Assembly (NCBI GenBank): GCA_028700115.1
Contig: JAQVTI010000001.1
Location: forward strand, 60,001-92,000
Reading direction: 5' to 3'
DNA: 32,000 nt
DNA from: Candidatus Iainarchaeum sp.
GTDB taxonomy: Archaea > Iainarchaeota > Iainarchaeia > Iainarchaeales > CSSED10-239
Shown: positions 1 to 32,000 of the stretch, in pieces
Layout of the letters: each line of letters opens with the position of its first letter
Position numbering within the stretch: the first letter of the stretch is position 1
The notes under the pieces: model-generated
What the model was told of the DNA's origin: nothing
Seen by the model: only the letters and a program-made list of their open reading frames with translations
Database searches by the model: none
Made by a program: the position numbers and the translations under genes

Positions 1-34
1 AACAACTAGATGTAATTTACATACATAGATAAAG

Positions 35-74
35 TTACCCTGGACCCTACAGAAATATTAAAAGTCCAGGGTAA
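35..74. terminator. Perfect 11-bp inverted repeat (TTACCCTGGAC / GTCCAGGGTAA) with an 18-nt loop; putative bidirectional terminator hairpin
   Basis: Arms at 35-45 and 64-74 are exact reverse complements and are unusually G+C-containing for this window. On the + strand the hairpin is followed by GTTTATTTATTTT. It lies just downstream of the ogg stop (81) and of a possible + strand gene end (TAG at 7-9). Confidence 0.4.
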
Positions 75-80
75 GTTTAT

Positions 81-716
81 TTATTTTAAAACTTCACCAG
101 TCTCAAGATACCAAAGATATAAATCTAATTCTCCTTGAGTAAGTTTAAGTTTCTTAGACATCTTAGATAAAATTTCTTCAATCTCTAGATATCTTTGTTT
201 ATTTAGAGTTTTTGGTTTTTCTTTTAAAAACTTATAATCTATTAACACATCAATTATATGAAAATCAATTATTGCATAATTAAAAAAACCTATATTTCTT
301 AGAAAATGAGAAGCTTCCTTATAAGATAAACCCTTTATGTTTTTTACAATATACTCTCTTCTCTCAAGATCGTCTTTAAAAGAAAATATATTTTTTCTTA
401 AATCTTTTATAAACTGACGATTATAAACAATAAAAGAAGACCTTAGATTTGGATATCTATAACCTAGTTCTTTAAGTTTAGATGAAAGCTTTTTTTCAGA
501 AAAAGAAATAAAACCAGATTTAATTTTCTTAGTAATCTCAATTGCTCTTTTTGCACTATAGTTTGCAGTAAGGTTACAAAAGCTCATTTCCAAGAAAAGA
601 TATTTAGAAGGCTTTTTCTGAAATGATAAAAACTCACTTTTTCTTTTCTCAATAACTTTTCTAATATCTGATTTTTTTAAATCATTTACTTTCTTAAACA
701 AATCTTTTTGGTTCAT
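81..716 (-). CDS. ogg: N-glycosylase/DNA lyase, Ogg2-type 8-oxoguanine DNA glycosylase (HhH-GPD superfamily)
   Basis: 211-aa ORF with an ATG start. The helix-hairpin-helix/catalytic-Lys motif GLSYKEASHFLRNIG is followed by AIIDFHIIDVL, as in archaeal/Thermotoga Ogg2 proteins. Length is typical of the family. Confidence 0.85.
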   Translation of the reverse strand: MNQKDLFKKVNDLKKSDIRKVIEKRKSEFLSFQKKPSKYLFLEMSFCNLTANYSAKRAIEITKKIKSGFISFSEKKLSSKLKELGYRYPNLRSSFIVYNRQFIKDLRKNIFSFKDDLERREYIVKNIKGLSYKEASHFLRNIGFFNYAIIDFHIIDVLIDYKFLKEKPKTLNKQRYLEIEEILSKMSKKLKLTQGELDLYLWYLETGEVLK

Positions 717-727
717 AATAAAAAAAT

Positions 728-750
728 AAAAGAACTATTAAAGTTCTTTT
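728..750 (-). terminator. Weak hairpin (AAAAGAAC, 7-nt loop, GTTCTTTT) spanning the dfx stop, followed on the minus strand by a T-rich tract
   Basis: 8-bp inverted repeat at 728-735 / 743-750. The minus-strand transcript would continue with UUUUAUUUUUUUAUU. Only two G:C pairs, so the hairpin is weak. Confidence 0.25.
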
Positions 751-1121
751 TTCCAAAATCCATGTAAGTTACAATATTCTCTTGCAATAACTTTTTGACC
801 TTTCTTAACACAAAAATTAACTATAGGTTTATCTTCTGGTTTTAGATGCTTAATATAACTTACATCATCTACAATTAACTCAATCCATTTAATATAATGC
901 CCTTCTTCCATAGGATGTAAGACTTCACCAACAATTACTTCATAACCATTTTCTGTTTCTTTGATTACAGGAACATGCTTTTCGTTTGCTGCATCAGTTG
1001 TATTTTCTTCAAGTCTAGACATAGGCTTATTACAACAAACAAGTTGACCCATACCAGTATCTAACACTTCAACTATGTTTCCACAAATCTCACATTTGTA
1101 AACTTCTTTTAATTTAGTCAT
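738..1121 (-). CDS. dfx: Desulfoferrodoxin (2Fe superoxide reductase)
   Basis: 127 aa. The N-terminal desulforedoxin-like Cys cluster (CEICGNIVEV...VCC) is followed by a neelaredoxin-type domain (EKHVPVI..., HPMEEGHYIKWIEL, C-terminal CNLHG). GAGGTG Shine-Dalgarno lies upstream of the ATG. Confidence 0.9.
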   Translation of the reverse strand: MTKLKEVYKCEICGNIVEVLDTGMGQLVCCNKPMSRLEENTTDAANEKHVPVIKETENGYEVIVGEVLHPMEEGHYIKWIELIVDDVSYIKHLKPEDKPIVNFCVKKGQKVIAREYCNLHGFWKKEL

Positions 1122-1143
1122 TTTTAAAACACCTCAAATATTT

Positions 1144-1497
1144 TTATTTTTTTAAAGACTTCTCAATAGATTTAACACCATACTCAAAAGAAAAACCATC
1201 CATATTCAAAGAAACTTTTCTTTTTTCAAGTTCATCTAGAAACTCTCTATAAGACAAACCAGAAATTTCTGCTCCTTCTGATAAATTAATTTCTCTTTTT
1301 TTATAAGCTTCAATTGCTTTTTTTAGTTTATACTCAGAAATATCATTTTCTATTAAATGCCTAATATACTCAGACTCACTTATGTTTTTTTCTTTAGAGA
1401 TTAAATATACACTCTCCATAACAGAGTCTTTTAATCTTAAAGTCTTAACATTCATTTTACTACAATCTTTATATTCTTTTGATTTCATAAAAACCAC
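1144..1497 (-). CDS. Antitoxin-like protein, ribbon-helix-helix segment fused to a UPF0175-type HTH
   Basis: VKTLRLKDSVMESVYLISKEKNISESEYIRHLIEN fits a strand-helix-helix (CopG-like) pattern. AIEAYKKREINLSEGAEISGLSYREFLDELEKRKV matches the UPF0175 signature. The start is uncertain: GTG at 1497, ATG at 1488 or ATG at 1455. The 1455 start removes the 29-nt overlap with the upstream gene. Confidence 0.6.
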   Translation of the reverse strand: MVFMKSKEYKDCSKMNVKTLRLKDSVMESVYLISKEKNISESEYIRHLIENDISEYKLKKAIEAYKKREINLSEGAEISGLSYREFLDELEKRKVSLNMDGFSFEYGVKSIEKSLKK

Positions 1498-1993
1498 ATA
1501 TTTCTTTTAAATAATTTTTAGGTATAGAATCACAAATAATTCTTAATTTATCTTTTAATCCATTTTTCTTAATTTTTTTATGTTTATACAAATAAAACAT
1601 AAACTCAACAATGTTTGAACATAATATATTATTTTTCACACAAAAACTATAAGGCCTACCATTATCAATAAACACAATTGCCTTAATTTCTTTTGCAAGC
1701 AAGATACTAAAATATTCTCCTGAATTTTTAGATACTTGAAATGGTAAATTTTTATTAACTAAAGTTTTTGGTTGTTTAATAAGTATTTTTTTATCTTCAA
1801 CTAATTTTAATAAAAATCTAATATCAAATGGAAGATATAAACTTTTGTCTTTAAAATATGTTATTTCTTCATAAACCTTTTTAGTCATCACTAAATCATA
1901 ATGTTCTAAAAAGATATTTATTAAATTAGTTTTAACTAGATGAATATAAAAAGAGGAATCTAATATAGCTAAAGGTTTTTTTGAAATAACCAT
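1469..1993 (-). CDS. PIN-like (DUF3368-type) predicted nucleic-acid-binding protein, putative toxin partner of UPF0175
   Basis: 174 aa. The N-terminal LAILDSSFYIHLVKTNLINIFLEHYDLVMTKKVYEEI follows the D...L..L....v.P..V..E pattern of DUF3368/PIN-like proteins. It is directly adjacent to a UPF0175-type gene, the usual partner. Confidence 0.55.
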   Translation of the reverse strand: MVISKKPLAILDSSFYIHLVKTNLINIFLEHYDLVMTKKVYEEITYFKDKSLYLPFDIRFLLKLVEDKKILIKQPKTLVNKNLPFQVSKNSGEYFSILLAKEIKAIVFIDNGRPYSFCVKNNILCSNIVEFMFYLYKHKKIKKNGLKDKLRIICDSIPKNYLKEICGFYEIKRI

Positions 1994-2024
1994 ATATATT
2001 ATATAAACAGAAATGTTTTTAAAT

Positions 2025-2041
2025 GTATTACATAGTAATAC
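2025..2041. promoter_or_regulatory. Perfect 17-bp palindrome GTATTACATAGTAATAC upstream of the PIN-like/UPF0175 operon; candidate operator
   Basis: 7-bp arms with a 3-nt centre, 32-48 nt upstream of the ATG at 1993. An A/T TATA-like stretch lies further upstream (about 2045-2060 on the minus strand). It could also be the rbr terminator hairpin. Confidence 0.3.
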
Positions 2042-2066
2042 AAATAAAAACAGATTTTAAAAAATC

Positions 2067-2651
2067 CTAATAATCTTCACATTGTTTTTCAAAATAATTA
2101 TAAGGATGATCACAAGATGGACATTTCTCAGGAGGCTTAGTTCCTTCTTCTAAATAACCACATTTTCTACAAATCCAATATACTTTATTTTCTTTTTCAA
2201 ACATTGTATTATTTTCAATTTCTTTTAAAAGTTTAGAAAATCTATCTTCATGATGTTTTTCTGCAACTGCAATTGATTTTAATCTATCTGCAATATCATC
2301 AAGTCCTTCTTCTCTTGCAATCTTAGAATAATCAGGATACATTGTAGTATTTTCAAAATTTTCTCCTTTAATTGCAGATTTAAGATTTTCTTTTGTATTT
2401 CCTAGAGTTGTAGGAACTTCAACTTCTAGTTTTAAATCTTCAAACTTCTGATTATTTTTTTCAAGTAAACTATTTAAAAGTCTAAAAAGCCATTTTGCAT
2501 GTTCAGTTTCTTGAGTTGCAGTTGCTTCAAAAACTTCAGTTATTTTTTCAAATCCTTCTTTTTTTGCAATCTTTGCATAAAATGTATATCTATTTCTTGC
2601 TTGGCATTCTCCAACATATGCATTTGCTAAATTTAAAATTGTTTTATTCAT
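2067..2651 (-). CDS. rbr: Rubrerythrin (diiron four-helix bundle plus C-terminal rubredoxin-like domain)
   Basis: ANAYVGECQARNRYTFYA, ATQETEHAKWLF and AVAEKHHEDRF are the ExxH diiron motifs. The C-terminal CRKCG...CPSCDHP is the rubredoxin-like part. The likely start is ATG 2651 (MNKTIL) with GAGGTG 6 nt upstream; the track start at 2660 is the GTG inside that SD. The gene ends at TAG. Confidence 0.9.
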   Translation of the reverse strand: MNKTILNLANAYVGECQARNRYTFYAKIAKKEGFEKITEVFEATATQETEHAKWLFRLLNSLLEKNNQKFEDLKLEVEVPTTLGNTKENLKSAIKGENFENTTMYPDYSKIAREEGLDDIADRLKSIAVAEKHHEDRFSKLLKEIENNTMFEKENKVYWICRKCGYLEEGTKPPEKCPSCDHPYNYFEKQCEDY

Positions 2652-2752
2652 AAAATACACCTCTTATTTTTAATATATTTAGATATATTAAAAACAAAAA
2701 GTATTAAATAGTATTTTATTAATATATAATATAGAAAAAAAGTGATAATTAT

Positions 2753-3586
2753 ATGGATATTTTAGAAAATATAGATTATTTAATAAATAACTCAAGAGAA
2801 GTATATAGATCAATTATAGTTCCATTATATCAATTAAAAAAAGAAGAACTTATTCTAACTTTAAAAAAACTAGAAACATCTCTTGAAAAGTTAGCACAAG
2901 ATACAATCTCAATTAATAGAAAAACATTAATACAATACTCAATTGAGATAAATACATCTAAAATGCAACTTTTCCATGAAGATTTTCTAATACTTGCAAA
3001 TAATATAAAAAAACAAATCTTTCTAGAAGAAAACAAAGCAGAAGTAAAAAATCAATTACTAAATATAAAAGAAGCAATTTCACATCCTCAAACATATTAT
3101 GATATTGAAGAAAAACTAAAAAATGAAATAAATATTTATATTGATTTTCTAGAAAGTGCAAAACTACAAATTAAAAATAAATACATAGACATAAGTAAAG
3201 AGAAAAAAACAAAAGAAGAACTTCTAAAAATAATAGAAGCTAAAAATCATGTAATAAAAGAACAACATAAAAAAATAAATGATTATTCATGGCTTGAGGC
3301 TAAAGAAAAGGCAAAAGATTCTAAAATCTCAGGTCTAGAAGAAGCTCTTTTAAAAAAAGTAAAAGTTACAGAAGAAAGACAAATTCTTCTAAAAATACAT
3401 GTTTCTAAAATAGAGTCTGAAATAAATGAAATTTATAGACATATAAAAAACCTAAATCACGATATTAAAAGTTTAGATAATTTTAATCTAGAAAAAGAAC
3501 AAATTTCTCTAGAGTTAATAAGAGAACTAAAAGATGAGCTTCTAGCAACTAGATATGCTCTATCTAAAAAACTAAATAAAGAATAA
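2753..3586 (+). CDS. Cytoplasmic coiled-coil protein, function unknown
   Basis: 277 aa with a Lys/Glu/Leu/Ile-rich heptad-like sequence throughout and no hydrophobic segment. Its stop is 2 nt before the start of the next gene. Confidence 0.7.
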   Translation: MDILENIDYLINNSREVYRSIIVPLYQLKKEELILTLKKLETSLEKLAQDTISINRKTLIQYSIEINTSKMQLFHEDFLILANNIKKQIFLEENKAEVKNQLLNIKEAISHPQTYYDIEEKLKNEINIYIDFLESAKLQIKNKYIDISKEKKTKEELLKIIEAKNHVIKEQHKKINDYSWLEAKEKAKDSKISGLEEALLKKVKVTEERQILLKIHVSKIESEINEIYRHIKNLNHDIKSLDNFNLEKEQISLELIRELKDELLATRYALSKKLNKE

Positions 3587-3588
3587 AT

Positions 3589-5097
3589 ATGAGTAACTAC
3601 GATCCATTCGGAGGAGATTTAAAAAGTAATTCTCCATTTAAATCTAATGAGTATAGTTATGGGTATGACACAAAGCCTAAGAAAAAAGGAAGTGGATTGA
3701 TAGTTTTATTAGTTATTTTATTAATAGGTGTATTTTTAGCAAAATACTTTTTATTTAACACAGCAGAAGTATCTTTTGATATAAAAGATATTGAAGGAGA
3801 TTCAATTGATGCAAAAATACTTCTTGCAAAAGATTCTTCTTTTAATAGAAATCTAGAAATTTTTTCTCCAGGTGTAAGTAAAGAGATCAAAAAAGGCACA
3901 TATTATCTTAAAGTTGAAAAAACAGGATATATTCCTCTAAAAATGGAAGATGTAGAAATAAAGGAAGATGGAGAAATTAAATTAGATCCTTTAGAAAAAA
4001 ACATATCTCTAACTATAACAAATCTTTCTTTTGAAGAAGAAATTTATGCAGGACAAAGATTAAATCTAATAATAAGTCTTGATAATAAATCTACTGAAGA
4101 ATTTAATGCAGATTGTTTTACTTTAGAAGGAGATTTTAAAGATTGGAATTATATATATGTAGATACTCAAGGTTTTGAAATAAATAAAGATAGTATTAAG
4201 ATAAATCCAAAAACTAAACAAAGTGTAATTTTACAAATGCAGGTTCCAACAGACATAGACCCAGATGAATATACAGGAAAGGTAAGAATTAAATATAGAG
4301 ATTCTTCAAAAGAAATTGAATATGAAGTTATTGAAGAACCTGAAATAACATATACTTTTAATTTAGAAGATTCTCTTGAGAGTGGTTCTTCAAAAACATA
4401 TAAACTTACAGTTGATAATAGGAAAAACAATGTAACAATTAGTGATTTAAAAATAGATTTTGATATAAATTCAGAAAATAATACAAATGTAAGAAATTAT
4501 TTTCCAAAAAGCGAAATTATAGAAATTGCTTCAAAAAAGAAAATAGAAAAAGCAATAAATGTGGAAATTCCAGTTAGTGCTGTTTCTGATAATTTAGAAG
4601 GAAATTTAGTTTTGTCTTCAAGTAGCTTTAGAGAAGATGTTTTACTTCCTTTATCTCTAGAGATAACTGAACCAGAAATTAACTTAGATCTAGACTTATC
4701 TAAAGAAAATGTTACATTAACAGTTGATCCTGATACTAACCTTTTAGAAAATACAACTTCTACTCTAACAATTACAAACAATAACAAAGTAGACTTAGAT
4801 ATTTCAAATATTTATTATGAAAATATATCTCTTCAGACAGACTGTCAAAACTTAGTTTATATTTCAGAAAATGTAATTCCTTCAAAGATATTAACAAACA
4901 CAAGTCATGATGTTTTAATTAACCTTGTGTATATGCAAGACCCAGAAGGAAATAACCCAACTGCTCCTGAGATAACAGATTTTTCATTCCTTAAGGGAAC
5001 AACTAGAAGTTGTCAAATAAATGTAAGGTTTAGACACCCTTATAGACCAGATGAAATAGTTGAACTTTCAAAGATAATAACAGTTAATGTGAATTAA
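3589..5097 (+). CDS. Single-pass surface protein: short cytoplasmic tail, TM helix, PEGA/carboxypeptidase-regulatory-like domain, then CARDB/Ig-like beta modules
   Basis: TM helix GLIVLLVILLIGVFLAKYFLF lies after a 36-aa tail. GTYYLKVEKTGYIPLKMEDVEI resembles the PEGA motif. This is followed by three roughly 100-aa Ser/Thr/Asn-rich beta-type segments with many N-x-S/T sequons. The domain calls are made by eye only. Confidence 0.6.
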   Translation: MSNYDPFGGDLKSNSPFKSNEYSYGYDTKPKKKGSGLIVLLVILLIGVFLAKYFLFNTAEVSFDIKDIEGDSIDAKILLAKDSSFNRNLEIFSPGVSKEIKKGTYYLKVEKTGYIPLKMEDVEIKEDGEIKLDPLEKNISLTITNLSFEEEIYAGQRLNLIISLDNKSTEEFNADCFTLEGDFKDWNYIYVDTQGFEINKDSIKINPKTKQSVILQMQVPTDIDPDEYTGKVRIKYRDSSKEIEYEVIEEPEITYTFNLEDSLESGSSKTYKLTVDNRKNNVTISDLKIDFDINSENNTNVRNYFPKSEIIEIASKKKIEKAINVEIPVSAVSDNLEGNLVLSSSSFREDVLLPLSLEITEPEINLDLDLSKENVTLTVDPDTNLLENTTSTLTITNNNKVDLDISNIYYENISLQTDCQNLVYISENVIPSKILTNTSHDVLINLVYMQDPEGNNPTAPEITDFSFLKGTTRSCQINVRFRHPYRPDEIVELSKIITVNVN

Positions 5098-5100
5098 ATT

Positions 5101-5745
5101 ATGAAAAAACAAGATAAATTTAAAATACAAGTAAATAAAGACCATTATTATAATAATTATGATGATATACTTAGATGGATATCATATTATTATCAAATAG
5201 ATAATATTTTAAAATTAAAACCTAAATCTGTTTTAGAAATAGGTGTTGGAAATAAAACCACATATAATTATTTAAAAGATAAAATAAATATTACAACTTG
5301 TGATTTTGATAAAAATCTAAAACCAGACATTGTAGGAGATATAAGAAATCTACCTATAAAAGATAAAACCTATGATGTAGTTTGTGCTTTTGAAGTTTTA
5401 GAACACATTCCTTTTTCAGATTTTAAAAAAGCAATAAAAGAATTAAAAAGAGTATCTAAAAAATATGTAATTATATCTATACCATATAGTTCAATTTATT
5501 TTAATAATGTATTTAAATTTCCTTTAATTAATAGAATATTTCACAAAAGATTTATAGAAATGACTATAAAAATACCATTATTTTTTAAAAAACATAAATT
5601 TAATGGAGAACATTACTGGGAAATTGGAAAAAAAGGATATCCTATTAAAAAAATAAGAAAAATAATAAAAACAGAATATAAAATAATAAAAGAAGAAAGT
5701 TCTTTATTAAATAAATATCACTATTATTTTATATTACAAAAATAA
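5101..5745 (+). CDS. Class I SAM-dependent methyltransferase
   Basis: Motif I VLEIGVGNKTT; post-I acidic residue at ...TCDFD; motif IV-like YDVVCAFEVLEHIP. Confidence 0.75.
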   Translation: MKKQDKFKIQVNKDHYYNNYDDILRWISYYYQIDNILKLKPKSVLEIGVGNKTTYNYLKDKINITTCDFDKNLKPDIVGDIRNLPIKDKTYDVVCAFEVLEHIPFSDFKKAIKELKRVSKKYVIISIPYSSIYFNNVFKFPLINRIFHKRFIEMTIKIPLFFKKHKFNGEHYWEIGKKGYPIKKIRKIIKTEYKIIKEESSLLNKYHYYFILQK

Positions 5746-5752
5746 AATATTT

Positions 5753-6654
5753 TTAATAATAGCCATATTTTTTTAATCCAAGTTTATATTTTTTATCTAA
5801 TTTTTTATTATCTTCTTTACACATCTCAAGTATCTTTTTACAAGTACCTGTTTTATCTCTATAAGGCAGATCAAATTTATTAATAAAATTATCCCATTTG
5901 TCAGAAATATTTAATTTTCTTAAAATGCCTCTAAAAGTTGCAAATTTCCAAGATTTTTTATCAAATAAATAAACAGGAACACCTTTATAAAATCCATTAG
6001 GATTATTTAAAGAATATTTAAAATTATTTAAAAATCTATTATATATAGTCCTAAATAAACCAAATTTAGAATTAATAATTTTTAATTCATATTTTGGGAC
6101 ACTACATTCACAAAATACACAAACCTCTTTAATAACATTATCTGGTTGCTCACAAAATTTTTCAAAAGGAACAATTAAAACATTTTTCTTTCCAAATAAT
6201 TTAACTATATAATCAATATAATTTAAATAATAAAAATTAAATAAATTAGGAATAAAAACTTTCTAGAATCACGCCTATTATTCAAATTATAAAAAGATTT
6301 TAAAGATAATGTACTTCCTGTTTTGATAGTTTGTAAATACATAGATTTTGCTAAACTATCTTGTTTTCTAATAAATAAAATTATTTTAGATTTTTTTTGA
6401 ATTAAATATAATTTATCCAATATATCTTTTCTATTTATAACTCTTTCTTCAATCCATCCAGAAAGATGTTCTGAAGAATATAAACCAGATTTTAATTTAA
6501 ATTTTTTAAAATATAAAACATCATCAAAAATTAATCTATTAAAATACTTAAAATCAGTAAAATCAACATAATTCAAATTTAACTTTGGAAAAATTTCTTT
6601 TTGAAAGAAAGTAGATCCTGTTTTATGTAAACCAATATGAAATATAATAATCAT
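5753..6654 (-). pseudogene. Sulfotransferase-family gene split by a -1/+2 frameshift (N-terminal ORF 6223..6654; C-terminal open frame 5753..6262)
   Basis: The N-terminal part has the PAPS-binding-loop-like motif FHIGLHKTGSTFFQ. Hand translation of 6262->5753 in another frame gives ...YYLNYIDYIVKLFGKKNVLIVPFEKFCEQPDNVIKEVCVFCE...KKYGYY*, with no ATG near its beginning. That sequence looks like the rest of the same enzyme. The frames overlap at 6226-6262, which contains two T5 runs. Confidence 0.6.
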
Positions 6655-6688
6655 AAAAAAATTATCTTAAAAACATTTAAAAAAGCTA

Positions 6689-7075
6689 TTATTGATTAAT
6701 TTTAGATTTAATATAAGTAGAAGATATACCTTTAGTTCTAGATAAATAAACTATCTCACAATAAGGTTTTAAAAAATTAAATTTATCTTTCCAATCATCA
6801 CCCATAAAAAAAACATCAACATTATATTTTTTAACATCTTTAATTTTTTGATTCCAAGTATTTTCTGGAATAACTTTATCAACATATTTAATAGAACTTA
6901 ATAATTCTTTTCTGATTTTATAATTATAAAAACTAGTTTTATTTTTTAACTTATTAAATTCATCCGTAGATAAAGCAACAATTAAAAAATCAACTTTAGA
7001 TTTTGCTCTTTTTAATAAACGTACATGTCCATAATGCAAAATATCAAAAGTACCATAAGTAATACCTATTTTCAT
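6689..7075 (-). CDS. tagD: Glycerol-3-phosphate cytidylyltransferase (CDP-glycerol synthesis)
   Basis: 128 aa. GTFDILHYGHVRLLKRAK (HxGH motif), ALSTDEFN, IKYVDKVIPENTWNQK, FFMGDDWKDKFNFL and RTKGISST closely follow TagD/TarD. Confidence 0.9.
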   Translation of the reverse strand: MKIGITYGTFDILHYGHVRLLKRAKSKVDFLIVALSTDEFNKLKNKTSFYNYKIRKELLSSIKYVDKVIPENTWNQKIKDVKKYNVDVFFMGDDWKDKFNFLKPYCEIVYLSRTKGISSTYIKSKINQ

Positions 7076-8253
7076 AAATAATTCTCCTTTATAAAATAAT
7101 ATAATCTTTTAGAAGCAAACCCATCTTTATATTTATGCCTTAAGTCTAACATTAATCTTATTTTACTAGAATCCATAGAATCATATTTATCAAAATTAAA
7201 TAACAACGATTTATAATTATTTATAATCTTTCCAGGCAGCCAAAAATCAATAGGATCTAAAAATAACCCTCTATTATACTTAAATTTATTTAAATCAGAA
7301 TTTAAAATAAAAATAGGTTTATTTAATAATAAATAATCAATAGCTACAGAAGAATAATCAGTAATTAAAACATCAGAAGCACCCATAAAACTATATAAAT
7401 TAAAATTTAAAAAATTCAAATCAGAATTTAATATAAATAAAATATTTGACAATGAATCAAATTTATCTAATTTTTTTAGTCTTAAATCGTAAGGATGCAA
7501 TTTAACTAATAATAAAAAATTATTTTTTTTAAGATATAAATTAAATTTTTTCAAATTAAAATCTTTAAATAAAAATAAATTACTTAAATAATTCATATTA
7601 ACATTAGAATTAGAATATATTGAAAAATTATCTCTAAAAGTAGGCAAATAAAAATAAATCTTTTTATAATTTGAATTTTTACATTTATATAACAACAATT
7701 TAGTTAAATTTTTTTTTTGGAAATTAGAATTAAATAACACATCATTTCTAGCTAAGCCAAATAATAAAATTTTATTAGGATCTATATTATAAGCAGAAGA
7801 AAATTCTAATTTATCTATTTGAGAACAAAATATAAAATAACAATTTTTATTAACCCCATATTTAAATGCAGTATTTTGATTTAAAAAACGGCCCATATTT
7901 TTTAAAGCACAACCATGCCATAAATGAAAAACAACTCTTCGTTTTGATCTAAACCCTGTAAAACCACCATGACTTACAAAAATAAATTTTGAAAATAATA
8001 TTTTAAAAAAACCTTTTAAAGAATACAAATTATAAGATTTCACATTATATTTATTAAATAAATAATTTGATTCTTTATTATCATGACTAATCCAAATCAA
8101 ATTAAAGTTTTTTTTAGATTTCATAAATTTATAAAATGCATCAACATTAGAAAAATCACCATTATTTGATACAAAAATAAAATTATTTTTATATTTAGGA
8201 GTAATATAATCTAATAAACTTACTAACCTAAAAAACAAACTTTTAAAAATCAT
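7072..8253 (-). CDS. CDP-glycerol glycerophosphotransferase family protein (TagB/TagF-like)
   Basis: Family motifs HLWHGCALKNMG, YLPTFRD, VKLHPY and DVLITDYSSVAIDYLLLNKPI are present. It overlaps tagD by 4 nt. Confidence 0.85.
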   Translation of the reverse strand: MIFKSLFFRLVSLLDYITPKYKNNFIFVSNNGDFSNVDAFYKFMKSKKNFNLIWISHDNKESNYLFNKYNVKSYNLYSLKGFFKILFSKFIFVSHGGFTGFRSKRRVVFHLWHGCALKNMGRFLNQNTAFKYGVNKNCYFIFCSQIDKLEFSSAYNIDPNKILLFGLARNDVLFNSNFQKKNLTKLLLYKCKNSNYKKIYFYLPTFRDNFSIYSNSNVNMNYLSNLFLFKDFNLKKFNLYLKKNNFLLLVKLHPYDLRLKKLDKFDSLSNILFILNSDLNFLNFNLYSFMGASDVLITDYSSVAIDYLLLNKPIFILNSDLNKFKYNRGLFLDPIDFWLPGKIINNYKSLLFNFDKYDSMDSSKIRLMLDLRHKYKDGFASKRLYYFIKENYL

Positions 8254-8257
8254 AAAA

Positions 8258-9160
8258 TCAAATCTTTATTTTCTTTAATAATTTTAAAAATAAACCAAAT
8301 AAATTTAATTTATAATATTTTTTAGAAATAAAATTATCTACAAAAATATTTCTTAAAAATACATCGGGATGTATATAAATATTTAATATTCTATTATCTT
8401 GTTTTACACTATTAATAGTGTGAGTAGAATCAACCCCAAAACCAATATTTTTAACTAAATCATATTTAGGTTGAATAGATAAGCCATTATTTACCCAAAT
8501 ATTATATTGCCATATATAAGCCCAAGTATTAATTTTATTATTTTTTACAAGATTAAATATATATCTCCAATATAATCTATCTAATAATCTATTATTAATT
8601 AATTTAAAAAATTTATTTTTCTTAAATTCATTATAATTAGACATATTAATATCATATTTGTTCCAAGCTCTTCTCCAAGAAGCCCAACCCCAAATATGCG
8701 CATATTTTGAAAAAAAATAATCTGAATCAATATATTTTTTTCTAATTTTATCATTAATAAAGGTATTTCCTGAAAGAATCATTATTCTATCATCATCTTT
8801 ATATCTAACTAAAAGTTCTTTACAATATTTAAAAAAACTATTATTAGGTAAACAATCATCTTCTAAAATAATACCCATTTCTTCATTTTTAAAAAACCAA
8901 GTAATTGCAGAAGAAACTGCAAGTTTACAACCTAAGTTTTTTTTTCTATATAAAGTTTTAACTTTACAATCCCAATCTATTTTTGAAACAATTTTTTTAA
9001 CTTCATCATTTTTTTTAAGATCATCCAAATTATTTTCTCTAGGACCATCTGCAGCAATATAAAGTTTTTTAGGTTTCATACTTCTAATTTTTGCAAAAAC
9101 TTTCTTAGTTGTATCAGGTCTATTGAAAATTAAAAATAATATAGGAATATCATAACTCAT
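8258..9160 (-). CDS. GT-A fold glycosyltransferase of the HlpA-like (hemolytic protein HlpA-like) family
   Basis: ILFLIFNRPDTTKKVFAKIRSMKPKKLYIAADGPR, DWDCKV, NLGCKLAVSSAITWFF, ILEDDCLP and DDDRIMILSG match this family. The likely start is ATG 9160 (MSYDIP); the track start at 9169 is a GTG. Confidence 0.75.
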   Translation of the reverse strand: MSYDIPILFLIFNRPDTTKKVFAKIRSMKPKKLYIAADGPRENNLDDLKKNDEVKKIVSKIDWDCKVKTLYRKKNLGCKLAVSSAITWFFKNEEMGIILEDDCLPNNSFFKYCKELLVRYKDDDRIMILSGNTFINDKIRKKYIDSDYFFSKYAHIWGWASWRRAWNKYDINMSNYNEFKKNKFFKLINNRLLDRLYWRYIFNLVKNNKINTWAYIWQYNIWVNNGLSIQPKYDLVKNIGFGVDSTHTINSVKQDNRILNIYIHPDVFLRNIFVDNFISKKYYKLNLFGLFLKLLKKIKI

Positions 9161-9165
9161 AAAAA

Positions 9166-9660
9166 TCACTTAATAACTTTTGCTTTAACTCTTAATTCAA
9201 CAATAATATTTCCAAAAACTCTTTTTAAAGCATTCAAAATTACTTTTGGCAACCATTTAATAAATCTTTGAGGTACAGAAATTAATTCAATAATTTCAAA
9301 TTTTTCTTTTTGAATTATATGATTATAATTTACAAAACCCAAAGTTTGTAACATAGATTTTTCATTAAAAAAATTAACATGTGTAGGATCGGCATACGCA
9401 TAATATGAATTATAATAAGGCACAATTATTTCTACAACACCTTTATTTTTCGAAATTCTCCAAATTTCTTGCATTACTTTTTGAGGATTATTTAAATGTT
9501 CTAAAACATTATCAATTAAAACATAACTAAAAGTATCATCTTTAAATGGATAAGGATATTTTGAAAAATCAAAAGAATTATCTATATTTTTAGCTTTCTG
9601 AAAATCTACATTGACCCATCCTTTTTTAATATCTTTTCCACAACCAAAATTCAATTTCAC
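9166..9660 (-). CDS. Class I SAM-dependent methyltransferase (Methyltransf_11-like)
   Basis: MKLNFGCGKDIKKGWVNVD glycine-rich start, FSYVLIDNVLEHLNNPQKVMQEIWRISKNKGVVEIIVP. Confidence 0.7.
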   Translation of the reverse strand: MKLNFGCGKDIKKGWVNVDFQKAKNIDNSFDFSKYPYPFKDDTFSYVLIDNVLEHLNNPQKVMQEIWRISKNKGVVEIIVPYYNSYYAYADPTHVNFFNEKSMLQTLGFVNYNHIIQKEKFEIIELISVPQRFIKWLPKVILNALKRVFGNIIVELRVKAKVIK

Positions 9661-9666
9661 TAAAAA

Positions 9667-10779
9667 TCACTTACTTTCAAAAATATCAATTAATTTTTCT
9701 TCAGAATAATCTATTAAATAATTATTTAAGAAATATTTTCTAATATATTTAGATTTATTCTTATTCAACTGATTTAATTTAATATAATTAACAAAATCTT
9801 TATAATAACATTTATTAGATATATATCCAAGTTTATTTACAACTATATCTTTTATTGCACCATTATTATAACTTAAAACCGAACACCCACACATATATGC
9901 TTCTAAAATAACTAAAGGAAAACATTCTTTTTCATATTTAGTAGGAAATATTAAATAATTGGATTTTAATAAATAATCATACTTTTTAGATCCATAAATA
10001 GGACCTAAATAATTACAATTTTTTAATTTTAATTTATTTTTTGTAAAATTCCATTTTTCTTTAAATTCATCTGAACTCCAAGCCCCAATAAAATCACAAG
10101 TATATTTTATTTTATTTTTTTCAAGTTCTTTTAAAAAATATAAAACATCTAAAGGACCCTTAGATTTAATCATATTTGATAAATATACAAATTTAATTTG
10201 TTTAGAATCAAATTTATATTTTAAAAATTTATTAAATTTAAATTCACTTATTTCATCTTTAATTCCATTTGGAAGATAAAAAACTTGTTTTTTACTAATA
10301 ACCTTACTAAAACTAGAATATAATAAAGGAGATAATAAAATTACTTTTGTTTTTTTAAATACTTTTTTATAATATTTCTCTAAAGATTTATGTTCAGATA
10401 AATAAAAATTTAATCCTTTGGCATGAAAATGTATAAAAATATCTTTTCTAAATAATTTAGCTAACCAAACATAAATAGAGTCTCTTAAAAAAGCACTTCC
10501 AAAAGGAGCCATTTCCAAATATACTTTATTTGGTCTAAATATAACTAATTTATATAATAATTTAAAAAAAACTCTAAAAACATTAAAAATAGATTTAAAA
10601 TTAAATTTACCTATATCTTTTATATTTGAATAATTATTTAATTTAATATAATTAATATTATATTTTTTATTTATTAATTTACTATTTAAGTAAATATCAT
10701 TCATCTTTGCAGCTCCATGAACAGGAGGTGCAAGTCTTACTAAATATAATATTTTTTTCTTTTTTACCAAATATATCAC
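9667..10779 (-). CDS. Glycosyltransferase family 4 (GT-B fold)
   Basis: N-terminal KILYLVRLAPPVHGAAK and C-terminal FPTKYEKECFPLVILEAYMCGCSVLS (E-x7-E-like region). There is no ATG near the conserved N-terminus. The GTG at 10779 forms a GTGA overlap with the upstream stop. Confidence 0.75.
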   Translation of the reverse strand: MIYLVKKKKILYLVRLAPPVHGAAKMNDIYLNSKLINKKYNINYIKLNNYSNIKDIGKFNFKSIFNVFRVFFKLLYKLVIFRPNKVYLEMAPFGSAFLRDSIYVWLAKLFRKDIFIHFHAKGLNFYLSEHKSLEKYYKKVFKKTKVILLSPLLYSSFSKVISKKQVFYLPNGIKDEISEFKFNKFLKYKFDSKQIKFVYLSNMIKSKGPLDVLYFLKELEKNKIKYTCDFIGAWSSDEFKEKWNFTKNKLKLKNCNYLGPIYGSKKYDYLLKSNYLIFPTKYEKECFPLVILEAYMCGCSVLSYNNGAIKDIVVNKLGYISNKCYYKDFVNYIKLNQLNKNKSKYIRKYFLNNYLIDYSEEKLIDIFESK

Positions 10780-11495
10780 TTAAAATCTTTTAATTTTAAA
10801 GAAAATATAAAAATAAATCCTTTAATACTATTTATTACTTTTTTAAAAGAATGTTTAAAATCAGTAACTAATCTATAAAACCACTCAAAACCAATCTTTT
10901 GTATAAATTTAGGTGCATGTTTCTTTTTATTTGAAATAAAATCAAAACCAGCACCTACATTAAATATGAATTTAACTTTAACAATATTAAATAAATCATT
11001 TGCTAAGATTTCTTGTTTAGGATTACCAATACCAATCCAAAGGTAGTCACATTTTGAAGCATTTATCTTTTTAGACATTTTTGATATTTCATTTTTATTA
11101 AATTTAATTGTATCTTTAATAAATGGAGGATTATAATAAGATATATTTTTTATAAGTATATTAAATTTCTTAGAAATTAAAGAAACTTCTTTTTCACCTA
11201 AATTACCTAGTAAAAAATGCTTTTTCTTTTTAAAATAATTATCAGATAAAATTTGTTCAAAAAAATAAGGACCTTGTATTCTTTTAACTTTTTTAAAATT
11301 AATAATAGATAAATAAGCAGATATTGGAAATCCATCTATAAAATTAAAATTATTTTTATTATTTATAGAATTATAAAATAATTTATTTGTATTATATAAA
11401 TATAAACTATACATATTTAAAAAATTAAAAATTACTTTTTTATCTTTTTTAATATATTTTTTTAAATAATTTATATTTGATCTATAAAACAACAT
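10776..11495 (-). CDS. WecB/TagA/CpsF family glycosyltransferase (GT26)
   Basis: FNFLNMYSL, IDGFPI, KRIQGPYFF, WIGIGNPKQE, NVGAGFDF, HAPKFIQKIGFEWFYRL follow the GT26 consensus order. Confidence 0.8.
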   Translation of the reverse strand: MLFYRSNINYLKKYIKKDKKVIFNFLNMYSLYLYNTNKLFYNSINNKNNFNFIDGFPISAYLSIINFKKVKRIQGPYFFEQILSDNYFKKKKHFLLGNLGEKEVSLISKKFNILIKNISYYNPPFIKDTIKFNKNEISKMSKKINASKCDYLWIGIGNPKQEILANDLFNIVKVKFIFNVGAGFDFISNKKKHAPKFIQKIGFEWFYRLVTDFKHSFKKVINSIKGFIFIFSLKLKDFK

Positions 11496-11499
11496 ATAA

Positions 11500-12984
11500 T
11501 CATTTTTTTCTAAATTTATTTATAATTGGATTTATTAAAAATAAAATTTCTTTTATTCTAATATACTTGAAAAGGAAAATACATATAAAGTATATTAATC
11601 CTCCAATAACAGCATATCCTAAAACATTAAGTGAATTTTGTAAAAAAATTATATTAAGAATATCTTTTATTAAAAATATACCTAAAAGCATAATAATTCC
11701 AGAAACAAAAGGAACTATTAAATTTCTAAAGAAATTTGTTTGTTTTAAAATATCTTTTCTAAATTTATAATAAACACCTATAAAAATAATAACTTCTGAA
11801 ATAATTGTTGTAATTCCTGCACCTATAATCCCAAATAAAGGAATTGCAATAAAATTTAATAAAACATTTACAATTGATGCAATTAAAACCATCTTAAATT
11901 GGTATCTTTGATAATCATAAACATTTAATGAATTATTAAATATTTGATTAATTGCATTAAATAAGAAAAACAACATAATTAATTTAAATGCAATATTTCC
12001 TAAAACAAAATCTTTTCCAAAAACTAATAAAATTATTTCTTTTGATAAAAATATAGATCCAAAACATAAAGGTACTGCTAAAGTTAAAACTACTTTTGTA
12101 AATTTATTAAAAATATCTTTAAATTGCTTTTTTGATTTTGTAGCAATTGAAAGTTGTGGAAAAAAAGTTGTGGAAAAAATTGCAATTACTCCAATCATAA
12201 ATCCATAAAATGAATAACCTATAGAATAAAGTCCTACTTGATAATCATTTATAAAAAGAGAAATCATAAATCTATCAAAATTAAAATAAATTAAACCAAA
12301 AAGTCCAGAAAGTGCAAATGGCCAAAATATCTTAGATTTTTCTTTAATAAAATTAACATCTAATTTTGGTTTAAATTTAATTCTATTTTTAAAAAACTTC
12401 ACAAAATTATATAATATAAATATTAATCCTAATATAGAACCTAAAACATAAGATAAAGAAACTCCTAATACACCTTTATTTAAATAAATAACAAATAATA
12501 ATCCTATAACTATGCCTAATTTCAAAATAATTTCTCTTATTGATTCGTATTTCATCTTCTCAAAAGCATTTAAAAAATTTCCAAAATAACCAGAAAATGA
12601 TTGAATCATATTAAAAAAAATAAAAACTATAATTAATGCTTTTACAATGAAAGGTTTATTTAAAAATAAAGAAACTAAATAAACTATTATTCCAAATAAA
12701 AATATACAAATTAGTTTTAAATAGAAAAAATTATTAAAATATAAATTTAATAACTTTTTATTTTTAGAAACATCTCTAAAAATAAGAACTCCTAAACCTA
12801 TATTTGCAATTATAGAAAATATTCCAACAAAAGAAAGTGCAAAATTTAACTGACCATATCCAGTTACACCTAAATATCTAGGAATTAATGTAATTGTTAC
12901 AATAGATAATAAATATACAAATATTTTTGAAAAAGTAAGCCAACCTATGTTTTTGGCAATAGTTTTCTTATCTTCTATTTCCAT
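11500..12984 (-). CDS. Wzx-type oligosaccharide flippase (MOP superfamily, polysaccharide biosynthesis protein)
   Basis: 494 aa and hydrophobic throughout (about 12-14 helices). The N-terminus KNIGWLTFSKIFVYLLSIVTITLIPRYLGVTGYGQ is typical of Wzx/RfbX proteins. Confidence 0.75.
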   Translation of the reverse strand: MEIEDKKTIAKNIGWLTFSKIFVYLLSIVTITLIPRYLGVTGYGQLNFALSFVGIFSIIANIGLGVLIFRDVSKNKKLLNLYFNNFFYLKLICIFLFGIIVYLVSLFLNKPFIVKALIIVFIFFNMIQSFSGYFGNFLNAFEKMKYESIREIILKLGIVIGLLFVIYLNKGVLGVSLSYVLGSILGLIFILYNFVKFFKNRIKFKPKLDVNFIKEKSKIFWPFALSGLFGLIYFNFDRFMISLFINDYQVGLYSIGYSFYGFMIGVIAIFSTTFFPQLSIATKSKKQFKDIFNKFTKVVLTLAVPLCFGSIFLSKEIILLVFGKDFVLGNIAFKLIMLFFLFNAINQIFNNSLNVYDYQRYQFKMVLIASIVNVLLNFIAIPLFGIIGAGITTIISEVIIFIGVYYKFRKDILKQTNFFRNLIVPFVSGIIMLLGIFLIKDILNIIFLQNSLNVLGYAVIGGLIYFICIFLFKYIRIKEILFLINPIINKFRKK

Positions 12985-13028
12985 AATAATAAATTAGATA
13001 TATAAATATATTTAAACTATATTATTTT

Positions 13029-14471
13029 ATGAATTACAAAAATATACTTTCATTTATTGAGAAAAATAAACTTACAATAATTCTAATTATTATAGGTATT
13101 CTCTCTATTATATATGCATTAATACAATATATGCCATACTGGGATGAAGGAGTATACACTAGTAATGGAAAATATATATTCTCAAACACAGAAAAGTTAA
13201 CATATGAATACCAAAGACCACCTGTTATGAGTCTAATAATAGGTTTTTTCTGGAAAATTAGTTTAAATGAATTTATATTTTCTAAACTTACTTTAATTAT
13301 TATATTTTTACTAGGACTTTTTGCTTTATATAAAATAGCAGAAGATATAAAAAAAGGCTCAGGAGTAATTACAACTTTACTTTTTGCATCATGTGCTACA
13401 ATTTCCTTTTACACAAATAGATTGCTTACAAGTATTCCTGGAACTTCTCTTGCAATCATAGGATATTATCTATATACTAAAAAGAAATATTATCAATCTG
13501 GTTTGTTATTTGCCCTAGGTTTCTTATTTAGATATACTTCTCCTTTAATGTTTATTGTAATTGGTATATTTTTAGTAATTGAATTAATTAAATATCATAA
13601 AAGAAAAAATATTTTTAATATTTTAAAATATGGTTTAGGTTTTGCAACTTTAGTTTTTCCTTTTATGTTAATCAATGCATTTACTTTAGATTTAAATCAT
13701 TCTTTTATTAAAAAAATGATAGTGCCTTTTTTAGATGCATCTAACATGGTTGCTGCAAATTCTTTTGATTTAGTAAACTCTGGATTAGTATACTATATAA
13801 AGTTCTTATTTACTCAAAATCTATTTATTGTATTTTTTATAATTTTTATAGTATTTTTATTTATAAAAAAAGAATTTAGAACAAATAAAATAATTATACC
13901 ATTTATTACTTCTTTAGTTTATTTATTATATCTTTCAAGCATAGTACACTATGAACCTAGATATTTTATTGTAGCTCTTCCTTATTTTGCAATAATTTCA
14001 GGATTTGTAATAACTTATTTTTTAAAAAATATAAAAATAAGAAGAATTTTAGAAATTGTTTTAATAGTTTTAACAGTTATTGTTTTTATTGGATGCATGC
14101 AAGTCCAGATAAATATAAACTACGGAACTGAGTTTGAAAAAATTGAAAACTATTATTCATATGTTATAAACAATGATTCTGACTATAATGGAATTATAGG
14201 AATTGATAATCCTGTTTTTGGAGTATATAATAGTAATAATAATGTATTCTATCTTGCAGGTCCAGAATATGCAGAAAATAGACTAAATAAATACAGACCT
14301 GTTAAATATTTATTGTTTGAAGAAAGAAGCTTTGAATGTTGGAAAGAAAATGATACAGTTTGTGAAAAACAAGTAGAAAGCTTTAATAGTTTAATAGAAA
14401 AAGAATATGATTTAGTTTATACATCAAATTTCCAAGGAACAGATCATTTCATATACAAACTAAAAGAATAA
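13029..14471 (+). CDS. GT-C fold integral membrane glycosyltransferase (ArnT/PMT family-39-like)
   Basis: 480 aa and polytopic. The acidic motif YWDEGVY lies right after the first helix, like the loop-1 DE motif of PMT/ArnT enzymes. The C-terminal region of about 110 aa is soluble. Confidence 0.55.
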   Translation: MNYKNILSFIEKNKLTIILIIIGILSIIYALIQYMPYWDEGVYTSNGKYIFSNTEKLTYEYQRPPVMSLIIGFFWKISLNEFIFSKLTLIIIFLLGLFALYKIAEDIKKGSGVITTLLFASCATISFYTNRLLTSIPGTSLAIIGYYLYTKKKYYQSGLLFALGFLFRYTSPLMFIVIGIFLVIELIKYHKRKNIFNILKYGLGFATLVFPFMLINAFTLDLNHSFIKKMIVPFLDASNMVAANSFDLVNSGLVYYIKFLFTQNLFIVFFIIFIVFLFIKKEFRTNKIIIPFITSLVYLLYLSSIVHYEPRYFIVALPYFAIISGFVITYFLKNIKIRRILEIVLIVLTVIVFIGCMQVQININYGTEFEKIENYYSYVINNDSDYNGIIGIDNPVFGVYNSNNNVFYLAGPEYAENRLNKYRPVKYLLFEERSFECWKENDTVCEKQVESFNSLIEKEYDLVYTSNFQGTDHFIYKLKE

Positions 14472-14474
14472 GAT

Positions 14475-15218
14475 TTATTTTTTATAAATCTTATATTTCT
14501 TAATACCCCATTTTGTTAAAAGGTATTTAATTAATTCACCAAATATAGAAAATCCATATTGAAATGATGATTTTAGATCAATTGAAGATGCATCATCAAA
14601 ATATCTTGTCTCAACTGGAATTTCTCTTATTCTAAATCTTTTTGAAATTACTTGAATTATAATTTGTGTATCAAAAACAAAATTATTTGAGTTTTTTTCA
14701 TATGGAATAGATTCAAGTAATTCTTTTGACCAAGATCTATATCCTGTATGAAATTCACTTAAGTTACTTCTTAAAACTAGATTTTCTATAAAAGTTAAAA
14801 TTCTATTTCCTATATATTTATACTTAGGCATTCCACCTTTTATAGGATCTCTTGCATATAAAAATCTAGATGCAAAAACTGCACTTGCAGTTCCGTTTGC
14901 AATTGGAGAAATCATATCTTCTAAAATTCTAGGATCATACTGATAATCTGGATGAACCATAACTACAATATCAGCACCTCTTTTTAGGGCTTCTTTATAA
15001 CAAGTCTTTTGATTCCCACCATAACCTGTGTTTTTTTTATGAATTATAGTTGTAAGTTTAAGTTTTCTTGCAAGTTTAGCGGTTCCATCTTTAGAACAGT
15101 CATCAACTAATATCATTTCATCTACAAACTTTTTAGGAATATCTTTTACTGTTTGTTCAAGTGTTTTTTCTGCATTGTATGCTGGAAAAACTACTGCAAC
15201 TTTTTTACCTTTATACAT
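14475..15218 (-). CDS. GT2 polyprenyl/dolichyl-phosphate hexosyltransferase (GtrB/DPM1/ArnC-like)
   Basis: VAVVFPAYNAEKTLEQTV, ILVDDCSKDGT, VVMVHPDYQYDP and FHTGYRSW. 247 aa with no C-terminal TM helices. Confidence 0.8.
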   Translation of the reverse strand: MYKGKKVAVVFPAYNAEKTLEQTVKDIPKKFVDEMILVDDCSKDGTAKLARKLKLTTIIHKKNTGYGGNQKTCYKEALKRGADIVVMVHPDYQYDPRILEDMISPIANGTASAVFASRFLYARDPIKGGMPKYKYIGNRILTFIENLVLRSNLSEFHTGYRSWSKELLESIPYEKNSNNFVFDTQIIIQVISKRFRIREIPVETRYFDDASSIDLKSSFQYGFSIFGELIKYLLTKWGIKKYKIYKK

Positions 15219-15301
15219 ATTACATCATTTTTTAAAAACATTTATTAATTAGTAAATATAATATTTATTAGTAAACAAATATAAAACAAACGGAAAGAAA
15301 A

Positions 15302-15742
15302 ATGAAACAAAACATATTAGATAAAATATTTGATATTTTAGAAAAGCATTTCAAATTTTTTAAACATTTTAGAAAAATTGGAAAATATTTATTTTTTTCT
15401 GTAATTGCAACTCTAGTTGATATTGTTTGTTTGTATATATTTACTGAGTTTCTAAATGTATTCTATTTAGTTTCAGCAAGTTTATCTTATTGTGTAGGTA
15501 TGGTTATTGCCTTTTTTGGAAATAAGAAATATACTTTTGAAAATAAAACTGATAAGAAAAACATAACTAAATTTATTGAGTTTACTATAATTTCTTTAAT
15601 TGGTTTAGTACTAAATATTATTTTAATTAAAATATTTACAGAAAATCTAGGTTTATGGTATATCTTATCAAAAATAATTACAGTTGTAATTATATTCTTT
15701 GCAAAATATATTGCACATAAAAAAATAGTTTTTAGAAATTAA
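15302..15742 (+). CDS. GtrA-family small membrane protein
   Basis: 146 aa with four hydrophobic helices. YLFFSVIATLVDIVCLYIFTE... and the C-terminal FFAKYIAHKKIVF are typical of the GtrA family. Confidence 0.75.
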   Translation: MKQNILDKIFDILEKHFKFFKHFRKIGKYLFFSVIATLVDIVCLYIFTEFLNVFYLVSASLSYCVGMVIAFFGNKKYTFENKTDKKNITKFIEFTIISLIGLVLNIILIKIFTENLGLWYILSKIITVVIIFFAKYIAHKKIVFRN

Positions 15743-15743
15743 A

Positions 15744-15887
15744 TTATTTTAAATTAAAAACGACTCCTAAAAATCCAATTACCCCAAATAAAGCAGCAAC
15801 CCATCCATATAAATAAAATGGATTTGCTAATATATAAATTGCTATAAATAAAAAAACTATACTAATTAATAAACTTTTAATATCCAC
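15744..15887 (-). CDS. Putative 47-aa two-helix membrane peptide (not in the ORF track)
   Basis: Hand translation gives (GTG)MDIKSLLISIVFLFIAIYILANPFYLYGWVAALFGVIGFLGVVFNLK*. The GTG starts 1 nt after the upstream TAG, and GGGAG lies 8 nt upstream. No homology is recognised. Confidence 0.3.
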   Translation of the reverse strand: MDIKSLLISIVFLFIAIYILANPFYLYGWVAALFGVIGFLGVVFNLK

Positions 15888-15888
15888 A

Positions 15889-16452
15889 CTAATCACTCCC
15901 ACTTAAATATTTTTTATTAATATAATCTTCAAAATCATTAATTCCCATTATATCAATATCTCTAAATGGAAGATTATAATTAGAATAATATTTTTTATAA
16001 ATATCTTCACAAGTAAAAAAATCAGCTAAATTATCAGTAAATATAATATTTACAAATTTATTAGAATCTTTTTCATTTTGTTCTAAAAAATAAATTATCA
16101 TATCATCAAAATCAAATCCTTCTCTTTCTAATTCATACTATTCTAAAATTATATTTTTTTGAAGAGCATTTAATTTTGAAAATTCTAAGAAATCATCTGA
16201 AAAATAACACTTAAATTCTTTTTCATCAAAATACAAATTATACTTATTTATTATAAATTTAATTTCATTAAAAATTTTATCATTAACTTTAAATAATAAT
16301 TTATCGAAACCAGATATAGTTGAAAAAATATTTTTTATTTTTTCCATTTTTATAAATTCATTATTTAAAGGAGTCATTCCTGAATCAGACTGATAATTAA
16401 AAATCCATATATTAGTATCTACTAAAACAATATCTTTTCTATCTACAGTCAT
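15889..16452 (-). pseudogene. PIN-domain nuclease gene interrupted by a single in-frame TAG (ORFs 16138..16452 and 15889..16101 share one frame)
   Basis: The N-terminal ORF has IVLVDTNIWIF, which is PIN strand 1 with the first acidic residue. After the TAG at 16138-16140 the frame stays open (YELEREGFDFDD) into the second ORF. That ORF carries NIIFTDNLADFF, resembling the distal PIN acidic motif. Confidence 0.5.
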
Positions 16453-16671
16453 AATTAACTCCGAACTTATAATTAAAATATATTTAATAAATATAATTAT
16501 GTATAGTAAACTTTAAAAGTATATCTTATAGTATATAAAGTTAAGGATATATTTCAAATAATAATAACTTATATATATAACTTTCTATTTAAAAAAAATA
16601 AATACAAACATTTATAAACAATATAATACATAATTATTATACTAAATTATAATAAAAAAATTTGATTTTTT

Positions 16672-17637
16672 ATGGCAATTAAAAAAGATATTTTAAATTA
16701 TATAATAAATAACCCTAGTCTAACTTCTAAACAAATTATTCAAAATAACAAATATACAGAAATAACTATTAAAAAAATTATATTTGAACTTCTAGAAGAA
16801 AAACAAATAAAGTTAGAAAATGGAAAATATTATTCTATAAACTATATAGACAATAAAAAACAAATTATAGATAAAGATACATTTTTTGGAATATATGTAA
16901 AACAAGAACATAAAGATATAATTAAATATTTATTTAGAGAAATTAGAAATAATTGGATAAAATATAATAATAAAGAACCAGACAATACACAAATATATAA
17001 AATACTTGTAGAAATAAATAATATTTCAGAAAAAATAGATTTACCTATTGTATGGTATAAATTTGGACAAATACCAGTTATTAGTTATAATATAAACGAT
17101 TTAGAAAATATAAAAGAAATAAATGGAATAAATTCAAAAGATATAATAAAAAGTATATTTAAAAATTTAAAAAGAACTTCAAAAGAAATTAAACTTAAAC
17201 AATACACTTCAGGATCTACAAACATGCACACAATTTATTCTTTTAAAGAAAGAATTATTGAAAGATTCTTTAGAAATGATTTTAAATTCATAAAAGATAA
17301 CTTCAAAATATTTTTTAAAAAATTACCATACATGAAAGATCCAAATAAAACTCTAAATAGATTTTATGAATTTATCTGTATGTACAACAAACTAGATAAA
17401 AATAAACAAATAAATCCTAAATATAAAGATTTATTTAATAAATTATTTACATCTTTTTGGAACATAGTTGCAATTTATAATTTCAAACATGATATAAAAA
17501 ATTATTATATAAAAAATAACATAGATATAAATATAGATAATAATTTTAAATTTAAATTACAAATGGAAGTTGAAGAATTTAATAATTTACTATCTTTATT
17601 TGAAACAGAATATTTATCTACAGAAAATAGTTTTTAA
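16672..17637 (+). CDS. Hypothetical protein with an N-terminal winged-helix DNA-binding-like domain
   Basis: The first ~55 aa (KKDILNYIINNPSLTSKQIIQNNKYTEITIKKIIFELLEEKQIKLENGKYYSI) fit a wHTH pattern (H1-H2-H3-wing). The rest is unrecognised. Confidence 0.5.
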   Translation: MAIKKDILNYIINNPSLTSKQIIQNNKYTEITIKKIIFELLEEKQIKLENGKYYSINYIDNKKQIIDKDTFFGIYVKQEHKDIIKYLFREIRNNWIKYNNKEPDNTQIYKILVEINNISEKIDLPIVWYKFGQIPVISYNINDLENIKEINGINSKDIIKSIFKNLKRTSKEIKLKQYTSGSTNMHTIYSFKERIIERFFRNDFKFIKDNFKIFFKKLPYMKDPNKTLNRFYEFICMYNKLDKNKQINPKYKDLFNKLFTSFWNIVAIYNFKHDIKNYYIKNNIDINIDNNFKFKLQMEVEEFNNLLSLFETEYLSTENSF

Positions 17638-17701
17638 AAAAATTTATAAACATATATATCTTCTTATAATATAATTACAAAAATATATTTTTAGATAAAT
17701 T

Positions 17702-20113
17702 ATGGATTATATAGACTGGATTAGTTCCTTTGCAATATTTATATTAGTTTTAATAACTTTATTTCTAGCTATACCTAATCTTTTACCAAACCTAGATTTC
17801 TCACAAAACAACTTAGTTGCAGAAAATGCAATGTCTGAAATAACCCAAACAATTGATTCTTATAAAATATATTCTGGAGAAGAATATAAACCTTTTTTTA
17901 TAAAAGATGTAAACTCAAGAGCAGATACTCTTTCATATATTGAAAATAATAACACATATGGTGTTTTTTATGAAAATGCAAATGCATATTCTCTTGAGAC
18001 TATAAATGAATCTTATCTAAATAAAGAAATTCTAATTCTAGAAGAAAGCTTTTCAGATAATAATTATACAGATAGCTTAAGTCTGTCTTCTGGAAATATA
18101 GTAATTGAGGAAAATAAATTAAAATTAGAACAAAATAGCGTAATTGAAACAAATGATAATTATTTTAATTTTATATTAAATTTTGAATTTACTGGAAATG
18201 ATATAAATCTAATTACAAACTATCAAGATTCTTCAAACTATATTCTTTTTGAAATTACAAATGAAGAAATTAATATTTATGAAAATAGTTTATCTACTTT
18301 AACTCTTTTAAACACAAAAGAAATAAACTTACAAAATACTTCTAAAGATATAGAAATTATTTCAGAAAAAGAATATGTAAATATAAAAATTGAAGAATTT
18401 GAAGAAAATTATATTTTTAGTTCTGAACTAGAAGAAGGTAAAATAAGATTTATTGGAATTGATAACAATTCTACAATAGATAATATTTCAATTTATAAAA
18501 TACCATATATAAAAACAGAAATGGATGATAGTTTATCTGGATCAAATATAATAAATGAAAAAATATATACACAAAATCTAATTTTAGATTTTAATCTACA
18601 AACAAAACAAGCAAGAGTAATACCTTACCAAGATGATACTGAACTAGTTAATTTAGACTTTAGTTTTGATGAAAACATGTATATCCCAAATCTAAATGGA
18701 AAAATACCTATTTTAGAAAATGAAAGTTATGAAGAAAAATTAATTTTATTTCCAGAAACTAAAGAGTTTTGGATAGATAACACAATGGATATTAATTTTA
18801 ATTTAAATAATTTTAAAACCTCAAATGATTACAATTATGATTTAGAAACAATTGAAACTAGTTATAATAATTTTTATAAATTACCATTTAAAGAATCAAC
18901 AAATAATTATTATTTAGTCTTTAACTCACAGGATTATTATGGAAATAATATAGATTGTAATTATGAAGTTATATCAGACACATTAAATATAAATAGTTGT
19001 GAAGAAAATGGATTTATTAAAGTTAGATATGGCTTAACAACTGAAATTGAAGAAAGCTATACAAATCCTAAAATTATAAAAACAAAAAAAGAAATTATTT
19101 CTCAAGAAAAAATAGATTCTGAAATTCTAGTAAATGATTCTAAATTAGATTACTGGATTGAAAATAATGCAGATGATTCTTATTATATATGGACAAAGGT
19201 TAGTGTTCCTGCAAATCAAACAAAAAAACTAAGACTTACAAAAAATATTGGAAAAAAAGCAAATGGAAATAAAGTTTTTGAAATGTTTGATGATTTTAAT
19301 AAAACTTATTTAGATTTATATACATGGAACACAACAATTACAGATAAAAACACAATAAATAATTTATTAGAAATTTCTGATGAAGATGCATATGTTTTAA
19401 ATAAAAATTACATCTTTGAAGATGGAATAATTGAGTTTAAATCTTTAACTGATTCAAGTAATGCAAAATCAAATTTAACTATAAAAGAAAAAGAATATAC
19501 AAAAATGCACGGTTATTTATTAAAATACACAACTGGTGGGGATTTTTTAAGAATAACTTATAGAAATCCATTTACATACGACACAATTGAAGAATATACT
19601 TATAATTTTACAGAAAATATAAATTATAATCTTAGATTAGATATAATAGATAATAATTATACAGGATATATAAATAATACACAAGCTCTATCAGGACAAG
19701 ATACAACATATAAAAAAGGTTTAATTGGTTTTAATACACAAGAACTAAATAGTGGGTCATACTTTTATGATTATATATTTGTTAGAAAATATATAGATAC
19801 AGAGCCTACAATAGAAGTTACAGATAAAGATATTTATTATGAAATTACAATTACAAACAACTCAGAAGAAAATTTAGAAAATTATCAAATTAAAATACCA
19901 AACACAACAATTGGAGTAACTTCTAAAACAGATTATCTAGAAATTACACCAATTGGTGAAGAATATAATTTTAAAATTTATAAAAATAATAAATTAGTTA
20001 CAGAAAAAGGTAACTTTAGAAAAAACACATCTAAAATATATGAAAACTATTTTAATTTTTTAAATAAAAATGGTAAAAATGAAATTATTAAAATTAATAT
20101 AAAAGAAAACTAA
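17702..20113 (+). CDS. Large N-terminally anchored surface protein with LamG/concanavalin-like modules and a DUF2341-like segment
   Basis: N-terminal helix ISSFAIFILVLITLFLAI. LDYWIENNADDSYYIWTKVSVPANQTKKLRLT resembles the DUF2341 core. It is followed immediately by VFEMFDDFNKTYLDLYTWNT, the usual start of a LamG-like jelly roll. An earlier ESFSDNNYTD...GNIVIEENKLKL segment looks like a second such module. Confidence 0.6.
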   Translation: MDYIDWISSFAIFILVLITLFLAIPNLLPNLDFSQNNLVAENAMSEITQTIDSYKIYSGEEYKPFFIKDVNSRADTLSYIENNNTYGVFYENANAYSLETINESYLNKEILILEESFSDNNYTDSLSLSSGNIVIEENKLKLEQNSVIETNDNYFNFILNFEFTGNDINLITNYQDSSNYILFEITNEEINIYENSLSTLTLLNTKEINLQNTSKDIEIISEKEYVNIKIEEFEENYIFSSELEEGKIRFIGIDNNSTIDNISIYKIPYIKTEMDDSLSGSNIINEKIYTQNLILDFNLQTKQARVIPYQDDTELVNLDFSFDENMYIPNLNGKIPILENESYEEKLILFPETKEFWIDNTMDINFNLNNFKTSNDYNYDLETIETSYNNFYKLPFKESTNNYYLVFNSQDYYGNNIDCNYEVISDTLNINSCEENGFIKVRYGLTTEIEESYTNPKIIKTKKEIISQEKIDSEILVNDSKLDYWIENNADDSYYIWTKVSVPANQTKKLRLTKNIGKKANGNKVFEMFDDFNKTYLDLYTWNTTITDKNTINNLLEISDEDAYVLNKNYIFEDGIIEFKSLTDSSNAKSNLTIKEKEYTKMHGYLLKYTTGGDFLRITYRNPFTYDTIEEYTYNFTENINYNLRLDIIDNNYTGYINNTQALSGQDTTYKKGLIGFNTQELNSGSYFYDYIFVRKYIDTEPTIEVTDKDIYYEITITNNSEENLENYQIKIPNTTIGVTSKTDYLEITPIGEEYNFKIYKNNKLVTEKGNFRKNTSKIYENYFNFLNKNGKNEIIKINIKEN

Positions 20114-20143
20114 ATTAAAGTTTTTATAAAAATTTTAAAAAAC

Positions 20144-20308
20144 TTATAAAAAAGATTTTAAAATTAAAATAAAAACTACAAAAACAATAGAAATAATAAT
20201 TACTGCTTCAGGAGAAATCTTTGGACCTGCTGCAGAATCATTAAATTTCATTATCCCAATTGCTGAACTTGGACCTTGTGAATTACTTTTTGTTTGTTTT
20301 AATTTCAT
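20144..20308 (-). CDS. secG: Preprotein translocase subunit Sec61beta (archaeal SecG); not in the ORF track
   Basis: Hand translation gives MKLKQTKSNSQGPSSAIGIMKFNDSAAGPKISPEAVIIISIVFVVFILILKSFL*. The G(I/L)M(K/R)F...GPKISP motif plus a single C-terminal TM helix is the Sec61beta signature. AGGAG lies 7 nt upstream of the ATG. Confidence 0.8.
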   Translation of the reverse strand: MKLKQTKSNSQGPSSAIGIMKFNDSAAGPKISPEAVIIISIVFVVFILILKSFL

Positions 20309-20435
20309 AAAAAAACTCCTAAATATAAATTATTTATAACTTTTAAAAACAAGTCTAAAATATATATGAATGAAAATTATTAAATACCTTTTCTTCTTAT
20401 ATAGATATATAAAAATATAAAAAAGGAATAAATAT

Positions 20436-21413
20436 ATGGATAAAAAGAAAAAAAAACTATTTTATAAAATATTTTCTGTAATTATATTAATAATTATATT
20501 ACTTATACTTCTTGTGTGGACAGGAAATATAAGATGCAGTAAAATTCCAGGAATGTGTTCTATTTATTGGGGGACCCAAAGTTTAATTTCTGGAAAACAA
20601 CAACCATCTATTATGATTATACATGATCCTTTTCAAAAAGAAGGAATGGGAAATCCATATCTTTTACAAAAATATCTTAAAGAAGGAACAAATAGTAGAA
20701 TAAATTCAACTTTAGAAAATATTAATTATATAAGTCAAGATAAACTTAAAGGGGTTAGTCTTATAATAGTTGATAAAGCAAAAAAAATATCTACAAATCA
20801 ACTAGAAATGTTTATTGATTATATCTCAAAAGGAGGTAGGCTTATTTGGATAGGAGATAGTGGAACTGAAAAAGATATAAATGATAAATTTTTAACAAAA
20901 GGAGATTTAGAAGCAAGCTTTGATAAAAATATTATAAATCCATGGGCTAGATTAAATTCAGAAAATTATATGATTAGATTTGATGACATCTTAGGAGTAG
21001 AATATATTTCTAATTATTGTGATATTAAAAAATGTAGTAAAAAAACATATGAAATAATACAAGGTCAAAAAACAGAATATTTCTCTCCAGAACAATATAA
21101 TGGAAATTTAATACCTACAAAAAATCATCCATTAACATATGCATTAAATGATTATTTAAAAATTAAAGATGATTTTTCTATAGTTACAGTAAAAGGATCA
21201 AAAATAATTCCATTAAAACTAGATTATGGATCAAATATTTATGCAAATTCAACACAAGAAATTGGGGATCAAAGCATTTTTCCTTTAATAGTTGTTAGTA
21301 ATTCAAACAGAGTAGCATACTATTCAATACCTCCAGAGTATTTTGTTGAAAATGAAGATAAAGAAAAATATACTTCAATTATTGAAAACATAATAGATGG
21401 GATGTTAAAATGA
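20436..21413 (+). CDS. N-terminally anchored extracytoplasmic protein, function unknown
   Basis: Lys-rich start then helix IFSVIILIIILLILLVW. The segment VSLIIVDKAKKISTNQLEMFIDYISKGGRLIWIGDSG is reminiscent of alpha/beta domains in uncharacterised exported proteins. An ATGA overlap links it to the next gene. Confidence 0.6.
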   Translation: MDKKKKKLFYKIFSVIILIIILLILLVWTGNIRCSKIPGMCSIYWGTQSLISGKQQPSIMIIHDPFQKEGMGNPYLLQKYLKEGTNSRINSTLENINYISQDKLKGVSLIIVDKAKKISTNQLEMFIDYISKGGRLIWIGDSGTEKDINDKFLTKGDLEASFDKNIINPWARLNSENYMIRFDDILGVEYISNYCDIKKCSKKTYEIIQGQKTEYFSPEQYNGNLIPTKNHPLTYALNDYLKIKDDFSIVTVKGSKIIPLKLDYGSNIYANSTQEIGDQSIFPLIVVSNSNRVAYYSIPPEYFVENEDKEKYTSIIENIIDGMLK

Positions 21414-21778
21414 TAAAAACCTTAGAAGCAGTTATTGCAATAACTATTCTATTATTATTTTTTTTAACAATATCACAAACAATTGACTTCTCAAAAACAA
21501 AAACAAATACACTAGAAAAAAATATATCTAAATATGTACAAATAAATGCAGAAAAAGATGAATTTAGACAATTAATAGAATCTAAAAATTCTGAAGAAAT
21601 ATATAATACTATATTTAAAAATATAGAAAATAATTATTCTGTTAGTGTTTGTGACTTTTTAAATAATGATTGTAATTCTTATAATATCATAGATCAAAAT
21701 GGATTTACAATAAAATATATAGATTACTATTTTTATGATATTAATAAAGTTCTAAATATAGGTGTGTGGATCAAATGA
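21410..21778 (+). CDS. Putative type IV pilin-like protein (class III signal-peptide-like N-terminus)
   Basis: MIKTLEAVIAITILLLFFLTI has a short polar start, a Glu early in a long hydrophobic helix (LEAVIAI resembles the pilin/pseudopilin N-terminal helix), then a small polar domain. It is translationally coupled on both sides. Confidence 0.4.
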   Translation: MIKTLEAVIAITILLLFFLTISQTIDFSKTKTNTLEKNISKYVQINAEKDEFRQLIESKNSEEIYNTIFKNIENNYSVSVCDFLNNDCNSYNIIDQNGFTIKYIDYYFYDINKVLNIGVWIK

Positions 21779-22227
21779 AAGAAAATGGATTTGCATATAT
21801 ATTTGTTGCAGTTATAATAATAATGTTAATTACAGCTATGCTTTTATTAGAAAAACCAATATATATTAAAGAATATAAAATAAATCATTTAATTGAAAAT
21901 TATAAATCTGAAATTACTTATTTTTTAGAAAATGATTTTAATGAAGAAGATTTAAATAATTTTAATTATAATTTTTATAATTTTATAAAATCTCATAACT
22001 ATAAAATAAAATTATGTACTATAATTAATTCAGACAAAATTTATCTTAGTAATTATCTAGGAGAAGAAGACATACAAATAGGTAATAAAAATACAATTTC
22101 TTTAGCAAAACAAGAAAAAGACTACAATATATTAAATAAATGTGATTTAGATTATAATTCATATCAAAATATAAGTTACTATATTGAAATATATAATACT
22201 GAAGAAAAAATTATTGAAAAAAATTAG
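21775..22227 (+). CDS. Putative type IV pilin-like protein
   Basis: With the ATG at 21775 (ATGA overlap with the upstream TGA) the N-terminus is MKENGFAYIFVAVIIIMLITAMLLL. That is a charged stretch, then Gly, then a hydrophobic helix, like a class III signal peptide. The track start at 21766 is also possible. The gene ends at TAG. Confidence 0.4.
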   Translation: MKENGFAYIFVAVIIIMLITAMLLLEKPIYIKEYKINHLIENYKSEITYFLENDFNEEDLNNFNYNFYNFIKSHNYKIKLCTIINSDKIYLSNYLGEEDIQIGNKNTISLAKQEKDYNILNKCDLDYNSYQNISYYIEIYNTEEKIIEKN

Positions 22228-22308
22228 TGTTAAATAAAAGATAAGTTTATAAAGAAAATGATATATATTTATTTTATAATATTATATAATATATTAAAGG
22301 TGAATGTA

Positions 22309-22659
22309 ATGACAGAAACAATAGAAATAATAAATATAATAGAACAAAAAAGTAATGAAATTACAGCAAAATTAGAAATATTAAGAACATTAGAAGAACA
22401 AAAAATAGGAATAGATGAAGATATTAAAAAAGCAAAAGATAAACTAAAAAATGAAGATATAAATAAATTTACATATGGAAAAATGCAAGAAATAAATCAA
22501 AAAAATCTAGAAGAAAATACAAATGAAAGAAAAAAAATATGGAATGAAATTGCAGATCATATAAATATGATAAGTGATAGATTAAATATTTTAAAAGAAA
22601 ACTATAATAAAAAAGCAGAAATTCAAGATACACCAAAGATTGTAGAAGAAAAAAAATAA
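22309..22659 (+). CDS. Small coiled-coil protein, function unknown
   Basis: The likely start is ATG 22309 (MTETIEII...), preceded by AAAGGTGA. The track start at 22258 adds an implausible 17-aa Ile/Tyr-rich leader read from the promoter region. Confidence 0.6.
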   Translation: MTETIEIINIIEQKSNEITAKLEILRTLEEQKIGIDEDIKKAKDKLKNEDINKFTYGKMQEINQKNLEENTNERKKIWNEIADHINMISDRLNILKENYNKKAEIQDTPKIVEEKK

Positions 22660-22692
22660 ATCTCGAAATAAAAGGGCATGCAAAGATGAAAT

Positions 22693-24654
22693 ATGAATTT
22701 TCCTTTAAAAAAAGATCTAAAAATCTTAAATGAAACTATAAAAAAATTGAAAGATCTAGAGATATCTAGAAATTCTTTAGATCAAGAAACTTTTTCTAAA
22801 CTTATAGAAAATAAAATTTCTATAAAAGAATATCTTGAAAAAACAAAAAATATAAGTTCAAATTCTAAAAAAATAGATCAAAAAGCAAAAGATTTATTTA
22901 TAGAATATAATAACATATTTTCAAAAATAATTACATATATGGGATATAAAAAAACAAAAAAATATATACTTAAACAAAAAAATTTCTTTGAAAAAGTATT
23001 TAAGAAAAAAGAAAATCCTATAATTAAAGAAAAAAATAAAATAGAAAATATTAAAAAAATTGAAAAACCAAAAAGAAAAAAAAATATATTTTCAAATTTA
23101 TTTAAGAAAAAAATAGAAATTATTGGAGTTAATACAATTGAAAAACCAGAACCTATTTTTGAAGTCCCAAAAGAACTTCTTCCTGAAAATTATCAGGTTT
23201 TAATAAAAGGATTTTCATATGCCTTTGTAAATGAAGAAAATGGAGATAAAGTTTATTTTGTTGCAGAACCAGAATTAAATAAAAAAGAAGTTGAAATTCT
23301 AGAACAAACTAAAAATGAACTAATAAATAAAATTTCAATTACAGATTTAAATAATGAAAGTCAAATGTATACTTTAATAGATAAAATATTTAAAAAAAAT
23401 AATATTTCTTTAGAAAAAGTAACAAAAGATAAAATTGTATATTATATTATTAGACAAGTAAGTGGGCTTGATAGAATAGAACCTTTAATGCATGATAATT
23501 TAATTGAAGATATTGAATGTAATGGAATGAATTCTCCAATATATATAGTTCATAGAAAATATGGACATATTGTTACAAACATAATGTTTCATACTGAAAA
23601 AGAACTTCAAGACTTTATTATTAAAATGGCACATTTAAGTAAAAGTTATGTTTCATATGCATCACCTTTATTAGATTCTATACTTCCAGATGGATCTAGA
23701 GTAAATGCAACATTAACATCAAATGTATCTACTAGAGGACCAACTTTTACAATTAGAAAATTCCCACAAAAGCCATTAACAACAATAGATCTTGTAAAAA
23801 GCAAAACTATTACTTCAACAATTGTAGCATATCTTTGGACATTAATAGAATTTAAAAAAAATATTATATTAATAGGACCTACTGCTGGTGGAAAAACAAC
23901 TCTTTTAAATGTTATCTCATCATTTATTCCATCTGCTCAAAGAGTTGTATCAATAGAAGACACAAGAGAAATTAATCTTTTAATGGATAATTGGATACCA
24001 CAAGTTACAAGACCTGGATTTGGACCACCTGATTCTACTGGAAAAAGATATGGTGAAATAAATATGGAAGATTTATTAAAAGAATCATTCAGACAAAGAC
24101 CAGATTATTTAATAATTGGTGAAGTAAGAGGAGTAGAAATGGCTCTTATGTTTCAAGGAATGGCATCTGGACATAGTTCTTTATCAACAGTTCACTCAAA
24201 AAGTTTAGAATCTTTAATTATAAGACTTACAACACCCCCAATTTCGTTAGACCCATCATTAATTACAAGCTTAGATGCAGTAATTATTACAGGATTTACA
24301 GGAACAGGAAATCTTATAAAAAGAGAAGTTAAAGAAATTGACGAGGTTAGAAATTATAATACAATTACAAAAAAAGTAGAATATAATATATTATATAAAT
24401 CAAGCCAAGAATATAAAGATAACACTATGACTGGAAAAAGTGATCTTTTTACAAAAGATATACCATTAATATATAATAGTGATCTTATAAAAGAAATTGC
24501 AGAAGAACACAATCTAAAAAGAGAAACAATATATCAATTAGTTGTAAAAAGAAAAGAATTTATTGAAAGCTTAATCCCAAATCCTCCAAAAGATTATATA
24601 GAATTTAAAAAAATAATTAATAACTATAAAAAAACAGAAAATGTTGACATATAA
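22693..24654 (+). CDS. Type II/IV secretion-family ATPase (archaeal FlaI/ArlI / PilB-type) with a Lys-rich N-terminal extension of about 165 aa
   Basis: Walker A GPTAGGKTT (23875-23901), Asp box VSIEDTREI, Walker B PDYLIIGEVRG and His box GHSSLSTVHS. The FlaI-type N-domain YAFVNEENGDKVYFVAEPELNKKE is also present. Confidence 0.9.
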   Translation: MNFPLKKDLKILNETIKKLKDLEISRNSLDQETFSKLIENKISIKEYLEKTKNISSNSKKIDQKAKDLFIEYNNIFSKIITYMGYKKTKKYILKQKNFFEKVFKKKENPIIKEKNKIENIKKIEKPKRKKNIFSNLFKKKIEIIGVNTIEKPEPIFEVPKELLPENYQVLIKGFSYAFVNEENGDKVYFVAEPELNKKEVEILEQTKNELINKISITDLNNESQMYTLIDKIFKKNNISLEKVTKDKIVYYIIRQVSGLDRIEPLMHDNLIEDIECNGMNSPIYIVHRKYGHIVTNIMFHTEKELQDFIIKMAHLSKSYVSYASPLLDSILPDGSRVNATLTSNVSTRGPTFTIRKFPQKPLTTIDLVKSKTITSTIVAYLWTLIEFKKNIILIGPTAGGKTTLLNVISSFIPSAQRVVSIEDTREINLLMDNWIPQVTRPGFGPPDSTGKRYGEINMEDLLKESFRQRPDYLIIGEVRGVEMALMFQGMASGHSSLSTVHSKSLESLIIRLTTPPISLDPSLITSLDAVIITGFTGTGNLIKREVKEIDEVRNYNTITKKVEYNILYKSSQEYKDNTMTGKSDLFTKDIPLIYNSDLIKEIAEEHNLKRETIYQLVVKRKEFIESLIPNPPKDYIEFKKIINNYKKTENVDI

Positions 24655-24693
24655 CTTAAATAATTTTTTTAAAAAAATAATTTTTATAAAAAA

Positions 24694-26058
24694 TTAAAAA
24701 TTATCAAAAGGATTGTCTAAATCTTCATCTTTAAAAGAATTAATCTCTTTTTTTCTCTTATATTTAGAATTATATTTCTTAGAACCTTTATTTTTTAGTT
24801 TAAAAATAATTATAACTGTTATTAATAATACTACAAAAACACCAATAGTAAGATAATAATTTGTATAATCTACAACATATTCATCTGTAATTAGACCCTC
24901 AGATAGAATGTTTTCTGCAAGGTCTTTAACAATCTTTATATCTGATACAACTTCACTAGAATAATTGTCACTATCTATATTAGAAATAATTTCAGAATAT
25001 CTTTTTTGAAGGTCTAAAACATCTTTTTGATTATTCCAATAAGATTTATAATTTGAATTAAGAATAAATAAAATAACAGAATCTAAATTATTATATTCAG
25101 AAAAATCAGAATCAAAAGTATAAAGTAATTTATTAATTTCTACAAAATCAATTCTAGACTTAAAATTATCAATAAACAAAGAAAGATTATTTTCCCCAGT
25201 AACATTTACAGAAGTTATTAAAATTTTATTATAAAAAGAATATGTTGAAGACAAACTATCATAAATAGTATTAACTTGAGAATTAAGATTTGCTGGTACA
25301 GAAACAAAATTAATTAATGTACTTTTATCAGAATCTATTATTTCAGAAGAAGAAATAATTTCTTTAGTAGAATCTTCACAAGAAGCAATAAAATCTAAAG
25401 TAAAATTTGTAATTTTATCATAATCTTTAAAAGTTGGAGATATATTTGATAAAATTAAGTCTGTTTTATTACATGATGGAGAATATAAAAAATCAGTTTG
25501 TATTTTATATAAACTATCAAGATCATCTTTTAAACTTTTAAGATAAGAAATCAATAGATTTATTTTATTTTTAGAAATAGTTACAGCTTCTTTAACATCA
25601 TATGGATATGTTTCAGAAGCAATTACTCCTTCTAATCTTGATTTTTTAGAATTTAAAATATTAATTATATTAGAAATATTATCAATTAATTGTTTAGATA
25701 AATAATTACTAGAATCAGAATAAGACAAAGATTTTAAAACATAAGCAGATTTAATTAATTTTAACTCATCAGATTTATTTTTAGGAAAAAAAACATCTCC
25801 AGTTTGTGCAGAAATAGGAACAAAAAAAGAAATATCTCCTAAAGAATTTAAAACAGGAATTACAAAATAAGAATTATCATCACACATTATTGTTTGTTGA
25901 ACATAACTATCTATAATTTCCCCAGATTTTATAAATTTTTTTGCAGTACTTTGAGCATTAAAAAGAGATGCAGAATAAACTGAAAAACTAATAAATATCA
26001 AAATAAAAAATATTAAAAATATTTTTGAAAAATTAAATGAAATTTTTGAAGATAACAT
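24694..26058 (-). CDS. Type I membrane/surface protein (signal peptide, large Ser/Asn-rich ectodomain, C-terminal TM anchor, basic-then-acidic tail), unknown function
   Basis: N-terminal IFLIFFILIFISFSVYSA, C-terminal helix YYLTIGVFVVLLITVIIIF, then KLKNKGSKKYNSKYKRKK...DEDLDNPFDNF. Confidence 0.6.
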   Translation of the reverse strand: MLSSKISFNFSKIFLIFFILIFISFSVYSASLFNAQSTAKKFIKSGEIIDSYVQQTIMCDDNSYFVIPVLNSLGDISFFVPISAQTGDVFFPKNKSDELKLIKSAYVLKSLSYSDSSNYLSKQLIDNISNIINILNSKKSRLEGVIASETYPYDVKEAVTISKNKINLLISYLKSLKDDLDSLYKIQTDFLYSPSCNKTDLILSNISPTFKDYDKITNFTLDFIASCEDSTKEIISSSEIIDSDKSTLINFVSVPANLNSQVNTIYDSLSSTYSFYNKILITSVNVTGENNLSLFIDNFKSRIDFVEINKLLYTFDSDFSEYNNLDSVILFILNSNYKSYWNNQKDVLDLQKRYSEIISNIDSDNYSSEVVSDIKIVKDLAENILSEGLITDEYVVDYTNYYLTIGVFVVLLITVIIIFKLKNKGSKKYNSKYKRKKEINSFKDEDLDNPFDNF

Positions 26059-26156
26059 AAAAATAATTCACCCAAAACTTATTTTAAATATATCTTTTTT
26101 TTAAAAAATTTTAAAATCTAAAAATATTCTTTTAAAAAATATATTAAATATCAAAA

Positions 26157-27113
26157 TTATAAATTTTTATAAAATAATTTATAAAATATAAAACAATATA
26201 ATAACCCAACAGAAGAAAATAAAATAATAAATAATAAATTTATAAAAGATGCAAATAAAATTGCAAAAACTATTGCAAAATTATTTTTCACTAAATCCAT
26301 AAAAGGCATACTATCAATTGCCTCTAATAAACTAGTCTTAATAGAAACATCATCTAAATTTGCATAAATTTTTTTAAAATCTTTAGAATCATTTGCTGAA
26401 AGAATATTTTTTTCAATATCAGACATATATGAAAGATATTCTTTAACATAAACATCATTTACATATCTTAAAGAATTATATTCATCTGAAGAAGTAATAT
26501 AATTTATAGAAGATAAAGTACTTGCATTTCCTATATTATAAGAAGCATCTAAAAACTTAGAAAAATCATTCCCAACAATTAAATTAACTAAACCAGCTTC
26601 TGACTTTATTGCATATTCATTTTGAGAAGGCATAATTATTATAATACAAATTATAAAAATTATAATTGTAAAAAATAAAGATACTTTTGATAAAGAAAAA
26701 TTACTTATACTTGTAAATTTATCAGACTCCCCAAATTTATTATATGAAAGATACATAATAAATATATGAGCTATTATATAAAGAACAAAAAATAAAATAA
26801 AAACAAAACTTAATGGGAAAACTAAAAAAGAAATTAAAAAACCAAAAAGCATAGAAATTATTGATAAAATAACATTTTCAGAAATATTTGAATTTATTGA
26901 AAATGCAATTATTAATGAAGAAGTTAATGGAAATAATAATATAAACATTAAAAAATTTATTGAAAAAAAGGATGTAAAAATTGGTCCAAGATTTAATGTA
27001 ATTAATTGATTTAAAGAAAAGCCTGATGCTAAATAAAAATATACCCAAAGAATGATTGAAATTGAAATTAAACCAATTTTAAAAAGATTATTTTTAGAAA
27101 ATAACTCACTCAA
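26157..27113 (-). CDS. Polytopic membrane protein, unknown function
   Basis: About five N-terminal helices, a soluble region of about 110 aa and a final helix pair. The only in-frame start near the first helix is TTG at 27113, which forms a TTGA overlap with the map stop. Confidence 0.55.
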   Translation of the reverse strand: MSELFSKNNLFKIGLISISIILWVYFYLASGFSLNQLITLNLGPIFTSFFSINFLMFILLFPLTSSLIIAFSINSNISENVILSIISMLFGFLISFLVFPLSFVFILFFVLYIIAHIFIMYLSYNKFGESDKFTSISNFSLSKVSLFFTIIIFIICIIIIMPSQNEYAIKSEAGLVNLIVGNDFSKFLDASYNIGNASTLSSINYITSSDEYNSLRYVNDVYVKEYLSYMSDIEKNILSANDSKDFKKIYANLDDVSIKTSLLEAIDSMPFMDLVKNNFAIVFAILFASFINLLFIILFSSVGLLYCFIFYKLFYKNL

Positions 27114-28024
27114 ATATTATCAATCCCTACTAAATCTATTAAACCATCTTTTGTAATTATAAAAGTTGTTTCTGCTTGAGAAACATAACTTCCTTTAATA
27201 TCAACTAAAACTGGATAAGCACCAATTATTTCTGATTTTAATAATTCCCTTAATGCAAATTTTCTTGAAAAAGAAGACATATCTTTTCCTACCCAATATT
27301 CTGAAAAAGGTCTATTTTGAAAACTCTTAATTTCTTCTAGAATTTTTTTTGCATCTTTATTTCTAATAGGTTTATCTTCTAAATATTCAAAAATTAAAAT
27401 TTGAGAACCTTCATTTACAAACCCAGAACCTGTTGTTGCAAATGGTTCTATTGCAAAATTTTCTTTAAAATCTGAAAATTTATAAGAAATATCATTAACA
27501 GTATTAGGAATAGAAGGAGTTGCATGAACTACATTTCTAGAAAGAAAATGACCTGTAAGATTTGAAATTGGTTTAAAACCATAAGATTTTATTGTTTCTT
27601 GAACAATTTTACCAATATCTTTTATTTTTGCAGACTTATAATTTTCTTCTAAAAATGTTTTTGAATTAGAAAGTGCTTTTGTAGTAGATTCTTTTAATTT
27701 TTCATGTTTTTTATTAAAAATAATAGTTTGTGATGAATCAGTAATATATCCATCTAAACTAACACCTAAATCCACTTTTAAAACATCATCTTCTTTTAAA
27801 ATAATTTCTTTTTCAAGATCATAAGAACTATGAGCAGCTTGATTATTTAAAGATAAGTTTACTGGCCAAGCTGGAAAAGCTCCTTGTTCAATTATATAAT
27901 CATCGATTTGTTTTCCAAGTTTGCAAATATCTTTACCAGGTTTAAATATTTTTTGTGCAAATTTATGAGATTTAAAACTTATCTCTCCAGATTTTTTTAA
28001 AAGATTAATTTCTTGTTCATTCAC
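27110..28024 (-). CDS. map: Methionine aminopeptidase, type 2 (archaeal M24 family)
   Basis: LLKKSGEISFKSH, FPAWPVNLSLNNQAAHS, DVLKVDLGVSLDGYITDSSQT, LTGH and AQAETTFIIT follow the MetAP2 metal-ligand order. GTG start with GGAAGTG upstream. Confidence 0.85.
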   Translation of the reverse strand: MNEQEINLLKKSGEISFKSHKFAQKIFKPGKDICKLGKQIDDYIIEQGAFPAWPVNLSLNNQAAHSSYDLEKEIILKEDDVLKVDLGVSLDGYITDSSQTIIFNKKHEKLKESTTKALSNSKTFLEENYKSAKIKDIGKIVQETIKSYGFKPISNLTGHFLSRNVVHATPSIPNTVNDISYKFSDFKENFAIEPFATTGSGFVNEGSQILIFEYLEDKPIRNKDAKKILEEIKSFQNRPFSEYWVGKDMSSFSRKFALRELLKSEIIGAYPVLVDIKGSYVSQAETTFIITKDGLIDLVGIDNI

Positions 28025-28065
28025 TAATAAACACTTCCTATTTTTTAAATAAATATTTTTTAAAT

Positions 28066-28578
28066 TTAATTTTTGTTAAAAAAATTACTTTTATAAATAA
28101 ATAATCCTGCAAATAAAGCAACAAAAATACCTATATAATAAGGCATATCTGGGATAGGTATTTTTTCAGAAGATTTTGCAACAGTAAAATATTTTATAAA
28201 AGTATTATTATTAGAATTACCAGTACCTATTGGATCTGAAATTTCAATATATAATGAATGTGGTTGAGTTGATGAAGATAAACCTATATATATTCCATTA
28301 AAATTATGTGATAATACTTTAGAAGAATTTGAAGGAATATTAATATTAATTTTTTCTGTTTTTAATAAAATTGCTTGAGGAGAATAAAATTTAAATGAAA
28401 CCTCTATATTTTCAGTAATTTTAGAATTATTAGAAATAGTTACATTTACATCAAAATTTTCATCAGATGTAATTGAATTTTTTATATAAACATCATTTAT
28501 CCCATAATCTGAATATGCAAAAGCACTTCCAATAATTAAAATAAAACTAAAAAACAAAAATAAATATTTACTTATCAA
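28066..28578 (-). CDS. Small surface protein: signal peptide, CARDB-like beta domain, C-terminal TM anchor
   Basis: LFLFFSFILIIGSAFA, then NFDVNVTISNNSKITENIEVSFKFY (CARDB-like), then the C-terminal YYIGIFVALFAGLFIY. TTG start with AGGTGA 4 nt upstream. Confidence 0.55.
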   Translation of the reverse strand: MISKYLFLFFSFILIIGSAFAYSDYGINDVYIKNSITSDENFDVNVTISNNSKITENIEVSFKFYSPQAILLKTEKININIPSNSSKVLSHNFNGIYIGLSSSTQPHSLYIEISDPIGTGNSNNNTFIKYFTVAKSSEKIPIPDMPYYIGIFVALFAGLFIYKSNFFNKN

Positions 28579-28730
28579 AAAATCACCTTATTTTATATAT
28601 TCTAAAATAGATTTTATATAATTATTATAATTATAATAATTAAAAAGCTTTTGTATTTCTAAAAATAAAATAAATAAAATAATTTATATAAAAAAATAAG
28701 ATTTTAAAAAATAAAAAAAATTAAAAGATT

Positions 28731-29198
28731 CTAAAATTTAGAATCATAAACTCCTTCATTTAAATGTTTAATAACATCTTTAATAGAAATACCATCAACA
28801 GTTACACCCATAGTTTTACAAGTTCCTAAAATTTCTTTTGAAGAAGCTTTTAAATCTTTTGAAACTAATTGATTATATTTTGCTTTTGCAATTTTTATAA
28901 TTTGATCAAAACTTAAATTCCCAACAGTTTCAGTTCCACTTTTTTGTGCACCTTTTTTAATATTTAATTCTTTTTTTATTAAAGCACTTGTTTGTGGGGA
29001 ACCAACTTCTATTGTAAATTTTTTTTTATTATCTATAATTATTTTTACAGGAACTTGTATTCCTTCTAAATCTTTTGTAGCTTCATTAATTGCATTTACA
29101 ACATCCATTGCATTTATCCCTAAAGGACCTAAAGCAGGACCTATTGGAGGACCTGCATTTGCTTTTCCAGCATCTACTAAAACTTTTATTGTACCCAT
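28731..29198 (-). CDS. rpl11: 50S ribosomal protein L11 (uL11)
   Basis: MGTIKVLVDAGKANAGPPIGPALGPLGINAMDVV... is the canonical uL11 N-terminal domain. The ATG at 29198 is preferred over the GTG at 29207. Confidence 0.95.
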   Translation of the reverse strand: MGTIKVLVDAGKANAGPPIGPALGPLGINAMDVVNAINEATKDLEGIQVPVKIIIDNKKKFTIEVGSPQTSALIKKELNIKKGAQKSGTETVGNLSFDQIIKIAKAKYNQLVSKDLKASSKEILGTCKTMGVTVDGISIKDVIKHLNEGVYDSKF

Positions 29199-29210
29199 AT
29201 TAATCACTTT

Positions 29211-29274
29211 TCATATTTTTTTTAAATCATATTTTTTTTAAATTATATTTTTTTTAAATTATATTTTTTTAAAA
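29211..29274. repeat. Four tandem copies of a 16-bp unit (TCATATTTTTTTTAAA x2, TTATATTTTTTTTAAA, TTATATTTTTTTAAAA) in the spt5-rpl11 spacer
   Basis: Direct reading of 29211-29274 shows units 1 and 2 identical, unit 3 with one substitution and unit 4 with one T fewer. On the coding (minus) strand each unit reads TTTAAAAAAAATATGA/TATAA, which is TATA-box-like. Confidence 0.8.
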
Positions 29275-29283
29275 ATAATAAAA

Positions 29284-29721
29284 TTACTCTAAAATTTTTA
29301 TATTTTCCGCTTTAATTGTAATTGGAATTTTAACACTTGCATCAAAAAGCTCAATTACAACTTCTTCTTTTGCAAGATTAATTCTAACAACTTTTGCTCT
29401 AGAACCTTTAAATGGACCTAAAATAATTTCAACAGTTTGACCAGGTTTAATCATACTCATTAAAGGTCTAGATTCTAACACCCCTGCAATTTCATTAATA
29501 TTTATATTTCCTTCAACAATTTTCCCACCTTTTATATGTGGAACATTATGAACTAATATTTCTACTGTTTTTTTAGAATCAGCTTCAACTAACAAATATC
29601 CTTTTAAATCAGCCATTTCTACTATAGAATATACTTCTAATTCATTTTGTTTAATTTTATTAAAAAGTAAATCCATAATTACTTTTTCTTGACCAACAGT
29701 AGTTCTTATTGTAAAAATCAT
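29284..29721 (-). CDS. spt5: Transcription elongation factor Spt5 (archaeal NusG)
   Basis: NGN domain MIFTIRTTVGQEKVIMDLL...GYLLVEA and KOW motif GQTVEIILGPFKGSRAKVVRIN. Its position between secE and rpl11 is conserved. Confidence 0.9.
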   Translation of the reverse strand: MIFTIRTTVGQEKVIMDLLFNKIKQNELEVYSIVEMADLKGYLLVEADSKKTVEILVHNVPHIKGGKIVEGNININEIAGVLESRPLMSMIKPGQTVEIILGPFKGSRAKVVRINLAKEEVVIELFDASVKIPITIKAENIKILE

Positions 29722-29776
29722 ATAATATCACTCATTTTTTAAACATACAAATATATTTTTATAAAAAATTTAATAT

Positions 29777-29944
29777 TTAGTTAATAAAATTAAAAATTAT
29801 CTTAATTAAAAAACCAATTACTCCTATTAAAATTATTCCAATACCAATTATTTTTGACATTAACCAAAATTCTTTTTTTCCAGGCTTTTGAGAAATATTT
29901 AAAATTCTTTTTGAAGATTGTAAAAATTTACTAACTTTACTCAT
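29777..29944 (-). CDS. secE: Preprotein translocase subunit SecE (Sec61gamma); not in the ORF track
   Basis: Hand translation gives MSKVSKFLQSSKRILNISQKPGKKEFWLMSKIIGIGIILIGVIGFLIKIIFNFIN*. It has an amphipathic basic N-terminus, the KP..EF motif and a single TM helix. Its position upstream of spt5 is canonical. Confidence 0.8.
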   Translation of the reverse strand: MSKVSKFLQSSKRILNISQKPGKKEFWLMSKIIGIGIILIGVIGFLIKIIFNFIN

Positions 29945-30031
29945 TTTTATCACATATTTTAAAATATTTATTTTTTAATATTTATTTTTTTTAATTTAAT
30001 TAAAATATATTATTTGTCTAAAATAAAAAAA

Positions 30032-31102
30032 TTAAACACTATCTATTCCAAAATCAATATTCCCGTTTTTTAAAGATTCAGAATCTTCTAAATAAGGTAT
30101 ATTTGCTCCAGCAATTACAACCATAACTTTTACAGTTTTTTTAGATAAATTATCATCAATCATTGCACCCCAAATAATATGTGCATCATCAGAAATTTTA
30201 GATGCAACTGTTTCAACAATCATTTCTGCTTCTTTTAATGTTAAATCATTTCCACCTAAAACATTTACAAGTGCTTTTTTAGATGTAGATATATCTATAT
30301 CTAATAATGGAGAAGTAAGTGCATTTTCTACAGCTTCCATAGCTCTAACATCATTACCTTTATCTAAAGAACTTTCCCCAACACCAATCATTGCCATTCC
30401 ACCTTTTGAAAGTATGGTTCTTAGATCTGCAAAGTCTAAATTAATTATTCCAGCTTTTGTTATAAGTTCTATAATTCCTTTAACTGCTTCTGTTAAAATT
30501 TTATCAACTTCTTGAAAAGCTACATTTAAAGGTAAATCTGGTGCAATTTCTAAAATTTTATCATTTGGAATTATTATTAATGTATCTACTTCTTTTTTTA
30601 ATTTTTCAAGACCAGACAATGCATTTTCAATTCTTTTTTTACCTTCAACAGCAAAAGGTAAAGTCCCAACCCCAATTGTTAAAGCACCCACAGCTCTTGC
30701 TTCTCTTGCAATAACAGGTGCAGCTCCAGTACCTGTTCCTCCTCCAAGTCCACAAGTTACAAAAACCATATCTACATTTTTACAAATATTTTGAATATCT
30801 TCTTTTGATTCTTCAGCAGCAGCTTCTCCAACATCAGGATTAGAACCAGCTCCAAGTCCTCTTGTACTTTTTTTCCCAATTAATATTTTTTTATCTGCTT
30901 TTGCTTTAATTAAAGCTTGAGCATCTGTATTTAATGCTATTGTTTGTGCACCTTCAACACCAACAGCATTCATTCTTTCTAAAGTATTATTCCCAGAACC
31001 CCCCACTCCAAAAACAAATATTTTTGGAAGAGATGCCTGTAAAAATTCTTCAAGTTCTTTATCTTCATTTTTGTAATTATTTTTAGAGTCCAAAAATTCC
31101 AC
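30032..31102 (-). CDS. ftsZ: Cell division GTPase FtsZ
   Basis: [12 protein letters not shown], tubulin signature [22 protein letters not shown] and PNDKIL. The start is ambiguous. The GTG at 31102 is part of a GAGGTG SD-like hexamer, and an in-frame TTG at 31093 lies 6 nt after it. Confidence 0.95.
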
Positions 31103-31230
31103 CTCAAATATAAAAGTTATAAATATAATATATAATAAATATATATAAAAAGAAGTTTATATAAATAAATAAGTTAAGAAACCTTTAAATAGGAATCTAT
31201 TAACCATAAATTTATTAAAAAGGTGTTAAA

Positions 31231-32000
31231 ATGATAGATAAAGATGTTAAAAAAATTGCTTTAGATATAAAATCAATAAAAATACAAGGTGCAAGTAATA
31301 TTGAAAAAGAAGCAATAAAAATTATTTTAAAATATATTAAAAAAAAAGAAAATATAAAAGAAACACAAATAATTGAATTAAAAGAAAATATAAATCTATT
31401 AATTAATCAAAGACCAAATGAACCAAAATTAAGAAATGCATTAAATTATATATTATATAAAGCAAATATGTACAAATATGAGAATAATAATAAAAAATTA
31501 ATAAATGATATAGAAAAATATGAAACAAAAATAGAAGAATATAATATTAAAGTTTGTGAAATTGCATCAAATCTAATACAAGACGGCACACAAATATTAA
31601 CACATTGTCATTCAAGTTTAGTTGAAAAAACTTTAAAAATAGCTTATGACAAAAAAATTGATTTTCAAGTAATAACAACAGAAACAAGACCAAGATATCA
31701 AGGTAGAATTACTGCTAAAAATTTATGTGATTATGGAATAAACACAACCCAAATTGTAGACTCTGCAGTAGGGCATTTTCTTAAAAAATGTGATTATTTT
31801 TTAACAGGTTCAGATGTTATTTTTTCAGATGGGACAATCATGAATAAAGTTGGAACATATCCAATTTCTATTATGGCAAATTATTTCAAAACTCCTCATA
31901 TAATAATAACTACAACAAATTGTTGCGAATTAAATGATTTAAAAAATATAAAAGAAGAAATAGAAGAAAGAGATTCTAATGAAATTTGGAATGAAAAAGA
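31231..32000 (+). CDS. IF-2B family protein (aIF-2B delta-like / ribose-1,5-bisphosphate isomerase-like), 3' end outside the window
   Basis: ATG at 31231 preceded by AGGTG. ILTHCHSSLVEKTL, VITTETRPRYQGRITAKNL, IVDSAVGHF, LTGSDVIFSDGTIMNKVGTYPISIMA match the IF-2B/MtnA fold family. The frame is open to the window edge. Confidence 0.8.
   Translation, partial: MIDKDVKKIALDIKSIKIQGASNIEKEAIKIILKYIKKKENIKETQIIELKENINLLINQRPNEPKLRNALNYILYKANMYKYENNNKKLINDIEKYETKIEEYNIKVCEIASNLIQDGTQILTHCHSSLVEKTLKIAYDKKIDFQVITTETRPRYQGRITAKNLCDYGINTTQIVDSAVGHFLKKCDYFLTGSDVIFSDGTIMNKVGTYPISIMANYFKTPHIIITTTNCCELNDLKNIKEEIEERDSNEIWNEK

Follow-up and report, generated by a model that had tools for sequence, protein, structure and literature searches.

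A putative cell-surface glycan operon with bacterial-type CDP-glycerol genes in a DPANN archaeal genome

The N-glycosylation pathway of Haloferax volcanii includes AglJ, AglD, AglR, AglS and AglB, and we know of no Agl pathway that uses CDP-glycerol or a GT26 enzyme. The wall teichoic acid linkage-unit pathway of Bacillus subtilis and Staphylococcus aureus employs TagO, TagA, TagB, TagD, TagF and TagGH; TarF attaches no more than one or a few units, and Wzx flippases handle short units. The S-layer glycosylation (slg) cluster of Paenibacillus alvei holds tagD and ManNAc transferases along with WsfC, which has a CDP-glycerol:glycerophosphotransferase domain (PMC2943079). Homologues of teichoic-acid genes were reported from Methanobrevibacter ruminantium M1 in 2010, with the proposal of an unidentified wall glycopolymer (PMC2812497).

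The window analysed here, a 32,000-nucleotide stretch of a Candidatus Iainarchaeum contig, carries an eight-gene minus-strand glycan operon at 5753..12984. The operon genes and their neighbours are listed below.

11500..12984, minus strand: Wzx/MOP-family flippase, 494 aa, first gene of the operon (Polysacc_synt 145 bits; also Polysacc_synt_3 and MurJ)
10776..11495, minus strand: GT26 WecG/TagA/CpsF-family glycosyltransferase, 239 aa (PF03808, Glyco_tran_WecG, 103.7 bits)
9667..10779, minus strand: GT4 (GT-B) glycosyltransferase, 370 aa (Glycos_transf_1, 64 bits)
9166..9660, minus strand: small class I SAM methyltransferase, 164 aa (Methyltransf_11 33.4 bits, Methyltransf_23 28.8 bits)
8258..9169, minus strand: GnT-I-like GT-A glycosyltransferase, 303 aa (predicted fold)
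7072..8253, minus strand: CDP-glycerol glycerophosphotransferase family, TagB/TagF-like catalytic domain only, 393 aa (PF04464, Glyphos_transf)
6689..7075, minus strand: TagD, glycerol-phosphate cytidylyltransferase, 128 aa (TIGR01518)
5753..6654, minus strand: sulfotransferase with a frameshift near 6259 (three-frame translation)
5101..5745, plus strand: convergent SAM methyltransferase, 214 aa (Methyltransf_11, 42 bits)
13029..14471, plus strand: GT-C-type membrane glycosyltransferase, 480 aa (PMT_2 31.8 bits, Glyco_transf_22 30.6 bits)
14475..15218, minus strand: GT2 similar to polyprenyl/dolichyl-phosphate-hexose synthases, 247 aa (Glycos_transf_2, 72 bits)
15302..15742, plus strand: small membrane protein of the GtrA/DPMS-TM family, 146 aa (PF04138, 86.9 bits)

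An earlier note, made from the sequence alone, had described eight tightly packed genes; the first seven are intact ORFs exactly where it placed them, and the eighth, the sulfotransferase, is frameshifted. Overlaps of 4 nt occur at three junctions (10776-10779, 9166-9169 and 7072-7075), and the remaining gaps are 4-6 nt, with 34 nt ahead of the last gene. The start of tagD overlaps the upstream tagF-like gene in this way, which argues for coupled expression of the two. The GT-C gene diverges from wzx across a 44-nt spacer. Among NCBIfam models the neighbouring GT2 matched best AglJ at 87 bits, PpgS at 61 and the haloarchaeal dolichyl-phosphate hexose transferase at 53.5, in each case under the equivalog cutoff, and its similarity to AglJ and Dol-P-hexose synthases makes it a possible initiating or branching enzyme adjoining the operon. 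The convergent methyltransferase, whose best NCBIfam match was a weak one to the oligosaccharide methyltransferase MftM, probably belongs to the same glycan locus. Among the window ORFs of at least 100 aa plus SecE, no Pfam or NCBIfam match was obtained for a TagO/WecA-type transferase, a TagGH exporter, an STT3 oligosaccharyltransferase or Wzy. The absence of a TagO-type initiator and of TagGH from the window had been noted before, yet the AglJ-like GT2 adjoins the operon. No chain-length regulator (Wzz), Wza, ABC exporter or ligase (LCP included) was found among the scanned ORFs, and no AglB, initiating phosphotransferase or glycerol-phosphate source within the window.

Profile searches placed the genes in the families proposed earlier (Glyphos_transf 179.7, TIGR01518 170.5 and Glyco_tran_WecG 104 bits), and matches of the flippase to the NCBIfam Wzx/MOP models were weak and under cutoffs. 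The GT26 scored 80.2 bits against TIGR00696 (cutoff 69) and 66.6 against the TarA equivalog (cutoff 350), and it matched the TagA structure 7mpk (E 6.4e-10); its relatives named Nanoarchaeota or Pacearchaeota were 44-55% identical. The GT4 was 48% identical to a GT4 in locus L089, two genes downstream of a GT26 relative. In the small operon methyltransferase, motif I (LNFGCG) forms the extreme N-terminus. The enzyme at 8258..9169 had been called an HlpA-like GT-A; the GT-A fold was borne out by an AF2 model (pLDDT 92.3, pTM 0.90), but the protein has no Pfam match and its nearest fold is GnT-I (Foldseek top matches 1fo8 at E 6.7e-10, POMGnT1 and GnT-II). Its homologues comprise 11,338 cluster representatives at E<=1e-3, residues E103-D104-D105 are invariant in the homologue comparison, and it was 40% identical to an ORF in the Pacearchaeota glycan cluster L091. 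The clusters holding these GT4 (48%) and GT-A (40%) relatives are without TagD/TagF. Because the GT26, GT4 and GT-A have DPANN relatives, only the TagD/TagF end of the operon looks imported and the core looks DPANN.

The TagF-like protein scored 179.7 bits against PF04464 (cutoff 22.1), covering profile positions 6-365 of 367, and aligned with residues 356-708 of S. epidermidis TagF, with both catalytic histidines kept (H113 = H444, H253 = H584) and a D299-Y-S-S302 motif. The motifs quoted earlier were all found, namely LWHG, LPTFRD, KLHP and ITDYSS in this protein and HYGH, STDEFN and MGDDW in TagD. The protein is identical to a GenBank MAG protein with the same annotation. Its best NCBIfam equivalog match was TarF (70.9, cutoff 550), with TarB at 34.5 (cutoff 500), scores so far below the cutoffs that transfer may be single or repeated. 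Because its closest homologue (43%) adjoins a CDP-ribitol-synthase-like fusion, donor specificity rests on the adjacency of TagD and not on homology. TagD scored 170.5 bits against TIGR01518, glycerol-3-phosphate cytidylyltransferase (cutoff 165.4), and over residues 1-126 it matched the structures from S. aureus (2b7l, 171 bits) and of B. subtilis TagD (1coz, 167 bits), with motifs near-identical to those of solved TagD/TarD structures. Its best matches were 63-70% identical, and every named one was bacterial. Both genes are real and, judged by their sequences, look functional. TagD-family cytidylyltransferases accept both glycerol-phosphate enantiomers, as do some TagF-like enzymes (PMC8262930), which softens the conflict seen earlier between a TagD substrate of sn-glycerol-3-phosphate and archaeal lipids built on sn-glycerol-1-phosphate.

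The reading that we favour, at about even confidence, is a DPANN cell-surface glycan operon with a bacterial-type CDP-glycerol module at its distal end, making a dolichol-linked oligosaccharide that bears one or more glycerol-phosphate substituents, is flipped by Wzx and is most likely placed onto surface proteins. The sequence itself shows the order of the genes, their families, the conserved catalytic residues, the archaeal host and the bacterial affinity of TagD; for the pathway we infer the carrier, the order of the steps, the number of glycerol-phosphate units, the final acceptor and the glycerol stereochemistry. The oligosaccharide would be assembled on a dolichyl (pyro)phosphate carrier at the cytoplasmic face by an initiating enzyme that the operon does not encode, together with its GT26, GT4 and GnT-I-like GT-A; by family precedent, the GT26 would carry out a beta-ManNAc-type transfer onto a HexNAc-PP-lipid. 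TagD would make CDP-glycerol from CTP and glycerol phosphate, and the TagB/F-like enzyme would transfer glycerol phosphate from it to a sugar hydroxyl, probably a single residue or a few, not a long polymer. Methyl groups would come from one or two methyltransferases, the finished unit would be flipped by Wzx, and the neighbouring GT2, GtrA and GT-C trio could add an extra hexose from dolichyl-phosphate-hexose at the outer face. An AglB encoded elsewhere would most likely move the glycan onto surface proteins (S-layer, pilins).

Of the product proposed in the earlier note, a glycan with glycerol phosphate and methyl groups on a polyprenyl or dolichyl carrier continues to be the best reading. 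Attachment to protein is supported by two relatives of the GT26: the one in L090 (49% identical) adjoins a Glycos_transf_4 phosphotransferase (AglH-like) and STT3/AglB, in a cluster that additionally holds a UDP-GlcNAc 2-epimerase and a Glyphos_transf protein, and in L094 an S-layer protein gene is situated 7 kb away from the relative. It is also supported by the lack of Wzy, a chain-length regulator, an ABC exporter and a ligase among the scanned window ORFs. The logic of the pathway has a precedent in the P. alvei slg cluster, where tagD, a Glyphos_transf domain and ManNAc transferases are accompanied by a lipid-P-glucose/GT-C pair for branching (PMC2943079). Points against the favoured reading are the lack of AglB, an initiating phosphotransferase and a glycerol-phosphate source in the window, the rarity of STT3 beside the GT26 and its relatives, the CDP-ribitol-type neighbour of the closest TagF-like homologue, the low TarF and TarB scores and the frameshifted sulfotransferase; moreover, no archaeal glycan containing glycerol phosphate was found in the literature searched for that question.

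The same chemistry could instead yield a capsule-like layer, exopolysaccharide or free glycolipid, with genes elsewhere supplying the polymerisation or anchoring; we consider this a serious but unlikely alternative to a protein N-glycan. It is consistent with the lack of AglB in the window, and STT3 adjoins the GT26 or its relative in only one of five contexts (the window, L089, L090, L091 and L094) and is absent from the other four. The best-matching TagD/Glyphos_transf/Wzx layouts, L005 with Wzy and L008 with Wza, also look like polysaccharide loci. Against it, homologues of Wzy, Wzz, Wza or a ligase were not detected among the scanned window ORFs, and the L090 relative directly adjoins AglB and the AglH-like enzyme.

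A true teichoic-acid-like polymer, in which a TagF-like polymerase would extend a HexNAc-ManNAc linkage unit with poly(glycerol phosphate) as happens for Gram-positive wall teichoic acid, appears improbable. The exporter present is a Wzx, a type that takes short units, and the window is without TagGH and its scanned ORFs without an LCP ligase or a TagO/WecA match. The TagF-like enzyme is the catalytic domain alone, its best match is TarF, which adds one or a few units, ahead of TarB (70.9 versus 34.5 bits), and the GT26 fails the TarA equivalog. On the other side, a GT26 TagA-family enzyme, TagD and a TagF-like protein co-occur here, the catalytic histidines correspond to those of the polymerase TagF, and M. 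ruminantium has phosphate-rich walls and a genome with teichoic homologues (PMC2812497).

The sulfotransferase is not one ORF: 6654..6223 encodes a 143-aa N-terminal part, and the remainder lies in another frame that stops at 5753. Insertion of one base near 6259 gave a 300-aa product that scored 27.3 bits against Sulfotransfer_1 (cutoff 22) with an alignment crossing the junction, and that matched the sulfotransferase structure 3rnl. An identical 143-aa ORF is present in NCBI and Logan contigs. The gene is probably dead, decay may be under way at its end of the operon, and the sulfation suggested earlier is doubtful because of the frameshift. It is very improbable, however, that the whole sulfotransferase-TagD-TagF cassette is a strain-variable import being lost, leaving a present-day glycan without glycerol phosphate. 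Besides the frameshift, such loss would fit with two other assemblies that break on either side of this segment and with 2 differences between the NCBI contig and the window, but TagD and the TagF-like protein are intact and translationally coupled with all examined catalytic residues kept, and their fully host-like GC3 argues for long residence under selection.

The contig is that of an archaeal MAG (DPANN, phylum Iainarchaeota) and is not chimeric, because its GC3 is host-like, archaeal genes lie on both flanks and tiling contigs of other assemblies agree. The flanking genes named earlier were all matched: Sec61-gamma/SecE (TIGR00327, 57.7 bits, cutoff 36.2), Sec61-beta (PF03911, at about 20144-20308), Spt5 (NGN+KOW), type II MetAP (246 bits, cutoff 223) and a FlaI-like ATPase; L11 and FtsZ were found as well. 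GC3 was 0.07 in TagD and 0.11 in the TagF-like gene, and 0.05-0.08 in L11, Spt5 and FtsZ. Window positions 1-22984 are tiled at 99.9-100% identity by NCBI MAG contigs and Logan assembly contigs. That the TagD/TagF segment belongs to a co-occurring bacterium, through misassembly or contamination, is hardly credible: TagD is ~70% identical to bacterial proteins, other assemblies are fragmented at the segment and the tetranucleotide comparison is non-discriminating, but GC3 agrees with the archaeal housekeeping genes, NCBI contig L001 links TagF/TagD to the methyltransferase and the end of a 502-aa ORF that Logan contig L092 connects with Pus10, and the right-hand break is spanned by the intact, well-folding full-length GT-A ORF.

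The description of the locus as a hybrid pathway is sound in that DPANN-related GT26, GT4 and GT-A enzymes stand beside a TagD of bacterial affinity. The "hybrid teichoic" framing is overstated, because Wzx with TagD and Glyphos_transf is a recurrent combination (with Wzy or Wza as well, in the related loci L005, L008 and L013), of the best 80 genome loci for the Glyphos_transf family archaea supply 11, the Methanobrevibacter report dates from 2010 (PMC2812497), GenBank already annotates the operon proteins with the same functions, and only the TagD/TagF end looks imported. A Wzx in place of TagGH is, given that recurrence, no mark of an unusual hybrid. Nor, given the archaeal loci and the M. 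ruminantium homologues, is Glyphos_transf restricted to Gram-positive bacteria. Borrowed bacterial-type glycerol-phosphate genes occur in many archaea, and the operon adds a new but modest case to a known kind of system.

With the wall teichoic acid pathway the operon has in common a TagD that passes the equivalog cutoff as an orthologue, a catalytic domain of the TagB/F family in which both histidines are kept, a GT26 TagA-family enzyme and a presumed CDP-glycerol donor. It differs in the lack of TagO, TagGH and an LCP ligase in the window, in export by Wzx, in a carrier that is presumably dolichol, in TarA, TarB and TarF scores far under the equivalog cutoffs, and in its archaeal host, in which peptidoglycan is not expected. 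Bacterial Wzx-dependent capsule and O-antigen loci (L005 with Wzy, L008 with Wza) likewise have GT4s, Glyphos_transf, TagD and Wzx, a layout in which glycerol phosphate is added to the repeat unit before flipping, whereas the archaeal operon is without Wzy, export or chain-length proteins and has archaeal neighbours and DPANN-clade core glycosyltransferases. The locus resembles the H. volcanii pathway in having a Wzx-like (AglR-like) flippase, an AglJ/AglD-like Dol-P-hexose GT2 and a GT-C possibly acting like AglS, and a DPANN relative carries a GT26 adjoining AglB; the window is without AglB, and all matches were under equivalog cutoffs. M. ruminantium and other archaea with Glyphos_transf proteins are also archaeal hosts, but their proteins fall in different subclades (NJ tree) and M. 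ruminantium has pseudomurein; among the archaeal loci found, only a Woesearchaeota contig (L006) has TagD within 8 kb of Glyphos_transf. The Gram-negative TagF-like capsule polymerases Cps3D and Cps7D (PMC5974469, PMC8262930) have the same catalytic fold (E 1.1e-8 to the Cps3D structure 8qoy) and a dedicated TagD-family cytidylyltransferase, but they are multi-domain proteins of >1000 aa that include a fused glycosyltransferase and rely on an ABC transporter for export, whereas the archaeal enzyme is a single domain of 393 aa. The P. alvei slg cluster is bacterial and O-linked, with ABC-transporter export and glyceric acid phosphate as the substituent; its WsfH/WsfD pair (lipid-P-hexose synthase and membrane transferase, adding a branch) is mirrored by the GT2/GtrA/GT-C genes at 13029-15742, and its product decorates a surface-layer protein, as proposed for the archaeal operon.

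The operon serves surface-glycan assembly in an archaeon and includes a CDP-glycerol module gained by horizontal transfer, with clear precedents in other archaeal genomes. Families were assigned to the operon ORFs by profile searches (Pfam, NCBIfam). The window is extremely AT-rich (17-30% GC), and seven intact minus-strand ORFs spanned 12984 to 6689, with 4-nt overlaps at three junctions (10776-10779, 9166-9169 and 7072-7075) and gaps of 4-6 nt at the others. Of the eight-gene operon described in the earlier note, these seven stood as intact ORFs, and the eighth, the sulfotransferase, was split by a frameshift.

Features of the operon, with the search result on which each assignment rests.
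11500-12984, minus strand, Wzx/MOP flippase (Polysacc_synt, 145 bits)
10776-11495, minus strand, GT26 WecG/TagA/CpsF glycosyltransferase (PF03808, 104 bits; TIGR00696, 80.2 bits versus a cutoff of 69)
9667-10779, minus strand, GT4 (Glycos_transf_1, 64 bits)
9166-9660, minus strand, SAM methyltransferase of 164 aa (profile search)
8258-9169, minus strand, 303-aa protein, predicted GnT-I-like GT-A (no Pfam match; predicted structure and Foldseek)
7072-8253, minus strand, CDP-glycerol glycerophosphotransferase family enzyme, TagF-like (PF04464, 179.7 bits, near-complete profile)
6689-7075, minus strand, TagD (TIGR01518, 170.5 bits versus a curated cutoff of 165.4)
5753-6654, minus strand, sulfotransferase, frameshifted near 6259 (Sulfotransfer_1 match after repair)

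Every motif quoted in the earlier note was found in the ORFs, and the profile-HMM check that it had suggested placed 7072-8253 in PF04464 and 6689-7075 in TIGR01518, both above cutoff. The GT26 protein reached 66.6 bits against the 350 of the TarA equivalog, though the superfamily model TIGR00696 was passed, and it matched the TagA structure 7mpk (E 6.4e-10). A scan for sigma-70 promoters and terminators, a model inapplicable to archaea, gave no enrichment over shuffles.

The TagF-like protein covered positions 6-365 of the 367 in the PF04464 profile (gathering cutoff 22.1 bits) and aligned with residues 356-708 of S. epidermidis TagF. In this alignment H113 (LWHG) corresponded to TagF H444 and H253 (KLHP) to H584, the position substituted in the 3l7m variant, and the two ITDYSS motifs were paired. 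W112-H113-G114, H253 and D299-Y-S-S302 were invariant in the 34 homologues aligned; the DYSS motif we take to be nucleotide-binding, as in TagF. The protein fell below the equivalog cutoffs for TarF (NF041712, 70.9 versus 550 bits) and TarB (NF041711, 34.5 versus 500 bits). TagD aligned over residues 1-126 with S. aureus 2b7l (171 bits) and B. subtilis 1coz (167 bits), including the signatures HYGH (HxGH) and RTKGISST (RTxGISxT). With catalytic residues and motifs kept, both enzymes look active, and CDP-glycerol is the putative donor of the TagF-like enzyme because its gene overlaps tagD by 4 nt. The closest TagF-like homologue (43% identity), on a 20% GC contig (L003, region 1283-3708), adjoins a fusion of IspD and a short-chain dehydrogenase that is CDP-ribitol-synthase-like, and close relatives may therefore use another CDP-alditol. 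An identical TagF-like protein has a GenBank entry, 'CDP-glycerol glycerophosphotransferase family protein [Candidatus ainarchaeum sp.]', whose organism name we take to mean Iainarchaeum, a DPANN genus of the phylum Iainarchaeota.

Pfam and PDB sequence searches with the 303-aa protein gave no match, and its family is very large (11,338 cluster representatives at E<=1e-3). The AlphaFold2 model, built from a 50-sequence alignment, had a pLDDT of 92.3, and the nearest structures found by Foldseek were GnT-I (1fo8, E 6.7e-10), POMGnT1 and GnT-II. E103-D104-D105 was invariant in the family alignment, at what we take to be the position of the EDD metal-binding motif of GnT-I. Because the predicted structure matches GnT-I and these residues fall at the EDD site, the protein is, by its model, a GnT-I-like GT-A glycosyltransferase, in agreement with the guess made earlier for this ORF.

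The sulfotransferase assignment held at the family level once one nucleotide was repaired; as sequenced, there is no intact ORF. Positions 6654-6223 encode 143 aa, which open with a PAPS-loop-like sequence (HKTGST), and the remainder lies in another frame, with a stop at 5753. Adding a single base to the AGAAAG/T5 stretch close to 6259 gave a 300-aa product that passed Sulfotransfer_1 (PF00685, 27.3 bits versus a cutoff of 22) and aligned with sulfotransferase 3rnl continuously through the frameshift junction. The gene may be a pseudogene, or the frameshift a shared sequencing error. The truncated 143-aa ORF is identical in the NCBI and Logan contigs, which probably come from the same reads and so leave room for such an error; the shift is of a single base, in a short A3/T5 stretch.

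The archaeal surroundings reported in the earlier note were borne out: FtsZ, Spt5, L11, a FlaI-like ATPase and Sec61-beta were found in the window, as were Sec61-gamma/SecE (TIGR00327) and a type II methionine aminopeptidase, both above cutoff. GC3 was 0.07 for TagD and 0.11 for the TagF-like gene, in the same extreme range as for L11, Spt5, FtsZ and MetAP2 (0.05-0.08). Overlapping contigs of other assemblies, 99.9-100% identical to it, cover 1-22984 of the window.

Contigs overlapping the window, in window positions.
1-5409, Logan contig L092, first gene Pus10
4944-8452, NCBI contig L001
5795-8902, Logan contig L002
8877-22984, Logan contig L093

The sole thin join in this tiling is a 26-nt overlap (8877-8902) within the GT-A ORF, which is intact across it and has full-length homology to its family. 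Tetranucleotide correlation between operon and flanks was high (r 0.93-0.98) but equally high against unrelated AT-rich loci, so this half of the chimera check proposed in the earlier note was uninformative; GC3 and contig tiling argue against a chimera. With host-like GC3, archaeal genes, tiling contigs and an intact ORF across the thin join, a chimeric contig is essentially excluded, subject to read mapping.

Two other assemblies of this population break on either side of the segment that holds the sulfotransferase, TagD and TagF-like genes (5409-5795 and 8877-8902). Between the NCBI contig and the window there are two differing sites, which give one amino-acid change in TagD. The breaks and differing sites suggest strain-level variation at this cassette.

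The best 120 matches of TagD were 63-70% identical, and the named ones among them, the MAG's own protein aside, were all bacterial (Bacteroidales, Bacillus/Priestia, Exiguobacterium, Clostridium, Lactobacillus). Relatives of the TagF-like protein were one at 43% and others at 26-37%, scattered over many phyla. No single bacterial donor of this gene was resolved among the named relatives (30-37%) or in a rough NJ tree built without support values, in which archaeal Glyphos_transf sequences were interspersed with bacterial ones at seven or more separate places, a scatter that fits repeated transfers. The GT26 has many relatives at 44-55%, the named ones being Nanoarchaeota and Pacearchaeota; the GT4 is 48% identical to a GT4 two genes past the GT26 relative in locus L089, and the GT-A shares 40% identity with an ORF of a Pacearchaeota cluster, L091. 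Neither of these two clusters has a TagD or TagF-like gene. A recent bacterial import of the entire operon is ruled out by the DPANN relatives of GT26, GT4 and GT-A. Because of these relatives and the bacterial TagD matches, the operon reads, from sequence comparison, as a glycan core of DPANN type to whose distal end a bacterial CDP-glycerol module and the sulfotransferase are joined.

As the earlier note had stated, no TagO/WecA-type initiator (PF00953 or PF02397) and no TagGH or other ABC exporter matched among the scanned window ORFs, and Wzx is present. Wzy_C, Wzz, Poly_export and ligase profiles likewise had no match in the scanned ORFs, and no AglB/STT3 was found within the 32-kb window. 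Three genes lie beyond wzx.

Features adjoining the operon.
13029-14471, GT-C membrane transferase, divergent from wzx with a 44-nt spacer
14475-15218, GT2, best NCBIfam matches AglJ and dolichyl-phosphate hexose transferases
15302-15742, GtrA-family protein

The GT2 assignment holds at family level only (AglJ equivalog, 87 bits; cutoff 325). By their families, the three are the predicted parts of a standard three-part set for outer-face sugar addition from a lipid-phosphate-sugar donor (Gtr/AglD-AglS-like), and 13029-15742 probably belongs to the same glycan locus as the operon. In locus L090 a GT26 with 49% identity directly follows a Glycos_transf_4 phosphotransferase, STT3/AglB and a methyltransferase, in a cluster that also holds a UDP-GlcNAc 2-epimerase and a Glyphos_transf gene. 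In locus L094 a GT26 relative lies 7 kb from an S-layer protein gene. The missing exporter, Wzy and AglB matches in the window, the adjoining GT2, GtrA and GT-C genes and these two contexts lead us to infer a pathway in which a short lipid-linked oligosaccharide would receive glycerol phosphate and methyl groups, cross the membrane by way of Wzx, perhaps be lengthened on the outer face, and most likely end up on surface proteins. Few glycerol-phosphate units are favoured because of the Wzx route, the single-domain enzyme and the better match to TarF than to TarB.

Several further features of these loci were observed. The DPANN-like L090 (4746-18270) holds, consecutively, an AglH-like GPT, AglB/STT3, a methyltransferase, GT26, GT4 and the 2-epimerase; beyond that row come five sugar-modification genes and then a distant Glyphos_transf. 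The whole is a candidate cluster for N-glycosylation, compact and including teichoic-type parts. Downstream of the L094 glycan cluster (15537-20729) are about 15 very short same-strand ORFs with no Pfam match, maybe a viral or mobile element. In the window, the FlaI-like ATPase (22693-24654), an 803-aa DUF2341 protein (17702-20113) and Sec61-beta (~20144-20308) stand amid unassigned ORFs in 16672-26058; this stretch beside the glycan genes probably encodes a surface filament of the type IV pilus or archaellum-like kind. Genes against oxidative stress (a desulfoferrodoxin-type superoxide reductase and rubrerythrin), with an 8-oxoguanine glycosylase and a UPF0175 antitoxin-like ORF (81-2660), are consistent with an anaerobe.

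A more specific and rather unlikely reading is that of a DPANN N-glycan with a core like the teichoic linkage unit (HexNAc-ManNAc-glycerol phosphate), made on a dolichol carrier by an AglH-like enzyme, GT26 and the acquired TagD/TagB-like pair, and handled by Wzx and AglB, perhaps with sn-1 glycerol phosphate. If true, no archaeal glycan with glycerol phosphate would precede it, and CDP-sn-1-glycerol would have a natural role in building a glycoconjugate.

The conflict raised in the earlier note, between the sn-glycerol-3-phosphate of TagD and the sn-glycerol-1-phosphate of archaeal lipids, is no barrier, since the TagD-family enzymes Cps3B, Cps7B and Aquifex AQ1368 take both enantiomers and the TagF-like polymerase Cps7D also uses CDP-1-glycerol (PMC8262930). 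In Archaeoglobus lysates, a cytidylyltransferase activity prefers G1P (PMC8262930). The TagD/TagF-like pair is a small, tractable system for asking which enantiomer an archaeon uses to make CDP-glycerol. Were the module active, this archaeon would add an anionic glycerol-phosphate group to its surface glycan, a decoration that to our knowledge, and in the papers searched, has been demonstrated only in bacteria and recently mammals, and DPANN host-contact surface remodelling by bacterial genes would gain further evidence.

GTDB species genomes were scanned for Glyphos_transf-family loci with a 7-sequence alignment. Eleven of the 80 best loci were archaeal (five Methanobrevibacter, two Methanobacteriota, two Promethearchaeota, Halocatena and one uncultured archaeon). 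In a Woesearchaeota MAG contig (L006), a TagD-like gene (56% identity) accompanies a pair of Glyphos_transf genes; its 211-7744 region also holds a CMP-sugar synthetase-like gene, NeuB and methyltransferases, and its Glyphos_transf pairs with a Patescibacteria MAG sequence in the rough tree, which hints at exchange between ultrasmall archaea and bacteria. The pairing of Wzx with TagD and a Glyphos_transf, in which the earlier note saw a hybrid pathway, is not odd and recurs in three comparison loci: L005 (GT4-Glyphos-TagD-GT2-GT4-Gtf3-Wzy-Glf-Wzx), L008 (Wzx, a three-gene set that we take to resemble the CDP-2-glycerol pathway, two Glyphos_transf genes and Wza) and Enterobacter L013 (TagD, Glyphos and Wzx). 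Literature searches for archaeal glycerol-phosphate glycans found no chemically demonstrated case. Together with searches on archaeal TagD and on DPANN teichoic acid, they returned only bacterial work and the 2010 M. ruminantium genome paper, which noted teichoic-acid homologues and phosphate-rich walls (PMC2812497).

Overall, the earlier observation was confirmed save for the frameshifted sulfotransferase, and its interpretation was supported in part. The operon is a reasonable candidate for biochemical follow-up and unsurprising to a specialist; its practical value is limited, as it comes from an uncultured organism, GenBank already carries this annotation of the genes, and similar genes occur across many archaeal lineages.

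Compared with known systems, the window differs from a complete wall teichoic acid system, whose TagO/WecA initiator and TagGH exporter were not found in the scanned ORFs, and from Wzx/Wzy-dependent loci such as L005 and L008, whose Wzy and chain-length/export proteins have no match in it. With archaeal agl clusters it shares a Wzx/AglR-like flippase and a GT2 resembling Dol-P-hexose synthases. The closest worked-out analogue of the inferred pathway logic is the S-layer glycan cluster of P. alvei, where tagD occurs alongside a Glyphos_transf domain, transferases for ManNAc and a branching pair made up of lipid-P-glucose and GT-C enzymes (PMC2943079).

Follow-up and report, generated by a model that had tools for sequence, protein, structure and literature searches.

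The gene cluster described here, which lies in a 32,000-nt stretch of Candidatus Iainarchaeum sp. (contig JAQVTI010000001.1, positions 60,001 to 92,000; hereafter the window), probably represents half of an otherwise conventional type IV pilus system of a DPANN archaeon, derived from a single ancestral operon that became split in this archaeal family. The half in the window would contribute the assembly ATPase with a coiled-coil partner, the three pilin-family proteins p153, p122 and an 803-aa protein, and the lineage-specific protein p325. The other half, located on contig C26 and lying about 195–225 kb off in three relatives, would contribute a two-gene platform together with three or four PilA-like major pilins, and prepilin peptidases would be supplied from three further sites. 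Two of the pilin-family proteins in the window have lost the class III leader.

The original prediction had read the cluster as an adhesion-type type IV filament locus whose small proteins are relatives of pilins, a reading that our analysis supports, and all genes of the locus exist as they had been placed. On the plus strand, the gene of the 803-aa protein (17702..20113), a candidate leaderless adhesin with a pilin-type head, is followed by those of the membrane-anchored p325 (20436..21413), the leaderless minor-pilin-like p122 (21410..21778), the minor-pilin-like p153 (21775..22227), a small cytoplasmic coiled-coil protein (22306..22659) and the ATPase (22693..24654). Both ATGA overlaps, p325/p122 and p122/p153, are real. 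The assumption that this linkage is conserved proved correct, as the order is identical in 11 of 11 family-mate genomes compared over the full locus; all genomes used in our comparisons are MAGs. Searches with Pfam and NCBIfam assigned p122, p153, p325, the bigN-type proteins and the leader-bearing p122 homologues to no curated family.

The ATPase is of the FlaI/GspE2 type (T2SSE, E 8e-33), has 2oap as its closest PDB match (E 2.9e-91) and reaches 316 bits with the NCBIfam FlaI model, which is under the model cut-off of 550. Its Walker A motif (GPTAGGKTT), Asp box and His box are invariant, and with these catalytic motifs intact the enzyme is predicted to be active; it additionally carries an N-terminal extension of about 170 aa. 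Orthologues are present in 20 of the 21 family genomes (one as a fragment; 57–73% identity within the family) as well as in G032 and G037, which belong to two sister families. A quick IQ-TREE run, which took in no named published reference sequences, placed the window ATPase inside a DPANN clade (SH-aLRT 90) whose next neighbour was Conexivisphaera (99), and the ATPases of Methanobacteriaceae, Thermococcus and contig C40 formed a separate group (86). The window ATPase is a member of a DPANN-wide pilus ATPase clade and not of an unrelated secretion family; it stands outside the Methanobacteriaceae/C40 group, and assignment to one of the clades numbered by Makarova et al. would require reference sequences. 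The coiled-coil gene is always found immediately 5′ of the ATPase gene, and its product shares 43–72% identity with family mates and 31% with the G037 protein. Judging from the 11 orthologues compared, translation probably starts at Met17 (22306) of the annotated open reading frame, which begins at 22258, giving a protein of about 117 aa. A coiled-coil HMM found no significant match in other DPANN loci, where the small open reading frames between ATPase and platN reached only E 0.4–6.

As the original prediction had noted, the window itself lacks a platform and a prepilin peptidase: searches of it with T2SSF (best match E 0.28) and Peptidase_A24 returned no significant match. Genome-wide profile searches recovered both outside the window, with T2SSF matches at five sites (four above cut-off), three A24 peptidase matches (on C24, C40 and C1; two exceed the Pfam cut-off), none of which is linked to either half-locus, and four T2SSE ATPase matches above the Pfam cut-off. 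A canonical ATPase-platform-pilin-peptidase operon does exist in the same genome, on C40. Contig C26 holds an orphan platform of two genes (17133–18008 and 16291–17130) with one T2SSF domain each and no ATPase alongside. It adjoins three PilA-like pilins, whose N-termini (MKQKG/ISPLIATILL, NKKG/ISPLIATVLL and KKS/ISPLIATVLI; slash, cleavage site) keep canonical cleavage sites; Pfam Pilin_N and Arch_flagellin matches of the pilin candidates stayed under cut-off. Of the components of an archaeal type IV filament system, the genome encodes an ATPase, a platform (C26), pilins with class III signals (C26, p153) and an A24 peptidase.

Orthology and co-occurrence join the two halves with good confidence. 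T2SSF genes (E 1e-12 to 1e-16) come directly after the orthologous ATPase genes in G032 and G037 (ATPase identity 56% and 49%, respectively), and when the T2SSF genes were compared to the genome studied here, the best matches were the two C26 halves (40–41% identity, E 1e-58 to 1e-65), with a runner-up at 23% identity. Since a platform of this type is adjacent to the orthologous ATPase in two sister families, the C26 platform is predicted to belong to the window ATPase. C26-type platforms occur in 19 of 21 family genomes, in G032 and in G037, but are absent from all 18 other families, so that among the 41 genomes compared ATPase orthologue and platform are distributed over nearly identical sets. 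Gene order is conserved in both half-loci, and where one contig holds both, they are 223 kb (G004), 218 kb (G002) and 195 kb (G015) apart. Scattered genes for type IV filaments have been described in Nanobdellati (PMC13705601). The ancestral arrangement is seen in Woese-, Pace- and Nanoarchaeota, where one operon runs p153-like gene, PilA-like pilins, ATPase, platN, platC, bigN-like gene and p122-like gene.

This distribution bears on two other ways of reading the locus. The original prediction had envisaged a self-contained, non-canonical attachment apparatus that works without a FlaJ/PilC-type platform or prepilin peptidase, which would fit the lack of T2SSF and A24 matches in the window and the fact that two of the three pilin-like proteins would need no peptidase. 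We consider such an apparatus exceedingly improbable, because an orthologous platform is encoded in the genome, is found together with the ATPase across relatives and adjoins it in sister families and other DPANN archaea; moreover, canonical cleavage sites persist in p153 and in the pilins of C26, and the genome encodes three A24 peptidases. It is also conceivable that the window ATPase is shared or paired with a second orphan platform, a 746-aa protein on C25, and that a second orphan ATPase (C38:160508) powers the platform on C26. The presence in one genome of two ATPases and two platforms that are all orphans would allow such a re-pairing, and Makarova et al. 2016 (PMC4858521) considered that ATPase/TadC pairs may serve shared pilin sets. 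However, the adjacency in G032, G037 and about 25 other DPANN loci ties this ATPase clade to the split platform of the C26 type, and the phyletic patterns of window ATPase and C26 platform match, which makes this arrangement very unlikely. Before a new apparatus is proposed for any DPANN genome with an ‘orphan’ pilus ATPase, orthology should be used to pair that ATPase with a distant platform.

Two of the small proteins had been predicted to possess pilin-like N-termini. This holds in full for p153, which retains a cleavable class III leader (MKENG/FAYIF), whereas p122 begins with a mature-type N-terminus (M-I-K-T-L-E-A) devoid of a leader. G5 of p153 is nearly invariant, F6, C81 and C123 are invariant, orthologue leaders read [KR]G/FTYII, and a p153 HMM matches leader-bearing proteins that head the pilus operons of Woese- and Pacearchaeota. 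In p122, E6, R53, C81 and C88 are invariant, and its family comprises 1868 clusters at 50% identity. Among the best 146 matches to p122, 128 have a leader of the type [KR][GA]/[WY]x[KR]xxEA (e.g. MVNKRG/YMKTLEAV), and 16 have the methionine exactly at position +1. The AF2 model of p122 (pLDDT 84) consists of a helix spanning residues 2–47, two short helices and a four-stranded antiparallel sheet, a topology that is pilin-like in the model. Since Foldseek of this model against the PDB gave no significant match (best E 0.37; only ribosomal proteins, E > 0.3), a pilin fold of p122 is a prediction, backed only by this topology and by the homology to leader-bearing proteins.

The 803-aa protein had been described as LamG/DUF2341-like. 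Pfam confirms the DUF2341 domain (E 1.9e-10) but not Laminin_G_3, which is found in orthologues only; these range from 510 to 2211 aa and carry DUF2341, Laminin_G_3 or FG-GAP modules. An N-terminal hydrophobic helix starting M-D-Y-I-D-W precedes the variable, DUF2341-containing ectodomain, and from this architecture the protein is a predicted adhesin candidate. Its N-terminal part, over the ~55 residues to which detectable homology is confined, is homologous to Woese- and Pacearchaeota proteins of about 230–285 aa that start MNKKG/LSYIDW (hhalign probability 93.6%, E 2e-7), with residue 2 aligned to residue 7. A search of the PDB by sequence found nothing for the 803-aa protein. The M-D-Y-I-D-W N-terminus carries no positive charge, which is awkward for an N-in membrane insertion.

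As judged from their predicted start codons, p122 and the 803-aa protein are leaderless, with translation starting at the residue that is +1 in the cleaved homologues. Both lack the short basic leader ending in [KR][GAS] that characterizes class III signals. Across 12 family genomes, an in-frame stop codon lies 1–9 codons 5′ of both leaderless starts (2–9 for p122, and 16 in G037; for the 803-aa protein 2 codons, and 6 for its G037 orthologue). A series of states is visible across lineages, from a full leader through a three-residue leader (G032) to none. Judging from G037, the leader seems to have been lost before the operon was split. A lack of cleavable class III signals among the small proteins, which might have spoken against pilins, is thus found for p122, as for the 803-aa protein, but not for p153, and it reflects leader loss in genuine members of the pilin family. 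Possession of a class III leader that is cleaved off counts as a defining trait of type IV filament subunits, and the open-access literature contained nothing relevant on leaderless type IV pilins. We tentatively propose, while regarding it as a possibility that could well prove wrong, that p122 and the adhesin of up to 2211 aa are translated in a ‘mature’ form and built into the pilus tip without a peptidase step, the major pilins still being processed. If true, this archaeal lineage would provide a naturally occurring exception to the leader-cleavage rule for type IV filament subunits, and one that offers a traceable series of leader loss. Orthologues that differ only by the presence of the leader represent a natural experiment on the role of the leader in membrane targeting versus assembly control. 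Tools that depend on the cleavage motif, such as FlaFind or MacSyFinder models, would overlook both p122 and the large adhesin.

Alternatively, p122 and the 803-aa protein may be of pilin ancestry and now serve as a membrane-anchored base, stator or anchor, or as plain surface adhesins, rather than as filament subunits. A precedent is given by ArlF and ArlG, archaellin-like proteins in which the class III signal peptide is absent and which act as stator/anchor proteins of a rotary machine (PMC8978795); the parallel to p122 and the 803-aa protein is drawn on these features. Unlike for ArlF and ArlG, leader-bearing orthologues exist here, which makes the leader loss traceable. An anchor function would also suit the N-terminus of the 803-aa protein, with two acidic and zero basic residues, and the insertion of the gene for p325, likewise an N-terminally anchored ectoprotein, between the 803-aa protein and p122 genes. 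Yet the start methionine falls exactly at +1 in both leaderless families, and the acidic residue of the processed homologues is retained (E6 in p122, D5 in the large protein), which suggests selection for a mature pilin N-terminus and not just for any anchor. Both genes are, in addition, still tightly linked to those of the ATPase and p153, and we therefore regard the anchor function as unlikely.

In the split type IV pilus that we favour, the window ATPase would dock on the C26 platform and polymerise the C26 pilins, and p153, p122 and the 803-aa protein may form a priming or tip complex. At this location, which we infer together with the adhesive function, the 803-aa protein would present its DUF2341/lectin-type module as an adhesin, in an arrangement that would correspond, in an archaeon, to bacterial minor pilins with PilY1 or to modular pilins. 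As p122 and the 803-aa protein start at the +1 residue, they would enter assembly already ‘mature’ and may not need the prepilin peptidase. Prime candidates for contacting the host cell are the DUF2341, lectin and FG-GAP modules, which vary while the pilin-type handle that carries them is conserved.

The closest known relative is an uncharacterised pilus operon in MAGs of Woese-, Pace-, Nano- and Aenigmatarchaeota (e.g. loci L064, L070, L087 and L110), which falls within the archaeal type IV filament census of Makarova et al. 2016 (PMC4858521) and Sivabalasarma and Albers 2026 (PMC13705601). Its ATPase is of the same clade (40–55% identity), and it likewise has a split two-gene platform, PilA-like pilins (KG/VSPLIATVL) and proteins of the p153, bigN and p122 families. 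It is a single operon in which every pilin-family protein has a class III leader, whereas the system described here occupies two loci, has lost the leader in both p122 and the large protein, carries a bigN protein enlarged by adhesin modules, and includes p325 and the coiled-coil gene as additions. The Epd pilus of Methanococcus maripaludis (clade 1 of Makarova et al. 2016; System 1 of Sivabalasarma and Albers 2026) resembles the system described here in having two separate platform genes, as on C26, numerous minor pilins, and large proteins with DUF2341 for which a role as tip adhesins has been proposed. However, clade 1 is the only clade in Methanobacteria and the window ATPase groups elsewhere in our quick tree, which held no published references; the major pilins on C26 are PilA-like with ~150 aa rather than short and Flp-like, and a dedicated EppA-type peptidase is absent from both half-loci. 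The minor-pilin/PilY1 tip of Pseudomonas aeruginosa and the modular pilins of Streptococcus sanguinis share the concept that scarce pilin-like proteins prime the filament and present a large adhesin; as in the latter, the adhesin module is fused here to a pilin-type N-terminus. These bacterial minor-pilin/PilY1 and modular pilin proteins keep their leader peptides, and PilY1 itself is not a pilin. DUF2341 proteins have been proposed as PilY1-like tip adhesins (PMC4858521), and beyond this domain there is no sequence relationship to PilY1 or modular pilins.

The remaining ectoprotein, p325, has only 33 homologues among 5.8 billion proteins and no Pfam family, and its Cys41, Cys195 and Cys200 are invariant. 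Its AF2 model (pLDDT 86, pTM 0.82) matched in Foldseek the ThuA-like 4jqs (E 1.3e-8), the GH42 trimerisation domain and the IFT52 N-terminal domain (TM ~0.45), pointing to a ThuA-like/GIFT-type ectodomain. The p325 gene is missing from the G032 and G037 loci; p325 is an accessory specific to this family, with an ectodomain modelled as class-I-glutamine-amidotransferase-like.

Several neighbouring genes are unrelated to the pilus system. The wHTH gene (16672–17637, plus strand), which the original prediction had counted into the locus, lies outside the conserved locus by synteny, in a stretch of ~12.6 kb that is missing at that position in the relatives examined. A role as locus regulator was rejected, as the gene is syntenic in 0 of 13 related loci and has no paralogue in the genome. 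Downstream of the ATPase, a polytopic 318-aa protein and a 454-aa protein, each considered as a divergent platform or another component of the system, were both dismissed as unrelated neighbours: they are found in G007 and other families without the ATPase orthologue and are unlinked in G037, in agreement with the earlier view that the ATPase is followed by an unrelated convergent gene. The housekeeping gene of Sec61beta (20144..20308, minus strand; Pfam Sec61_beta E 1.8e-9, NCBIfam E 2.7e-11) is not part of the pilus system, although 10 of 12 family loci that we compared keep it at this position on the opposite strand.

The locus under study encodes one half of a type IV pilus whose genes have been split between two loci, and two of its pilin-family components are leaderless. 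All open reading frames named in the original prediction were recovered at their coordinates in an ORF map, and both ATGA overlaps, which join p325 (20436–21413) to p122 (21410–21778) and the latter to p153 (21775–22227), were confirmed on the sequence. The window (C38, 60001–92000) has a G+C content of about 20% and belongs to a genome, G000, of 0.96 Mb in 47 contigs. The 653-aa protein encoded at 22693–24654 (+) is a secretion-superfamily ATPase (Pfam T2SSE, E 8e-33). It reaches 316 bits against the NCBIfam FlaI model, which is under the cut-off of that model, and its closest solved structure is the Archaeoglobus GspE2-type ATPase 2oap (E 2.9e-91), with FlaI 4ii7 ranking behind. The Walker A motif, Asp box and His box are invariant across its orthologues, which are present at 57–73% identity in 19 of the 21 family genomes (a 20th holds a fragment) and at 49–56% in two other families of the order (genomes G037 and G032); the remaining matches are at paralogue level, with at most about 40% identity.

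As predicted, the window holds neither a platform protein nor a prepilin peptidase, since T2SSF and Peptidase_A24 give no significant match there. A non-canonical composition finds no support, because an orthologous two-gene platform is encoded on contig C26 and three A24 peptidases on C24, C40 and C1. Whole-genome searches and ORF maps further revealed a complete operon on C40, comprising an ATPase, two platform halves, KGQ-type pilins and an A24 peptidase, and two more partial sets on C1. One of the latter includes a 943-aa T2SSE-like protein with a degenerate Walker A motif (C1:30352–33183), which forms a long branch within the DPANN clade that also includes the ATPase of the window. Two ATPases of G000 are orphans, that of the window and one at C38:160508, as are two platforms, namely the two-gene platform at C26:16291–18008, adjoined by three pilins starting KG|ISPLIATVLL (the bar marks the class III leader cleavage site), and a 746-aa protein on C25. 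The second orphan ATPase (C38:160508–162817, 769 aa, with a Cys-rich N-terminus) and the second orphan platform (C25:25391–27631, followed by KAQ/KGQ pilins) may constitute another split pair.

The pairing of the window ATPase with the C26 platform is supported by the two other families, as in both G032 and G037 T2SSF genes lie directly 3′ of the orthologous ATPase gene. Their best matches in G000 are both C26 halves (40–41% identity, E 1e-58 to 1e-65), compared to 23% identity for the next-best platform. A C26-type platform is found in 19 of 21 family genomes, in G032 and in G037, and is absent from all 18 other families sampled; ATPase and platform are both missing only in the family genome G007. 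Three relatives have contigs that carry both loci, and the distance between these is 223 kb in G004 (one contig), 218 kb in G002 and 195 kb in G015. No platform locus of the family contains an ATPase and no ATPase locus a platform, and gene order is kept family-wide in each half-locus, so that the linkage the original prediction proposed to compare among relatives proved to be conserved.

For the ancestral state, GTDB species genomes were scanned with an ATPase profile and the loci annotated with HMMs built from the family. About 30 loci were recovered from Woese-, Pace-, Nano- and Aenigmatarchaeota (ATPase identity 40–55%), in which a single operon recurs that encodes a p153-like protein, three or four KG|VSPLIATVL pilins, the ATPase, the platform halves platN and platC, bigN (230–285 aa; the N-terminal family of the 803-aa protein) and a p122-like protein, sometimes with a small ORF 3′ of the ATPase gene. 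Hence, the window and C26 loci each supply a part of a single machine of a known kind. Together they belong to a widespread, uncharacterised DPANN pilus type; their separation amounts to a rearrangement, and the new variant lies in the missing leaders. No publication on leaderless type IV pilins was found in the open-access literature searched. In Nanobdellati T4F genes are scattered, yet ATPase and platform usually lie near each other (Sivabalasarma & Albers 2026, PMC13705601), and the split in this family is thus the less common case. Two recovered loci (L062, L065) lie on contigs labelled 'uncultured Methanosarcinales archaeon', although they are of Woesearchaeota type and their ATPases cluster with Woesearchaeota; these bins are probably mislabelled or contaminated.

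In a quick maximum-likelihood tree the window ATPase clusters with its own family, G037 and G032 (SH-aLRT 100) within a DPANN clade (90), the next neighbour being a Conexivisphaera sequence (99). The C40 ATPase clusters with Iainarchaeota MAGs, Methanobacteriaceae and Thermococcus (86). The sole secretion ATPase of Methanothermobacteria is of clade 1, the Epd type (Makarova et al. 2016, PMC4858521). Since the Methanobacteriaceae sequences group with the C40 ATPase, the window system is, judging from this tree, probably not of the Epd/System 1 type, even though a split platform and DUF2341 proteins are common to both. DUF2341 proteins have been proposed as PilY1-like tip adhesins (PMC4858521), and Pfam detects this domain in the 803-aa protein (17702–20113, +).

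The class III signals expected for the pilin-like proteins are retained in p153 only, while p122 and the 803-aa protein start without a leader. The p153 site reads MKENG|FAYIF in G000 and [KR]G|FTYII in orthologues, with G5 nearly invariant, F6 invariant and two conserved cysteines. By comparison, the p122 proteins of all 12 family genomes and of G037 begin with M-[IT]-K-[ST]-x-E, and so do 28 close database homologues except for two that are N-terminally truncated; E6, R53, C81 and C88 are invariant. Its Woese- and Pacearchaeota homologues begin MVNKRG|YMKTLEAV, MVNRKG|YIKTIEAV or MENKA|WIKIAEAF, and in a joint alignment the family p122 lacks exactly the leader, with Met at +1, the first residue after cleavage. 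Searching 1.84 billion cluster representatives with a profile returned 1868 members (50%-identity clusters) of this family, which no Pfam model covers; among the best 146, 128 carry a [KR][GA] leader and 16 a Met at +1. The consensus of this family (P0062–P0207) is [KR][GA]|W-[IL]-R-I-[LV]-E-A, and some members are 290–465 aa long with extra C-terminal domains, e.g. a PEBP domain in P0085. As to the putative pilin fold of p122, a model (pLDDT 84) shows a pilin-like topology, with a long helix of 46 residues at the N-terminus besides two short helices and an antiparallel sheet of four strands, but Foldseek against the PDB gave no significant match.

The 803-aa protein starts M-[DEQH]-[YH]-[IV]-D-W in the family and G037, and bigN proteins of other DPANN begin MNKKG|LSYIDW, MKKG|ASHVDW or MNKRG|SHVGV; hhalign places residue 2 of the former on residue 7 of the latter (probability 93.6%, E 2e-7, about 55 residues). 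In every family genome an in-frame stop lies 1–9 codons upstream of the Met of both genes, with no alternative start codon in between; in G037 this distance is 16 codons for p122 and 6 for the large protein. An intermediate, MAG|TRTFEA, occurs in G032. As G037 is leaderless with its platform still adjacent to the ATPase, leader loss probably preceded the operon split, an order read from an unrooted comparison. Orthologues of the 803-aa protein span 510–2211 aa and carry DUF2341, Laminin_G_3, FG-GAP or 3-keto-disaccharide-hydrolase-like modules; such variable ectodomains on a conserved N-terminus are what one would expect if a conserved handle bore a variable adhesin. G000 also encodes a leader-bearing modular pilin, a 481-aa protein (C24:3916–5361) in which DUF2341 and Laminin_G_3 are fused to the canonical leader KKGQ|SEVISYV.

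We propose that the ATPase, perhaps with the coiled-coil protein, would power the C26 platform, on which the C26 pilins would be polymerised, and that p153, once processed, would form an initiation or tip complex with p122 and the large protein, both born mature, which would display the lectin-type module towards a surface or a host cell. As the main alternative, p122 and the large protein, being leaderless, might stay membrane-bound and serve as anchors or stator-like components, as do ArlF and ArlG of the archaellum, which are archaellin-like and without signal peptide (PMC8978795). However, both proteins start exactly at +1 and keep the conserved acidic residue, so that the N-terminus of a mature pilin is preserved, and for this reason we favour their placement at the tip.

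For p325, a search of 5.8 billion proteins yielded only 33 homologues. Its AF2 model (pLDDT 86) begins with a membrane helix and continues as a flavodoxin-like domain, which Foldseek likens to ThuA-like proteins, the GH42 trimerisation domain and the IFT52 GIFT domain (E down to 1e-8, TM about 0.45). Cysteines invariant across homologues suggest that it faces outward, and its absence from the G032 and G037 loci marks it as a family-specific addition. The coiled-coil protein (22258, probable start 22306, to 22659) always directly precedes the ATPase and is 43–72% identical within the family and 31% in G037; HMM searches of the other DPANN loci detected no relatives beyond these. A 53–66-aa ORF recurs between ATPase and platN in Pace- and Woesearchaeota (L066, L071, L072, L074, L075, L078, L085, L086, L088, L110), and several of these match the coiled-coil HMM very weakly (E 0.4–6).

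Several neighbours are not part of the system. The Sec61beta gene (20144–20308, −) is a conserved antisense neighbour, and the convergent genes for 454-aa and 318-aa proteins, syntenic within the family, are present in G007 and in families lacking a window-type ATPase and are unlinked in G037. The gene pair at 2753–5097, encoding a coiled-coil protein of 277 aa and a protein of 502 aa that has a single membrane helix and an ectodomain rich in beta structure, matched no Pfam family; it immediately precedes the 803-aa gene in six relatives (G004, G001, G009, G015, G014, G019) and may be a further conserved neighbour of the half-locus. In G000 this pair and the 803-aa gene are parted by a stretch of about 12.6 kb (about 5100–17700) of mostly glycan-synthesis genes, to which the wHTH gene (16672–17637), originally counted to the locus, belongs. 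Positions 5101–17637 encode methyltransferases, several glycosyltransferases, a CDP-glycerol-transferase-like 393-aa protein, a 128-aa cytidylyltransferase, a Wzx-like 494-aa flippase, a PMT-like 480-aa protein and GtrA besides the wHTH protein. The relatives examined lack the stretch at this position, and it has the look of an insertion beside the adhesin gene.
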